A stretch of DNA of 63,979 nucleotides, counting the filler, from an uncultured Methanosarcinales archaeon (GTDB lineage Archaea > Nanobdellota > Nanobdellia > Woesearchaeales > CAYXTQ01), in the NCBI GenBank assembly GCA_964608065.1. It is 3 parts of 3 records of this genome, joined end to end, with 100 filler letters (N's around TTAATTAATTAA, not from the genome) between each part and the next. Parts side by side here need not be neighbours in the genome. Positions count along the whole stretch, not along the records: positions 24,202 to 47,005 come from CAZSMA010000009.1; 2 more parts are not named here. One strand, given 5' to 3'. The notes beneath the pieces are model-generated. The model searched no databases. It was not told where the DNA came from and saw only the letters and a program-made list of their open reading frames with translations. This document shows positions 1 through 63,979 of the stretch, in pieces. The position numbers were made by a program, and so were the translations under genes. Position 1 is the stretch's first letter. Each line of letters starts with the position of its first letter.

Positions 1-39
1 ACTGCTTTCATATTGTGTTATTAGATTTAATGAATGCTT

Positions 40-303
40 TTAAAGTTTTCTATGTCTTTTGCATTTGTTCTTTTTTTTGTAAAAAATTAGGCTTATTATC
101 AGAAGTAGAATTCCTATTATTAAGAATAATATTCTGTTATCAGATAAAAAAGCCATTACTATTGCCAAGATACCTACTAATGATAATAAAGGTGCTAAAA
201 CACAAGCACATAGGCCAAATGCAGCAATAGCTGTGCCAATGCTACCTAATAAAGTTGATACTCCTCCTGTAATGACAATAATCTTTTTTTTTATTGATTT
301 CAT
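40..303 (-). CDS. Small membrane protein with CxC motif (MerF/MerT-like metal transporter?)
   Basis: 2-3 hydrophobic segments, GLCACV motif, basic C-terminal tail with Cys. Confidence 0.45.
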   Translation of the reverse strand: MKSIKKKIIVITGGVSTLLGSIGTAIAAFGLCACVLAPLLSLVGILAIVMAFLSDNRILFLIIGILLLIISLIFYKKKNKCKRHRKL

Positions 304-395
304 ATAAATTGTGTAACGGGTTTTTGTTTTTAATTCTTTTGGTTGTAAACAGATTATAGCAAATTTTATATATGCCCTTAATTTAGAAATAGGTT

Positions 396-1196
396 ATGGA
401 TTTAAGCAAAAACCTGGTTGTTGAACTTTTTTTTTCCACATTTGAATCAATAAAGAAAAGAAAATTATACTTATTGTATCCTGCAGTTCTTGATTTATTA
501 TTTATTGTAAGTTATGGTTTTGCTGCTGGTTTTTTTGTTGAGGGTGTTCAAAAGAGTGCAGTAGAGTTGTTAAAAACCGGCAAGAGCATATTAACTTCTG
601 GAAGTTTAATCAAAGGTTTGTTGAGCAATAATGAATCTTTTTCCATAATTTTATTGACATTAGCTTTTATGCTGGTAGTCTATATCCTTTATTGTGTTTT
701 ACAGGGCGTAAATTGGAGGTTAAGTAAGAAATTTGTGAATGAAGATATTAAATTTTTTAAATATTTAAAAAAATTTTTCTTAGTGAATATTTTCTGGTTT
801 GCATTATTCTTTTTTTTAGAGTTTCTTGATTATATAAGAAGAGTGGTGAGTTATCTTAACGTAGGGGAGCTAGATGCATCCTTTTTTAGCATAGCTGTCA
901 GTGTTTTGACATTTATAATAATTTATTTTGCTTTTATCTCTTATGCTTTGATCAGTAAGTACAAAGTTGTTAATGCAATAAAAAAAAGCTTTTATCTTGG
1001 AACAAAGAAATTAATGTATTTTCTTTTTATGTATTTAATAATATTCATCTTATTCTTGATAATAAACTTCTTATTGATACTTATGAACAAGATCAACTTT
1101 ATATTGATGATCATTATTGGAATAATAACTGTGCTGCCTGCTTTCACGTTTGTCAGGGTTTTTGTCAACCTTGTTGTTAGTAAGTTAGAAAGTTAG
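396..1196 (+). CDS. Hypothetical polytopic membrane protein
   Basis: 266 aa ORF, ~6 hydrophobic segments. Confidence 0.7.
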   Translation: MDLSKNLVVELFFSTFESIKKRKLYLLYPAVLDLLFIVSYGFAAGFFVEGVQKSAVELLKTGKSILTSGSLIKGLLSNNESFSIILLTLAFMLVVYILYCVLQGVNWRLSKKFVNEDIKFFKYLKKFFLVNIFWFALFFFLEFLDYIRRVVSYLNVGELDASFFSIAVSVLTFIIIYFAFISYALISKYKVVNAIKKSFYLGTKKLMYFLFMYLIIFILFLIINFLLILMNKINFILMIIIGIITVLPAFTFVRVFVNLVVSKLES

Positions 1197-1223
1197 TAAA
1201 AAAAAAAAAAAAATAAAAAAATA

Positions 1224-3512
1224 ATGAAAAAGATTTATTTTGGAATTTTTCTGATATCTGTAGCAACATTAGCTTTAGAGATTTCTCTAGTGAGAATTTT
1301 TTCTATAGGACAATACTATCATTTTGCTTTTATGGTTATTAGTATAGCAATGTTTGGAATAGCTGCCGCTGGAACTTTTTTGTCAGTAAAGAAAATAAAA
1401 AAAATAAGCAATATGGCAATACTTTTTTCTATTTTTGTTTTAATTGGTTTTTTTGTAACAAATAAAATAGGTTTTGATCCTTATAAAGCAATTTTTAATT
1501 ATTTTGAAATTTTTAAATTATTTATGTATTATATATTTTTAGGGTTGCCTTTTTTTTTCTTCGGTATTATAATAGCTTACAGTTTCATTAAATACAAGAA
1601 TATAGCTGGTAAAATTTATTTTTATAATTTAATGGGTTCTGCTTTAGGAAGTTTATTACCAATAGCTTTAATTTCTTTTTTTAGGGTTAAGATAATTATT
1701 TTAATATCATTATTAGGGTTAATAAGCGCTTTGTTTTTTATTGATGAAAAAAAGCCATTAGAAAAATTAAAAATCAATAAAAAAAATATTGTTTTTGGTT
1801 TAATAGTTCTAAATTTATTATTGTTTTTAGTTCCTTTTGATATAAATATTTCACAATACAAAGAACTTAATCAAGCTTTGAATTACCCTAATTCTAAGTT
1901 ATTAGAGACAAGATGGAATAGTTTTTCTAGGGTTGATGTTGTAGAAAGTAGTTTTACAAGATATGCTCCCGGTTTAGCATCTAGTTTTAGAGGTAATTTG
2001 CCTGAGCAAATTGGGGTTTTAACTGATGGTAGTAATATGAATTCTATAACAAAATATGAAAATTTAGATTTTATAGATTATTTACCTAATTCAATAGGTT
2101 ACTATCTAATAGAAAATCCTAAGGTTTTAGTGATTAATTCTGGTGTTGGTTTAGATGTGTTAAGTGCTTTAGAAAATAATGGTGAAGTTACTGCTATTGA
2201 AACAAACCCTATAATTATAAGTTTATTAAAAACAGAATATAAGGTATTTTCTGGAGATATTTATAATAAAGCTAATGTTTTTGTTGGAGAAGGCAGAGGT
2301 TTTTTAAAAAAGAATGAAAAATATGACATAATAGTATTATCTTTAGCTGGAAATGTTTTATCAAGCACAGCTGGAATAACAAATTTAAATGAAAATTATT
2401 TATTAACAAAAGAAGCATTTGAGGATTATTATAATAATTTAAATGAAAATGGAGTTATAGTAATAACAAGATGGTTATTATTTCCACCAAGAGAGTCTCT
2501 AAGGCTAATGAGTTTAGCTTTGGAAATCAGTGATAAGAAAAATATAGCTATATTTAGGTCATGGACAACAGTAACTTTATTGATAAGCAGGAATGAATTA
2601 AGTGATGAACGTATTAATAAAATTAAAAATTTTTTAGATAAAAATAAATTTGATATTATCTATTTGCCAGCAAACTTTGAGCCTAATAAATATGGTAAGT
2701 TTAAGGAACCGTATTATTATAATTCTGTAAAAAAAATAATAGAGGATAGGAATGAATTTTATAAAGAATACTTATTTAATGTAAAGCCAGTAACTGATAA
2801 TAAACCCTTTTATTTTAATTTTTTTAAGTGGAGCAAAGTTAAAGAATTGTATAAGTCAATAGGACAGAAATGGCAGCCTTTTTTTGATTCTGGTTTTTTA
2901 CTTATTTTTATTTTTATTCAAGCCTTAATTTTAAGTTTTATTTTTATTTTATTACCTATCAGATTTTTAAAAAAAAAGAAGATTAATAAAAAACCATTGT
3001 TTTATTTTTTTTGTATTGGTTTAGCTTATCTTTTTATTGAAATATTTTTTATACAAAAATTTATTTTGTTTTTAGGACACGTTATTTATTCAACCTCTAT
3101 TGTCATATTTTCAGTATTGTTTTTTTCTAGTTTAGGAAGCTTAATTTCTCAGAAATTTAAATTAGAAAGATTAAAAAAAAAAATTTATTTATTATTTTTA
3201 GTAATTATTTTTTATTCCTTTGCTTTAAAATTTTTAATAAATTATTTTATCGTATTTGATTTATTAACGAAGATAATAGTTTCTATAGTAATCATAGCAC
3301 CTATTGCTTTTTTGATGGGAATGCCTTTTCCTTTAGGAATTAGAATAATAAACAAAAGGTTAATACCTTGGGCCTGGGCTGTTAATGGTAGTGCTTCTGT
3401 ATTAAGTTCAATAATAGCTGTAATAATTGCTTTAAGTTTTGGTTATATAAGTGTTTTGATTTTGGCTGGAATTTTGTATGTTTTAGGGATAGTGTCAATA
3501 AAAAAACAATAA
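1224..3512 (+). CDS. Membrane protein fused to spermidine-synthase-like SAM-dependent transferase domain
   Basis: TM blocks at both ends; central VLVINSGVGLDV, AIETNP, EGRGFL, YDIIVL, PVTDNKPF motifs; C-terminal PWAWAVNG. Confidence 0.8.
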   Translation: MKKIYFGIFLISVATLALEISLVRIFSIGQYYHFAFMVISIAMFGIAAAGTFLSVKKIKKISNMAILFSIFVLIGFFVTNKIGFDPYKAIFNYFEIFKLFMYYIFLGLPFFFFGIIIAYSFIKYKNIAGKIYFYNLMGSALGSLLPIALISFFRVKIIILISLLGLISALFFIDEKKPLEKLKINKKNIVFGLIVLNLLLFLVPFDINISQYKELNQALNYPNSKLLETRWNSFSRVDVVESSFTRYAPGLASSFRGNLPEQIGVLTDGSNMNSITKYENLDFIDYLPNSIGYYLIENPKVLVINSGVGLDVLSALENNGEVTAIETNPIIISLLKTEYKVFSGDIYNKANVFVGEGRGFLKKNEKYDIIVLSLAGNVLSSTAGITNLNENYLLTKEAFEDYYNNLNENGVIVITRWLLFPPRESLRLMSLALEISDKKNIAIFRSWTTVTLLISRNELSDERINKIKNFLDKNKFDIIYLPANFEPNKYGKFKEPYYYNSVKKIIEDRNEFYKEYLFNVKPVTDNKPFYFNFFKWSKVKELYKSIGQKWQPFFDSGFLLIFIFIQALILSFIFILLPIRFLKKKKINKKPLFYFFCIGLAYLFIEIFFIQKFILFLGHVIYSTSIVIFSVLFFSSLGSLISQKFKLERLKKKIYLLFLVIIFYSFALKFLINYFIVFDLLTKIIVSIVIIAPIAFLMGMPFPLGIRIINKRLIPWAWAVNGSASVLSSIIAVIIALSFGYISVLILAGILYVLGIVSIKKQ

Positions 3513-3884
3513 GGCAATTATTATAGCAACTAATATATTCAGTATACCAAACACAACCGTCCATTTTTCTGGCATACTAAGCAAAGCCTTCCATAACTGT
3601 TTTGTTTCTTTCTGTGCAACCAATAAGCTGTAACCTGACATAAAAAACAAAGCAGCAAACAAAATTATAATTAAATCAATTAATTCAACCATAAACAGAA
3701 TAAACATAAACATAACAAATGAGATTATAATTAAAACAATACCAAACCAATTGTATGTTTTCTTTGAGAATTTTAACAAACCTATTGAAAAAGCTTTGCT
3801 CCACTTCGGCAAAATAAGGCATATAATTCCTCTGACAAATAAAACTGCTGCAATAATTAATGCAATAACCTTAATAGGTGTCAT
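3495..3884 (-). CDS. Hypothetical 4-TM membrane protein
   Basis: ATG at 3884 preceded by GAGGT SD; hydrophobic helices. Confidence 0.65.
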   Translation of the reverse strand: MTPIKVIALIIAAVLFVRGIICLILPKWSKAFSIGLLKFSKKTYNWFGIVLIIISFVMFMFILFMVELIDLIIILFAALFFMSGYSLLVAQKETKQLWKALLSMPEKWTVVFGILNILVAIIIALLFFY

Positions 3885-4047
3885 AACCTCTTGTAAAGAA
3901 CAAAAATATAAAAACCTTACTAAAAAAAAAAAAATCAATTCATTTCCGTTACCCCCCAATAAAAACTTCCGATAAATTTTTATAATCTTGTTCCTTTAAT
4001 TCTAGTCTTAGGAGGTGATGTAAATTAAGTCTGTTTGTGATGGTTCC

Positions 4048-4395
4048 TTGGTTTTCGGTAATAAGATAAAGATAGGAACCGATATTGTGTATATTCCTAA
4101 ATTTGAAAACTTAATGGAGAATGAAAAGTTTATTAAAAGAGTATTCCATCCATCAGAATATAAGAATTATAAAGCAGAGCGTGTGGCTGGGATATTTGCT
4201 GTAAAAGAGGCTTTTTTCAAAGCAATAAACAAAAAGCCTGATTGGCTTAAGGTTGAGGTTAAAAAACAAAAAACAGGAAAGCCAGTATTAGTGATAGCAA
4301 ATGAATTAAAAAAAAATATAGAAGTTATTGATATCAGTATTAGCCATGATAAGGATTATGCTATTGCAACTGTTTTAATTAAGGATGTCAATTAA
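4048..4395 (+). CDS. acpS: Holo-[acyl-carrier-protein] synthase (phosphopantetheinyl transferase)
   Basis: IGTDIV, AGIFAVKEAFFKA, GKP, ISISHD motifs. Confidence 0.92.
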   Translation: MVFGNKIKIGTDIVYIPKFENLMENEKFIKRVFHPSEYKNYKAERVAGIFAVKEAFFKAINKKPDWLKVEVKKQKTGKPVLVIANELKKNIEVIDISISHDKDYAIATVLIKDVN

Positions 4396-5572
4396 AAAAC
4401 AAATCTTTGGCTGGAGTATGTACGATTTCGCTAATACAATATTCTCAGCCTTATTTATCACTGTTTATTTTCCTTTATTTGTCATACTTAAAGGAGGAAC
4501 TGCTTTTCATGTTGGTTTAGCAATGTCAATTTCTATGCTGTTGGCTGGATTACTAGTTCCCTTTTTAGGAGCTATTGCTGATGTAACTCAAAGAAAAAAG
4601 CTATTGTTGTTTATATTCACATTAATTGCTTGTATTTTTACCTTTTTTACTGGATTTTTTGGTTTAATTGTGGTTTTATTGTTGGGTTTATTAGCCAATT
4701 TCTTTTTTCACGCATGCCTTGATGTTTATGATTCATTATTGGTTAATATCTCAAATAAAAGGAACATAGGAAGAATATCTGGATTGGGAACTGCTGTTGG
4801 ATATATAGGAACAATACTAAGCGTTGTAATGGCTTATATTATTGGATATTTTTATGGTTATGAAAGTATTGAAGGAATAAAGATAATATTTGTTTTAACA
4901 GCTTTGCTTTATTTTGGGTTTTCTTTATTTACTTTTATTTTTGTTAAAGAAGCTTCAAAAATAAAGATTAAGAAACAGCATTTTACTAATGCTTTTAAAA
5001 GAGTAATCTTTACAATAAAAAACATTAAGAAATTTAAGTCAGTATGGCTTTTTTTGCTAGCTTCGTTTTTATATGTTGATGGTGCAAATACTGCAATAAT
5101 CTTCTTATTTTTGTATGCCAAAGATCAAATAAATTTAACTCTAGTGCAATTCCTTCCACTATACCTAGTAATGGCAATAGCTGCCGGTATTGGAGCTTTA
5201 TTTTTCGGAAAGCTAACAGATAAATTAGGGCATAAAAAAACCTTAAACATTGTTTTGTTTGGGTGGGTGATAATCATTTTAATGTTGTATCTAAGGACAA
5301 CTTATGCAACCTTTTTACTAACAGGTGTTTTAGGTGGGGCTTTATTAGGGGGTATATGGACAATTACTAGGCCTATTTTAGTTGAGCTAGCACCAAAAAC
5401 TAAAATAGCTGAATTGTTAGGTTATCAAGGTTTAACAGAAAAATTTTCAGGAGTTATAGGACCAGTTTTATTTGGTTTTATAGCAGTTACTCTGGGGTTT
5501 AGGCAGGCTCTTTTGGTAGTTATTGCTTTATTTTTAACAGGGGCCTTTGTTTTGTGGTTTGTTAAAAAATGA
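4385..5572 (+). CDS. MFS transporter (UMF1/ATG22-like family)
   Basis: GWSMYDFANT N-terminus, PFLGAIAD, FGKLTDKLGHKK MFS loop motifs, ~12 TM. Confidence 0.88.
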   Translation: MSIKKQIFGWSMYDFANTIFSALFITVYFPLFVILKGGTAFHVGLAMSISMLLAGLLVPFLGAIADVTQRKKLLLFIFTLIACIFTFFTGFFGLIVVLLLGLLANFFFHACLDVYDSLLVNISNKRNIGRISGLGTAVGYIGTILSVVMAYIIGYFYGYESIEGIKIIFVLTALLYFGFSLFTFIFVKEASKIKIKKQHFTNAFKRVIFTIKNIKKFKSVWLFLLASFLYVDGANTAIIFLFLYAKDQINLTLVQFLPLYLVMAIAAGIGALFFGKLTDKLGHKKTLNIVLFGWVIIILMLYLRTTYATFLLTGVLGGALLGGIWTITRPILVELAPKTKIAELLGYQGLTEKFSGVIGPVLFGFIAVTLGFRQALLVVIALFLTGAFVLWFVKK

Positions 5573-5609
5573 AGACAGACTCACTAACGTTCGTAGCTTT
5601 CATTTAAAA

Positions 5610-8070
5610 ATGAAAACATTTAAAGAATTAATTAATGGATTTGAGGATTCGGATAAAATTGCAATAATAGACAGAAAGGAATATAGAAAATTCAGCTATA
5701 CCTACAAACAATTACACGCTCTTTCTAGAAAGTTTGCGAGCTTTCTTAAAGAAAATAATGTAAAGAAGGGAGATGGAATAATAGTGTGGACTTATAATGG
5801 GGTTGAGTATGCATTAATCTTATTAGGGGCATTTTTAGAGGGGGTTATTGTAGTTCCTATTGATTTAAGATCAAATATTGATTTTGTTAATAAGATTCAA
5901 AAAGAGGTTAATGCTAAAATAATCTTCCAGACAAGATACAAGCCAAAATTAAAAAAGAAAAAAGTAGTTTTTATTGAGCAAATCTTAGATATCCTAAATG
6001 AAAAAAAAATAAAAAAAAGTTCTACAAAGATTAATGAGAATGATGTTGCTGAGATAATTTACACCTCAGGAACAACTGGTGCTCCAAAAGGAGTTATTTT
6101 GACAAATAAAAATTTTATTTCTAATATTAATGCATTGAATAAAATTGAGAAAGCGGATTATAGGTTTAAATTTCTATCTGTACTTCCGTTAAGCCACGTG
6201 TTTGAACAAACAATCGGATTTTTCATCCCAATATCTAACGAAGCTACTATTGTTTATATAAAAACACTGAAAACAAGTGCTTTGTTTGATGCTTTTAGAG
6301 AAGAAAAAATAACAAATATGGCGGTAGTGCCAAGACTTTTACAGCTTATTTATTCTGGAATTTTACAAAAAGTGAGAGAGAAAAAAAAAAAAAAAAGAAA
6401 AACAGTTTTCTTTAATGTTGAGGGCTGCTAAAAAGCTTCCATTCAGCTTAAGAAGAATCTTGTTCAGCAAGATTCATAAAAAATTCGGAAATAATATTAA
6501 TTATTTTCTTTGCGGAGGAGCTGTGCTTGATAAGGAATTGGAGGGGTTTTATGAGGCAATAGGAATTCCAATTCTTCAGGGTTATGGATTAACAGAAACA
6601 TCTCCTGTTTTAACTTCTAATATACTAAAGGATAGAAAGCTTGGCTCTGTTGGAAAGGTTATTCCTGGTGTTGAGATTAAAATTGACAAAAATAAAGAAA
6701 TTCTTGCAAAAGGTGATTCAATAACTCCAGGATATTATAAAAATCCAACTAAAACTAGAGAGCTTTTCAAAGGTGGTTGGTTAAAAACAGGAGACTTAGG
6801 GTATTTCAGTAAAGATAGGTTTCTATATTTGAAAGGCAGAAAAAAAGATATGATAGTGACAGCTGCAGGCATAAATATATATCCAGAAGATTTAGAAGAG
6901 GTTATTAATAAAATAGAAGGGGTTAAAGATAGCTGTGTTATTGGAATTGAAGGAAAAAAAAAAAAAAAAGAAGATACTCATGCTGATTTGTTGTTAAAAA
7001 AAAAAAGTAATGCTAAACAAATAATTTCTAAAGCCAATAAAAAGCTTGATGCTTCCCAAAAAATAAAAGATTACAGTGTTTGGCCTTATGAAGATTTTCC
7101 AAGGACAACAACTTTGAAGGTCAAAAAATATTTTGTGAAGGAATTTGTCAAAAAAAAAATAGAACCAAAAATTGTTAAGAAAAAGAACAAGGTTTATGAT
7201 ATACTCTCGCAATTAACACATAAAAAGATAACTAAAAATTCAAGTTTGCAGGATTTAGGGCTTTCATCAATTGACAGGGTTGAATTAATCTCTCTTTTAG
7301 AGCAAGAGTTTAATCTTGAAATTGATGAGGAAAAGATTCTTCCAAATATAAGGGTTAAAGATTTAGAGAGTATTGTTGAAATGAGGAAGCAGATTGAGGA
7401 AAAACCAATCTTCAAAAAATGGGCTTTATCTATTTTTATCAGAACTCTAAGGTTTTTAGTTCAAAAACTGCTTTTTTTTTCCTTTGTTAGGTTCTTTAGC
7501 TGGCCGTCTATAGAAGGAAAAGAAAGTTTAAAAGAGGTAAAAGGGCCTGTTATATTTGTCTCAAACCATCAAAGCCATTTTGATACGCCTTTGGTCTTAA
7601 TGAAACTACCATTAAGATTTTCTCGAAAGATTGCTGTTGCTGCTTGGCAAGAATATTTTTTTACTACAAATTTAAAATTCAACTCTTTTGCAAAACGAAT
7701 TTTATTTTATTTATTAACAGCATTTTTCAATATTTATGCATTTCCGCAAGAGAAAGGGTTTAGAAGAAGCATGAAATATACTGGAAACTTGATAGATAAT
7801 GGGTGGAATATCCTAATTTATCCTGAGGGAACAAGGACAACAACAGGAGAGATTCTTAAATTCAAGCAAGGCATTGGGGTGTTGGCTGTTGAAATGAAAG
7901 TAGCTATTATACCAATAAAGATTGAAAATGCAATAAAGATATTACCAAGATGGAAGAAATGGCCAAGCTTTGGGAGAGCTAAGATAAAGATTGGAAACCC
8001 AATCATAGTTAAAGAAGATTCTTATATAAAATCAACAGAGATAATTGAAAAGGCTGTAAGGGGTTTATAA
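5610..8070 (+). CDS. Long-chain acyl-AMP ligase-ACP-PlsC acyltransferase fusion (Aas-like); frame break at poly-A ~6381-6396
   Basis: YTSGTTGAPKGV AMP-binding motif, GYGLTETSP, KTGDLG; ACP-like DLGLSSIDRVEL; PlsC NHQSHFD and YPEGTRT; two ORFs (5547-6431, 6415-8070) join if the A-run is shortened. Confidence 0.88.
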
Positions 8071-8071
8071 T

Positions 8072-8935
8072 ATGGCTGTAATATTATGGTTTTTAAAAGT
8101 GATTTTAATCTTAGTTGGGTTTATTTTAATTATCTCTTTATTGCAATTTTTTCTGAGCATTCATCCTCCACGTTATAATGATCCTGACACACCTGATAAT
8201 TATGGCTTGAGATATGAAAATGTCTCTTTCACAACATCAGATAAAATAACTATAAAAGCATGGTTGATTAGTTCTGAAAAAGCTAATGGAACTGTTATAA
8301 TAGGTCATGGATATCCTTTTAACAAAGGCAACGTATTATCTGTTGCTAAATTTCTTTATCCTGAATATAATTTGCTTTTTTATGACCACAGATATTTTGG
8401 TGAAAGCTCTGGCTCAATAACTACTGTTGGAAAAAAAGAAAGAGAGGATGTAAAAGCTGCTGTAAATTTTGTACATAAAAGATTCAAAGAGAAACCAGTT
8501 TTTTTATATGGGTTTTCTTTAAGCGCATCTGCAATGTTGATGGCTAAAACAAATGTAAATGCTATTATAGCTGACTCAGCATATGCTGATCTTGAAAATA
8601 TGATTAAGCATATTTATAAGATATTTGGTCCATTAAAGTTTCCGTTTGTAAAAACTACGGATATTCTTGCAATGATCTTTTTCAAAGTACATCCTAAAAA
8701 GGTTTCTCCAGCATTAGCTATTAGAGATAGTGATATTCCAATCTTAGTTATTCACGGAGAAAAAGACAGTCAAATACCTGTTGAAAATGCATATATGCTA
8801 AAAGAAAGCAATCCAAATATTGAATTATGGATAGTCAAAGATAGTGACCATGGAGAAGCACATGCATTAGCTAAAGACGAATATGAAAAACGTATTAAAG
8901 GGTTTTTAAAAAGAAATATGGTTAAAAAATCGTAG
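8072..8935 (+). CDS. Membrane-anchored alpha/beta hydrolase
   Basis: N-terminal TM, HG oxyanion motif, GFSLS nucleophile elbow, HGEKD, terminal DHG. Confidence 0.85.
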   Translation: MAVILWFLKVILILVGFILIISLLQFFLSIHPPRYNDPDTPDNYGLRYENVSFTTSDKITIKAWLISSEKANGTVIIGHGYPFNKGNVLSVAKFLYPEYNLLFYDHRYFGESSGSITTVGKKEREDVKAAVNFVHKRFKEKPVFLYGFSLSASAMLMAKTNVNAIIADSAYADLENMIKHIYKIFGPLKFPFVKTTDILAMIFFKVHPKKVSPALAIRDSDIPILVIHGEKDSQIPVENAYMLKESNPNIELWIVKDSDHGEAHALAKDEYEKRIKGFLKRNMVKKS

Positions 8936-8963
8936 GGGTTATTTTAAAAAAAAAAAAAAAAAA

Positions 8964-9734
8964 TTATTCTTCTTGGGCTTTACCTGTCATTGGAACAAAC
9001 CTGACCCCTGTTATAAATTCTGTTTCTAATTCAGTTCCTTTTTTGGTTACTAATGTTAATGTCTGGAATCTAAGAGTAGAGCCTAATGGAATAATTAATT
9101 TACCATTTTCCTTTAACTGTTCTAATAATGGTGGAGGTATATGGTTAGCAGCTGCAGTAACAATAATTGCATCAAATCTGACTTTGTCTTTCCAGCCAAA
9201 ATAGCCATCTGCATTTTTAACTTCAACATTATTATAACCTAATGAATTTAATCTTTCACTTGCAGACTGTGCTAGTTCTTTTATAATTTCAATAGTATAA
9301 ACTTCTTTTACCAACTCTGCTAAAACCGCTGCTTGATATCCAGACCCTGTTCCTATTTCTAAAACTTTATCTCTTGGTTTTAATTCTAAAGATTGGGTCA
9401 TTAAAGCCACAATATATGGTTGGGAAATAGTTTGTCCATAGCCTATCGGCACTGGATGGTCTTCATAAGCTTGATCTATATATTGAGTCATAAATTTATG
9501 CCTAGGAACAGTTTCCATGACTTTTAGAACTTTTTCATTATTTATATCTCTAGTTTTAAGCTGAGTTTCTACCATCTGTTTTCTTGATAAGCTGTATTTA
9601 TCTACTTCTAGCTCTGATTCATTAATAGAAATATTTTTATTTTCTTTGTAACCCCCTTTTTTTATTAATAAAAGGATTAAGATTATAATTAATATAATGA
9701 TAACTATATGTTTTAGTTTATTAGATTTTTTCAT
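8964..9734 (-). CDS. pcm: Protein-L-isoaspartate O-methyltransferase with N-terminal TM anchor
   Basis: [36 protein letters not shown]; likely start MKKSNK at 9734. Confidence 0.93.
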
Positions 9735-9851
9735 CTTATTAAATATTGTATTTAGAGTATAAATAGTTTTTTGTTTAAAATAATAATAACAACAGTAAAA
9801 CATATATTTTCTAAAACCGAAATGTTTAAATATAAGCATATTTTACTTAAT

Positions 9852-9899
9852 ACACTGCATCTTGTGGTTCTTAAGCGATTATACCACAATATCTTGTGT
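9852..9899 (+). promoter_or_regulatory. Tandem NrdR boxes
   Basis: ACACTGCATCTTGTGG (9852-9867) and CCACAATATCTTGTGT (9884-9899), 32 bp apart, match acaCwAtATaTwGtgt directly upstream of nrdR-nrdD. Confidence 0.8.
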
Positions 9900-9933
9900 T
9901 TATGTAAAAGTAGTAAAACAGGAAAATCTAACA

Positions 9934-10389
9934 ATGAAGTGTCCTTATTGCTCGTCAACTGGAACAAAGGTTGTAGATAAAAGAGCTACAGAGGATGACA
10001 AAGCAACAAGGAGAAGAAGAGAATGCTTGAAGTGTAAGAAAAGATTCACAACATATGAGCGTATTGAAGGCGCAACTTTAATGATTGTAAAAAAAAATGG
10101 CAACAGAGAAGAGTTTGACAGGCAAAAGCTGGAAAGGGGGGTAGTGAGGGCTTGTGAAAAAAGACCAATACCCCATGATAAAATCACAAAATTAGTTGAT
10201 GATATTGAAGCAGAGCTGAGGAACAGAGATGAAACAGAGATTCAGAGCAAGGTTATTGGAAATTTGGTTATAAGAAAATTAAAGAAACTGGATAAGGTTG
10301 CTTACATAAGGTTTGCTTCAGTTTACAGAGAGTTTGCTGATGTTGATTCATTTCAAGAAGAATTAAAGAAATTGTTAAAAAAGAGGTAG
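9934..10389 (+). CDS. nrdR: Transcriptional repressor NrdR
   Basis: MKCPYC..TKVVDKR..RRRRECLKCKKRFTTYE, ATP cone, AYIRFASVYREF. Confidence 0.96.
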   Translation: MKCPYCSSTGTKVVDKRATEDDKATRRRRECLKCKKRFTTYERIEGATLMIVKKNGNREEFDRQKLERGVVRACEKRPIPHDKITKLVDDIEAELRNRDETEIQSKVIGNLVIRKLKKLDKVAYIRFASVYREFADVDSFQEELKKLLKKR

Positions 10390-10392
10390 AAA

Positions 10393-13311
10393 ATGTCAAG
10401 GATAATAAAAAAGATAAGAAAAAGAGATGGCAGGATTGCCGAGTTTGCTAAAGAAAAAGTTACTAATGCCATATACAAAGCTGCTGAAGCTGTTTCTGGG
10501 CCAGAAGGAAAAAAAAGTGATAAAGCCTTAGCTGAGAAATTAGCTGATAAGGTTGTCACAATTCTCGAATATAAGTTTACTGAAAAAGAGACCCCTACAG
10601 TTGAGGAAATACAGGATGTAGTTGAAAAAGTTCTGATAAAAGAAGGCCATGCCAAGACAGCTAAACAATATATCCTATATAGACTTCAACATGATAAACT
10701 AAGGAAAACCAAAGACATGCTTCTGGATGTCAATGACACAATATCAGAATATTTAGACAGAACAGACTGGAGAGTTAAAGAAAATAGCAATGAAGATTAT
10801 AGTTTCTCTGGATTAATGCTACATACTGCTGGAAAAGTTATAGCAAGCTATGCTCTTAATGATATTTACACTCCTGCAATAGCAGATGCACATAGAGAAG
10901 GTTATATACATGTTCATGATTTAAGCCACGGTTTTATTGGATATTGCGCAGGCTGGTCTTTAAAAAACTTGTTGACAAAAGGTTTTGGAAATGTTCCAAA
11001 CAAAGTTGATGCAAAGCCTGCTAAACACATGGATGTTGTAGTACACCAGATGGTTAATTTTATTGGTTGTTTGCAGATGGAGTTTGCTGGAGCACAGGCT
11101 TTCAGTTCTGTAGACACTTTATTAGCACCATTTGTTAAAGTTGATAATCTAAATTACAAAGAGGTTAAGCAGTGTATGCAGGAATTAGTGTTTAGTTTGA
11201 ATATTCCGTCTAGATGGGGATGTTTTAGCGAGGATACAGAAATATTGACTGAAGCTGGGTGGAAATTAGGAAACGAGCTAGAAGTTGGAGATATTATAGC
11301 AACCTTCAATAAAGATACTGAGAAAATAGAGTATCTTCCTGTAAGGAAGATGACAAAGGACCACTATAAAGGTAAAATGTATAATTTGAAAAATAGAATA
11401 ATGGACCAGCTTGTTACACCAAATCATAGAGTTCTCAGAAGAATACATAATTTTGATGAAAATAAGTCAGAATCAAAATATGTTTTTGAGGAAGCAAGCA
11501 AACTTAAAACAAAAATTCCTCTTATACCTTTAGGAGCAAAATTTAGAGGCACTGATATGCACGAAGACTATGTAAAAGCATTAGCTTGGATAGTATCTGA
11601 AGGCAGCTTATGTAAAAATGAGAGAGTAGCTATACACCAATCATTTGTTAAGAATCCCCAGTATTGTGAGGAAATAAGAACATGCTTAAATAATCTAGAA
11701 ATACCTTTTGATGAACAAATAAAACAATCAGGATTCACAGGGGAAATGAGTACTTTAAGATTTAGGATTAACAGACCTTCTTCAAGGAATCTTTGTAATC
11801 AATTTTTTTCAGATTATGTTAAAAGAATTCCAGATGAATTAAGAAATTTGAATACAGACCTTATGAGAATATTTATAGACACTTATATGAAAGCTGATGG
11901 TCACCCACCTGAAAATAAGATATACACTAAGAAGAAAGATGATGCTGATGTTCTGCAGGAAATGATAGTAAAGGCTGGTTGGGGAAGTACATGCTATAAA
12001 AATAAGAACGGAATTTTTGTTGTCAGAGTAATCAAACATGAGCATTCACAGATAACATCAATAGAACAAGTTGATTATAATGGTATTGTGTGGTGTCCTA
12101 CAACTGAAAACAATACAGTAGTTGTCAGAAGAAAAGGAAAAGTATTCATCAGTGGAAATTCTCAATATCCATTTTCTAACTTGACATTTGACTGGACAGT
12201 TCCAGAAGACATGAAAAAAGAGAAAGCTATTGTAGGCGGAAAAAAACAAGACTTTACTTATGCAGATTGCCAGAAAGAGATAGACATGATCAACAAAGCA
12301 TTTATAGAAGTCCTGATGGAAGGAGATGCTAATGGAAGAATCTTTACTTTCCCTATTCCAACATATAATCTGACAAAAAACTTTAACTGGGACAGTGAAA
12401 ATGCAAAAGTATTGTTTGATCTGACTGCAAAATACGGTTCTCCTTATTTCCAGAATTATATAGGAAGTAATTTAGACCCAAAATCAATAAGAGCTATGTG
12501 CTGCAGACTTAATCTTGACCAAGTAGAATTAATGAAAAGGCCAGGAAGCATGTGGGGTCCTGGGGATAATACTGGAAGTTTAGGTGTTGTCACACTCAAT
12601 GTTAACAGATTAGGCTATGAATCTAAAACACAGGAAGAGTTTTTTGAAAAAGTAAAATATTATATGGAATTAGCAAAACAATCTTTGGAAATAAAAAGAA
12701 AAGTTGTAAATAAAAATCTTAAAAATGGTTTAATGCCTTATACAAAAACTTATCTTGGAACTTTCAGGAATCACTTTTCAACTATAGGATTGTGCGGAAT
12801 GAATGAAGCATGCAGGAATCTGCTTGGAAAAACAATAAAAGATCATGAAGGTAAAGAATTTACGATTAAAACCTTGAATTTCATGAGAGATGTACTGCAG
12901 CAGTTCCAGGAAGAGACAGGCAGCTTGTATAACTTAGAAGCAACACCAGCAGAATCTGCTGGCTATAGATTTGCAAGAAGTGATAAAAAACTTCATCCAG
13001 ATATAATTACAGCTGGTGATAAAGAGCCTTATCTGACTAATTCAACTCAATTAGGAGTTCATGAAACTGATGATATAGTTGAAGCTTTAGAACATCAGGA
13101 TGATATCCAACATCTGTACACTGGTGGAACTATCTTCCATTCATTCTTAGGAGAAAGAATGACAGATGGTGAATCTTGCAAACAATTAGTAAGAAAAATA
13201 GCAAACAATACTAGAATTCCATATTTTTCAATAACTCCTACTTTTAGCGTATGTCCTGAACATGGTTATGTTGTGGGAGAACATCATATATGTCCATTGG
13301 AGGTGAAATAA
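10393..13311 (+). CDS. nrdD: Class III (anaerobic) ribonucleotide reductase, ATP-cone + intein; lacks C-terminal glycyl-radical loop
   Basis: N-terminal ATP cone, IHVHDL, GYCAGW, AGAQAF, RAMCCRL, NLEATPAES, ends CPEHGY...CP. Confidence 0.95.
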   Translation: MSRIIKKIRKRDGRIAEFAKEKVTNAIYKAAEAVSGPEGKKSDKALAEKLADKVVTILEYKFTEKETPTVEEIQDVVEKVLIKEGHAKTAKQYILYRLQHDKLRKTKDMLLDVNDTISEYLDRTDWRVKENSNEDYSFSGLMLHTAGKVIASYALNDIYTPAIADAHREGYIHVHDLSHGFIGYCAGWSLKNLLTKGFGNVPNKVDAKPAKHMDVVVHQMVNFIGCLQMEFAGAQAFSSVDTLLAPFVKVDNLNYKEVKQCMQELVFSLNIPSRWGCFSEDTEILTEAGWKLGNELEVGDIIATFNKDTEKIEYLPVRKMTKDHYKGKMYNLKNRIMDQLVTPNHRVLRRIHNFDENKSESKYVFEEASKLKTKIPLIPLGAKFRGTDMHEDYVKALAWIVSEGSLCKNERVAIHQSFVKNPQYCEEIRTCLNNLEIPFDEQIKQSGFTGEMSTLRFRINRPSSRNLCNQFFSDYVKRIPDELRNLNTDLMRIFIDTYMKADGHPPENKIYTKKKDDADVLQEMIVKAGWGSTCYKNKNGIFVVRVIKHEHSQITSIEQVDYNGIVWCPTTENNTVVVRRKGKVFISGNSQYPFSNLTFDWTVPEDMKKEKAIVGGKKQDFTYADCQKEIDMINKAFIEVLMEGDANGRIFTFPIPTYNLTKNFNWDSENAKVLFDLTAKYGSPYFQNYIGSNLDPKSIRAMCCRLNLDQVELMKRPGSMWGPGDNTGSLGVVTLNVNRLGYESKTQEEFFEKVKYYMELAKQSLEIKRKVVNKNLKNGLMPYTKTYLGTFRNHFSTIGLCGMNEACRNLLGKTIKDHEGKEFTIKTLNFMRDVLQQFQEETGSLYNLEATPAESAGYRFARSDKKLHPDIITAGDKEPYLTNSTQLGVHETDDIVEALEHQDDIQHLYTGGTIFHSFLGERMTDGESCKQLVRKIANNTRIPYFSITPTFSVCPEHGYVVGEHHICPLEVK
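11221..12159 (+). mobile_element. Intein (313 aa) with LAGLIDADG-type endonuclease domain in nrdD
   Basis: Begins CFSEDTEILT, block B VTPNHR, LAWIVSEG and YMKADG motifs, ends VWCPT..RRKGKVFISGN followed by Ser; exteins rejoin as SRWG/SQYPFSN. Confidence 0.92.
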
Positions 13312-13313
13312 GC

Positions 13314-13469
13314 ATGGCATGTGAACAGAAATGCGAAGTGTACTCAAGGATAGTAGGTTATTTTAGGCCAGTGCACAATTGGAACCAGGGAAAAAGAGCA
13401 GAATTTGAAGACAGAGTAACATTTAGGGAAGATATTGCTTTAAGCAAAGAATTCAGTGAAAAATGCTGA
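13314..13469 (+). CDS. Stand-alone NrdD glycyl-radical domain peptide (51 aa; not in ORF track)
   Basis: MACEQKCEVYSRIVGYFRPVHNWNQGKRAEFEDR...; GGAGGTGA SD overlapping end of nrdD. Confidence 0.9.
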   Translation: MACEQKCEVYSRIVGYFRPVHNWNQGKRAEFEDRVTFREDIALSKEFSEKC

Positions 13470-13744
13470 AGTATAAGATATTCACAATGATAGGATGTGA
13501 TAAATGCGAGACAGCTAAAGCATATCTTGAAGAGCAAGGTATTGAAGGTAGTGAAGTAAATATCAGTGATGACGAAGGGGTAGTTGAGTTGAGGCATATC
13601 TACCCTAAGCTTAAAGACAAAGTTGAAAGAGACGAATCAGGAAGCTTGCCTGTTCCGCTAATTCTATTTTATGAAAACGATGAAATTATTGGAGTCAAAC
13701 ACACACAGGAAGAGATTGAAGCTTTTGTTAAAGAGAAAAAATGA
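13463..13744 (+). CDS. Glutaredoxin/NrdH-like redoxin
   Basis: FTMIGCDKC, LPVP cis-Pro motif, inside nrd operon. Confidence 0.8.
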   Translation: MLKYKIFTMIGCDKCETAKAYLEEQGIEGSEVNISDDEGVVELRHIYPKLKDKVERDESGSLPVPLILFYENDEIIGVKHTQEEIEAFVKEKK

Positions 13745-14430
13745 TTTTACCCATAAAGGGAATCCAAAAAACATCTTTAGTTGATTATCCTGGAAAAGTA
13801 GCTTGCACCGTCTTTCTTGGAGGCTGTAATTTCAAATGTCCTTATTGCCAGAACAGAGATTTAATTGTTAATTTTGAAAAAATGGAGACAATTAAAGAAG
13901 AAGAAGTTCTAAAGTTTTTAAAAGACAAGAAAAAATGGTTAGACGGAGTCTGCATCACAGGAGGAGAACCATTACTATATGATATTACAGACTTCATTAA
14001 AAAAATCAAAGAGATTGGTTTATTGGTTAAATTAGACACTAATGGAACCAATCCAAAATTATTAAGAAAACTAATCAACTTTGTAGATTATATTGCTATG
14101 GACATAAAAGCACCTTTGGAAAAATATGATAATGCAGCAAGAGTCAATGTTGACAAAATAAAAATCAAAGAAAGCATTGAATTAATTAAAGAAAACAAAG
14201 TTGATAATGAATTTCGTACGACTGTGGTGAAAGACTTCTTTACAGAAAAAGACGCAGAAGAGATTGGTAAATTATTGAAAGGAGCAAAATTATATGCTTT
14301 GCAGCAATTCAGGCCATTAAACACATTAGACAAAGCTTTTGAAAAAAAACATCCATATCCGAAAGAAGAATTTGATAAGTTTAAGAAAATATTAGAGAAA
14401 TATGTTAAGAAGGTTGAATTAAGAATCTAG
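13741..14430 (+). CDS. nrdG: Anaerobic RNR activating radical SAM enzyme
   Basis: SLVDYPG, CNFKCPYC, ITGGEP, KLDTNG, EFRTT. Confidence 0.93.
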   Translation: MILPIKGIQKTSLVDYPGKVACTVFLGGCNFKCPYCQNRDLIVNFEKMETIKEEEVLKFLKDKKKWLDGVCITGGEPLLYDITDFIKKIKEIGLLVKLDTNGTNPKLLRKLINFVDYIAMDIKAPLEKYDNAARVNVDKIKIKESIELIKENKVDNEFRTTVVKDFFTEKDAEEIGKLLKGAKLYALQQFRPLNTLDKAFEKKHPYPKEEFDKFKKILEKYVKKVELRI

Positions 14431-14440
14431 AGGTGATACC

Positions 14441-14635
14441 ATGGAATGTCAAAAAGAATCTAACTTAGAACATTGCAAATGCACTTATCCTGGTTGTAGT
14501 AGAAAAGGCATGTGTTGTGAATGTATAAAACATCATGTTGAAAGCAAAGAATTACCTGCTTGCTGCTTCCCACCAGAGATAGAAAAAACATTTGACAGAA
14601 GCTTTGAAGCATTTGCTAAAGCTTGGAAATTATAA
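14441..14635 (+). CDS. Small Cys-rich protein (DUF6485-like)
   Basis: CKCTYPGCSRKGMCCECI..LPACCF..DRSFE pattern; GAGGTGA SD. Confidence 0.75.
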   Translation: MECQKESNLEHCKCTYPGCSRKGMCCECIKHHVESKELPACCFPPEIEKTFDRSFEAFAKAWKL

Positions 14636-14650
14636 ATAAAGGTATAATTA

Positions 14651-15736
14651 ATGATCAGATTTAACTTATGGAGAAATTCTCCTGATGGAATAAGAAGGAG
14701 AGAAAGAAAATATGCATCAGAATATATGGAAAGATTGAGTGGAGTTCCCCCTAAATTTGATTATGGTCTTGATCACATTTTTCTTGAAAATAAGAAAGGC
14801 AACCCACTTAGTATTCTAGAAAATTTTGTTTCTGATTGGTGGAAAGATCCGGAAAAAAAAATGAATTTCAGAAATTATGCAAAACCAAAAGTAAGTGTAG
14901 AAAACGGTTATGTGAAATTTCAATCATTGCTTGGAGGAAGTAAAGCAAGATTTGCTTATGTAAGACAGCCTAAGTGGAGAAGCGGACATAATATTTGTAT
15001 AATCATGCTCAAACACTGGAATTCTGATCCAACTAAATATTTTAGAGGAATAAATTTTATTAGAAGAACAATGTTGCCAATATCTACTGGTTTATTTTTA
15101 CCCTCATATCAGTACCATATCGGAGATAAAAAAAAGAAAAATAGGCATCACCACACTCTTGGTCCAAACATAGGATTGACTATAAAAAGAGTCTGGCAGG
15201 ATGTATTGGACTTACAATATTTTGGAAACTGGTTGAAAGAACACGAAGGATTTGACCAAGTGGGGCTATTCCCATACAGTGTAGGTTCACTCAGAGGGAT
15301 TTTAGCAGCTTTATTTGCACAGGATATTTTTGATTTTGGAGTTTTCCATTATATTGCAGATGATTATACAGAATCTTTTATGAATGGAATATCTACTAAG
15401 CCTGAAGCGTCTGTAATAAGAGAACATATCTCTGAAGATAAATTAAGAAAAATTTGGTCTGTTATAAGTCCTGGGAACTATGAATATTATCTTAATAGAT
15501 TATCAAGAAATGATAAGTTAGGCGGTTTTCGTATAGTTCAAGCTAACTATGATCTTGTTTTTGGAGAAGATAATGTCAGAAGACTCACAAAAAAAATAAA
15601 AGATAAAGCACCTGATGTAGAAGTCTATGAAGGCAATTTCGGGCATATTACAATGACTGAAGTAGAAAATGCTTTTAGTGTCATGATTAAAGACTTAAAA
15701 TTTATCTATAAGAACACTGGTTTGAATTATTTCTAA
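14651..15736 (+). CDS. Putative alpha/beta hydrolase-fold protein
   Basis: PYSVGS elbow-like motif, YDLVF and GHIT triad-like motifs. Confidence 0.5.
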   Translation: MIRFNLWRNSPDGIRRRERKYASEYMERLSGVPPKFDYGLDHIFLENKKGNPLSILENFVSDWWKDPEKKMNFRNYAKPKVSVENGYVKFQSLLGGSKARFAYVRQPKWRSGHNICIIMLKHWNSDPTKYFRGINFIRRTMLPISTGLFLPSYQYHIGDKKKKNRHHHTLGPNIGLTIKRVWQDVLDLQYFGNWLKEHEGFDQVGLFPYSVGSLRGILAALFAQDIFDFGVFHYIADDYTESFMNGISTKPEASVIREHISEDKLRKIWSVISPGNYEYYLNRLSRNDKLGGFRIVQANYDLVFGEDNVRRLTKKIKDKAPDVEVYEGNFGHITMTEVENAFSVMIKDLKFIYKNTGLNYF

Positions 15737-15802
15737 AAAAAAAAAAACAAAAACCAAAAGTAATTAATATTAGTTATAATATGTTTATCTAAGGGGGTAA
15801 TA

Positions 15803-16363
15803 ATGACAATACTAAGCGATAGAGATATTAAGAAACATTTGAAAGAATCTAAGATAGTTATTGAAGGATTAGAAGAAGATCAGATTGGCTCAAGCAGTGT
15901 TGATTTAAAGCTTGGCAGCCAATTCAGAGTTTTTAGGCATAGTGAAATGACTCATATCGATCCAAGAAAAAATGATACTAGTCACTTAACAACATTATAT
16001 GAGATGGAAGAGGATAAACCATTTATCATTCATCCTGGAGAATTTATTCTAGCTAACACTAAAGAATACATTAAATTACCAGATTTTTTAATAGCAAGAA
16101 TGGATGGAAGGTCTAGTTGGGGAAGACTAGGAATAGTTATACACAGCACTGCAGGTTCTGTTCACCCAGGTTTTGAAGGACAACTTACTTTAGAAATTAC
16201 AAACTTAAGCAAAGTTCCAGTCAAACTATGGCCTGGCTCAAAAATCTGTCAGTTAACATTTGAAACATTAAGCTCTCCTTCTGAAAATCCCTACAACAAA
16301 AGAAAAAGCTCAAAATATTTAAAACAAAAAGGGCCTAATGTAAGCAAAATTTCAGAGGAATAA
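15803..16363 (+). CDS. dcd: dCTP deaminase
   Basis: ILSDRDI, SVDLKLG, GRSSWGRLG, PGFEGQLTLE, ICQL. Confidence 0.95.
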   Translation: MTILSDRDIKKHLKESKIVIEGLEEDQIGSSSVDLKLGSQFRVFRHSEMTHIDPRKNDTSHLTTLYEMEEDKPFIIHPGEFILANTKEYIKLPDFLIARMDGRSSWGRLGIVIHSTAGSVHPGFEGQLTLEITNLSKVPVKLWPGSKICQLTFETLSSPSENPYNKRKSSKYLKQKGPNVSKISEE

Positions 16364-16365
16364 TA

Positions 16366-16584
16366 ATGGAAAAAATAAAGAAAAATATGACTTTAGGAGA
16401 AACAGTCCAGAAATATCCTGAAACAGTTGAAGTCATGTTCAAATACGGTTTGCATTGCATTGGCTGCCATGTTGCTGCTTTTGAAACAATTGAACAAGGA
16501 GCTTTAGCACATGGTCTGGATAAAAAGAAATTAGACCAGATGATTAAAGAGATGAACAAAGCAGTAACCAAAAAACAAAAATAG
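16366..16584 (+). CDS. DUF1858 domain protein
   Basis: YPETVEVMFKYGLHCIGC..ETIEQGALAHG. Confidence 0.85.
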   Translation: MEKIKKNMTLGETVQKYPETVEVMFKYGLHCIGCHVAAFETIEQGALAHGLDKKKLDQMIKEMNKAVTKKQK

Positions 16585-16643
16585 AAACTTTTATTAATGA
16601 GTTCTGTTGAAGATTAAATATTAAAACCTAAGAAGGTGATAAC

Positions 16644-16844
16644 ATGACTAAATTCAGAATTAAACACATAAAAGAGGATTGTATTGGCTGCGGAGCTTGT
16701 GTAAGTGTCTGCGAGGAAAACTGGAGAATGGGTGATGATCATAAGGCTATTCCTAAAAAAAACGAACTAGACGAGGTTGGCTGCAACCAAGAAGCAGTTG
16801 ATAGCTGTCCTGTTGAATGTATTAAAGTAGAAGAGATAAAATAA
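16644..16844 (+). CDS. Monocluster ferredoxin
   Basis: CIGCGAC...CPVECI. Confidence 0.9.
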   Translation: MTKFRIKHIKEDCIGCGACVSVCEENWRMGDDHKAIPKKNELDEVGCNQEAVDSCPVECIKVEEIK

Positions 16845-17073
16845 AAAACTTTATATATCCATCCATTAATTAACTGTTTTATGGGGAGGAATTCTTTATA
16901 TATCAAAAACCACTTGTCATAGATTAATTGCATATTGCCTATCGCAAAGGTGAACTGTGGTTTTTGAGCATGCTCGGAAATCTCTGATTTCCGACATATT
17001 TAGAATTATGAGGTGAGAAAATCATGAAAATCAAAGATTTTCAGGATGTAAAAAAACAAGGAGGTTTTTTAAC

Positions 17074-18336
17074 ATGGCAAAAAACGTTTTTGAAAACACA
17101 AAAGATCAATTAAAGAAAGCTTTAAAGCATGTTGAGGTTAGTAAGGATGCTGTAGAAATTTTGCATCACCCTCAAAGAATTATCCAGGTTAGTATACCTG
17201 TTAGAATGGATTCTGGAGATCTAAAAGTATTTAATGGCTATAGGGTCCAGTATAATGATGCAAGAGGTCCTACAAAAGGAGGAATAAGATATCATCCGCA
17301 GGTTGATATGCACGAAGTCAAAGCTTTAGCATTCTGGATGACCATAAAATGTTCTGTTGTTAATATTCCTTATGGTGGCGGTAAGGGTGGAATAGAAGTT
17401 GACCCAAAAAAATTATCATTAAGAGAACTGGAAGCATTGAGCAGAGGATTTATCAGGCAAATGCATTCATTTATTGGGCCTGAAAAAGATATTCCAGCTC
17501 CAGATGTTTATACAAATCCAACAATAATGGAATGGATGGCTGATGAATATGGCAAGATAGTTGGCAAACCAACACCTGCTGTAATAACAGGAAAACCTGT
17601 TGAAAAAGGAGGCAGCTTAGGAAGAGATGATGCTACAGCTAGAGGAGGATTCTTTGTTTTACAGGAAGCTATGAAACATCTGGGAAAAAGTCCTAAAGAT
17701 ACAACTGTCGCAATACAGGGATTCGGAAACGCAGGAAGCCATTTTGCAAAATTAGCTGAAGAAGCTGGCTACAAAATTGTTGCAGTCTCAGATTCAAAAG
17801 CAGCAATACATGCTCCTAACGGACTTCATGCTGAATCTGTTCTAAAACACAAAGCAGACAAAGGAATGGTTGACGGAGTTTATTATAAAGGAAGTGTCTG
17901 CACTGATGTTGAACACAATCATATAACAAATGAACAACTTCTTGAATTAGATGTTGATGTATTGGTTCCAGCAGCTTTAGAAAACCAGATTACAGGTAAA
18001 AATGCTAATGACATAAAAGCAAAAATAGTTCTAGAGCTGGCAAACGGCCCTACAAACCCTAAAGCAGATGATATCCTTCATAAAAAAGGAGTTTTAATAC
18101 TGCCAGATATATTAGCTAATGCAGGAGGAGTTACAGTTAGCTATTTCGAATGGTATCAAAACATGCATGATGAGAAATGGGAACTAGACAAAGTCCACAA
18201 AAAATTACATGAAATAATGGTTCGTGAATTTGATAGTGTATACAACATTTCCAAGGAAAAAAGCATTGACATGAGAACAGCAGCTTATGTTCTGGCACTG
18301 AAAAGATTAGGAGAAGCTATAGATAAAAAGAAATAA
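17074..18336 (+). CDS. gdhA: Glu/Leu/Phe/Val dehydrogenase (glutamate dehydrogenase)
   Basis: [47 protein letters not shown]. Confidence 0.95.
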
Positions 18337-18346
18337 AATAATTATA

Positions 18347-18823
18347 ATGAAACATTCACTAAAAACAGGGTTTAGTTTTGGTATGACTTCTGGTGTAATT
18401 ACAACTCTTGGATTGATGGTTGGTCTAAACTCTGGAACACATTCAAAACTAGTAGTTCTTGGAGGTATACTGACTATAGCAATAGCAGATGCTTTTTCAG
18501 ATGCTCTTGGAATTCACATGTCAGAAGAATCTGAAGGCAAACATACTTCAAAAGAAATATGGATGTCAACTACTTCTACTTTTTTCTCAAAACTAATTTT
18601 TGCATTGACATTTATTATTCCTGTTTTATTATTTGAACTATCAACTGCTGTTATATTTAGTGTTATTTATGGATTATCTGTATTAGGTCTCTTTAGCTAT
18701 AAGATTGCTAAAGAACAAAAAGCAAATCCAATAAAAATGATTGCAGAGCATTTGATTATTGCAATTATTGTTATTATAGCAACCCACTATGTAGGTAAAT
18801 TTATATCTTCTGTATTGGGTTAA
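18347..18823 (+). CDS. VIT1/CCC1-like metal transporter
   Basis: FGMTSGVITTLG, IADAFSDALGIHMSEESE. Confidence 0.75.
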   Translation: MKHSLKTGFSFGMTSGVITTLGLMVGLNSGTHSKLVVLGGILTIAIADAFSDALGIHMSEESEGKHTSKEIWMSTTSTFFSKLIFALTFIIPVLLFELSTAVIFSVIYGLSVLGLFSYKIAKEQKANPIKMIAEHLIIAIIVIIATHYVGKFISSVLG

Positions 18824-18845
18824 ACTAAAGAATGGAGGAATTAAA

Positions 18846-18965
18846 ATGAGAAAAAAAAACTTTTTCAGCAAATTATTTAACAAAATGGATAAAAAGATGG
18901 AAGAGAAATCAAAAGACACAGGATGTTGTTGCTGCGGAGATTCTGATGAAGAATGCTCCAAGTAG
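18846..18965 (+). CDS. 39-aa Cys-cluster peptide (not in ORF track)
   Basis: [47 protein letters not shown]; overlaps permease start. Confidence 0.7.
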
Positions 18966-19912
18966 TTGTTGATTGGTTTGTGTATTCTGTCTTAAGTTTA
19001 AGTGCAGATTCAAGACTAGCACAATCCCTGAATTTTTTTATTTATGATTCTATAAAAATAGTTCTTTTATTGTTTGTTATGATAGCAGTAATAGGATTTT
19101 TAAGAACATATATTCCGCAGCATAAAGTTAAGAAATGGCTTACAGGCAAAAGAAAAGGTGTAGGAAATTTAATGGCATCTTTATTTGGAGCAGTAACTCC
19201 TTTTTGCTCATGCTCATCTATCCCTATATTTTTAGGATTCCTAGAAGCAGGAATCCCATTAGGCATTACATTCTCTTTTTTAATAACATCTCCTTTAGTC
19301 AATGAATATCTTGTTGTTCTGATGCTTGGGTTCTTTGGATGGAAGATTACCCTATTATACGTAATAAGTGGAATTTTAATTGGAGTTGTATCAGGATTAA
19401 TATTAGGAAGCATGAAGCTTGAGAAATATCTTGTAAAAGATTTGATCACAAAAAGAGAAAACATAAAAGAAATAGTCTACAAAAAAGTTAAAGGACGTAT
19501 TTTATTTGGAATAAATGAAGCTAATTCCATTGTAAAAAAATTATGGATTTGGATCTTAGTTGGAGTTGGAATAGGAGCAGCAATCCATAATTATGTTCCT
19601 TCTGAATTTATCCAGGGAATAATCAGTAAAGGCGGAATCTTCACAGTACCAATAGCAGCCTTATTAGGTGTTCCAATGTATGGAAGCTGTGCAGCTATTG
19701 TTCCTATAGCTGTTGTCCTGTTCAATAAAGGAATTCCATTAGGAACAGCATTGGTCTTTATGATGGCAACAGCAGCTTTAAGCCTGCCAGAAGCTGTTAT
19801 ATTAAGAAGAGCAATGAAACTAAAACTTATACTAATATTCTTTGGAGTAGTCACATTAGCAATTATATTCACAGGTTATCTGTTTAATTTGTTGCAGACA
19901 TTAATAACTTAA
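18953..19912 (+). CDS. ArsP/DUF318 family permease
   Basis: [30 protein letters not shown]. Confidence 0.9.
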
Positions 19913-19913
19913 A

Positions 19914-20460
19914 ATGATCCAGGATATTTTAATACCATTCTTAGCTGTAGGATTAGCAGAACTAGGAGATAAAACACAATTAGCAGTTCTTTTATTAGCT
20001 TCAAAGACTAAGAAACACCTTCAATTATTATCGGGGGTGATCCTTGCGTTTATCATAGCAGACGGATTAGCAATACTTCTTGGAGATTTTATAAAAAATA
20101 TTATTCCTATGAATTATATTAAGATTGGTGCTGCAATCATTTTTATCATATTTGGAATAATTATATTAATAAGTGATAAAAAAATAAAAAAAAATTATTC
20201 CATTAAAAACCCTTTTTTTCTCTGGATTTTTATTAGTGTTGTTATCTGAGATGGGAGATAAAACTCAAATTGCTTCTGGATTGTTTGCTACAAAATTCAA
20301 CCCTATATTAGTTTTTATTGGAGTTATTCTGGCTTTAACATTACTTTCATTGATAGCTGTATTCTTAGGTAAATTTTTGACAAAGAAAATAAATAAGAAA
20401 ACAATATCAATAATAGCAGGAATTTTATTTATATTGATTGGAATATCTATGTTATTCTAA
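19914..20460 (+). CDS. TMEM165/GDT1 (UPF0016) Mn/Ca transporter, frame break at poly-T ~20213-20219
   Basis: Two ELGDKTQ/EMGDKTQ repeats split over ORFs 19914-20249 and 20236-20460. Confidence 0.85.
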
Positions 20461-21152
20461 TATCCACAAACTCCGCCAAGTTCCTTAATCTCCTGTAAAT
20501 AAATGTAAAGCCTTGGTGCTAGCTTAACTCTTTCTCCAAGTTTTAATATTTCAAGAGGAGCATCATCTACAGAGTATTTAATTTCAGCATTTGAGTATAT
20601 TTTTTCTAATTTGAACTTATATCTATTATCATACAGATTAAAATAAACAAAACTGTCTTCTCCAATGTATTTACATGCTTTTTGTTCTCCTTCAAAGCAA
20701 ACATTTACAGAAAACTTAGTTATAGTGCATTTTTGATTCCCCTCACAGTCAAAGTTATCGCAGCATATATCAAATGGAAGGCATTTTTGTTGGTAATTAC
20801 AGAATCTACTATTTGGACTGCAAACACATTCTTTTAAGTCTTCATCACATACTTCATTATAAGAACAAAGTATTTTATCACATGAAAAAACACATTTATT
20901 GTTTTTACAAACTTCATTTTTTTTGCAATCTTTATCAGTACAACATTCATCTTTAACTATACACATTTCTCCACACGCTTTAAAGCCATCACCACAAACA
21001 CAAGTTCCATTAACACAATACTGGTTTTCATTACATACAATATCAGAACATGGATTTTTTTCTTCAATAATCTCTTCTTGTACATTTTCTATTTGTATAC
21101 AGGCAGCTATAAGAAATAAAGAAATTATTGCTAATAATAGCTTTAATTTCAT
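20457..21152 (-). CDS. Cys-rich secreted/lipoprotein
   Basis: Signal peptide ending IAAC; many disulfide-type Cys repeats. Confidence 0.75.
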   Translation of the reverse strand: MKLKLLLAIISLFLIAACIQIENVQEEIIEEKNPCSDIVCNENQYCVNGTCVCGDGFKACGEMCIVKDECCTDKDCKKNEVCKNNKCVFSCDKILCSYNEVCDEDLKECVCSPNSRFCNYQQKCLPFDICCDNFDCEGNQKCTITKFSVNVCFEGEQKACKYIGEDSFVYFNLYDNRYKFKLEKIYSNAEIKYSVDDAPLEILKLGERVKLAPRLYIYLQEIKELGGVCGY

Positions 21153-21234
21153 TATATTATACTTTTATAGATAATAATATATAAAATTTCCTATGAGGTT
21201 TATAGTTTTTATTGACTTAATGGGGAGGACATTC

Positions 21235-21423
21235 TTATTTTGGCCAATAAACCCAGCTAACAATCATAAAGAACATTGAGATAAATAACATTCCAAAAAC
21301 AATTATAAGGTTAAATCTAGCAGAACGTCCATAAGAATAACCTATAAAAAATAACAATAATATAGTTAGTATAGCAATTATAATTCCAATATGCTTTTTT
21401 ATAAAAACTAATGTATCAGCCAT
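21235..21423 (-). CDS. Small 2-TM protein
   Basis: Two hydrophobic helices, ATG start. Confidence 0.55.
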   Translation of the reverse strand: MADTLVFIKKHIGIIIAILTILLLFFIGYSYGRSARFNLIIVFGMLFISMFFMIVSWVYWPK

Positions 21424-21520
21424 AGTAAAAATTTTAATTTTCTATTTTATAAATCTTTTGAAATGAAAAAGTATTTATACTAGCAGCGCATAAAATAATA
21501 ATTATAGAGGTGATAGTCTA

Positions 21521-21604
21521 ATGGCAAAAAAGAAAGCAAAAAGAAAAATAACAAAAAAAAAAGTAACAAGAAAAAAAACGGCCAAAAGAAAAAAACGCCG
21601 ATAA
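21521..21604 (+). CDS. 27-aa Lys/Arg-rich peptide (not in ORF track)
   Basis: MAKKKAKRKITKKKVTRKKTAKRKKRR; GAGGTGA SD; followed by T-tract. Confidence 0.7.
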   Translation: MAKKKAKRKITKKKVTRKKTAKRKKRR

Positions 21605-21620
21605 TATCTCTTTTTTTTTA

Positions 21621-21653
<33 letters not shown>

Positions 21654-21676
21654 TTTAATTTCTGAGGTAATTTATA

Positions 21677-21745
21677 ATGGCTAAAAAAAAAAAAAAGGAA
21701 AAAAAAAAGAAAACAACAAAGAAAAAAGGTTGCTGTTGTTGTTAA
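21677..21745 (+). CDS. 22-aa Lys-rich peptide ending GCCCC (not in ORF track)
   Basis: MAKKKKKEKKKKTTKKKGCCCC; GAGGT SD; T-tract after stop; Lys count uncertain owing to A-runs. Confidence 0.6.
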   Translation: MAKKKKKEKKKKTTKKKGCCCC

Positions 21746-21870
21746 GTTTTTTTTTATTTTTTTATTTAATTCTAAAACCAAAACCAATGAAAATACTACG
21801 TATTTTTAAGGTTCCTATTTTGCTTCACAAAACAGATACCTTTAAATACTACATATGAATCCTTTTTCAT

Positions 21871-22176
21871 ATGAAATGTGCTTCATATAATCTGTTTTTT
21901 GACACTTTTAGTAATAAGACCAGGATGAAGATAATTGAAGCTCTGATCTATGGTCCTAAATCAGTTACTGAAATATCCAATCTAATCAAAGAAGAACAGA
22001 GCAAAGTAAGCCATAGCCTGAAAAAACTAATGGAATGCAATTTTTTAGATGTTGAAAGAAAAGGAAAAAAAAAGATTTACTCATTGAATAAAGACACTGT
22101 AATTCCAATATTAAATTTAGTTAAAAAACATGTTCACAAATATTGTGGGGAAACATGCAAAAAAAAATCTATCTAG
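21871..22176 (+). CDS. ArsR/SmtB family regulator
   Basis: FSNKTRMKII, SVTEI, QSKVSHSLKKL, HVHKYC C-terminal metal site. Confidence 0.88.
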   Translation: MKCASYNLFFDTFSNKTRMKIIEALIYGPKSVTEISNLIKEEQSKVSHSLKKLMECNFLDVERKGKKKIYSLNKDTVIPILNLVKKHVHKYCGETCKKKSI

Positions 22177-23309
22177 ACAATGCTGCAACAACTAAGACAG
22201 ATCCTGAGGTAGCTAAAGCTATGCAGCCATATTTCACTAAAGAATATGGAAATGCTTCTTCATTGCATTCTTTTGGACAAAAAGCAAAAGAAGCTCTGGA
22301 ACAATCCAGAGAAATCATAGCAAAAAAGATAAATGCTTTACCTGAAGAAATTATTTTCACAAGCTGTGGAACAGAATCTGATAATATAGCATTACAAGAA
22401 ACAGCATATCTAAACAGAGATAAATGCAATCATATAATAACTACAAAAATAGAACATCCTGCTGTTTTAGAAACATGTAAATTTTTAGAAAAAAATGGTT
22501 TTAAAGTTACATATCTTGATGTTGATAAAGATGGATTAATCAATCTAGAACAATTAAAGAAAAGCATAACAAAAGAAACAATTTTAGTCTCAATAATTCA
22601 TGCTAACAATGAAATAGGCACAATACAGGACATAAAAGCAATAGGAGAAATCTGTAAAAAACATAAAGTGTTATTTCACACAGACGCTGTCCAAAGCTTT
22701 ACCAAAGTTCAAATTGATGTTAAAAAGATGAATATCGATTTAATAAGCATGTCTGCTCATAAAATACACGGTCCAAAAGGCATTGCTGCTTTATACATAA
22801 GAAAAGGTACAAAAATACATCCTTTAATGCATGGAGGTCACCATGAATCTAATCTAAGACCAGGAACTGAAAATATTCCAGCTATTGTTGGTTTTGCAAA
22901 AGCAATTCAACTTACTAATGAACAACATATAAACTACATGACACAATTAAGAGATAAGTTAATCAAAGGATTATTAGAAATAAAAGATACTCATCTTAAT
23001 GGTTCTAAAACAAATAGATTATGCAATAATGTCAGTGTTTCATTTAATTTTATTGAAGGAGAATCTATACTATTACATTTGGATAATAAAGGAATTGCAG
23101 TTTCAACAGGATCTGCTTGTACATCTCAGAGCTTGCAACCAAGCCACGTTTTATTAGCAATAGGTTTAAAGCATGAGATAGCTCATGGCACAATAAGATT
23201 TAGTTTATCTAGGTATAACACTGAACAAGAAATAAACTATACAATAAAAAATATTAAAGAAATTGTTAAAAATCTAAGGAAGATGAGTCCTTTGTATAGG
23301 GGTGGTTGA
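22155..23309 (+). CDS. iscS: Cysteine desulfurase IscS/NifS
   Basis: YLDNAATT, HTDAVQ, SAHKIHGPKG, STGSACTS. Confidence 0.95.
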   Translation: MQKKIYLDNAATTKTDPEVAKAMQPYFTKEYGNASSLHSFGQKAKEALEQSREIIAKKINALPEEIIFTSCGTESDNIALQETAYLNRDKCNHIITTKIEHPAVLETCKFLEKNGFKVTYLDVDKDGLINLEQLKKSITKETILVSIIHANNEIGTIQDIKAIGEICKKHKVLFHTDAVQSFTKVQIDVKKMNIDLISMSAHKIHGPKGIAALYIRKGTKIHPLMHGGHHESNLRPGTENIPAIVGFAKAIQLTNEQHINYMTQLRDKLIKGLLEIKDTHLNGSKTNRLCNNVSVSFNFIEGESILLHLDNKGIAVSTGSACTSQSLQPSHVLLAIGLKHEIAHGTIRFSLSRYNTEQEINYTIKNIKEIVKNLRKMSPLYRGG

Positions 23310-23401
23310 AATGGATGTTTATTTAAATTTCATACATAGTAATTTTTTGCCCTTTTCTCAATTTAAATTTATTTTTCACACTAGAAATCATAATATCTAA
23401 A

Positions 23402-24100
23402 ATGAAAAAAAATTATAAAATTTCGAAAAGTGAACTTAAAAAATTATATGTAGATAAAAAACTTTCAATCAATCAAGTTGCTAAAAAACTTGGTCATAGT
23501 TATTGGTATGTATGGAAGAGTATGAAAAATTTTGGAATAAAAGCTAGGTCTTTGTCAGAAGCTAATACTCTAAATAATTTAAAAAGGAAAATTATTATTC
23601 CAAAGAAAAAACTAGAAGAACTATATCTTAAAAGAAAACTATCTGTATTGAAGATTGCAAAAATATATAATTGTCATCACAGTGTTATTAGTAGGAGATT
23701 AAAAGAAAACAATATTAAATCAAGAGATGCTGTAGAAGCTAATACAAAATACAAGAAAAAAAATTTTGATGGATCTCAAACGGATAAAGCATACTTATTA
23801 GGTTTTGCTTTAGGAGATTTAAATGTAAGAAAAATTAATGAAAGAGGCAGAACCCTAACTATACAATGTAATTCAACCATACCTGCACAAATAAATCTTG
23901 TTAAAAAATTATTCAAAAATTATGGTCCAGTTAAAATAAGAGATATTAAATCTGGGTTTGTGGAAGAAAAAAGGGCTACTATATATTTAAATGATTCATT
24001 TAATTTTTTACTATACAAACAAGATAAAATTCCTAGATGGGTATTATCAGACAAGGAAAATTTCTTTGCGTTTTTAGCAGGATACATAATTTTTGAATAA
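23402..24100 (+). CDS. HTH-repeat + LAGLIDADG homing-endonuclease-like protein, truncated at contig end
   Basis: Two LxxLY..KLS..IAK HTH repeats, AYLLGFALGD, second motif FFAFLAGY cut by contig end. Confidence 0.75.
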   Translation: MKKNYKISKSELKKLYVDKKLSINQVAKKLGHSYWYVWKSMKNFGIKARSLSEANTLNNLKRKIIIPKKKLEELYLKRKLSVLKIAKIYNCHHSVISRRLKENNIKSRDAVEANTKYKKKNFDGSQTDKAYLLGFALGDLNVRKINERGRTLTIQCNSTIPAQINLVKKLFKNYGPVKIRDIKSGFVEEKRATIYLNDSFNFLLYKQDKIPRWVLSDKENFFAFLAGYIIFE

Positions 24101-24101
24101 T

Positions 24102-24201
24102 NNNNNNNNNNNNNNNNNNNNNNNNNNNNNNNNNNNNNNNNNNNNTTAATTAATTAANNNNNNNNNNNNNNNNNNNNNNNNNNNNNNNNNNNNNNNNNNN
24201 N
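24102..24201. other. Artificial contig linker (N-run with TTAATTAATTAA)
   Basis: 100-nt N block with all-frame-stop spacer. Confidence 0.98.
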
Positions 24202-24221
24202 AATGATGGAATAAACACTAT

Positions 24222-24380
24222 TTTTGGGTCATCGTTGCTTATGTATACTGTTTTTCCATTATTTCTAGAGAAGAAGGTTTTGTGGATCGCGTATTTATCC
24301 ACTGTTGATGTATATAGATGTAAAATGCGCCTTGAGCCGTTAAGGCTCGAAAATATAGTGTTTATTCCATCATTATTCAA
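24222..24380 (-). CDS. Partial ORF downstream of gvpO (5' part only; possibly MEDS-like regulator)
   Basis: GGGGTGA SD then TTG; RILHLYTSTVDKYAIHKTFF; cut by contig edge; has an operator site upstream. Confidence 0.45.
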
Positions 24381-24514
24381 TATTATCACCCCTTTTAGTT
24401 TGACTGTGTCTATGCATTTTATAATATCGGATTACGTGTCGATATTCGATATTAATAAATTGAACTCGCTTAAATAAGTTTGGATGCTAGAAACTATACA
24501 TTAAAAAGTAAAGT

Positions 24515-24790
24515 CTATTCATCCTCCTTATGTTCTTCTTCCCCTGTATCGCCCTTTCGTTTAACTTTTATTCTTTTATAGCCTGAAAGAGTCTTATCGT
24601 TATTGAACTTAACCTCATATATTCCTATAATGTTCTGCGTGTCTGGAATTGCCTTCCTTTCTAACACTTCAACCTGTGCTAACCATCCATTCCCTTCTTT
24701 GTTCAATCTGGTAACACTTAAGGGTTCTTTTCCGACTAAGTTTTTAATTGTATCCTTTGCTTTTTTTGTTAATTCTTCAAAATCTGCCAT
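24515..24790 (-). CDS. gvpO: Gas vesicle protein GvpO (GvpO/GvpR family)
   Basis: GWLAQVEVLERKAIPDTQNIIGIYEV...YKRI..KRGD family motif; in gvpN operon. Confidence 0.9.
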   Translation of the reverse strand: MADFEELTKKAKDTIKNLVGKEPLSVTRLNKEGNGWLAQVEVLERKAIPDTQNIIGIYEVKFNNDKTLSGYKRIKVKRKGDTGEEEHKEDE

Positions 24791-24799
24791 CTTTGCCTC

Positions 24800-25159
24800 C
24801 TATGGAATAAAAATATGATCTTCTTCTAGATCCACTTTTTTCCCTTTCCATTCTTTTATGCCCTTCCTTAAATTATATTCTTCTGGATTTTTTACCTTAA
24901 AATAATATTTCAAAAACCTTGCAAGTTTTTCCCTTCTGGCATGACTTAGCCTGCTGGGCGTTTTCAAATTAAAAGTCCCATCAGGTTTTATGCAAGTAAA
25001 GAAGGTCTCCTCTATTTTTTTATCGCCTGCTTTAACGGTAACAATTATAACATCGGTATCATTAAATGCAAGCTGCTTCGGTTTCCTTTTCCACAAATCA
25101 AAAACATCATAAATCTTTGCATTCTGAATGACTGCTTGCTTTACCATCTTTTTGATCAC
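24800..25159 (-). CDS. Hypothetical protein between gvpN and gvpO
   Basis: ORF tightly spaced in operon with GAGGTGA SD. Confidence 0.7.
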   Translation of the reverse strand: MIKKMVKQAVIQNAKIYDVFDLWKRKPKQLAFNDTDVIIVTVKAGDKKIEETFFTCIKPDGTFNLKTPSRLSHARREKLARFLKYYFKVKNPEEYNLRKGIKEWKGKKVDLEEDHIFIP

Positions 25160-25174
25160 CTCTTTATTTTTTTT

Positions 25175-26185
25175 CTAATTTAGTTTTTTAATCTGTTCTT
25201 TTATAATGTTCCTTTTCTTTTCTACATCTTCAAAGTCTCTAAACTTAGAACCTATCGCATCAACGCATATCTGTTCAAAAAATTCTTTGCCGTGACCATT
25301 TGAATTTTCTAAGCTTTTAGCTATCATTATTGCAGGTCTTGTTCCAGGTTTCTCTGCACCATCTAAAACCTCTCTCAAGTTTCTTATAAGGCTGATTATT
25401 TTTTCTGCTTCCATATGGGAAACTTTACTATGGGCTTCAACAATTTTAACTTCTGTGTCCTTGTCATAATAATTCATATGTATAGCAGGCATCCTGTCCA
25501 GTAAAGCATCCTGCGGCTTATGCACACCAGCATACTCTACATTATTACTTGTCAATATGACATTAAAATCTGGATGAACTTTGACATACCTATCTTCTCC
25601 AAATTTAGTTGGCAACTCCAAAACCCCTTCTTCAAGTATTGAAAGCAAAACATTGTTTGCCTCTGGTTTTGTCCTGCTAAACTCATTATAGATCAACGTG
25701 TAACCATTCATACATGCCAGGGTTAATGGATTTGAAACCCACATAGGTTCAATTACATCCTTGTCTTTGTAAACATTATGGATATATTTATCTCTTAAAC
25801 TACTCATTTCAATTTTTGAATAGCCACCAATCAAATCTGTTGTAGTTATTGCTTCATCCCCATTTATCCATACTGCTGGCTTTCCAAGCTTCTCTGCCAC
25901 TCTGATAGCCAGAGCAGTTTTTCCACAACCAGTAGGACCAATGATATGAATAGGGTATCCAGCTTTAAGCCACATATCTACTCTGCCCATATAGGATTTT
26001 ACTGTTTCTGTTTCAACAAAATTTTGTGATTTAGGTGCTAAGAATTTAGCTTCAACACTCTCTTTTCTTTTTTCTTGCTTTTTCTCTTCTTTTGATCCTC
26101 TTGCTATTTCAGATTTTCTTTCTTCTAGGGTTCTATCGACTGCACCGCCCCTTTTTTTTCTACCATGTGTACTTATATATCCCAT
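25175..26185 (-). CDS. gvpN: Gas vesicle AAA+ ATPase GvpN
   Basis: GYPIHIIGPTGCGKT, NPLTLAC..GYTLIYNEFSRTKPEANNVLLSILEE, EYAGVHKPQDALLDR. Confidence 0.95.
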   Translation of the reverse strand: MGYISTHGRKKRGGAVDRTLEERKSEIARGSKEEKKQEKRKESVEAKFLAPKSQNFVETETVKSYMGRVDMWLKAGYPIHIIGPTGCGKTALAIRVAEKLGKPAVWINGDEAITTTDLIGGYSKIEMSSLRDKYIHNVYKDKDVIEPMWVSNPLTLACMNGYTLIYNEFSRTKPEANNVLLSILEEGVLELPTKFGEDRYVKVHPDFNVILTSNNVEYAGVHKPQDALLDRMPAIHMNYYDKDTEVKIVEAHSKVSHMEAEKIISLIRNLREVLDGAEKPGTRPAIMIAKSLENSNGHGKEFFEQICVDAIGSKFRDFEDVEKKRNIIKEQIKKLN

Positions 26186-26376
26186 TTTTTTTGTTCTCCC
26201 CCTGTTTTTGTTTAAAATATTTTTAGAGTAATTATCAAAAATTTAAACTCTAGTTGCTTTCTAAAAATTTTTAGATTTATAAACTCTTTTAGAATATCGA
26301 AACTCGACACGAAAAGTTACAGCAAGAAAAATGAATCCGAGATTAGAACTAAAAAATAAAGAAAGGAATAAAGTTT

Positions 26377-26712
26377 TTACTCTTTACCCTGACCAAAATA
26401 GAAATCCTTTGTATAAGCCTGGTTTGTTCTTCCCTGTTCTCTTATCACACCTTCTATCTTTTTTACGGCAGCGTCCACTTCTCTACCTTTTTGTGCTATT
26501 CCACTTTCTACTTTTTTAACTCCTGCGTCTATTTCTCTACCTTTTTGTGCTATTTTATCTCCTACTTTTTTAATGCCTGCTTCTATATTATGAATAGCTG
26601 CTGTATTAGTCTTCACTTGCTCTTTTATTGTTCCATGTATTCTACTTACAGCGGATCGCACTTCTGAACCTTTTCTTTCTATGGCATTGATTTTTTGTTT
26701 GACTGAAGCCAT
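26377..26712 (-). CDS. GvpC-like repeat protein
   Basis: Between gvpA and gvpN; amphipathic 18-aa repeats IAQKGRE(I/V)DA(G/A)VKK. Confidence 0.65.
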   Translation of the reverse strand: MASVKQKINAIERKGSEVRSAVSRIHGTIKEQVKTNTAAIHNIEAGIKKVGDKIAQKGREIDAGVKKVESGIAQKGREVDAAVKKIEGVIREQGRTNQAYTKDFYFGQGKE

Positions 26713-26780
26713 TTTTTATCATCTCCTTTTTTTTTATTTTTAATTGTTAAATATTATTCTTGTCCAAATTTAAAAAAAAT

Positions 26781-26799
26781 AGGGAGAGAAAAATCTCCC
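26781..26799 (-). terminator. Hairpin + T-tract after gvpA
   Basis: GGGAGA-gaaaaa-TCTCCC stem followed by T-run on minus strand. Confidence 0.55.
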
Positions 26800-26811
26800 T
26801 TAAAAATTTTT

Positions 26812-27036
26812 TTAAGCTTTAGCAGGTGCTGCTATAGCTGCTTGTTCGATCTTGGTGATCTCTTCTGCGTAGTGTAGGAATGTGTCTACTGATGCTACGA
26901 CTACTCTAGCTTCTATTGTTAGCAGTTCAATACCGACAAGTGAAACTCTTACCCATAGATCTACAACGATACCTTTGTCTAGAATCCTGTCAAGCACTTC
27001 TGCTAAACTGGATACGTCTGGTCCTTGGTTTACCAT
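26812..27036 (-). CDS. gvpA: Major gas vesicle shell protein GvpA
   Basis: [60 protein letters not shown]. Confidence 0.97.
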
Positions 27037-27203
27037 GTTTATCAACCTCCGTTTTTTTATAAGTAGTGTGAACTACCATTAGTCTTTCATAAAGATTTAT
27101 TATGTTTATAAACCCTTTTGAGATATCAAAAGAAATGTCGAAAATCGACACAGGTTTAGGGATAGTAAAAACATATATAAAATACAAAAAGTTCTCTTCA
27201 AGG

Positions 27204-27965
27204 ATGGCAGAAAAAAACCTGGATGATAATTTAGAAAAGACGAAACTAGAATTTCTTAATATAGTATCTCATGAATTGAAAACCCCTCTAACTCCGATGA
27301 TAGCATACCTTGATTTACTGCTAAAAGGAAAGTTGGGCAAACTGACAAAACAACAGAGAGAAGCTTTGGAAACAGTTACAAAAAATACCAAACAATTAAG
27401 GCATTTAATCTGGGACATATTAGACTTAAGCAAACTTGAAGCAGGAAACATGAGATTTAACATGCGACAAATAGATCTAACAGAACTAATTAAAGAAGTT
27501 GTAAAAAACATGGAAACAGTTGCAAAAGAAAAAAGCATAATTATAGAACCAAAAATAAGACCCTTGCCGATAACAGAAGCGGACAGGGAAAGACTGACTC
27601 AAGTGATAACAAACTTAATAAGCAACGCTATAAAATTCACACCAAGAAAAGGAAAAATAATTATAGAAACAAAAAAAAGAGGTTACAGCCTAATGATATC
27701 AGTAAGCGATACAGGCATAGGCATACCAAAAAAACAATTGGACAATATATTCACTAAGTTCTTCCAAGTTGACAGTAAAACATCAAGGAAGTATCAGGGA
27801 ACTGGCTTGGGACTAACGATATGCAAGGGGATAATTAATGCGCATGGTGGAGACATTACAGTTGAAAGCACACCAAGAAAAGGGTCAACATTCCACATAA
27901 AACTGCCATACAAAAGCTTGGGAAAACCTACAGAACTATTCATGGAGGCGTTCAAAGAAAAATGA
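27204..27965 (+). CDS. Cytoplasmic histidine kinase (HisKA+HATPase, no sensor domain)
   Basis: SHELKTPL, NLISNAIKF, DTGIG, GTGLGL; divergent from gvpA. Confidence 0.92.
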   Translation: MAEKNLDDNLEKTKLEFLNIVSHELKTPLTPMIAYLDLLLKGKLGKLTKQQREALETVTKNTKQLRHLIWDILDLSKLEAGNMRFNMRQIDLTELIKEVVKNMETVAKEKSIIIEPKIRPLPITEADRERLTQVITNLISNAIKFTPRKGKIIIETKKRGYSLMISVSDTGIGIPKKQLDNIFTKFFQVDSKTSRKYQGTGLGLTICKGIINAHGGDITVESTPRKGSTFHIKLPYKSLGKPTELFMEAFKEK

Positions 27966-28798
27966 AACATAAAATAATGCACGTAGACGACAATAAGGAT
28001 ACCAGGGAAGCAGTAAAGCTAGTCTTGGAAAGCGAAGGTTATAAAGTTATAAGCGTGAACAACGGAAAAAGCTGCTTAAAAAAACTTCAAAAAGAAAAAC
28101 CAGATTTAGTACTTCTTGACATGATGATGCCTGACATGTCCGGATGGGATATTTTTCAGAAAATAACAAAAGATAAAATAAAAACAAAGGTGGCTTTTCT
28201 TAGCGTGATGTCAATCGAGGAAAGCAGGAAAAGAAACTTCTACAAAAGTGGAATAGCAGACTACATCTTAAAACCATTTATAACTGAAGATTTTATAAAA
28301 AGGATCAAAAAAATATTAACAAAACCAATAAAGGGAAAAAAAGTCAAGGGAAAATTAATAATAAAAGATTTTATAAAAAGGACGAAAACAAAAAATGAAG
28401 CGAGACTGCTAAGTGAAGTGATAACAAACATGCTAATACTTCAAACACTAAAAATGGACTATACTCCAGTGCAGAATATTTTAAGAAAGACGCTGGTAAA
28501 AATTAAAAAACTAATAAACACAGAATCAGTGTGCAGTTTCCTAACGGAAAAAGAAAGGAACTTAATCAAGATAGATGAAAATCTGAATGATTCGACAAAA
28601 AAAGAATTGGCTAATAGATTTAAAGTCATGGTAGGGTCAAGCGGGTTGTACAACATATTTCTAAATTGGGAAAAAAGAGGAATAATAGAAAGCGACACAG
28701 ACTACAGGGGGAAGCTGCACAAGATAACAAAAAGGGGTTGCAACGGAAGAAAGCTTCTGTTAGAATATCTTCTACAAAAGCATAAAAATTTATTGTAA
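27962..28798 (+). CDS. Response regulator: REC domain + PadR-like winged helix
   Basis: VDD, LLDMMMP, KPF; C-terminal SGLYNIFLNWEKRGII..HKITKRG. Confidence 0.85.
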   Translation: MKHKIMHVDDNKDTREAVKLVLESEGYKVISVNNGKSCLKKLQKEKPDLVLLDMMMPDMSGWDIFQKITKDKIKTKVAFLSVMSIEESRKRNFYKSGIADYILKPFITEDFIKRIKKILTKPIKGKKVKGKLIIKDFIKRTKTKNEARLLSEVITNMLILQTLKMDYTPVQNILRKTLVKIKKLINTESVCSFLTEKERNLIKIDENLNDSTKKELANRFKVMVGSSGLYNIFLNWEKRGIIESDTDYRGKLHKITKRGCNGRKLLLEYLLQKHKNLL

Positions 28799-28803
28799 AA
28801 ATT

Positions 28804-29043
28804 ATGAGACTGCATATCAGAAGGGGTATAGAACTACAAAAAGAAGAGAAAGAAATTCTAGAAAAAGAAAAGGTAAAACCAAAAAAGAAAAAAACTAAAA
28901 AAGTTGTTACAAAAAAAACTGAACTAGTAATAGATTCTATAATGGACGATTTTAAATCAATAAGAGGAGAGAGAATTACCGACGAGCAAATAGAAACGGA
29001 ATTAGAAAAGATTGGAAAATTAAAATATAATGATACGGATTAG
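28804..29043 (+). CDS. Hypothetical charged protein
   Basis: 79 aa ORF co-oriented with the two-component genes. Confidence 0.55.
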   Translation: MRLHIRRGIELQKEEKEILEKEKVKPKKKKTKKVVTKKTELVIDSIMDDFKSIRGERITDEQIETELEKIGKLKYNDTD

Positions 29044-29121
29044 ATTTCTTTTTATAACTACATTTAAACACGACAATACACAAAACTTTAAATATTTATA
29101 AATTCTAGGTTTATATCGAAA

Positions 29122-29871
29122 ATGGTGACGAAAATAGTTGTTTCAAATCAAAAAGGTGGTGTAGGCAAAACCGATTTGTGTGTTAACCTCGCAACTGCTT
29201 TGGCAAGCAAGAACAAAAAAGTTCTACTAATTGACATGGATCCTCAAAGTAACGCAACAGATTACGTACTTTCTGAAAAACCAGAAAAAACGGTTTACAA
29301 CCTTTTGACTGAGGATGAGATATATGCAGAAGATATCATACAAAAAACAGGTGTTAGAAACCTAGATATCATGCCTTCAGATCCAAGGCTGAGCGCAACA
29401 CAAGTAATGTTAGCAAATGATGTTCGTATGCAATTCAAGCTAAAACGAAAAATAAGTGACTTAGAAGGTTATGACTATATTTTCATCGACACTCCACCTT
29501 CAGTAGGTCTACTAACGCTTAACGCATTAACAGCCGCTGATAAGGTATTGATACCAATACAGACGCATTACTTTGCAATGGACGGAGTAGCAAACCTGAT
29601 AAAAACAATCGATGCTGTAAAGGAAGACATAAACCCTGGACTAGAATTTGGTGGTGTCGTGTTAACGATGTACGACAGAAGAACTAAATTATCTGCTGAA
29701 GTTACAAAGGCGGTCAAAGAAGCATTCAAGGATAAAGTTTTCAGTACAATAATACCAATAAACGTGAAACTAGCAGAATCACCAAGCCATCATAAACCTA
29801 TAGCCTATTATGCTTCATGGAGCACAGGCGCAAAAGCATATGAAAAGTTGGCAGAGGAATTCATGCGATGA
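29122..29871 (+). CDS. parA: ParA/Soj family ATPase
   Basis: NQKGGVGKT, IDMDPQ, IDTPPS, LAESPS. Confidence 0.93.
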   Translation: MVTKIVVSNQKGGVGKTDLCVNLATALASKNKKVLLIDMDPQSNATDYVLSEKPEKTVYNLLTEDEIYAEDIIQKTGVRNLDIMPSDPRLSATQVMLANDVRMQFKLKRKISDLEGYDYIFIDTPPSVGLLTLNALTAADKVLIPIQTHYFAMDGVANLIKTIDAVKEDINPGLEFGGVVLTMYDRRTKLSAEVTKAVKEAFKDKVFSTIIPINVKLAESPSHHKPIAYYASWSTGAKAYEKLAEEFMR

Positions 29872-30185
29872 ATGAAGGCAGCAAAAGGTTAGGGGGAAAT
29901 CCTTTAAGTTCTTTAACAAACGAAGAGAAAGGAGAGTCTTCAAAGATATTAAGGGATAACCTGATAAGCTATAAAGCCAGGAAGAGATGTGTGCATCTGA
30001 AATATTCTGAGAATTATGAGCAGCATCAATGTGATAGCCCAAGATCCAGACAAAGAGGATTGCTAGGTAAAGATTGGATGGATAAATGCAGGCAGTGTCA
30101 TGTAAAGATTCTAGATGATAAAGAACCTGAGTCTCAAAATAGGGCTAAGCCTGGAATGATAACTAAGATTCTGAGCATACGGTGA
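29868..30185 (+). CDS. Putative ParA partner protein
   Basis: ATGA overlap with parA; N-terminal KRLGGNPLSSL; Cys/His residues. Confidence 0.6.
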   Translation: MNEGSKRLGGNPLSSLTNEEKGESSKILRDNLISYKARKRCVHLKYSENYEQHQCDSPRSRQRGLLGKDWMDKCRQCHVKILDDKEPESQNRAKPGMITKILSIR

Positions 30186-30300
30186 ACGACCATTACCTAA
30201 TTGTTAGTTGAGGAAGTGGCTTCTAAGTTCATACTCTTTTGAGAGTAATCATCCTTAGTTAGGGTTAGTTCATCTGTAGCCCCTGCCTTCTTTATGAAGG
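30182..30300 (-). mobile_element. Degenerate IS200/IS605 (tnpB) right-end / omega-RNA-like remnant
   Basis: Minus strand GGCAGGGGCTAC...ATGAACTTAGAAGCCACTTCC...TAGGTAATGGTCGTTCAC resembles tnpB 3' ends terminating in GTTCAC. Confidence 0.55.
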
Positions 30301-30487
30301 ACTTGTTACTGAGATAGGGTATGCTTTTCTTAGCAAGTTTTATACATAATAAAATGCTTAACCTTTATATATCTTACGTGCACACTTGTCGCGTGTCGCA
30401 TACCCAAAGGATTTCCGACGCTGATAAAAAATTTCCGGGCTGAAAAGCGAAAGTTTTATATATTACTATGTATTACAAAGGAATACA

Positions 30488-30754
30488 ATGCAAGTCGTAA
30501 CTGTAAAATTCCAGGAACCTGTACTCAAAAAAATAGACAAAAGCATAACTGAGCACAATTTTAACTCAAGAACTGAATTCATAAGAGAAGCAGTTAGAGA
30601 TAAACTAGCTGATCTCAGCAAAGAAGGACTAATCAAGGAATTCTTAAAATTTAGAGGCAAGACAAAAAAGAAAACTAGTTACGAAGAAAACAGAAAAACA
30701 AGAAAAATAATAAGCAAAGAACTACTGCAAGAACTGGAAAAAAGATTTAGCTAA
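30488..30754 (+). CDS. Ribbon-helix-helix (CopG/NikR-like) protein
   Basis: VVTVKF..LKKID..FNSRTEFIREAVR. Confidence 0.85.
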   Translation: MQVVTVKFQEPVLKKIDKSITEHNFNSRTEFIREAVRDKLADLSKEGLIKEFLKFRGKTKKKTSYEENRKTRKIISKELLQELEKRFS

Positions 30755-31172
30755 TCTGTTCAGGCCTCACCGCTCTTGAAATATCTGAAAGGCTTTTGAG
30801 ATAATGATCGTCCTGTGAAACAAGTATTGCTCTATAATTTCTTGCATGTATCGCATTTAAGCAGTCAACAAAAGGTAAATCTCTTTCTTGAGCTAACTTT
30901 TTGGCTTCAGAGTATTCTTCTTTAGTAATATTAACATTAATAAGTATCTTATTCAAAAATATAAGGTTCAGCATGTTATTAACCTCATTTTCTTTGTAAT
31001 CTTTTTTCAACTCCCATATCAATGCTTCTGAAAAAATAATCTCATCTTTATTCTTCAAAATTTTAACAAATAGATCGGTGGCATATCTTCCAAGAGGTCT
31101 TCCAGATTTACTAAACCTATTTTCATAAAAATCTCTCCAGATACAAGTATCTAACAAATATTTTCCCACCAT
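30747..31172 (-). CDS. PIN-domain (VapC-like) ribonuclease
   Basis: YLLDTCIW, WEL, FVDCL, LVSQDDH. Confidence 0.85.
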   Translation of the reverse strand: MVGKYLLDTCIWRDFYENRFSKSGRPLGRYATDLFVKILKNKDEIIFSEALIWELKKDYKENEVNNMLNLIFLNKILINVNITKEEYSEAKKLAQERDLPFVDCLNAIHARNYRAILVSQDDHYLKSLSDISRAVRPEQIS

Positions 31173-31410
31173 TCGTCTGAAAGAATTAGATTTCTTTTAT
31201 ATTCGTTCCCCCAAAATTTAGAAAGAATTTCCGGAACAAAAAGCGAAGCAGGCCTCGATAATGCAAAGAAAAAGCCTCGAAAATGAAAACAAAAATAGGA
31301 CTCGGTGTTGGAAAGGAAATAGAGGTTAGGTTTTTAGGTTAGAAGGGCTGTGGTGGTGGAATTTTGATAGTTGGGTCTCGATAATGAAAAATGGTTTCAC
31401 ACAGTTGAGT

Positions 31411-31755
31411 CTATTTTATAAATTTAAGAACTTCTTTATGAATGTTAGAATAAGTTTTGAGCATGTCTTTTCTTAGTTTTTCACCTTCAGGAGTTATATG
31501 GAATACTTTTTTTGCTCCAGTCTTTTTTATTTTTAATAATTTACTCTTTTTTAACTTCATAATTATAGGGTGCAAAGTGCTGCCATTGATAGGAATGTCA
31601 AACTCTCTCAGAAACCAGTTGCTTAACTCTTGCCTGCACATAGGCTCTTTCTTGAGAGAATTTAATATTAGAATGTCAGTTAATGCCAATATTACTCTTT
31701 TGTTGAGTTTTTCTTTATTCGTTTTAATCATTTTGTTATATGGGCATATGTCCAT
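31411..31755 (-). CDS. PadR-family transcriptional regulator
   Basis: DILILNSL..P...EL, GSTLHP, KVFHITPEG. Confidence 0.8.
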   Translation of the reverse strand: MDICPYNKMIKTNKEKLNKRVILALTDILILNSLKKEPMCRQELSNWFLREFDIPINGSTLHPIIMKLKKSKLLKIKKTGAKKVFHITPEGEKLRKDMLKTYSNIHKEVLKFIK

Positions 31756-31851
31756 ATTTAAATATGTTTTGTTTTAAAATTTATTCAAAAATAATTGATT
31801 AAATACATAATGACAGATGATATATTTCAAGAAAATTTAGAACTTTTCTTT

Positions 31852-32115
31852 TCAGTTTATTCTAAGACTTAATAATAGTTTTTTTACTTGCTGATTTTTA
31901 ATATCATAAATTATATTCTTACCTTTTTTCTTATATTTCAGAATCTCTGCTTCTACTAGTATTTTGAGATGTTTTGAAACAGTTGTTTGGTTTTTCTTTA
32001 CTATGAGTGCAAGATTACCGGCACAGTGTTCACGATTACTTAAGAGATGTTTAACTATCTTAAGCCTTGTTTCATCACCTAGAGCTTTGAAAAATTTTAC
32101 TTTATTTTTAACCAT
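31852..32115 (-). CDS. ArsR-family regulator
   Basis: FKALGDETRLKI, QTTVSKHLKIL. Confidence 0.88.
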   Translation of the reverse strand: MVKNKVKFFKALGDETRLKIVKHLLSNREHCAGNLALIVKKNQTTVSKHLKILVEAEILKYKKKGKNIIYDIKNQQVKKLLLSLRIN

Positions 32116-32257
32116 TCATTATAGTTATCGATTCATAGAACTTATAAATTTAGTTTTATTATCGAACTTCGATATTTAATTTGAAATTTTTTGTTTTATG
32201 GAATCAAAAATTTCTTTATTGACTTTAGAATAATTTCCAATTAAAATTTTCCTTAAC

Positions 32258-32358
32258 TTTTCACCTTCAAATGTTATATGGAACACTTTTTTTGTTCCAG
32301 TTTTTTTATTTTTAACAGCTTATTATTTTTTAGTTTCATAAGTACTGGATGCAAAACT
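32258..32358 (-). pseudogene. Degenerate partial duplicate of the PadR gene at 31411-31755
   Basis: TTTTCACCTTCA..GTTATATGGAA.ACTTTTTTTG.TCCAG.. matches ~31478-31578 with indels. Confidence 0.75.
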
Positions 32359-32479
32359 ATTAATCTCTAAAACTTTGAATGTGTTTATTTCTGTTTCACA
32401 AATCGATTTATGAAATAACTATATAAAAAAAGGAAATAAAATAATCTAGATATAACAAAAAATCGGGGGTGAAGTTTTA

Positions 32480-32680
32480 ATGAAAGTTAAAATCATAACA
32501 ATTTTAATAATTTTTTTGTTGCTGTTTCTCATATTTGTATACGCTACTACTTTTAAGAAAGAAATTTCAAAAACAACAGCAGCAATACTAACTCTAGAAT
32601 CTACTAAATCAAATGGAGGACAAGCGCACGTCGGTATATATGTAATTCCTTTAAAGCAAAATATGACTGATAAAATCTAG
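32480..32680 (+). CDS. Small exported/membrane-anchored hypothetical protein
   Basis: GGGGGTGA SD, N-terminal TM. Confidence 0.6.
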   Translation: MKVKIITILIIFLLLFLIFVYATTFKKEISKTTAAILTLESTKSNGGQAHVGIYVIPLKQNMTDKI

Positions 32681-32697
32681 AAATTAACCATCAGGAA

Positions 32698-33054
32698 ATG
32701 AAAGAGAGTTTTAATGGAAGCAAAATCTTTTTTAGTACTACTTTACATCTTTTGAATGTTATAGCCCTCTTGACTATAGCATTACTCTTAATATTCTCAG
32801 ATTCAAATTTGACTGGGAAAGTGTCTTTTGAGACTGGTGTTGACCCTTCAAATGAGACTAAGGCTAATCCTTCAAATAATAAAGTAAGGACTTGGACTAA
32901 AGCAATATGTAATGAAGAAAATTATTGTATTGATATTCTAATAACATGCGAAGGAAGCAAGGTAGTTAATCTAAAACCATTTCCAGAAGGTGTTCATTTT
33001 TCAAAAGAATGGGAAGATTCAAGACCCGAAGCGTTTAGAAGTGTATTGTGTTAG
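32698..33054 (+). CDS. Membrane-anchored hypothetical protein
   Basis: N-terminal TM, LTGKV, TWTKAICNEENYCIDILITC. Confidence 0.65.
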   Translation: MKESFNGSKIFFSTTLHLLNVIALLTIALLLIFSDSNLTGKVSFETGVDPSNETKANPSNNKVRTWTKAICNEENYCIDILITCEGSKVVNLKPFPEGVHFSKEWEDSRPEAFRSVLC

Positions 33055-33124
33055 TATTCAGAGTGGATAGTTGAGAGTTTAAAAATTTCTGTTTCACTTG
33101 TAAGTATTAAAATCGATTAACGAT

Positions 33125-33598
33125 TTGAGAGTGGTATCGGTTTTTAACACAATAATCTTTATATATGACTTTCATCCAATAAAAAAAGGGTTAGGAGTTC
33201 TAGTAAAATATATATTGAATTTAAAAAACGTGGTGCAGAAATTGAAGTTAAATAAAAACAACCATTTAGAGATTCTAAGAAAAAATGTTGTAAAAAGTAT
33301 CATGGATGTATTAATACTACAGATACTTAGAAACAACAAACTTTGCGGCAACGAAATAATAAGCAAACTGAGAGAAGAGTTTGGAGAGGTTAACTACGGC
33401 CATGTATATTCGGCATTGAACACCTTTGTAAAAAAAGGTTTATTGACTTATGAAAACGGAAACGGTAATGGAAATGGAAACGGTAATGGCAACAGAAGAA
33501 TATGCAAACTAACAGAGCAAGGCGATTTGATTAGAAAACAGTTAACGCAAAACTACATCGACATAGACAAACGTGTCAAAATGTGCTTTTATGATTAA
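33125..33598 (+). CDS. PadR-family regulator with (GN)n wing expansion
   Basis: KSIMDVLILQIL..GNEII..YGHVYSAL..KKGLL..KLTEQG; NGNGNGNGNGN repeat. Confidence 0.75.
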   Translation: MRVVSVFNTIIFIYDFHPIKKGLGVLVKYILNLKNVVQKLKLNKNNHLEILRKNVVKSIMDVLILQILRNNKLCGNEIISKLREEFGEVNYGHVYSALNTFVKKGLLTYENGNGNGNGNGNGNRRICKLTEQGDLIRKQLTQNYIDIDKRVKMCFYD

Positions 33599-33648
33599 AA
33601 ATCTCTAAAGGCTAAAGGATTTAAGAATTCGGGGGAAAGGAACTAATA

Positions 33649-33786
33649 ATGGTAAATCAAAGAGAGATGGCACTATCCGAAATTAAAGTATGTAAAGAAA
33701 ATATTGAATTTTATAAAAAGGAAATCCAGCGTATGGAATCCAAGATTAGAACTAAAAAAGCCAGGTCAGAGGAAGGAGTTTTATGA
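33649..33786 (+). CDS. Possible 45-aa coiled-coil peptide
   Basis: MVNQREMALSEIKVCKENIEFYKKEIQRMESKIRTKKARSEEGVL, purine-rich SD. Confidence 0.4.
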   Translation: MVNQREMALSEIKVCKENIEFYKKEIQRMESKIRTKKARSEEGVL

Positions 33787-34248
33787 TCCAATAAGTCTTG
33801 CCAAATAACATCTCTTACAAATAATAAAGCTTTTTCCGGCCAAATAGCAATAAAACAATCACAATTTAATACTTCATCCTAAATATTAAAAATAGCAAAT
33901 AAACTAGGGTCAAGAAGATTAATTCTACTCCGATTATAACATCTATAAAATTTTTCTTATCAACCATATGTTATTGCTGCCTCTTTTTATTTTTAAGGAT
34001 TATCCAAATATCGAAATCCGATACACTATTACTTCTAAAATTTAAATTGGTATCGAAATACGACATTTGAAACGATTGGAGAGTAGTCAAAAAAGTTTAA
34101 ATAATCTTTACGTCTAAATAACATGTGGCGCAAAGTCTTTTATCGAAAGACGAACGAGTTCTCACCTAAATAATATTCCAAAAAGAATAAATTTCATTGT
34201 CTCCACTCACTAAGGATATCCCTCCTAAATTTTTCCGGGGGAGACGAT

Positions 34249-34326
34249 TAAAAAACTCTCGAAAGGTTTGCCTTTAACAAAAAAGATGAACTCTTTAACC
34301 CCAAAGGCAACCTCTTGAGTTTTTAA
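34249..34326 (-). terminator. Long imperfect hairpin downstream of the cdc48 operon
   Basis: TAAAAAACTC..AGG.TTGCCTTT / AAAGGCAACCT..GAGTTTTTA. Confidence 0.5.
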
Positions 34327-34328
34327 CC

Positions 34329-34997
34329 CTATACAGGCGCTGTCAAGTACTTTGCTAATTTTCTTGCTGTGCCTTCTCTGCTTTTTAAGAAAAAGATTTT
34401 TTGATACTCTTCAACCTTCGCTTTCTCTTTAATTTCTTCGACCTTGATATCTTTGTTTAACAATGGGATAATGTTATGGTATGCTCCTATGAAAATGATG
34501 CCATCTTTAACAAGAGTCTTATTTATCATGTTTGCAATAAACTTATCTCTTTCAGCAAGCAGTTTATCCTTAACCATCTTGTAATGCAGAGCGCTTATTA
34601 ATTTCTTCAACTTAGAATCAGAGTTTGCTATCTTCTTGATAATATCTACCTCTTTCATCAGTATTTTCATATCCTCTGTCTTCATTATCCTTGCACTTTT
34701 AGAGACCAGGTATTTTATTATCTGGTAGTTCTTGCTTCCTTTGGCAGCAGCGCTATTGACCACTTTCATGCCAAGCTCGCCATCCGCCAGCAAACCATCC
34801 TGGTAGATCTGAAAACCCTTTGCATTCAAGGATTTGAAATACTTTGATATAGACTCCCAAAACCTGGAAATAGTCTCTTTATGCCTTTCCCAACCTTCTG
34901 TACCAATCATCGCTGAGCCCCTATCTTCTAGATTGGATGCTATACTGCCCATGTCAGCACCGCTATGGATTATTGGGACGTAGATAAGCGTTCTCAT
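34329..34997 (-). CDS. Conserved hypothetical protein ([11 protein letters not shown] type)
   Basis: YVPIIH..DMGS, IYQDGL, GSKNY, KTE, RDKFIA, FIGAYH; coupled to cdc48. Confidence 0.8.
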
Positions 34998-37279
34998 AGT
35001 CCCTCCTTCTCGTATTGATCCCTTACTAAATCCTTAGCAATTTCTGCCTCAACTACATCGCCTTGCTTTACTCCAGCTTTTTTCATATCCTCTTCTGTCA
35101 TCTTTGCTATGAGCTTCTGGCCATCAGCGATAATTTTCACAATCTGCTTTTTTCCTTCCCTTTTTTTCTTTACGATAGTCAATGCTTTTTCAAAATGCTT
35201 ACTGGTTATTTTAAATTTCTTGAAATCATTCTGGACAGATTTGGTCTTCTGTATAAACTCTCTAATAGCCAAGTTGGAAGCTACCATGCACAGGGCCGAT
35301 ATGTCAGCACCGCTATAACCCTTGGTTTTCTCAACTAATTTAGCCATGTTAACATTAGCCAAAGGCTTGCCTCTGCAATGTATTTTCAGGATTTCCTGCC
35401 TTGTTTTCTTGTCCGGCAGACCAATTTCTATTATCCTGTCAAACCTTCCAGGCCTTAGCAAAGCAGTATCCATCATGTCTTTTCTATTGGTTGCAGCCAG
35501 AACCAAAACATCCTTCAAATCCTCCACACCATCCATCTCTGTTAATAGCTGAGAAATGATCCTTTCACTGGTCCCGGAGTCTCCACTCCTACTGCCTCTT
35601 TTCGGGGCTATTGAGTCCATCTCGTCAAAGAATAGTATAGTCGGGGCTGCCTGCTTTGCCTTCTTGAATATTTCTCTCAGCCTTTTTTCTGATTCGCCGA
35701 CATACTTTGAGACAAGCTCAGGTCCTTTGATGGATATGAAATTAGTTTCTGATTCGTTGGCAACAGCTTTGGCAAGCAAGGTTTTTCCTGTACCAGGCGG
35801 ACCGGTTAACAGGATGCCTTTAGAAGTTTTTGTATGTGCATAATCATAAAGCAAGGGGTATTTTAGGGGCCATTCAACTGTTTCTATGAGTTCCTGCTTG
35901 GCATCATCCAATCCCCCTATATCAGACCATTTAACATCCGGTATATCAATGCATACTTCCCTCATCGCTGACGGTTCAATGCTTTTCCAGGCTTCATCAA
36001 AGTTAGCCTTTGTCACCTTTAAATTACTTAATACATCCTTAGGGATATCATCATCTATATCAATCTTTAATGCTATCTCCCTCAAAGCATGCATCCCTGC
36101 CTCTTTACATAGAGCAGCCAGGTCAGCTCCTACAAAGCCGTGCGTTTTGCTTGCTAAGTAATCAATGGTCTCATCTTTTTTTTCTAAGGGCATTCCCCTA
36201 GTATGAATCTGAAGAACTTCCTTTCTTCCTTCCTTGTCAGGAACACCTATTTCTATTTCCCTGTCAAACCTTCCGCCTCTCCTTAAAGCTTCATCTAAGA
36301 TGTCTGGCTGGTTTGTGGCTGCGATAACAATTACTTGGCCTCTAGCCTTAATTCCATCCAGCAAAGTCAGCAGTTGTGAGACTACTCTTCGCTCTATCTG
36401 TCTTTCACCGCTCATTTCTCCTCTTTTTGGAGCTATGCTGTCTATCTCATCTATGAATATTATTGATGGAGCTTCTGCTTCTGCTTGTTCAAAAATTTCT
36501 CTCAGGTTAGCCTCGCTGTCGCCATAGTATTTTGTGATTATTTCAGGGCCTTTTATAGAAAAGAAGCTTGCTTCTGATTCGTTGGCAACAGCCTTGGCAA
36601 GCAAGGTTTTTCCTGTTCCTGGAGGACCATGCATTAAAATCCCTTTCGGGGGGTCTATGCCTATCTCTTGGAAAAGCTCAGGATGCCTTAGAGGCAGTTC
36701 TATCATCTCCCTGATAACAGCTGTTTCCTTCCTTAAACCGCCTATATCCTCATAAGTTGTTCCTGTTCCAGTTTCCTCACCTACTGGCTTTTCTTTAAGA
36801 ACGATAGATGTTTCATCTGTTACCATGACAGTCCCTGAAGGGCTGGTACTTGTGATCGTAAATGTTATGGGGTCCCCCAGCATCTCAACCCTTATCTTCT
36901 GTTTCTCTATCACAGGCCTTCCTTTCAATACCTTACTAAGATACTGGCTTCCTTTGATTATCCTGACAGTCTGGTTAGGAGCTATCACTATCTTCTTGGC
37001 AGGTTTAGATTCTATTTTCCTGATAGACACTTTTTCTCCTATGCCTACTCCTGCATTGCTCCTTATATCCCCCTCTATCTTTATGGTCTCAATACTGGAA
37101 TCATCAGGATAATCAGGCCATACGATTGCGCTTGTTGTTTCTTTACCTTCTATTTCTATAATATCACCACTAACAAGGTTTAATTTCTGCATATTCTTGT
37201 TATGCATCCTTGCTATGCTCCTGCCAACATCCCTGTGCCTTGCTTCCACTACAGATAATAGCATCTTTTTCATCTTCAT
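34994..37279 (-). CDS. cdc48: CDC48/VCP family AAA+ ATPase
   Basis: N-domain RDVGRSIAR, two GPPGTGKT domains, [15 protein letters not shown]. Confidence 0.95.
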
Positions 37280-37728
37280 AATTTTCTAAGATTGATCTCT
37301 AAAACTCCATTTTTGTAAGTCCATTTTTTTGTTAATTTAACCTTTGAAGATATATCTAGCTCTTTATAGTATTTTTTGTCTTTTGTGGAAATGATTAATC
37401 TGTTCTTTGCTAATCTTAGTTTTATGTCTTTTTTATCTGTTCCTGGCAGTTCTGCGATTACTTTTAAAAATTTTCCTTCGTCGAACAGGTCTACCATTGG
37501 CTCTTTTTCTTCAGCTTCTGGTCGTATTTCTTTTTTTTGTTCTTTTTTGAAGTCTTGTGATTTTTTAAGATCGCTTACATTGAAATTGCTGCTGACAACG
37601 AACTCTTTTCCCTTTGATGTTTTGAAGTTCTTAGTTCCTTGAAGTTTGGATAGTTCATCTAGCATCGGCATTAGTTTGTCGAGAAATCCGAAATTCAGGT
37701 TTATTCCCTTATCTTTTTCTTTTTTCAT
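37276..37728 (-). CDS. Hsp20/alpha-crystallin protein (GvpH-like)
   Basis: [24 protein letters not shown]. Confidence 0.88.
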
Positions 37729-37985
37729 TTTTTCTTCTCCTTGGTCTTTACTTCTTTTATACCTGCTGATTTTATCAGTTCTGTGATATGTTTCGGGAGT
37801 TCTTTACCTTCTATAACTCCCTTGCCTAAGTTGCTGTAGAGTTTAAGTGCTTTTTCCAGCAGGTCTGCTATGTCCCCTTTTTTCCATTCTCCTTGGATCT
37901 GCATGTCTACCAGTTGCGCTTCTCCGAATATTTTTGCGCTGATCTTGGTAGCGATTATCCTTTTCTTTTTTTGTTCTTCAACCAT
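37725..37985 (-). CDS. Hypothetical protein, first gene of hsp20-cdc48 operon
   Basis: ATGA overlap with hsp20; ATG close to TATA box (possibly leaderless). Confidence 0.7.
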   Translation of the reverse strand: MVEEQKKKRIIATKISAKIFGEAQLVDMQIQGEWKKGDIADLLEKALKLYSNLGKGVIEGKELPKHITELIKSAGIKEVKTKEKKK

Positions 37986-38250
37986 TTTAACTAGTTATCT
38001 AGTTAACTATTTAACTATATAAAGCTTTCTGTGTATCGGATTTCGATATAAAACCCGATATGATAAACATCTATATAAGGATCTTTTCATCAAAATAAAA
38101 AAGAGTGCTGTATCAGAAACCAATTTTAATACACAAAACCCCATTAACTTAAAACCGCTATTATACAACTTTTTACTGCTATTTTGAATTCTGATACAGT
38201 CACCCTACCTTAATGTAAAAATAAGTATTGGGAAAATCAAGAAGGTGAAA

Positions 38251-38355
38251 ATGAAAAAGAAGAAATCTGAGAAAAAAGAAAAAACAGAAAAAGAAGAAAA
38301 AGTAAAACCTAAAGGGTTTTTCGCTGAACTCAAAAGAATTTTAACCAAAAAATAG
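38251..38355 (+). CDS. 34-aa charged peptide with amphipathic C-terminus
   Basis: AAGGTGA SD; MKKKKSEKKEKTEKEEKVKPKGFFAELKRILTKK. Confidence 0.5.
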   Translation: MKKKKSEKKEKTEKEEKVKPKGFFAELKRILTKK

Positions 38356-38381
38356 GAAAACCCAGAGTTAAAGAATGAAGG

Positions 38382-38888
38382 CTATAACTTCAATTGAATG
38401 CAAATGCAGTAACTGTAAAAACAAATGGAAAACTTCAGATTCAGAATTACTACATATATGCCCAGAATGTGGGAGCAGATCAATACACATGAGATATTAT
38501 TAAAAAAGATATTCGCATTTTTTAATTTGAAGCAGTGATTTTTGTGTGGATATTGCGATATTGTTCTATTATCTCTTTTCTTGAAAGGTAGAGTTCTCTT
38601 AACGCCTACAAATTTCTTAAGCTTAGAACTGGATCTATCAGCCTTCCTAAACTTCAGCCAAACATAATAATCTTTTATGAACTTACTGGCTTTGAAAAAC
38701 ATGAACAAAATAGCACAGAAACATAGTATAATGGCTATTGTGCTCTTTACGTAAATATTAAGGCTAGACTTCAAAAATATTCCAGCAGCAGGCAAACCAA
38801 ACAACATAGCCCAAGCTAACTGCGAGAAAGTAAGCTCAAAGACCACTTTCTCATTATACTCCAATTGCTGAGGGATTTCGTAAGACAT
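38382..38888 (-). pseudogene. PrgI/VirB3-like conjugation gene N-terminus, truncated
   Basis: MSYEIPQQLEYNEKVVFELTFSQLAWA + 2 TM; C-terminal part looks non-coding. Confidence 0.55.
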
Positions 38889-39402
38889 CTTGAGAAAAAT
38901 CTAGAATTTATATAAAAAATATATTGGATTAGAAATTAAGAAAAGTACCTTCTTTTAGCTGTGATTGTGTAGATTCGTTTTCGAATTCGTACTCGTTTTT
39001 TCTGCGATGATAATGTATGCTCTTTGTCCGAATATGAATTCAGGGTGGTTTTTTTCTTCGGGGGGGGGGGGTCGACTTATCAAGTCTTATGCTAAGTATG
39101 GTTAAGTGAGGGTTTTGTTTCTGAAACTTGTATTTAGCAGCTACACAATGTTTAGCCAAAATTTTGTATGTCTTAGTTGTTTCGTTAGCTTCTTTAGTCA
39201 TTTTATTTGCTCTCCCTAATTTCACAAGATATTGCTAGTAGAAATCTCTCTGCCATTGATTATTATGAATTCACTCTTTTTTTAAATATTTTGTTTTATT
39301 CTGTTAAGTCATAAAAAATGTATTTGGAATCGCTGAGTCATCGGAGACGTTACCTCAAACTCTCTTTTTACCTATGGTTCTCGTTTCTCATAGGTCAAGC
39401 AC

Positions 39403-39600
39403 TTATAACAGATATTTTGCTGCCCTCTTTACCCCTCTTCCTACATCTGAGTTCAATACAGCAAAGGCAGACTTGATTATTGCAAAGATTATCATGAACA
39501 GCATGACTATATTCACTAGCGTAAATGCTGATATCATCACGAGAATCTTGAAATCCTGAAATATTGGTATTTCCAGCAGCATTGAAGCGCATAGTAGTAT
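39403..39600 (-). pseudogene. C-terminal fragment of a membrane protein (possibly conjugation TrbL/VirB6-like)
   Basis: Hydrophobic fragment without a proper start, fused to integrase fragment. Confidence 0.3.
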
Positions 39601-39889
39601 CATGCTTTGTATATGGTGAGAAATTCTCTTTGGCATTTATCACCGCCACGAACTTCTCTATATCTTCCCTTGTCGCCTTGTCCAAGTCTTTGTTGAAATG
39701 TTTGAAGAAGAAACAGAAGAAGCTAAGATACTTCGTGATCCTTGCCTTGCTCATATCATTCAAGAGACAGGCATCACAGAACTTGAACACAAGCTCCTTA
39801 TTCTTCTTGGAAACATTCTTGTTCTCTTCTTTTCTTTTAGTATCTCTTACATATCTTTTATCATAATCATGTATACATATCTTTTTCAT
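39600..39889 (-). pseudogene. Tyrosine integrase N-terminal fragment
   Basis: IHDYDKRY..KNKELVFKF..SKARITKY..DLDKATREDIEKFV..FSPYTKHD; catalytic domain absent. Confidence 0.65.
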
Positions 39890-40053
39890 TTCCAATTCTC
39901 CTAGAAGCAACTTTGGTTTTAAGCTTTGTAGCCCGAAAAGGGCGACAAATGGAGAGTTGAACAGAATATAAAGTGCTCCCGCCGAGCTCAAGTATGAAAT
40001 CTGACATCTCTTACCTATATGTGGAGCTATATAAACCTTTTTAAAATGCAAAA

Positions 40054-41058
40054 TTGGAATTCAGATTATACAAAATGAAGAAGTTAGCGATTAACTTAAT
40101 GAAATTAAAATCAAATTTGATAAGATTCATACTAAGTATCCTATTACACATAATAAGAAGAATCCGACTTGGTTTCATTCGTATAATAAACTATTCAGTA
40201 AGAAAATGGGGTGAAAGTAGATTTAAAGTTCCATCATTCAATGACCCCTCTTTTAAAAAAGGATTGCCCCAAATTGTAGGTCTTATTACATTGGGATTAA
40301 CAATATATACTTTTAATATCAAATTATATAATGCAACTTTAGTTTTTGGAATTATAACTTTTTTATTACTATTTAATTTTCTCCAAGATTGGTTCAAAAA
40401 AATATATGCCTATATAATATTGGGTTTCATTGCTGTAGTTTTCCTCAATTATTTTAATATTCAAATCATAACTGAAAAAGCCCCAAATATCCTCCGTTTT
40501 AATCCAACAGATACACAAATGCAAGCTATTCTTATAGGGGCTTATGTTTTCTTTACATATTTACTTTTTAAAAAAAATTCTGACTCTTTCAACATAAACA
40601 GAGTTCCTTACTTCCAAGTTAGGCAAAATCGTGATGGGATCCATATTCAAAATATGAGTCCTACGCCTGCTAAAGATATTGAAATTAATGTGTTTGCGAC
40701 TAAAAATAAAGATACTGCAGAATGGAGAATAAAAGAAGAGGTTCTACCTATTCACTTTTTGAAAGGAAGGAACTCACACCATATTAAAGAATTAGAACCT
40801 AATGGTTTAGATGGTAATAACAGTGCTATAAGCTTTAAAAACTTATTTTATGAGGATTTTAGAGTTAAATGGGGTTATGAAGAAGTGGATTACGATCCAG
40901 ATTATAAGTACTTTACTAATAATGTTAACAGTTTTAATTTATATACTGTTTTAGAAATCCGATACAAAACCGATACTGGATATGATGCACCAAAAAAATA
41001 TGTTATGTTTGAGTATAATATATATCCTGTTAATGAAAGAGTTCGTTTTAATGATTAA
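40054..41058 (+). CDS. Hypothetical membrane protein
   Basis: 4 TM N-terminal half, soluble C-terminal domain. Confidence 0.65.
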   Translation: MEFRLYKMKKLAINLMKLKSNLIRFILSILLHIIRRIRLGFIRIINYSVRKWGESRFKVPSFNDPSFKKGLPQIVGLITLGLTIYTFNIKLYNATLVFGIITFLLLFNFLQDWFKKIYAYIILGFIAVVFLNYFNIQIITEKAPNILRFNPTDTQMQAILIGAYVFFTYLLFKKNSDSFNINRVPYFQVRQNRDGIHIQNMSPTPAKDIEINVFATKNKDTAEWRIKEEVLPIHFLKGRNSHHIKELEPNGLDGNNSAISFKNLFYEDFRVKWGYEEVDYDPDYKYFTNNVNSFNLYTVLEIRYKTDTGYDAPKKYVMFEYNIYPVNERVRFND

Positions 41059-41132
41059 GCTATGTTTTGATTGTCCTGTAGGGCTTCTTTACCTCTATTT
41101 TTGTAGCATTGAATCAAGAATATTTCTTTAAT

Positions 41133-41732
41133 TTATAAATATTTAAAGTGTTTTTGATGTTTGTATTTATTCCTTTTTTGGAAGCCACACATTAAACAAA
41201 AAGATAAAACAAAAATAGGTTTGCCCTTTTTATTTTGGATAATATGTCTTTTTAAATTTCCTTTTTTACATTTAGGACAATTTAGCCTTTTTTTGATTTT
41301 ATCTTTTGCTTTTTCTTCTTCTAAATCATCTAATCTTTTAAATTCTGATGATAAAGATTCAAATTTTTCATCTTCAAGGTCTTCAAATCTTGAACGGATA
41401 AGTAATTCATTTAACTCCTCTTTTGACAATTCTTTTAGTTTTTTTGACCATAACCATATAGTTTTTTTTGGCACATCAATTTGGTAATTTTCTTTTAAAG
41501 CATTTTTCACTCCTTGAAGTGAAGCTCCCATTTTCCCCCATTTTACTACTCTAAGAATAATCTCTGAAGGGTATTTTGGATTTTTAATCCATTTATTGAT
41601 ACATTTAAAATTATTTGTAAATTTCTTTTTACAAACTTTGCAGAACCACATTTGGACATTTTTTTTCTTATTTTTTCTTTTGCCAAATTTAATTGTAGTT
41701 TCTGCTTGACAATAAGGACATTCTTCAATCAT
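41133..41732 (-). CDS. Zn-ribbon + HTH protein (IS1/IS6 transposase N-terminus-like), second C-terminal Zn ribbon
   Basis: CPYC..KFG....QMWFCKVCKKKF, TIWLW, CPKC..CLMC; no DDE domain visible. Confidence 0.6.
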   Translation of the reverse strand: MIEECPYCQAETTIKFGKRKNKKKNVQMWFCKVCKKKFTNNFKCINKWIKNPKYPSEIILRVVKWGKMGASLQGVKNALKENYQIDVPKKTIWLWSKKLKELSKEELNELLIRSRFEDLEDEKFESLSSEFKRLDDLEEEKAKDKIKKRLNCPKCKKGNLKRHIIQNKKGKPIFVLSFCLMCGFQKRNKYKHQKHFKYL

Positions 41733-41874
41733 AATAGGTAATAATCTAAAATAACTTTATATAACTACCGGAAAGGTAACACCCTGTCTTTAGCTTTATC
41801 GACGTAAAAAAACCAAAAAGATGTTACCCTAAAAGGTAGGTAGACTTATAATCAATAATAATTAATTATTCATT

Positions 41875-42027
41875 ATGACAAAAAATAAACCTAAAATCCA
41901 GTTACGTATTGATGATGAAACTTGGATTAAGTTCAAAAAAATATGTAATTTCGAAAAGAGTCTAAATGAACATATTGTGCACTTAATCAAAGAACACATT
42001 CAGAAAAATGAAATCCAACAAGAATGA
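41875..42027 (+). CDS. Small ribbon-helix-helix protein (not in ORF track)
   Basis: KIQLRIDDETWIKFKKIC..SLNEHIVHLI. Confidence 0.7.
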   Translation: MTKNKPKIQLRIDDETWIKFKKICNFEKSLNEHIVHLIKEHIQKNEIQQE

Positions 42028-42095
42028 GAAAATTAAAATTTATCCAAAATGGATACAAATAGTTATTAATGAAATAGCAAAAGATGTTGAAAAAA

Positions 42096-42251
42096 ATGAA
42101 TAATGATATTATGCCTTCAAAAGCTCAAAAACGTCGAAATATCGCTATGGATGATAACCTTTGGGATAAACTTATCCAAAAATCAAAAGAAGAAAAAAAA
42201 TCAATAAGCTGGTTGATTAGAGAATCTGTCAAACGGAAAATATTATATTAA
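42096..42251 (+). CDS. Small CopG-like RHH protein (not in ORF track)
   Basis: RRNIAMDDNLWDKL..SISWLIRESV. Confidence 0.7.
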   Translation: MNNDIMPSKAQKRRNIAMDDNLWDKLIQKSKEEKKSISWLIRESVKRKILY

Positions 42252-42263
42252 GGAGGAAAGAAA

Positions 42264-42758
42264 ATGAAAGAAAAAGTAAATGAAGTTATAGGAATCTTAA
42301 GAAAAGTGAAGAGTATTCTTTGTTCAGTGGACTCTACTTTAAACAGCATGGCTCTAAACAAAGGATGTTTAACAAAAGAAAATGAAAAGAAGATATTAAA
42401 ACTTTTAGAAGATAAAGTTTCACTAAAGAAAGAGGAAATAATGGTAAATCTAGGGGTCAGTCGCAATAATGCTCTGGACATTATGAAAAGAATATCGGGA
42501 AAAAAAGAGGAGATAATTTATGTTCAAGGTAGTGGAAAAAAGCCATCGACATTATTTCAAATTGGCACAGATATAATTTCCCAAAAATCTAAACTATTAA
42601 TCGACCTAATGCCACGAGCATCAACATGGAAAAGAGAAGAGATAATGGAAAAATTAGATGTGTCCAATGATTTAATTAATGAAGTTGTAAATGTAGCTAA
42701 CAATATTAAATCTGGAGAATTTAAATGGGACATTGGAAAATTGTTAAGAATGAGATAA
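42264..42758 (+). CDS. Hypothetical protein, tandem winged-helix-like
   Basis: AGGAGG SD; two EEIM..L.VS repeats. Confidence 0.6.
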   Translation: MKEKVNEVIGILRKVKSILCSVDSTLNSMALNKGCLTKENEKKILKLLEDKVSLKKEEIMVNLGVSRNNALDIMKRISGKKEEIIYVQGSGKKPSTLFQIGTDIISQKSKLLIDLMPRASTWKREEIMEKLDVSNDLINEVVNVANNIKSGEFKWDIGKLLRMR

Positions 42759-43192
42759 ATGAAATGCATGTCATTAACTCTCCCCCATTAAATAATTAAT
42801 AAATAATAACATAGTGGTATATAATGCACTGTGCAATACTATACTTTATCTATAAGAACCTAAACCTCTGGATGAGGTGGTTAATAACCATGCACTAAAA
42901 TCAATTAGAATTATACCTTTTTAGGTATTAATTAATTAAGCAAGTTAGGTGGTAATAATCCTGCTCAACGAAGGGAGATTGTACTGTAGAGGCGAAAAAT
43001 GGCATCCAAAAAAAAGTATGGTGGGTTGGAGGGGGTCTGAAAATAGTAGGGCAGAAAAGAATAAAAATACCTCTAAACAAAAAAACCAATAAAAATCTGC
43101 ACCCATACAACCTAGACCAATCAAATGCAATCTATATAGATACACCATTCACTAAGGAACAACTAGTAAAAAGAGAAGTAGATCTATATAGT

Positions 43193-43465
43193 ATGGCTTC
43201 TTTCATAGAAGAGCTTCTAGAAGACAAACCAGACGGATTCTATTATGTACATGGTAGACCACCAGCAAGTCACGGAAGGCTACATGGACTGTACTGTGTT
43301 CCAATAGCTAAACTCTACAAACAAGGAGACAGCTATGATTGGGAATACAGATATACATACAAGACCAAAAAATATCCTCTGAAAAAGAAAAAAAGGGTTT
43401 GGAGATTACCAAGACATAGAAAAAGATTATACTTACTACATGATAAACGAATATTTCCTGATTAG
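43193..43465 (+). CDS. Hypothetical basic protein
   Basis: 90 aa ATG ORF. Confidence 0.4.
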   Translation: MASFIEELLEDKPDGFYYVHGRPPASHGRLHGLYCVPIAKLYKQGDSYDWEYRYTYKTKKYPLKKKKRVWRLPRHRKRLYLLHDKRIFPD

Positions 43466-43938
43466 AGAGGTTAATGAAATACCTATCTGTTAGAACTAAG
43501 CCACTTCATAAAAAATAAATAGTCCCACCCAGTCCCCACACATAGGGAATACGCCTTAATTATACCAATTCAGCACGATTCTTTGGCAAGTTGATAAAAA
43601 TAAGAAGAAAGTATGGTTCTAATCCTCATGTGTAGAGACTTTTAAGTAAAATAAAAATTTTTCTTTATAGTGTATTTCAACTAGCTGGATTATGATAAGG
43701 GGTTAAGTCTTATAATTCAAGAACATATCTGATGGAGTATTAAGATTGTAGTTAATAAAAAAGATTCTGCATAGAATAAGTCTTATTTGACCACTTTCCA
43801 GCAAGAAAGCACGGTTACGCACTCTAACCATAGTTTAATAACCCTATTTTGATCTATAAATAAAACAACTCAAACTATAAGGGAACATATATAGAATATT
43901 AATATTACTAAATTTTTTCTATATAACTAAACCAGTAG

Positions 43939-44694
43939 TTATGTTTTTTCTCCACATTTTGGACAATGTTTATCTTCCATAGAGGTTTTTGAACCACAGA
44001 TTTGACAATATTTTTTTTTATTTTTTTGAATCTTTCTCTTTTTTTTATGTTCTTTAAAGGTTAAATATATTATTAATCCAATAATAAGTAGTATCCCTAT
44101 AGGAACTAAATAAATTAGATTATATGGTTTTTTAGGTGGTATGTCTTCAGTGCAAAAACGATTTACTATGCCTTGTTTGTTTGTTTTGGCATCACATTTT
44201 TCATTGCAAATTCTAAAAGTTTCCCAATTACCAGCTTTATTACATCTTTTTATTAAACTGTCATCGCACATATAATCTTCAGGTTCACATAACGGTCTAT
44301 TTTTTACACAAACAGGAACTTCTATCAAATCATATTTGTCTGGATTTGCTGAATCAGATATTTTGACTGAACAAATTCCTCTTTCTTCAGCTTCATTTGT
44401 ATCTCCGTAAATAGGAAGCTTAAAAGATTCGCTTAAATCTGCTTCTAATTTTATAGTATTATATGCTTGTGATGAAAAAGGAGTTTCGCATTCAACTTTA
44501 ATATTAAATGAAGCATCAGCACCCCCAATATTTTTCACTTTCAAATCAATCAATCCATTTCCCCCTTCTATAAAACATTCGCTACTTGCTCTTTCAATTT
44601 TAAACATACTTGAAGGACTATAAATTCCAACTTGAGCAGAAACAGAATTATATAGTAAAATCATTAAGATTAAGCTTAGTATTATTTTTTTCAT
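43939..44694 (-). CDS. Secreted Cys-rich protein with C-terminal TM and cytoplasmic Zn ribbon
   Basis: Signal peptide, TM, CQICG...CPKCG. Confidence 0.75.
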   Translation of the reverse strand: MKKIILSLILMILLYNSVSAQVGIYSPSSMFKIERASSECFIEGGNGLIDLKVKNIGGADASFNIKVECETPFSSQAYNTIKLEADLSESFKLPIYGDTNEAEERGICSVKISDSANPDKYDLIEVPVCVKNRPLCEPEDYMCDDSLIKRCNKAGNWETFRICNEKCDAKTNKQGIVNRFCTEDIPPKKPYNLIYLVPIGILLIIGLIIYLTFKEHKKKRKIQKNKKKYCQICGSKTSMEDKHCPKCGEKT

Positions 44695-44767
44695 ATTTTT
44701 TAAATCCCTTCTATTATGTACACGTACACGAAAAATACTATATAAAACTATCGTTCATACATACACA

Positions 44768-44932
44768 ATGGCAAGAAGCAAATACACCAACATAGCTGTA
44801 CCAGAAGAATTGGCAAAAGAAATAGATAAATTTATCAAAAAACTTAAACTTGGTTATAGAAGTAGAGCAGAATTTACCATAGAAGCCGTTAGAGAGAAGA
44901 TGAGAGATTTGATAAAAACTAAGAAACTCTAA
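44768..44932 (+). CDS. RHH/CopG-family protein (not in ORF track)
   Basis: YTNIAVPEELAKEID..GYRSRAEFTIEAVREK. Confidence 0.8.
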   Translation: MARSKYTNIAVPEELAKEIDKFIKKLKLGYRSRAEFTIEAVREKMRDLIKTKKL

Positions 44933-44965
44933 AATGATTAGAGTTCTTTAGATTTCTTATAAAAC

Positions 44966-45973
44966 CTAAAATTTACTTGGAAGTAAAAAAGGTCTTCCCA
45001 TATTATATTGCTTGAGTATGAATTGTTTTTTTAAATCATCGTTCACTCCAAGTAGCTTGAAGATTACATCTTGCATTAATCTTTGAAGTTTAGATGTATA
45101 TTGGGGATTCTTCAATAGTAAATTAGAATGGAGATTGTGTACTAAGCCTCGACGAATTTTTATAAGCTTCTCTAATTCCTTATTATCAAAACTTAAATCT
45201 AAAGATTCTAAATACCATTTCATTTTGATTTTAGTATTCTGCTCATATAAATATGTAGCTCGCATATTTTTAATAACATGATTTATCCTACTGCCTCTTT
45301 TAATAAAATAATATAATTTTAAACTACATTTTACAAATTTTTTCAATTTTTTAATTTCAGTTTTATTTAAACCTCTGTTAGTGTAAATGCAAGAATTATA
45401 TTTTTCATTGGCTAATTTTTCTAAAGCAATCCATCCTATTAAAAATTTTAATTCATTGACCATTTGTGATTTTGAAATCATATAGGCATATATTATTATC
45501 ATAATTTCATCTTGTTTTTGTTGTTCAGATTTTTTTAATGTATCTAAAGCTGTGTTAACAAATAAGCTTATATCTTTTTTAAAACTAATTCTTCCTATAC
45601 GAGTTCCAGACACTAATTCTGAAAACCTATTCTCTATAGGTTCTATCTGCTTTGGCTCTGATGAAATATATTTTCCCCCTTTCTTATAACTATACCACTC
45701 TGAGAAATATACACTTCTACTTTGTGCGAATGAATAAATCATTTCTAACCAATTTGCAATTTTTTTAGCTTCTTCTTCATTATTTGCTTTAATGTAACAT
45801 TTTGCAGTTTTAAATCCACCATATCTGAATTGGCTTGAAAGATTTTTTCTTTCTTTTTCAAAACGTTCGGCTATGCGAAGAGGAGTAATTCTAATTCCCT
45901 TTTCTGCATTCACATAACCATCTTTAGGAATGTACAGGTTATAAAAGTAAAAGACGTAAGTTTTCATATTCAA
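44966..45973 (-). CDS. ApeA-like HEPN domain protein
   Basis: FLIGWIALEKL and RRGLVH (RxxxxH) motifs. Confidence 0.65.
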   Translation of the reverse strand: MNMKTYVFYFYNLYIPKDGYVNAEKGIRITPLRIAERFEKERKNLSSQFRYGGFKTAKCYIKANNEEEAKKIANWLEMIYSFAQSRSVYFSEWYSYKKGGKYISSEPKQIEPIENRFSELVSGTRIGRISFKKDISLFVNTALDTLKKSEQQKQDEIMIIIYAYMISKSQMVNELKFLIGWIALEKLANEKYNSCIYTNRGLNKTEIKKLKKFVKCSLKLYYFIKRGSRINHVIKNMRATYLYEQNTKIKMKWYLESLDLSFDNKELEKLIKIRRGLVHNLHSNLLLKNPQYTSKLQRLMQDVIFKLLGVNDDLKKQFILKQYNMGRPFLLPSKF

Positions 45974-45977
45974 TTAT

Positions 45978-46892
45978 TTATAATTTTTTTCTAATGTGTT
46001 TTAATAACTTTCTTATTAATCGAAATTGAAAATTAACCATATTCTTATTTTCCCTTTCTTTTAACTTAACCCTGTTTTTATTTTTTCTTTCTTTTAACAA
46101 GTCAATAATGAATTTAAAAATTAAAATAATGCTTGAACCAAGTATAGATATTCCTAATCCATTCAATAAATTTTTCCAAAAAATAATTTTTTTGTTTATA
46201 GTTTCGAGTTTAAACTTTCTCCAATTAGAAGACTCCTCAAGCAATCTTAATTTTATATCTTTTTTCCCTCCTTTCACCATATATTTTTCAAAACCATCCA
46301 TTTCTTTTAAGCATTCACCTTCACAATCAAAAGCTTCACCTATTTGAAAATCAATTGCATACTTATCATAATTAAGATTATTTCTTGGATTGTGAATAAT
46401 AAATAATCCTTGAGGAATAATATCCATATTGTAACTTATAACCACTTTTTTGTCTTCCAGATTTTTTGGTATATCATCAACTATTAATGTTGTGTGTCTT
46501 GGCTGATTAACAGGATTTTCTGTATAACGTAGTTTTATATCCTTTGAGTCAATCTCGTTTTCACATTTAGAAATAGACTCTCCACAATCAAATAACTTAA
46601 TATTTGTCCTTTTTTCATCTATAAATGTCGGAAAATCAATAACAATATTTTCTATTGTATCATCAAAATTAATCGTAAAAGATATAACCCCTTCTTTTGT
46701 TGTAAAATCATGTTCCCACAAAAAGAAATTAAAAGGTCTGGGCTTTTCATTTTGAGTATACATTTCAACTTCAAAAAAGTAAACATCAGGTAATAAATCT
46801 ACAGATAGTTTGCTAGAAACCACAATGGAAGAAATTCCTAAAATAGCCAAAAAGAGGAATATACAAAATTCAACTACATATATTTTTTTCAT
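45978..46892 (-). CDS. Hypothetical protein with N- and C-terminal TM helices
   Basis: Two TM flanking a soluble domain. Confidence 0.65.
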   Translation of the reverse strand: MKKIYVVEFCIFLFLAILGISSIVVSSKLSVDLLPDVYFFEVEMYTQNEKPRPFNFFLWEHDFTTKEGVISFTINFDDTIENIVIDFPTFIDEKRTNIKLFDCGESISKCENEIDSKDIKLRYTENPVNQPRHTTLIVDDIPKNLEDKKVVISYNMDIIPQGLFIIHNPRNNLNYDKYAIDFQIGEAFDCEGECLKEMDGFEKYMVKGGKKDIKLRLLEESSNWRKFKLETINKKIIFWKNLLNGLGISILGSSIILIFKFIIDLLKERKNKNRVKLKERENKNMVNFQFRLIRKLLKHIRKKL

Positions 46893-47005
46893 CTTAGACA
46901 GTAAATTTCTCTTTTGAGGCTTTTTAAGTTTTACTTTATTGTGTATTATGGTATGTGCATAGCCGATTTTTCTTAAATTTTGTTGATTTGTATTCTTGAG
47001 TATGG

Positions 47006-47105
47006 NNNNNNNNNNNNNNNNNNNNNNNNNNNNNNNNNNNNNNNNNNNNTTAATTAATTAANNNNNNNNNNNNNNNNNNNNNNNNNNNNNNNNNNNNNNN
47101 NNNNN
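47006..47105. other. Artificial contig linker
   Basis: N-run with TTAATTAATTAA. Confidence 0.98.
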
Positions 47106-47149
47106 TTTTTGGCTCCTGATATAATCTATATAACCATTCTAAGCCATGC

Positions 47150-48496
47150 CTAATCATCCAATTGTTTTTTATCAACTTTAGAAGGCGCATCTAACATTAA
47201 ATCTTTAGCATCTTTATTCTTTGGGAATGCTATTACTTCTCTGATTGAATCCTCACCGCAAATTATAGCCATCAATCTATCAAGACCAAAAGCAATTCCA
47301 CCATGAGGTGGAGCTCCATACTTGAATGCTTCTAAGAGAAAACCAAACTTCTTCTGAGATTCTTCTTTTGAAATCCCTAAAACCTTGAACATCTTTTCCT
47401 GCATCTCTCTTTTGTGTATCCTGATAGAACCTCCAGCTATTTCATGACCATTAAGAACTAAATCATATCCATTTGATCTTGCTTTCTCAGGGCTCTTATC
47501 TAACAATTTAACATCAGACTCTTTAACAGAGGTAAAGGGATGATGCATTGCCTGATACCTTTTTTCATCTTCATTCCATTCTAATAAAGGAAAATCTACA
47601 ACCCATACAAACTTGAACTCTTCTCCTTTCTTCCTTAAATCAGGCTTATCGCTTTTATACTTTTTAATTGCTTCTTCATGAGTTACTCTTTCAAAAGGGA
47701 TCTTCAGGTCTTTGCCTAAAACCGTTTTCCAGACATATTTCAGCATATTCTCGATCAAGGAATATATATCTTCTTCATCAACAAAGCTCATCTCAATATC
47801 TAGCTGAGTAAACTCTGGCTGTCTGTCTGCTCTTAAATCTTCATCTCTATAACATTTTACAATCTGTACATATTTATCAAAACCAGCAACCATAGATAGC
47901 TGTTTAAACAATTGTGGACTTTGAGGTAAAGCAAAAAAATTTCCATGATCTACTCTTGAAGGAACAAGATAATCGCGAGCACCTTCTGGTGTTGATTTAG
48001 CCAAGACAGGTGTTTCAATCTCCAAAAATCCTTCTTTATCAAACCAGTCCCTCATTACCTTAAACACCTTATGCCTTAATATCAAATTATCCTGCATCCT
48101 CTTTTTTCTCAAATCCAGATATCTGAACTTCAGCCTTGTCTCTTCAGTAGATTCAACATTTTCATCAAGCTCTAAAGGCAAAGGTTCTGCTGGATTCAGA
48201 ATTTCAACTTCAGTTGCACAAAGTTCAATTTCTCCAGTGCTTAATTCTTTATTAATCTGTTTATCTGGACGTGCATTAACATCTCCTTTTACCATAATGA
48301 CGCTTTCCCTTCTAATCTCACCTAATTTCTTAGTAAGATTAGGATCAACAAATATTTGGGTTATTCCATACCTATCTCTTAAAAGAATAAAGCCTATTCT
48401 GCCTTGAATCCTATGAGCATCAACCCAACCGCATAAAACTGCTTTTTTACCTACTTCCTTCTTACTCAATTCTCCGCAAGTATGTGTTCTTAACAT
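47150..48496 (-). CDS. aspS: Aspartate--tRNA ligase, bacterial-type, lacking GAD insertion; last residues replaced by chimeric sequence
   Basis: MLRTHTCGEL, STPEGARDYLVPSR, ALPQSPQ, RDEDLRADRQPEFTQLD, GAPPHGG. Confidence 0.95.
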   Translation of the reverse strand: MLRTHTCGELSKKEVGKKAVLCGWVDAHRIQGRIGFILLRDRYGITQIFVDPNLTKKLGEIRRESVIMVKGDVNARPDKQINKELSTGEIELCATEVEILNPAEPLPLELDENVESTEETRLKFRYLDLRKKRMQDNLILRHKVFKVMRDWFDKEGFLEIETPVLAKSTPEGARDYLVPSRVDHGNFFALPQSPQLFKQLSMVAGFDKYVQIVKCYRDEDLRADRQPEFTQLDIEMSFVDEEDIYSLIENMLKYVWKTVLGKDLKIPFERVTHEEAIKKYKSDKPDLRKKGEEFKFVWVVDFPLLEWNEDEKRYQAMHHPFTSVKESDVKLLDKSPEKARSNGYDLVLNGHEIAGGSIRIHKREMQEKMFKVLGISKEESQKKFGFLLEAFKYGAPPHGGIAFGLDRLMAIICGEDSIREVIAFPKNKDAKDLMLDAPSKVDKKQLDD

Positions 48497-48537
48497 ATTT
48501 ACTTAAGAATTCTACCACACTTTAAATAATTTATTAT

Positions 48538-49488
48538 TTATAGCAAGAATTTTCCGTCTTTCATCATCTTCTTATTATCAACATATATTGTAGGATTGAA
48601 CAAAACACCATCTAGATGGCATCCAGCTTTAACTGCTCCACCTAAAGAGATATTATCTCCAAGAGCTATGTGTGCTGTCCCAAGCGCTTTTTCATCCTCT
48701 AGAACAGTACCTGTAACCTTTGCCTTTGGATTAGTACCAATCCCAAGCTCAGCAATATTTCTAGCACTCTTACCAAGATCTTTTATTAAACCTTTAAGTT
48801 GTCTAGCATGCTTTCCTTCAAATTCAACTGCAAAACCATTCTTAATTGTAATTTTCAAAGGGCTATTAAGTTTTCCAATACCGCTCATAGAAGCATCAAA
48901 AACCAGAACGCCATTAGCAGTACATTCTAATGGAGCTATCATAACCTCTCCAGAAGGTATGTTCCCCCATTCTCCAGGATTTCTATAAAAACCTAAGTCA
49001 GGTATTCCTTCTCTTCCTTTTATTGAAAAAATAATGTTTGTACCTTTCTTTGTGATTACCTTTATTTTCTTCCCTTTTGTAAGTCTCTTTGCTATCTTAT
49101 TATTTAATGATTGTATATTACTATAATTCACATCTATTGCTCTCTTCATAATACCTTCAGTTATACCTGGCATTGAAGCTACTCTCGCGCCCTTATCAAC
49201 TGCATTCTTCCTAGCTAAGGTATGGCTTAAACTATTGGTTGTTACCAGCAACACAACATCATATTTTAACATCTCTTTAGCAATATTTTTAATTGGTTCT
49301 TGACCATGGACCTTACCAATAGACTTATTTAACAAACTAAATTTCTCTGTAATTTTTTTTACTTCTTTAAACAAAACATTAGCAATCCTTCTCTTATTTT
49401 TATCAGTGACTATCAAACAAGATTCATTTGGCTTTAAACCCATGCAATTACTAATTATGATTTTAGCAGCTTTTTGTAAAGAAGTCAT
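48538..49488 (-). CDS. M29-like (thermophilic metalloprotease family) aminopeptidase
   Basis: NIPSGE, IAELGIGTN, EDEKALGTAHIALGDN, HLD. Confidence 0.85.
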   Translation of the reverse strand: MTSLQKAAKIIISNCMGLKPNESCLIVTDKNKRRIANVLFKEVKKITEKFSLLNKSIGKVHGQEPIKNIAKEMLKYDVVLLVTTNSLSHTLARKNAVDKGARVASMPGITEGIMKRAIDVNYSNIQSLNNKIAKRLTKGKKIKVITKKGTNIIFSIKGREGIPDLGFYRNPGEWGNIPSGEVMIAPLECTANGVLVFDASMSGIGKLNSPLKITIKNGFAVEFEGKHARQLKGLIKDLGKSARNIAELGIGTNPKAKVTGTVLEDEKALGTAHIALGDNISLGGAVKAGCHLDGVLFNPTIYVDNKKMMKDGKFLL

Positions 49489-50060
49489 TTTCTTTTATGT
49501 ATATCATACATTATCTCTTCTATCTTTTTCAAGTTCCACTTAATAGAATCACTTTTTTTCCTTAAATAGCTATTCCTCAGATTAAATTTCAAGAATTCTC
49601 CATATATTTCTTCAACAAGTCCTTTTATTTTCTTAACAGATTTATAATCCTTCTGCACTGTTAAGGCTACTGCTTTTCTTGCTAATTCCCCTGTTAGATC
49701 ACATATTCCCATCAAATAATCTTCTGTCCCTACTTTTAAAGATGACCTGGTTGGAACGCTTATTCCTTTGATAAATGAATAATAACAGATAGCTTCTACA
49801 TACTCTTGCAATGCCTCGCTATAAGACCCTTCATATGTCAATTTCTTATACTTATTTGCTATATTGTCAAGTTTTGACTTTTCACTATTAACCCCCTTTA
49901 ATAATTTATTAATCTCATTCAGATTATTTCTATGCAAAGAATAAATAAGCTGCTTTGATAATTTCAAAACATCCCTTGATTTTTTAATTAGTACTTCTCT
50001 TTGTTGGTCTATCTGTGAAAGTTCTTTCCCTATACCCTTAAATTCCTTTTTACTTAACAT
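49485..50060 (-). CDS. Translin/TRAX family protein
   Basis: REVLIKKSRD, ALQEYVEA, YLMGICDLTGEL, LRKKSD. Confidence 0.88.
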   Translation of the reverse strand: MLSKKEFKGIGKELSQIDQQREVLIKKSRDVLKLSKQLIYSLHRNNLNEINKLLKGVNSEKSKLDNIANKYKKLTYEGSYSEALQEYVEAICYYSFIKGISVPTRSSLKVGTEDYLMGICDLTGELARKAVALTVQKDYKSVKKIKGLVEEIYGEFLKFNLRNSYLRKKSDSIKWNLKKIEEIMYDIHKRK

Positions 50061-50229
50061 TTTTACTTGATATACTAAAAAATATCTGTTTTTTTATAAA
50101 CTTTGTTGTTATGTGTACATACCCCCCATATAAATTTTCCGAAAGCTTTGAAAATGCTTACATTTTCAAGCATCGAAAATATATGTATTTTCGAAAGTTT
50201 TATATATAAAGCATATTAGTATTTAGTCT

Positions 50230-50823
50230 ATGGCAGATGTATCCACATTCCGTAATGTACTGGAACTTTTTGATAAAATCGGAATATATGATGTAGTTTT
50301 GCCTTTTTTGCTTGTATTCTCAATTACTTTTGCTATTTTTGAAAAAACAAAAGTACTTGGTACAGAAGAGATAGAAGGCAAAAAATATACTAAGAAAAAC
50401 CTAAATGCAATGGCTGCATTTGTCATTGCTTTCATGGTTGTTGCTTCTTCAAAACTAGTTGAAATGATAACAGAAGTCAGCAGCCACATGGTAATTTTAC
50501 TTTTATTGGTTGTTTTCTTCTTATTATTAATAGGCTCATTTTACAAAGAAGGAGAGGGTGTATTTTTGGAAGGCGGGTGGAAGATTGGTGGAATGATTAT
50601 ACTATTAATAGGAATTGTAGCAGTTTTTGCACAAGCTATAAAAATGGATAACGGACAGGGTTTTTTAGAATACGGATGGAACTGGCTTATAAATCATTTA
50701 TCTAGCACAGCTGTTGCTTCAGTTATATTACTTATAGTTATACTTTTATTCATGCTTTACATAGTTAAAGAACCAAAAGGCGAAAAAAAAAGCATAAGTA
50801 AACCTGAAGAAAAAAAAGTATAG
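50230..50823 (+). CDS. Membrane protein, paralog 1 of tandem trio
   Basis: GIYDVVLPFLLVFSITFAIFEKTK. Confidence 0.8.
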   Translation: MADVSTFRNVLELFDKIGIYDVVLPFLLVFSITFAIFEKTKVLGTEEIEGKKYTKKNLNAMAAFVIAFMVVASSKLVEMITEVSSHMVILLLLVVFFLLLIGSFYKEGEGVFLEGGWKIGGMIILLIGIVAVFAQAIKMDNGQGFLEYGWNWLINHLSSTAVASVILLIVILLFMLYIVKEPKGEKKSISKPEEKKV

Positions 50824-50875
50824 AATACTTCAAAATATTTTATAAAAAAAAAAAAAAAAAGGAGGATAAATTAAA

Positions 50876-51490
50876 ATGGCATCTTACGGAATGGGGTTAA
50901 GAGGTTTTATTCAAACTTTAGATTCTTGGGGCTTAACAGACATTTTATTACCCTTTCTCTTAGTGTTCACTCTAATATTTGCAATGATGCAAAAAACTAT
51001 GTTACTAGGTGAAAAAAAGAAAAATCTTAATGTAGTAGTATCACTTGTATTTGCATTGCTTGTTGTAGTTCCGCACGTAACCGGAACATACCAGCTCATG
51101 TTAGGAGCTTATGACCCTGTAGAGATTATAAACAGAGCAATTCCATCTGTATCTATTGTGATTATAGCAATACTGATGTTATTGTTGTTAATTGGTCTTT
51201 TCGGAGGAGAAGCAAGATTCTTTGGAGTTGCATTCAAAGGCTGGATTATAATAATATCAGTTATCCTGATAATCTGGATTTTTGGATCAGCTGCAGGATG
51301 GTGGGTAGGATGGCAACAAATTATTAACTTATTTGGTTCAGAATCAATGTCGATAATTATAATACTCGTAGTGTTTGGACTAATAATTGCATTTATAACT
51401 GGCGGAGAAGGAGAACGAGAAGAAAGAACAAGGATTAGCAGGTTTGGCACCGACCTAAGTAATATATTTGGTGGTGGCGATAAAAAGTAA
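50876..51490 (+). CDS. Membrane protein, paralog 2 of tandem trio
   Basis: GLTDILLPFLLVFTLIFAMMQKT. Confidence 0.8.
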   Translation: MASYGMGLRGFIQTLDSWGLTDILLPFLLVFTLIFAMMQKTMLLGEKKKNLNVVVSLVFALLVVVPHVTGTYQLMLGAYDPVEIINRAIPSVSIVIIAILMLLLLIGLFGGEARFFGVAFKGWIIIISVILIIWIFGSAAGWWVGWQQIINLFGSESMSIIIILVVFGLIIAFITGGEGEREERTRISRFGTDLSNIFGGGDKK

Positions 51491-51503
51491 AAAAAAAAAA
51501 AAA

Positions 51504-52091
51504 ATGGCTACATTCCTTGACATTGCATTATTGGAAAAATTTTCAGTTATTTTTCCTTTTTTATTAACTTTTGTTGTAGCTTATGCTGCATTGTCTAGTT
51601 CAAAAATTTTAGGAAGTAATCGGGCATTGAGCTCCTTTTTTTCTATTATACTTGCTTTTTTTACTTTTTTTTCACCAACTATAAGGGCTATTATAAACAG
51701 AATGGCTCCTTGGTTTATTCTTCTTTTCATAGCAACAATATTTATTGTAATGGTCTTTAAGACCTATGGAGCTACAGATGATGATATATTGGGCCAAATA
51801 AGACATCCTAGATACGGCAGCCAAATTGTTTGGGCTTTTCTTTCAATAATCATAATAATAATAATAGGATCAATAACAAGCGTTACTCTAAGAGACAGTG
51901 ATAAAGGACTTAGACCGATAGGAGTGAATATGACTGCAGAAAGTGGAGGTAGTACACACACAGATATAATAACAGAAAAAAATGTTTTTTGGGATACACT
52001 GCTTCATCCAAAAGTTTTAGGGCTTATAGCAATACTTTTAATAGCAAATTTTACAGTTGCTAGACTAGCTGAAGGGGGACCCCATAACTAA
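51504..52091 (+). CDS. Membrane protein, paralog 3 of tandem trio
   Basis: FSVIFPFLLTFVVAYAALSSSK. Confidence 0.8.
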   Translation: MATFLDIALLEKFSVIFPFLLTFVVAYAALSSSKILGSNRALSSFFSIILAFFTFFSPTIRAIINRMAPWFILLFIATIFIVMVFKTYGATDDDILGQIRHPRYGSQIVWAFLSIIIIIIIGSITSVTLRDSDKGLRPIGVNMTAESGGSTHTDIITEKNVFWDTLLHPKVLGLIAILLIANFTVARLAEGGPHN

Positions 52092-52103
52092 TTTTTTATT
52101 TAT

Positions 52104-52769
52104 TTACTTCTTAGAACCAGTTTTCCTAGCATTTCTTGTAATCCTAGAAAGTTCATTAACATTTTCTGTTAAAGTAGGCAATACTTTCTGAAATACCTTT
52201 TCCATAACCTTTATTTCAGTACCTACATTAAGGATGTTTTGATCGTATTCTCCAATCTTACCTATAACAGCCTGGTGCAGTTTATCAAAATCATTTTTTA
52301 AGTCTTTAAATTGCTGTTCTAAAGAAGATATCTTAGATTCAGATTTATTTTTCCACTCGATAATTTTGTTTATGTTTTTCACTAATTCATCCCATTTTTC
52401 ATCAATGATTGCTTCTGCTACTTCCTCTATCCTTTCCCTATCTACACCCTGTTCTTCAGCTTCAGGTCTAATTTGAGGTGGAGGTCCTAATGGAAATGGC
52501 ATAGCTTGCTCTGTACCCATTTCAACTGGTTGAACAGTGTTTGCAACCCCCCATTTAATATCTGCTTGATTTATTGCGTTAAATATCTGATCAGAATCAT
52601 AGCCTAATCTTTGCAAGTTTTGGATAATCTGGTTATTGGTCATGCCTTGCTGTCTCATACTAAGTACTTTATCAATTGGTGTATCCATAGGTGGTCCTGG
52701 CGGAGGTAATTGCATCTCATCCTCTCTTTTTTTATTTTTATTTCCTTTAGCTATTTTGAATAAAGACAT
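52104..52769 (-). CDS. Pro-rich coiled-coil hypothetical protein
   Basis: IEEVAEAIIDEKW, coiled coil, EIKVMEKVFQKVLP. Confidence 0.75.
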   Translation of the reverse strand: MSLFKIAKGNKNKKREDEMQLPPPGPPMDTPIDKVLSMRQQGMTNNQIIQNLQRLGYDSDQIFNAINQADIKWGVANTVQPVEMGTEQAMPFPLGPPPQIRPEAEEQGVDRERIEEVAEAIIDEKWDELVKNINKIIEWKNKSESKISSLEQQFKDLKNDFDKLHQAVIGKIGEYDQNILNVGTEIKVMEKVFQKVLPTLTENVNELSRITRNARKTGSKK

Positions 52770-52833
52770 TGACTATCACCAACTTTTTGTTATTTAGTAA
52801 CAATAAACTAACGTCATATATATTTAAAACTTT

Positions 52834-53298
52834 CTATTTGTTTTTATTATCAGCAACGATATATTTAACTATTTTTTCAACTTCTTCGTGCGTAACAAAC
52901 TTGATTGGTTCCCATAAATTAATATATTTACTAAGAACTTTTACTTCTTCTCTCTTTGCTGTCTTCTTCAATTCATCTATCACTTGTCTAATCGTGCTTT
53001 TTATTATATCCACTTCTTTTTTTATATCATCTATTTCTGTAGTTAAGGCCTTAATATCTGTAATACTTTTCTTATTAGTAGCCAACATATTTTGTTCTGT
53101 TAACTGAGATTTCCTTCTTAGATTATTATATCTCTCTTCCAAAACCCTTACTCTCCTGTTAACTAATGATAACTCACTTGAAATCGCATTAACATTATCA
53201 ACAGAAGGTCCTAAAGCTTCTTTATGACCAAACATCTTGTGTTTCCCTTTATCTTCTTCTGAAGTTTGTTTTTTCCCAAAAAGTTGTACATCTGGCAT
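52834..53298 (-). CDS. Coiled-coil hypothetical protein
   Basis: RRVRVLEERY, KYINLWEPIKFVT. Confidence 0.75.
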   Translation of the reverse strand: MPDVQLFGKKQTSEEDKGKHKMFGHKEALGPSVDNVNAISSELSLVNRRVRVLEERYNNLRRKSQLTEQNMLATNKKSITDIKALTTEIDDIKKEVDIIKSTIRQVIDELKKTAKREEVKVLSKYINLWEPIKFVTHEEVEKIVKYIVADNKNK

Positions 53299-53515
53299 TT
53301 TAATATTTATATTAATTACACCATTTATAATAAATTTATGTGAGTATATAAAAGTGGTATATAGTTATTGAAACCAAAGTTTTATATATCAAACATATTA
53401 TATAATATATATAATAGAATAAAATAATATAAAATATATTTTATAATATAAAACCTACTCATAAAATGAGTAAGCTTACGAACGAAGTGAGTACGGTTTA
53501 GCATTTTCGTATAAA

Positions 53516-53662
53516 ATGGTAAAAAAACCAATCTCAGCAACAATCGATGAAGCTCTTATAAAGTGGATAAATAAAAGAGCAGAAGACAAAACCAAGTACA
53601 GAAACAAATCTCATTTGATTGAAATAGCGCTTGAACTATTAAAAAAAGAGGAAAAAGAGTAA
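53516..53662 (+). CDS. Small RHH protein (not in ORF track)
   Basis: MVKKPISATIDEALIKWI...YRNKSHLIEIALE. Confidence 0.8.
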   Translation: MVKKPISATIDEALIKWINKRAEDKTKYRNKSHLIEIALELLKKEEKE

Positions 53663-53674
53663 AAAAAAAAAAAA

Positions 53675-55942
53675 ATGGCTTTATTCCAGGAAAAAAAGAA
53701 AGCATTCTCGTACGACGTAATAAGGGAAGGGGATGATGTGACACTAAGGGTTGATCTAGAAAGTTATAGTCTGACCCCTTCTATAGAAGATGATCCTATC
53801 TGTATGTCAAGAGTATTAGACATATTATTAGAAGTGGGTAACATAACAAAGATTATTTTTTATCAGAAAAGGGATTATGAATATGAGTATGACCAGACAC
53901 AAATATTAGTAGAAACAGCCAAGTTATATGGTCATATCGTAAGACAAAAAGTAATTAGTTATAGTAGTGTGGGTGATGCAGTAAAATATGCTGAAATGCA
54001 GCATATAATATTCCAGTTATTGAAAAGTGATCCTATCGGAGCATATATAGAACTAAAAAGAATTCTAAGAAGGGAGAACATAAAAGCACAGAGAAATCCG
54101 GAAAAACAAGTTACTGCTAATATTAAGAAATATATTTCATTATTGAATTATTTGATAAGATTAATTGAGAAAACAAAACTAATAAATTTAGCAAAGCCGT
54201 ACTTAGCAGGGCTCAAAGTAGGTGATAGAAGTGTTTACAGCAAGATATTCAGCCCATCTATCAAGCCGGATTTTATGTTCACAAAACTTATGGCTTCCTT
54301 CCCTCCTGAAGCTGAAGAACTTGACACATACGATGTAGGCAACACTGAAGTCACTATCTTTGCTATGCCTGATACAATACAGTACCTCTATCACATAATG
54401 CCACCTGAATTTAAGTTAAGTGAAGAAAAATATGAGATTGTTGATCTTGCAAGAAAAGTAATGGCAGAGCACAAACCGACAAAAAAAGAGTTTGTAGAGC
54501 CTGAAAGAATGAGGCAGGTCTTCTCTAATGTTGGCCACGACCTAATAGAAGAATTAGCTGACAACAGACATCTTAGATTAAGGGAAAAAGAACTAAATGA
54601 ACTCACAAATATTCTAGTAAGATATACTGTAGGATTTGGACTTATAGAAATATTATTAGAGGATGAAAAAGTACAGGACATAACAATTAACTCTCCAATG
54701 GGCAGAATCCCAATGTTTCTTGTTCATCAGGATTACGCTGACTGCACAACTAACATAGTTCCTACTTTAAGCGAAGCTGAATCATGGGCTTCTAAATTAA
54801 GACTAATATCAGGAAGACCGTTAGATGAGGCAAATCCTATTTTAGATACAGAATTAAGCATTCCAAAAGCTAATGCTAGAGTCGCTGTAATATCTCCTCC
54901 ACTAAATCCTTTTGGTCTGGCATATGCTTTTAGAAGGCATCGTGACCGTCCTTGGACACTTCCTTTGTTTATCAACAACAGAATGATAAATCCATTAGCT
55001 GCTGGAATCATTAGTTTCTTAGTTGATGGTTCAAGAACATTACTTGTAGCTGGAACAAGGTCTGCAGGAAAAACATCTTTATTAGGGTCATTATTGACAG
55101 AAATAATGAGAAAGTTCAGAATAATCACAATAGAAGACACTCTAGAACTGCCAACAACTCCCCTAAGAAAGCTAGGTTATAATATCCAGGCAATGAAAGT
55201 AGCATCTGCTATGACTAAAGGCACTGCAGAAGTCTCTGCAGATGAAGGAATAAGAACAACATTAAGAATGGGAGATTCATGTTTGATTATAGGAGAAGTC
55301 AGAAGTACTGAAGCTAAAGCATTATACGAGGCAATGAGGATAGGTGCATCAGCTAATGTTGTAGCAGGAACAATACACGCAGACTCACCATATGGTGTTT
55401 TTGACAGGGTTGTAAATGATTTAGGTGTTCCAAGAACCAGTTTTAAGGCAACAGATGTTGTAATAGTTTCCAACCCAATAAGGTCTTCTGATAGTTTGCA
55501 TAGATTTAGGCGTGTTACCCAAATAACAGAAGTAAGAAAATACTGGGAAAATGATCCTTTATTAGAAAAAGGTTTTGTTGACCTTATGAAATATCAAAGC
55601 AAAAGCGATCAGCTTGAACCAAGCGATGATCTAATCAATGGCGAATCTGATGTATTAAAAGCTATTGCAGGCAATGTCAGGGAATGGGCTGGTAACTGGG
55701 ATGCTGTATGGGACAATATCATGCTAAGAACTAAAATTAAAGAAACTTTAGTTAATTTTGCTAATGAAACCAACATGCTCAGCCTTTTAGAGGCTCCTTT
55801 TGTAATACAATCTAACGACCAGTTCCACAGAATCTCTGATAAAGTTAAAGAAGAAGTTGGAGCTTTAGATTCTAAAAAAATATTTTTTGATTGGAACGAA
55901 TGGTTAAAAAGAACTGCAAAAAAAATAAACCTGAAACAATAA
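53675..55942 (+). CDS. Type II/IV secretion / type IV pilus ATPase (FlaI/TadA/VirB11 family)
   Basis: AGTRSAGKT, ITIEDTLEL, LRMGD..IIGEVR, GTIHA. Confidence 0.92.
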   Translation: MALFQEKKKAFSYDVIREGDDVTLRVDLESYSLTPSIEDDPICMSRVLDILLEVGNITKIIFYQKRDYEYEYDQTQILVETAKLYGHIVRQKVISYSSVGDAVKYAEMQHIIFQLLKSDPIGAYIELKRILRRENIKAQRNPEKQVTANIKKYISLLNYLIRLIEKTKLINLAKPYLAGLKVGDRSVYSKIFSPSIKPDFMFTKLMASFPPEAEELDTYDVGNTEVTIFAMPDTIQYLYHIMPPEFKLSEEKYEIVDLARKVMAEHKPTKKEFVEPERMRQVFSNVGHDLIEELADNRHLRLREKELNELTNILVRYTVGFGLIEILLEDEKVQDITINSPMGRIPMFLVHQDYADCTTNIVPTLSEAESWASKLRLISGRPLDEANPILDTELSIPKANARVAVISPPLNPFGLAYAFRRHRDRPWTLPLFINNRMINPLAAGIISFLVDGSRTLLVAGTRSAGKTSLLGSLLTEIMRKFRIITIEDTLELPTTPLRKLGYNIQAMKVASAMTKGTAEVSADEGIRTTLRMGDSCLIIGEVRSTEAKALYEAMRIGASANVVAGTIHADSPYGVFDRVVNDLGVPRTSFKATDVVIVSNPIRSSDSLHRFRRVTQITEVRKYWENDPLLEKGFVDLMKYQSKSDQLEPSDDLINGESDVLKAIAGNVREWAGNWDAVWDNIMLRTKIKETLVNFANETNMLSLLEAPFVIQSNDQFHRISDKVKEEVGALDSKKIFFDWNEWLKRTAKKINLKQ

Positions 55943-55992
55943 TGAAAACCAACGAAGTTGGTGCCAAAAATCATTGGAGGTGATTTTTAAGC

Positions 55993-58137
55993 ATGCCTGA
56001 AACTCCTGAAGAAGAAATAAAAAATATAATGGCGAAATATAATAAGAAAATAAAAGATCAGTTAGGTGGACATATAGAGAAAGTTCCAAAAGTTGTTTTT
56101 TCTAAAGAATATCAGGATTTCAAATCAGAGTATATGCCCAAAAATCTGACAATATATGAAAAATTATGTGATTTAAGCGAGAAAATTCTTAAAGTAAAAG
56201 TAAATGAAAAAAACCAAAAAGCATTGGAAGAATCTATTGAGATATCTCACCTGAATATAACTCCTGCAGGAGCTTCTTCATTTTCATTACTCGCCCCTAT
56301 GATGGTTATATTGCTTGGATCTATAATTAGTTTCATATTAACTGAAGGGTTCTTCTTCATTTTTTTCTTTTTTCTTATTGGGATCTTATTAATGGGTCCT
56401 ATAACAAAACTACCTCATTTTATAGCTAATAACTGGAGGATGAAGTCATCTAACCAGATGGTGTTATGCATTTTTTATATAGTAACGTATATGAGGCACA
56501 CTTCAAACTTAGAACTAGCAATAAATTTTGCTTCTGAACATATTGCTCCGCCTTTATCTTTAGACCTAAAAAAAATTCTCTGGGATGTTGAAACAGAAAA
56601 ATATGCTTCAATTAAAGAATCTTTAGATATATACTTAGAATCCTGGAAAAAATGGAATTTTGAGTTTATTGAAGCTTTCCATTTAATTGAAGGCAGCTTA
56701 TACGAGGGAGTAGAAGACAGAAGGTTGGAATTGTTAGAAAAATCACTGGATATAATATTAACAGAGACTTATGAAAAAATGCTGCATTATGCTCATGATC
56801 TTAAATCACCAATAACAATGCTGCATATGTTAGGAATAATAATGCCAATTCTTGGTTTAGTTATACTGCCATTAGTTGTAAGTTTCATGGAAAATGTAAA
56901 ATGGTATCATATTGCTGCTTTGTATAATGTATTATTACCTATCGTCGTTTATTATATGGGGAAACAAATTTTATCAAAAAGACCAACAGGTTATGGTGAT
57001 ACTGATGCTTCAGAATATGATCCCGAATTAAAAAAAATGAAAAATGTTATAATCAAGTTAGGCAAAAGAGAAATTAAAATAAATCCTGCATATGTGGCTT
57101 TCTTCATTATAGCAACATTTCTGCTGATAGGACTAAGTCCTTTAATCATCCACTCTGTTGCTCCTGATTTTGATATACAGGGAGAAAATTTTCAATTGTT
57201 AGAATACAGACAAAGCAAAGCAGATACTGAAAAAGCGATAGGGCCTTATGGTTTAGGAGCATCTATATTAAGCTTGTTTATTACAATGGCTGTCGGTTTA
57301 AGTATAGGCATTTACTGGAAATTAAGATCAAAGAATGTCATAAAAATCCGAGAAAAAACTAAAAAACTGGAAAATGAATTTGCTTCTTCATTATTTCAAC
57401 TTGGCAATAGGTTAGGGGATGGCTTACCTGCAGAGGTTGCTTTTGGCAAAGTTGCTTCTACTATGGAAGGTACTTTCTCTGGCGATTTTTTCTCAATAGT
57501 CAATATGAACATAAGAAAACTTGGAATGAGTGTAAAACAGGCAATCTTTGATAAAAAAACAGGAGCTATAACTTATTTTCCATCTAATTTGATTGAAAGC
57601 TCAATGAAAGTTTTAATTGAAAGTGTAAAAAAAGGGCCGAAAGTTGCAGCTCAGGCTTTGCTAAATATCTCAAGGTATGTAAAGGAGATTCACAAAGTAA
57701 ATGAACGTCTTCGTGACTTAATGGCTGAAATTATATCCTCTATGAAAGCTCAGATAAAATTCCTTACACCAGCAATATCTGGAATTGTTGTCGGAATAAC
57801 GTCTATGATAACTGCAATCCTTGGTAAATTAGGACAAATATTACCTGAAGTAGCAGGAGGAGCCGGTGGAGCAGGAGCTGCTAACTTAACAGACTTATTC
57901 GGAGACTCTATCCCGACATATTATTTCCAGATAGTTGTTGGCTTGTATGTTATACAAATAATCTATGTCCTTACTATCTTATCTAATGGTATTGAGAACG
58001 GTTCTGATAAATTAAGTGAACATTATAATCTTGGATCTAACTTAACAAAAAGCACTTTGATATATGTTATTATTACTCTATTTGTAACAATAGTCTTCAA
58101 CCTGATAGCAAACACAATAATGCCAAATATACTTTGA
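55993..58137 (+). CDS. FlaJ/TadC-like (T2SS-F) membrane platform protein
   Basis: Duplicated T2SSF-like domains with TM blocks, directly after the ATPase. Confidence 0.8.
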   Translation: MPETPEEEIKNIMAKYNKKIKDQLGGHIEKVPKVVFSKEYQDFKSEYMPKNLTIYEKLCDLSEKILKVKVNEKNQKALEESIEISHLNITPAGASSFSLLAPMMVILLGSIISFILTEGFFFIFFFFLIGILLMGPITKLPHFIANNWRMKSSNQMVLCIFYIVTYMRHTSNLELAINFASEHIAPPLSLDLKKILWDVETEKYASIKESLDIYLESWKKWNFEFIEAFHLIEGSLYEGVEDRRLELLEKSLDIILTETYEKMLHYAHDLKSPITMLHMLGIIMPILGLVILPLVVSFMENVKWYHIAALYNVLLPIVVYYMGKQILSKRPTGYGDTDASEYDPELKKMKNVIIKLGKREIKINPAYVAFFIIATFLLIGLSPLIIHSVAPDFDIQGENFQLLEYRQSKADTEKAIGPYGLGASILSLFITMAVGLSIGIYWKLRSKNVIKIREKTKKLENEFASSLFQLGNRLGDGLPAEVAFGKVASTMEGTFSGDFFSIVNMNIRKLGMSVKQAIFDKKTGAITYFPSNLIESSMKVLIESVKKGPKVAAQALLNISRYVKEIHKVNERLRDLMAEIISSMKAQIKFLTPAISGIVVGITSMITAILGKLGQILPEVAGGAGGAGAANLTDLFGDSIPTYYFQIVVGLYVIQIIYVLTILSNGIENGSDKLSEHYNLGSNLTKSTLIYVIITLFVTIVFNLIANTIMPNIL

Positions 58138-58165
58138 TTCTTTAAGAATTTAAAAAAGAAAAAAA

Positions 58166-58254
58166 TGAGAACGCGGGAATTTGAATCCCGGACAACTACG
58201 TTTCTAAAGAATAGTTCTTCAGCGTAGTGCTCTCCCAGGCTGAGCTACGTTCCC
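58166..58254 (-). tRNA. tRNA-Phe(GAA) with 15-nt intron at 37/38 (58202-58216)
   Basis: GGGAACG/CGTTCTC acceptor, GCTC/GAGC D-stem, CTACG/CGTAG anticodon stem with CTGAAG, CGGGA-TTCAAAT-TCCCG T-arm. Confidence 0.93.
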
Positions 58255-58320
58255 CTGCTTTAGATTGAATTTCTATTTTTATTTATAAATCTTTCTTAAA
58301 TTAAAAAACAAAAAAAAAAA

Positions 58321-58749
58321 TTATTTATCTAGAACTTCTTCTTCAACAGCTTCTTCATATTCATCTGTTGTCATCTCTTCTTCTGAAGCAGGTTTTGGTT
58401 TATTTAATTCATCCTTATCTTCTTCTTCAGTTTTCTCATCTTCTGTAACTACTTCAGACCCTTTCTCAACAATCTCTAATTTTCCAAACTTACCTGCAGT
58501 CAGCTGTAGCTCTCCCTGAAACTCATTAACATAACCATTTATGATATGGACTCTATCTCCAACATTAACTGTATCTGCTTGCTCATTCCATAGACTTAGT
58601 TTAATTTCTCCAGAATCATCCTTTACAGTAGCACTACAAACCTTTCCTTTCTTGCCAAATTTCTCAAACTCTCTTGGCTCATCTTTTGCTGTAACTTCTA
58701 CAACAATATCAACTTTTCCTTGCCTTGCTTTTAAATCTGTAATTGCCAT
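58321..58749 (-). CDS. ssb: Single OB-fold ssDNA-binding protein with acidic tail
   Basis: ATVKDDSGEIKLSLWNEQ, NGYVNEFQGELQL. Confidence 0.88.
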   Translation of the reverse strand: MAITDLKARQGKVDIVVEVTAKDEPREFEKFGKKGKVCSATVKDDSGEIKLSLWNEQADTVNVGDRVHIINGYVNEFQGELQLTAGKFGKLEIVEKGSEVVTEDEKTEEEDKDELNKPKPASEEEMTTDEYEEAVEEEVLDK

Positions 58750-58763
58750 ACGATCACCCTCAA

Positions 58764-60260
58764 TTATATTTTTGTTTCTTGATTCAGTAGTTTTTTTAAT
58801 GTTTCTTTTAAATCTTTCCCTTTTACCCTTACTTGCTTAGTACTATCTCTATCTCTAACAGTAACGCTATTGTCTTTCAAAGAATCAAAATCAATTGTAA
58901 CACAGTATGGGGTTCCAACCTCATCTGCTCTAGCATATCTTCTTCCAATTGAACCACTTCTGTCATACTGACATATAAACTCTTTTTTCAACAGATCATA
59001 AACCTTTCTTGCATCTTTATCTAATTTATTGACCAAAGGAAAAACACCTATCTTAACTGGAGCTAAATTTGGATGAAGTTTTAAAACAACATTTCCCCTC
59101 TTCTTATTATCATTATAAGCGTCAAACATAAAAACTAAAAATGCCCTGTCAACACCTTGTGAAGGTTCTATGACATGAGGAACAACTCTTTTCTTGCTTT
59201 CCTCATCAAAAAAACTTAAATCTGTCTTAGAATGTTTTATATGTTGCTGTAAATCAAAATCAGTTCTATTTGCTATTCCTTGCAGTTCCTTCCATCCAAA
59301 TGGAAATTTATACTCTAAATCCCATGTATCCTTAGCATAATGGCTTAATTCCTTGGAAATATGTTGTCTTATCCTAAAATTGTCTGGCTTGCAGCCTAAC
59401 TCAATAAACCACTTATGCGCTAAAGCTAAAAAATAAGCTTGCCATTTATCCTTGATAATTTTATTATCAAGTGCTTGCTTTATTGTTTTTTTTTTTTCTT
59501 TTTGTTTTTTATTCTGCATTTCTTCAGAATAAATCAAGATATTATGGTCCAAAACTTCTTTAATATAAGGGCAATCATCTAATTTTCCAGGATTAATAAA
59601 ATACTCTATCTCCATCATATCAAACTCTCTGCATCTGAAAAGAAAATCTCTTGGAGAAATTTCATTTCTAAAAGCTTTTCCAATTTGTGCAATACCAAAC
59701 GGAAGCTTCATTCTTGCATTTTCCTGAACTAATCTGAAGTTAGTGAAAATCTGCTGTGCAGTTTCTGGCCTGAAATAAGCAATGCTTTCCTTACCGCTAT
59801 CTGCACCAACATTAGTCTTGAACATTAAATTAAAATGTTTTAATTCTTCAAAATCAGAATTACACTGGAGACATTTAAGCTTATTTTTTTTTATCAAACC
59901 ATTAATATCCTCTGCTGACATTCCATCAGCTTGCACTTTTAATTGATCTTCAACAAAAGTATCAGCTCTAACCTTCTTCTTGCACTTAGAGCATATCAAC
60001 ATTATATCTTCAAAAGAATCCAAATGACCTGATGCTTTCCAAACACTTGGGTGGGTTATTAAACTTCCATCAATACCCACAATATCCTCTCTTTGCTGTA
60101 CAAAAGATTTCCACCACTCTGCTTTAATATTATTCTTCAGTTCTACACCTAAATGCCCATAATCAAAAAATCCTGAAATACCCCCATAAATCTCAGAAGT
60201 AGGATAAACAAATCCTTTCCTCTTACAGAATGTTGCCATATCTTCTATTGATATTGTCAT
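58764..60260 (-). CDS. glyS: Glycine--tRNA ligase (alpha2 type)
   Basis: CKRKGF..SEIYGG, RPETAQ, GKAFRNEISPR, SIGRRYARADE. Confidence 0.96.
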   Translation of the reverse strand: MTISIEDMATFCKRKGFVYPTSEIYGGISGFFDYGHLGVELKNNIKAEWWKSFVQQREDIVGIDGSLITHPSVWKASGHLDSFEDIMLICSKCKKKVRADTFVEDQLKVQADGMSAEDINGLIKKNKLKCLQCNSDFEELKHFNLMFKTNVGADSGKESIAYFRPETAQQIFTNFRLVQENARMKLPFGIAQIGKAFRNEISPRDFLFRCREFDMMEIEYFINPGKLDDCPYIKEVLDHNILIYSEEMQNKKQKEKKKTIKQALDNKIIKDKWQAYFLALAHKWFIELGCKPDNFRIRQHISKELSHYAKDTWDLEYKFPFGWKELQGIANRTDFDLQQHIKHSKTDLSFFDEESKKRVVPHVIEPSQGVDRAFLVFMFDAYNDNKKRGNVVLKLHPNLAPVKIGVFPLVNKLDKDARKVYDLLKKEFICQYDRSGSIGRRYARADEVGTPYCVTIDFDSLKDNSVTVRDRDSTKQVRVKGKDLKETLKKLLNQETKI

Positions 60261-60440
60261 TATAGTGCAAACTAACTAGGTTGTATTTAAATTATTTTTG
60301 GTTAATATTTATTCTTTATTTGTAACCACTTCTTAATAGTCAAATAATCGAAAGATTTAAATACACTTATAGTAACTGCAAAGTAATAAAATAGATGAGA
60401 GTCTAAGTTGGCTACTTAGAGCTAAACTCTCAACAAAAGG

Positions 60441-61271
60441 TTGATTCCCTTGGCAGAAGATCCACTTGATGATAGAGTAATTAATGAATATGATAATATT
60501 AAGGGTCAAGGTAGTGCCAGCAACCAACACACTAAAACTAATTCTATAGACGATGTTGTAGAAAAACCTAAAAGTAAAAAAACAACTTTAGGTACAATTG
60601 TAAAAGATCTTTTATTCATAGCTCCGATCGCAGCTGTATGTACAGCATTAGTTGGTCCTGCCGCTTTCCTAACACCTGTAGGGTTATCAATTGGAGGTTA
60701 CATAGCTGATAAAAGGGCAGGAAGAAAAACACCATGGAGTGTTACTAGAAAAAGGATAGGTATAGGTTTTCCTGCTGCAACTCTTGGGTACTGGGCATAT
60801 TCTATACCTGATATTATATCCAACTCAACAATTATAGGTAAGATTGTAAAAACCTTAGTCTTTAATCCACTTATTGTTACACCTTGGCTTTTCTGGTACA
60901 AAATGACAGACCACATACTTCAGAAATATGGTTTCTGGAAAGGATTTGTAAATAGTATTTTTAACTTAAGAATATTCAAATATACAAAGGAAGCATATAA
61001 TACTGCAATAAAAGGTAAATTTAAAGATCTAGTAAAAGAAACTTTCTACACACTAGCACCAATCCACTTCTTTAGTATGAATTATGTTGCTGATCCTTTC
61101 TATAGGTTAGCAATAGGAACAGGTAATGATGTTCTTTTCGCTATGATTGCTGGAGAACAGGGACTGGTCAAATCAATAAAGCAAAAATACGGACCTAAAT
61201 TCAAGAAAATCAAAGACAAATATTTCACACCAAAATCTTACAAGAATTATTCACCATCATACTCAACCTAG
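60441..61271 (+). CDS. Hypothetical membrane protein
   Basis: 276 aa ORF with several hydrophobic segments. Confidence 0.65.
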   Translation: MIPLAEDPLDDRVINEYDNIKGQGSASNQHTKTNSIDDVVEKPKSKKTTLGTIVKDLLFIAPIAAVCTALVGPAAFLTPVGLSIGGYIADKRAGRKTPWSVTRKRIGIGFPAATLGYWAYSIPDIISNSTIIGKIVKTLVFNPLIVTPWLFWYKMTDHILQKYGFWKGFVNSIFNLRIFKYTKEAYNTAIKGKFKDLVKETFYTLAPIHFFSMNYVADPFYRLAIGTGNDVLFAMIAGEQGLVKSIKQKYGPKFKKIKDKYFTPKSYKNYSPSYST

Positions 61272-61306
61272 TTTAACTCATATTCAAGGGAATCACATCC
61301 TTGACC

Positions 61307-61360
61307 GGAAAAGTCCTGCTTTAGCCGAGTAGGGCTTTTCCATTTTTTTTTTTTTTTTTT
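61307..61360 (+). terminator. Hairpin + long T-tract
   Basis: GGAAAAGTCCTGCT...AGTAGGGCTTTTCC followed by poly-T. Confidence 0.6.
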
Positions 61361-61413
61361 ATTTATTTATTTTAACAAAACCTTAATAAACAATAATAGT
61401 TTTCTCTACTCTT

Positions 61414-62610
61414 ATGCAGCCTTGGACAAAGACATATCAACCAGAAAAGATTAAAGATATCATTGGACAAGATTTAGCTATAAAATCTTTAAAAGAATTT
61501 ATCCTTAATTTCAAGAAACAAAAAAAAAAAAGTGCTCTGCTCTACGGACCCTCTGGAACTGGAAAAACATGTTCAGTATATGCTTTAGCAAAAGATTTAG
61601 GAGTTGAAATTTATGAAATCAATGCATCTGACATAAGAAACAAAGATCAAATCAACTCTAAACTTGGTGCTGTTATCAACCAACACAGCTTATTCTCAAA
61701 AGGAAAAATAATTCTAGTTGATGAGGTGGATGGTTTATCAGGAACAAAAGATCGTGGAGGACTACAAGCTTTAATAAAACTTATTCAAAAAACAACATTC
61801 CCGATAATCCTTACTGCAATGAACCCGTGGGATTATAAGTTTGGTTCTTTAAGAGGTAAAACTAATCTTATTGAATTCAAACCAGTGGATTATATGTCAA
61901 TATTTAAAATACTAAAAGAAATATGTAAAAATGAAAAAATTAAAGCAAAAGACGAAATCTTAAAATCATTAGCAAGAATATCTGGTGGAGATTTAAGAGC
62001 AGCTATAAATGATCTTCAAAGCTCTTATGAAAAAAATAAAAATCTTGAAATTGAGGATTTAGGAGAAAGAAATAAAGTAGAAACTATGATTAACGCTTTG
62101 ATAAAGATTTTCAAAACAACAGACCCTAATATTGCAAAAAACAGTTTTGATGATGTTGAAGAAAACACAGACAGTATTTTTCTCTGGATTGATGAAAATC
62201 TTCCTTTAGAGTATACTAAACCAGAAGACTTAGTAAGAGCCTATGACAAACTAAGCAAAGCAGATGTCTTTAGAGGAAGGATTAGAAGATGGCAACATTG
62301 GAGATACTTAATTTACATAAATGATTTACTCACAATAGGTATTGCATTATCAAAAGATGAAAAATATAAGAAATATGTTCAATACAAGCCAACATCACGT
62401 TTACTAAAACTATGGTGGGCAAAACAGAAATCATTGAAAAAGAAAGCCATAGCACAAAAAATTGCTTCTCACACACACACTTCTACAAAGCAGGCAATAA
62501 AAAATATTGATTACTTCAAAATAATTTTTAAAAAAAATAAAGATATGGCTGGAACCATTAGTAAACAATTAGACCTAGATAAAGAAGAAATTTCTTGGAT
62601 GAAAAAATAA
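61414..62610 (+). CDS. rfcL: Replication factor C large subunit
   Basis: WTKTYQP, GPSGTGKT, EINASD, LVDEVDG, GDLRAAIND, WIDEN. Confidence 0.94.
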   Translation: MQPWTKTYQPEKIKDIIGQDLAIKSLKEFILNFKKQKKKSALLYGPSGTGKTCSVYALAKDLGVEIYEINASDIRNKDQINSKLGAVINQHSLFSKGKIILVDEVDGLSGTKDRGGLQALIKLIQKTTFPIILTAMNPWDYKFGSLRGKTNLIEFKPVDYMSIFKILKEICKNEKIKAKDEILKSLARISGGDLRAAINDLQSSYEKNKNLEIEDLGERNKVETMINALIKIFKTTDPNIAKNSFDDVEENTDSIFLWIDENLPLEYTKPEDLVRAYDKLSKADVFRGRIRRWQHWRYLIYINDLLTIGIALSKDEKYKKYVQYKPTSRLLKLWWAKQKSLKKKAIAQKIASHTHTSTKQAIKNIDYFKIIFKKNKDMAGTISKQLDLDKEEISWMKK

Positions 62611-62688
62611 ATAAAAAAAAAAGAAAAGTTTAAATATAAAAAAAATATCTTAATTTCATTATCGACGATACACTCTTAAAGTAAAAAA

Positions 62689-63093
62689 ATGACTGAACTT
62701 GAACCATTTGGACCGCATCTAACCATTGATGCCTCAGGTTGTAACATAGAGAAACTAAAAGATGCAGGTTTAGTATATGATATCCTACTTAATTTACCTA
62801 CTTTAATGGGAATGACTCCAATGACTCTCCCATATGTTGTAAAATGGAAAGACAAGTGGGCAGACACTCCAGGAGTATCTGGATTTGTAATGATTGCTGA
62901 AAGTCATATTAGCATCCATACTTTTCCAGAAGAAAATTATGTTTTTATTGATGTTTTTTCTTGTAAAGGATTTGATATAGATAAAGCAGCTGAATATTTA
63001 ACAAAAGCCTTTGATGCAAAAAAAAGCGAAAAAAATGTTGTAAAAAGAGGATTAGACTTCCCAAGAAGGGAAATGATGGTTGAACAAAGATAA
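62689..63093 (+). CDS. speD: S-adenosylmethionine decarboxylase proenzyme
   Basis: FGPHL, GVSGFVMIAESHISIHTFPE, DVFSC. Confidence 0.93.
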   Translation: MTELEPFGPHLTIDASGCNIEKLKDAGLVYDILLNLPTLMGMTPMTLPYVVKWKDKWADTPGVSGFVMIAESHISIHTFPEENYVFIDVFSCKGFDIDKAAEYLTKAFDAKKSEKNVVKRGLDFPRREMMVEQR

Positions 63094-63125
63094 TATTTTT
63101 AAATAAACTCTGCTTCTTAATTGAA

Positions 63126-63979
63126 ATGAACATTCCAGATAACTTTTTAGGATTAGGTGAAAACTTCACAGATTACAATAAAAGCAAAGTAGCAATAACT
63201 CAAATCCCATATGAAGGCACAGTTACATATGGAAAAGGAACTGCTAAAGGTCCTAAAGCAATAATTGAAGCTTCTAAAGAAGTAGAATTGTATGATGATG
63301 AATTAGATTACATACCTTGCGATGTTGGAATCTCAACTTTAAAACCAATTAATGTTCAGGGAAATCCTAAAGAAGTAAACAATAATATATACAACGAAAC
63401 AAAGAAAAATATCAAAGAAGATAAATTCCTAATAACTTTAGGTGGAGAACATTCTATAACTTCAGGAATAGTAAAAGCATTCAAAGAAAAATATAATGAT
63501 TTATCAGTTCTACAGCTAGATGCACATTCTGATTTAAGAGATAGTTATGAAGGTTCTAAATTAAGTCATGCATGTCCTATGAAAAGAATTTTTGATTTAG
63601 GATTAAAGTTCGCTCAAGTTGGAATAAGGAGTGTTAGCGAAGAAGAAATTCCTTTTATTAAACAAAACAAGTTAAAAATATTCTTCGCAAGAGATATCTA
63701 CAACAACAATAAGTGGTTTAAAGAAGTTATAGATTCTTTAACAGAAAATGTTTACATCACAATTGACTTAGATGTTTTTGACCCAAGCATTATGCCTGCT
63801 GTTGGAACACCAGAACCTGGTGGATTAAATTGGTATAATGTAATAAATTTGTTAAAAGAAGTTTTTAAAAAAAGAAATGTTGTTGGTTGCGATGTAGTAG
63901 AACTAAGTCCTGTCAAAGATAATATTGTTTCTGATTTTACAGCAGCTAAACTAGTGTATAAGTTAATAGGATATAAGTT
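63126..63979 (+). CDS. speB: Agmatinase (runs off window end; not in ORF track)
   Basis: GGEHS, DAHSD, SHAC, DLDVFDP, GTPEPGG, DVVE. Confidence 0.93.
   Translation, partial: MNIPDNFLGLGENFTDYNKSKVAITQIPYEGTVTYGKGTAKGPKAIIEASKEVELYDDELDYIPCDVGISTLKPINVQGNPKEVNNNIYNETKKNIKEDKFLITLGGEHSITSGIVKAFKEKYNDLSVLQLDAHSDLRDSYEGSKLSHACPMKRIFDLGLKFAQVGIRSVSEEEIPFIKQNKLKIFFARDIYNNNKWFKEVIDSLTENVYITIDLDVFDPSIMPAVGTPEPGGLNWYNVINLLKEVFKKRNVVGCDVVELSPVKDNIVSDFTAAKLVYKLIGYK

Follow-up and report, generated by a model that had tools for sequence, protein, structure and literature searches.

Does a DPANN archaeon carry the genes for gas vesicles, and if so, are they likely to be put to use? DPANN archaea are very small, genome-reduced and mostly host-attached, and a buoyancy organelle that takes 10 or more genes is costly, goes against the expectation of genome streamlining and would fill a large share of a small cell. 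The question is raised by a stretch of 63,979 nucleotides (hereafter the window), composed of three contigs joined by linkers (N44 + TTAATTAATTAA + N44, at 24102-24201 and 47006-47105). The second contig, 24202-47005, has a real contig break at its 24202 edge, and within 24515-27036 it carries five intact ORFs, all co-directional on the minus strand: gvpA, a gene with 18-residue repeats, gvpN, orf119 and gvpO (Table 1). Judging from sequence comparisons, a DPANN archaeon here probably has a true gas vesicle cluster, of which the structural operon is seen before the contig end cuts it off.

Table 1. Features of the gas vesicle contig discussed in the text (positions along the window)
Feature	Position	Strand	Remarks
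PadR/MEDS-type regulator gene, 5' end (62 codons)	24202..24389	-	cut off by contig end
gvpO	24515..24790	-	PF05800, E = 9.4e-20, 70.9 bits, cut-off 25
orf119, conserved unnamed gvp-cluster protein	24800..25159	-	lies between gvpN and gvpO; ATG 25147 is the likely start
gvpN, AAA+ ATPase	25175..26185	-	TIGR02640, 334 bits, cut-off 266.8
Hydrophilic repeat protein (111 aa), candidate GvpC analogue	26377..26712	-	about five 18-residue repeats
Terminator-like hairpin followed by T8	26781..26800	-	7-pair stem, 4 GC pairs; directly 3' of gvpA
gvpA, major gas vesicle shell protein	26812..27036	-	74 aa from ATG 27036; TTG 27045 also in frame
Histidine kinase	27102..27965	+	divergent from gvpA; HisKA 3.5e-19, HATPase_c 3.9e-34
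Response regulator	27962..28798	+	Response_reg 2e-26; start overlaps kinase stop
orf222, conserved unnamed protein	34329..34997	-	downstream of CDC48
CDC48/VAT-type double AAA+ ATPase	34994..37279	-	CDC48_N, CDC48_2, two AAA domains
orf150, putative small heat-shock (alpha-crystallin) protein, GvpH-like	37276..37728	-	family-profile evidence
orf86, first gene of the operon	37725..37985	-	stop overlaps orf150 start

The gvp genes

The order gvpA-gvpC-like-gvpN-ORF-gvpO, proposed in the initial annotation, was confirmed. GvpA scored 59.1 bits against PF00741 (E = 4.5e-16, cut-off 25), 130.3 bits against NF006874 and 129.1 bits against NF046092 (NCBIfam cut-offs 100 and 112, respectively), and its alignment with solved shell proteins in the PDB (8gbs_A1, 2.3e-23; 7r1c_N, 6.5e-21) spans the conserved core; it is 92-93% identical to GvpA of three archaeal loci (L001, L005 and L009). 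GvpN also matches the Pfam family AAA_5 (5.6e-17), and its Walker A motif, GPTGCGKT, is intact and invariant across the GvpN alignment. With GvpA, GvpN and GvpO all above curated family cut-offs and encoded by intact ORFs, their matches are, on profile evidence, those of true family members and not chance hits.

The expression signals that had been noted are there as well: Shine-Dalgarno-like motifs lie 5' of gvpA (GGAGGT, 8 nt from the ATG), the repeat gene, gvpN, orf119 (ATG 25147), gvpO and the regulator fragment (TTG 24380), and a TATA-like TTATAAAAAA is found upstream of gvpA. A sigma-70 promoter scan, which is uninformative for archaea, gave counts that were not above those of shuffled sequences. 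Terminator-like sites in the region were not in excess either (4 against 3.0 ± 1.9 in shuffles), and it is only the position of one hairpin, after gvpA, that deserves attention.

The description of the second gene as GvpC-like holds for its position and repeat structure, but not for family membership. Lying 99 nt downstream of gvpA, it encodes what is looked for in a GvpC at that place, i.e. a hydrophilic tandem-repeat protein, with a self-similarity at offset 18 of 1.13, more than in any shuffle (0.51 at most). Similarity to any GvpC was not detectable in Pfam, NCBIfam or PDB searches; no Pfam or NCBIfam family was matched even at E up to 5, and the best PDB sequence match had an E of only 0.23. 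In cyanobacteria the repeats of GvpC have about 33 residues, in haloarchaea 32-40. Comparisons with other gas vesicle loci were made on the best 80 of 604 stretches retrieved by a scan of genome contigs (labelled L001, etc.), a set that does not include the nearest Nanoarchaeota contigs; weak homologues of the repeat protein occupy the same place in L001 (E = 1e-9) and in 7 of these best 80.

The ORF between gvpN and gvpO, left unnamed in the initial annotation, is not filler: orf119 represents a conserved family. It is 63% identical to L001:11057-11422, which has the same position in its cluster, homologues occur in 25 of the best 80 of 604 loci, and a search of 1.84 billion proteins gave 56 representative clusters at E<=1e-3. 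A search of the PDB with its AF2 model (pLDDT 91.1) returned no match at E<=1e-3, the best being an OB-fold protein (8s4t, E 0.02, TM 0.46). A lead from the Atlas towards a relationship with phage T4 RegA (score 0.91) was not supported by the fold search.

Lineage of the contig

The gas vesicle genes would be foreign to DPANN, and their presence there a binning artefact, if the contig were a plasmid, an integrated mobile element or a mis-binned piece from another host such as a methanogen, a member of the Bathyarchaeia or of the Thermoplasmatota. It does harbour genes of plasmid or mobile-element type (ParA, RHH/PIN, HEPN-like small genes, a PrgI-like gene and a weak fusexin-like match), and identification of its true host thus rests on binning and composition; neither rRNA nor tRNA genes were found in the 64-kb window. 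Moreover, one comparison locus, L035, is titled Nitrospirae while its GvpN is sister to a Methanoperedens one, an indication that gvp contigs do get mis-binned, and the ‘Nanoarchaeota’ labels of the closest relatives themselves derive from MAG binning.

Against such a foreign origin, composition ties the contig to its neighbours. Its GC content is 0.32, compared with 0.30 and 0.32 for the flanking contigs and 0.38-0.45 for methanogen and Bathyarchaeia gvp loci, and its tetranucleotide correlation with the flanking contigs is 0.82 and 0.87, as opposed to 0.72 at most with ten other loci, these methanogen and Bathyarchaeia ones included. The proteins point the same way. In a tree of 107 GvpN rows, that of the window falls in a 32-row clade (SH-aLRT 95) whose five named rows are four Nanoarchaeota and one Aenigmarchaeota; a wider clade of 45 rows (SH-aLRT 99) adds Micrarchaeota and Diapherotrites, and the seven rows that carry a name, only seven of the 45, are all DPANN. 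Methanogens, Thermoplasmatota and Bathyarchaeia are placed outside the clade of the window, in what was a quick LG+G4 search run without bootstraps. The CDC48 protein encoded further along the contig matches a Nanoarchaeota-labelled protein with 100% identity (coverage 84%), and its next named matches, at 64-68% identity, are likewise from Nanoarchaeota. Finally, a gvp cluster from Candidatus Iainarchaeum (L001) resides on an 87.8-kb contig together with a thermosome gene and a class I tRNA synthetase gene. The GvpN clade, the best matches of CDC48 and the tetranucleotides all agree with a DPANN assignment, as proxies rather than genome-wide markers; the GvpN phylogeny, flanking-gene and tetranucleotide checks that had been suggested group the contig with DPANN and not with methanogens. 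Grouping with DPANN, labelled Nanoarchaeota in public records, is in our opinion supported on these sequence grounds, and a foreign host improbable. The narrower Woesearchaeota placement of the initial annotation stays a conjecture, public names of the relatives going no further than ‘Nanoarchaeota archaeon’.

The contig edge and the missing accessory genes

None of the genes gvpF/L, G, J, K and M was found in the 64-kb window, whether by Pfam (82 of the 85 called ORFs, i.e. all except 13290-13469, 16335-16571 and 21635-21787) or by a blastp comparison in which 15,663 locus frames were run against every window frame of 30 aa or more. The apparent lack of accessory genes noted before thus extends to all three contigs, and what lies within the 64 kb is A, N and O, rather than the complete gas vesicle cluster in which F/L, G, J, K and M stand beside them. 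The contig ends inside a regulator gene that in relatives stands ahead of gvpF, and this break probably accounts for the absence. The truncated product is 46% identical to the N-terminus of L001:6231-7112 (E = 3e-15) and 44% identical to L003:10354-11151 (E = 4e-12), with homologues in 16 of the best 80 of 604 loci, and in L003, L009 and L027 the PadR/MEDS regulator gene sits after gvpO and before gvpF. The earlier guess that the accessory genes could lie beyond the break at 24201 gains credit from this cut gene. That the locus would instead be a non-functional or repurposed remnant, having kept gvpA-C-like-N-O and the chaperones and lost the nucleation genes so that no vesicles form, has in its favour the lack, on all three contigs, of F/L, G, J, K and M, which the introduction of PMC6107691 describes as essential in Halobacterium, but we regard it as very unlikely given that the ORFs are intact, that GvpA is very highly conserved, that the break explains the absence and that related DPANN or Nanoarchaeota-labelled records do contain GvpL/F.

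Regulatory and chaperone genes

Two further groups of genes on the contig had been overlooked, the kinase/regulator pair and a GvpH-like sHSP-CDC48-orf222 operon (34329-37985), both of which are linked to gvp genes in many loci. Among the best 80 of 604 loci, homologues of the histidine kinase lie near gvpN in 32 and homologues of the response regulator are present in 36; the kinase gene is divergent from gvpA in archaeal loci too, e.g. L003 and L004.

In the operon, orf86 has no homologue in the best 80 of 604 loci and no family above threshold. The Pfam scores of orf150 itself are below cut-off (ArsA_HSP20 0.0091, HSP20 0.036), and its assignment comes from its aligned family, in which 55 of 60 members match PF00011 and 9 of 60 match PF05455 (GvpH), and from the match of the family profile to the small heat-shock protein 4rzk (1.1e-29). 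Again among the best 80 of 604 loci, sHSP homologues are found near gvpN in 66, a CDC48 homologue at no more than 10 kb from gvpN in 47 (19 archaeal and 28 bacterial), and orf222 homologues, up to 54% identical, in 31; sHSP and CDC48 genes directly in one operon occur in 12 loci, all bacterial, out of the 43 that hold both. orf222 matches only hypothetical-protein clusters in the Atlas, and neither a PDB sequence match nor, with its AF2 model (pLDDT 91.0), a fold match was obtained (best E 0.04).

Possible function and significance

By homology with the gas vesicle systems of haloarchaea, cyanobacteria and Bacillus, we infer vesicle production and buoyancy along the following lines. GvpA would polymerise into a ribbed, gas-permeable shell, the 18-residue-repeat protein would probably bind its exterior as a GvpC-like stiffener, and GvpN and GvpO would support assembly, with orf119 as a putative accessory protein specific to archaeal clusters. 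The hairpin and T-run after gvpA could yield a surplus of gvpA transcript over read-through, and expression may be under the control of the PadR/MEDS regulator and of the kinase and response regulator encoded divergently from gvpA. The genes for nucleation and assembly (gvpF, G, J, K, L and M) should follow the cut regulator just past the break, as they do in relatives. As for the orf86-sHSP-CDC48-orf222 operon, it probably acts as a chaperone or unfoldase and so keeps the small Gvp proteins, which are prone to aggregate, in solution.

A bolder proposition, drawn from the single GvpN clade that spans Nanoarchaeota, Aenigmarchaeota, Micrarchaeota and Iainarchaeota, is that DPANN inherited gas vesicles as a trait of the whole lineage, their assembly depending on parts that have not been described for the model systems, namely orf119, the PadR/MEDS regulator and the sHSP-CDC48-orf222 module. 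We put it forward tentatively, as something rather doubtful at this stage. If true, ultra-small cells would control buoyancy, be it their own or that of the host carrying them, and sHSP-CDC48-orf222, linked to gvpN in 47 of the best 80 of 604 bacterial and archaeal loci, would be a general factor of gas vesicle assembly or recycling.

Should vesicles be made by the organism, the finding would bear on a planktonic, free-floating phase of DPANN lineages, on their search for hosts in stratified anoxic waters, and on the smallest width at which a gas vesicle still works. There is a practical side too: orf119, orf222 and CDC48 with the sHSP are candidates for factors missing from gas vesicles engineered as acoustic reporters. 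The value of the window itself is limited, as its cluster is cut off and many equivalent annotated DPANN loci already exist.

Comparison with known systems and relatives

Gas vesicle genes in DPANN had been presented as unexpected, yet as data they are not new: annotations exist in several DPANN phyla, with a full set in L001. GvpN is already named in public records of MAGs from Nanoarchaeota, Aenigmarchaeota, Diapherotrites, Micrarchaeota and Altiarchaeales. There are Nanoarchaeota-labelled GvpL/F proteins as well, one of them on a contig 74,284 bases long, equal in size to contigs bearing GvpN and CDC48 matches; other equal-sized contigs are those of 59,413 bases (GvpN and CDC48) and of 51,367 and 28,126 bases (GvpN and GvpL/F), co-location in these relatives being deduced from equal contig sizes only. 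A search of the literature other than subscription journals and supplements found no report of DPANN gvp genes: in the part seen of the one DPANN paper that mentions gas vesicles the mention concerns haloarchaeal hosts, and in PMC9258230 the term occurs in the reference list only.

A close archaeal counterpart is the p-vac/c-vac system of Halobacterium salinarum, gvpACNO with a divergent gvpDEFGHIJKLM, as set out in the introduction of PMC6107691. The window shares with it the order gvpA, repeat protein, gvpN, gvpO, a GvpA above the haloarchaeal GvpA cut-off of NCBIfam, a terminator-like element after gvpA and a putative HSP20-type GvpH-like protein. It differs by the additional conserved orf119 between N and O, by a repeat protein whose repeats are 18 residues long and which matches no GvpC family, by divergent neighbours that are a kinase and a response regulator instead of the gvpD/E described there, by a regulator of PadR/MEDS type, by the presence of the CDC48-orf222 module and by F-M being out of view owing to the contig break.

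Non-halophilic archaea offer a further comparison. Bathyarchaeia (L009, L027), Methanoperedens-like archaea (L003, L004) and Methanocellales (L005) share the core of A, repeat protein, N, orf119, O and PadR/MEDS regulator and have HisK/RR, sHSP, CDC48 and orf222 genes nearby, but their GvpN proteins are only 54-58% identical to that of the window and form separate clades. L009 and L027 have the same A-repeat-N-orf119-O-regulator order, followed by gvpF, gvpG, a gvpJ-like gene and gvpL, while L003 has the order of the window without orf119. Non-halophilic loci continue into gvpF-G-J-L, and the Bathyarchaeia ones into a GvpF/L-DnaJ fusion and Hsp70. In the window, unlike in these loci, the sHSP gene is in the same operon as CDC48, an arrangement seen elsewhere only in the 12 bacterial loci.

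Among the matches listed, a DPANN-type context is offered by L001 and a 4-kb Altiarchaeota contig, and of the comparators whose genomic context is known, L001, from Candidatus Iainarchaeum, comes nearest to the window. Two differences set it apart from the window: its regulator heads a divergent F-G-H-...-J-K-L-M operon instead of following gvpO, and there is no CDC48 match within its 10-kb flanks. It has the same A-repeat-N-orf119-O order and a homologous regulator, with identities to the window of 64% for GvpN, 63% for orf119 and 53% for GvpO, and alongside A, N, orf119 and O it possesses F, G, an HSP20 gene, a J-like gene, K, L and an M-like gene.

The gas vesicle operon

The window comprises three contigs (1-24101, 24202-47005 and 47106-63979) separated by artificial linkers (N44, TTAATTAATTAA, N44), and the gvp cluster occupies the left end of the middle one. 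Five intact, tightly packed ORFs lie there on the minus strand: gvpA, a repeat gene, gvpN, orf119 and gvpO (see the table). The initial identification of gvpA, gvpN and gvpO holds, since each exceeds curated family cut-offs. GvpA also matches the NCBIfam models NF006874 (130.3, cut-off 100) and NF046092, which is haloarchaeal (129.1, cut-off 112), and can be aligned to shell proteins of known structure from Anabaena (8gbs, 2.3e-23) and from Bacillus megaterium (7r1c, 6.5e-21). The Shine-Dalgarno signals reported for the cluster were found again before all five genes, and similar motifs precede TTG 24380 of a truncated regulator and, in a second operon, orf150 and orf222. For orf119 the motif, GAGGTGAT, lies 5′ of ATG 25147, which is therefore its likelier start. 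As hairpin-T8 sites are no commoner in this region than in shuffles, only the position of the one directly 3′ of gvpA is suggestive.

Features of the window. Homologues were sought by comparing the contig proteins with 80 loci (each gvpN ± 10 kb), picked by similarity to the GvpN subfamily of the window; the fractions are thus not valid for all gas vesicle clusters
Feature	Position	Strand	Description	Loci with homologue (archaeal/bacterial)
Split AMP-binding domain, first ORF	5547-6431	+	acyl-ACP synthetase-like; profile positions 9-277
Split AMP-binding domain, second ORF	6415-8070	+	profile positions 283-384; PP-binding and acyltransferase domains
NrdD	10393-13311	+	anaerobic ribonucleotide reductase, 972 aa
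Truncated regulator	24202-24389	-	PadR/MEDS type	16/80
gvpO	24515-24790	-	PF05800, 70.9 bits (cut-off 25)
orf119	24800-25159	-		25/80 (24 archaeal)
gvpN	25175-26185	-	equivalog TIGR02640, 334 bits (cut-off 266.8)
Repeat gene	26377-26712	-	111 aa
Hairpin	26800-26781		7 pairs, then T8
gvpA	26812-27036	-	PF00741, 59.1 bits (cut-off 25)
Histidine kinase			divergent	32/80 (19/13)
Response regulator				36/80 (19/17)
Second operon	34329-37985		orf86, orf150, CDC48, orf222
orf150				66/80 (35/31)
CDC48	34994-37279	-	double AAA+ ATPase	47/80 (19/28)
orf222				31/80 (17/13; one Altiarchaeota locus without domain given)
Weakly HAP2/GCS1-like	43939-44694	-	251 aa
Two upstream ORFs	44966-46892

The repeat protein consists of about five 18-residue repeats (offset-18 score 1.13; the highest of 300 shuffles was 0.51), and weakly similar proteins occupy the same slot in L001, a Ca. 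Iainarchaeum locus (E 1e-9), and in 7 of the 80 gvpN loci. The gene had been called gvpC-like, and it is so by position and architecture only: no Pfam, NCBIfam or PDB match was found. What had been noted simply as an ORF between gvpN and gvpO is present and, judging from its conservation, orf119 represents a real protein family, with 63% identity to the gene at the equivalent place in Ca. Iainarchaeum. In a set of 1.84 billion proteins, 56 representative clusters match it at E<=1e-3; in the Atlas, its closest clusters hold hypothetical proteins from Nanobdellota and Methanobacteriota. Its AlphaFold model is confident (pLDDT 91.1) and has no PDB fold match at E<=1e-3.

Truncation of the cluster and accessory genes

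The contig ends within the gvp cluster. Past gvpO, a 62-codon ORF runs into the linker, and its product matches the N-terminus of PadR-domain regulators, at 46% identity (E 3e-15) in L001 and at 44% (4e-12) in the Methanoperedens-like locus L003. In L003 and in two Bathyarchaeia loci (L009, L027) the order is gvpO, regulator (PadR and MEDS), gvpF, with J-like, K and L genes farther along; in L009 and L027 gvpG follows gvpF. From this order, accessory genes should lie immediately past 24202, as the initial annotation had guessed. Its remark that gvpF/G/J/K/L/M were not visible extends to the other two contigs: Pfam searches of 82 of the 85 called window ORFs detected no GvpF/L, G, K or second GvpA-type gene, and a blastp comparison of every locus frame with all window frames 30 aa or longer revealed no gvp accessory gene either.

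A fuller set is provided by L001, an 87.8-kb contig also carrying a thermosome and a class I tRNA synthetase gene: one part holds gvpA, the repeat protein gene, gvpN, orf119 and gvpO, and a divergent operon holds a PadR regulator, gvpF, gvpG, HSP20, J-like genes, gvpK, gvpL and an M/J-like gene. With L001 GvpL as query, GvpL/F proteins labelled Nanoarchaeota were found. One lies on a 74,284-base contig, and the contigs of a GvpN and a CDC48 match are equally long, which by size only would make them the same contig. In the GvpN pairs P0012/P0038 and P0027/P0035 the proteins differ and the longest contigs are equal in size (12,398 and 29,988), so gvpN, or the whole cluster, may be present twice on some DPANN-type contigs. 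In the Bathyarchaeia clusters L027:17020-19961 and L009:18112-19098, GvpF/L is fused to a DnaJ domain, followed in L027 by Hsp70.

Host of the gvp contig

Three lines of evidence concur with the DPANN assignment made initially. First, GvpN has its best matches (82-78% identity) among proteins without organism label; the named ones at 71-64% come from Nanoarchaeota, Aenigmarchaeota, Diapherotrites and Micrarchaeota MAGs, and those at about 60% from Thermoplasmatota, Methanobacterium and Altiarchaeales. A tree of 107 rows, mostly unlabelled, rooted on 12 bacterial rows and obtained by a quick search without bootstraps, places it in a clade of 32 rows (SH-aLRT 95), five of which have names, four being Nanoarchaeota and the fifth Aenigmarchaeota; a wider clade of 45 rows (SH-aLRT 99) takes in Micrarchaeota and Diapherotrites/Iainarchaeum too, and methanogens, Thermoplasmatota and Bathyarchaeia stand apart. 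Second, a partial protein labelled Nanoarchaeota matches the CDC48 of the contig with 100% identity over 84% coverage, and the next named matches bear the label Nanoarchaeota too. Third, tetranucleotide correlations of the gvp contig with the other two are 0.82 and 0.87, against 0.90 between those two and at most 0.72 with ten comparison loci. The flanking contigs carry ordinary housekeeping genes (RFC-like clamp loader, translin, class II aminoacyl-tRNA synthetases, NrdD).

Between and beside the gvp modules (29122-33598 and 38382-38888) lie ParA, RHH and PIN genes, two PadR and one ArsR regulator genes and one for a PrgI-like protein, so the contig looks partly plasmid- or island-like; ParA-type ATPases occur near gvpN in 5 of the 80 loci, including L001. 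Locus L035, titled Nitrospirae bacterium, has a GvpN sister to that of Methanoperedens (SH-aLRT 100), an archaeal orf119 and a PadR/MEDS regulator, and is probably archaeal DNA inside a bacterial bin.

Linked chaperone genes

In the second operon stops overlap starts. By its family profile, which matches the small heat-shock protein (sHSP) 4rzk at 1.1e-29, orf150 is a predicted sHSP: its own Pfam scores are below threshold, and among 60 aligned members 55 match HSP20 and 9 the GvpH family. The sHSP gene lies directly 5′ of CDC48 in 12 of the 43 loci with both genes, all 12 bacterial (L044, L045, L049, L052-L054, L056, L060-L062, L077, L078). For orf222, whose model is confident (pLDDT 91.0), no sequence or fold match was found.

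Other genes

The 43939-44694 protein matches the HAP2/GCS1 fusogen family weakly (PF10699, 3e-6, 26.5 bits, threshold 27.4) and the archaeal fusexin Fsx1 below cut-off (NF053506, 28.6 bits against 650), and has zinc ribbons at its C-terminus; for the two ORFs upstream, no family was found. The AMP-binding domain divided between overlapping ORFs may reflect a frameshift or an assembly error. NrdD, matched by the NRDD domain in two stretches, may hold an insertion, because it is long for its family.

Discussion

A conserved, intact structural operon of DPANN type, with regulators and chaperone genes, is present on the gvp contig. DPANN gvp genes are not new as sequence data: they had been presented as unexpected, and in the public annotation of DPANN MAGs GvpN, GvpL/F and related proteins have names already. 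Our search of the literature, subscription journals and supplements excluded, turned up no article on the gvp genes of DPANN archaea; the one DPANN paper that mentions gas vesicles does so, in its accessible part, for haloarchaeal hosts. Nor, mostly among titles and abstract openings, did it find one tying CDC48 to gas vesicle clusters; in the accessible text of PMC6107691, Cdc48d appears solely as a non-specific Ni-NTA matrix binder. Cells of this DPANN lineage are described as very small, and vesicles may be built in them.

By analogy with the model systems, GvpA would form the shell, the repeat protein would stiffen it, and GvpN and GvpO would help its growth. CDC48 may unfold or recycle aggregation-prone small Gvp proteins, and the sHSP encoded by orf150 could work like GvpH, which in Haloferax, according to the accessible part of the same report (PMC6107691), keeps GvpM soluble.
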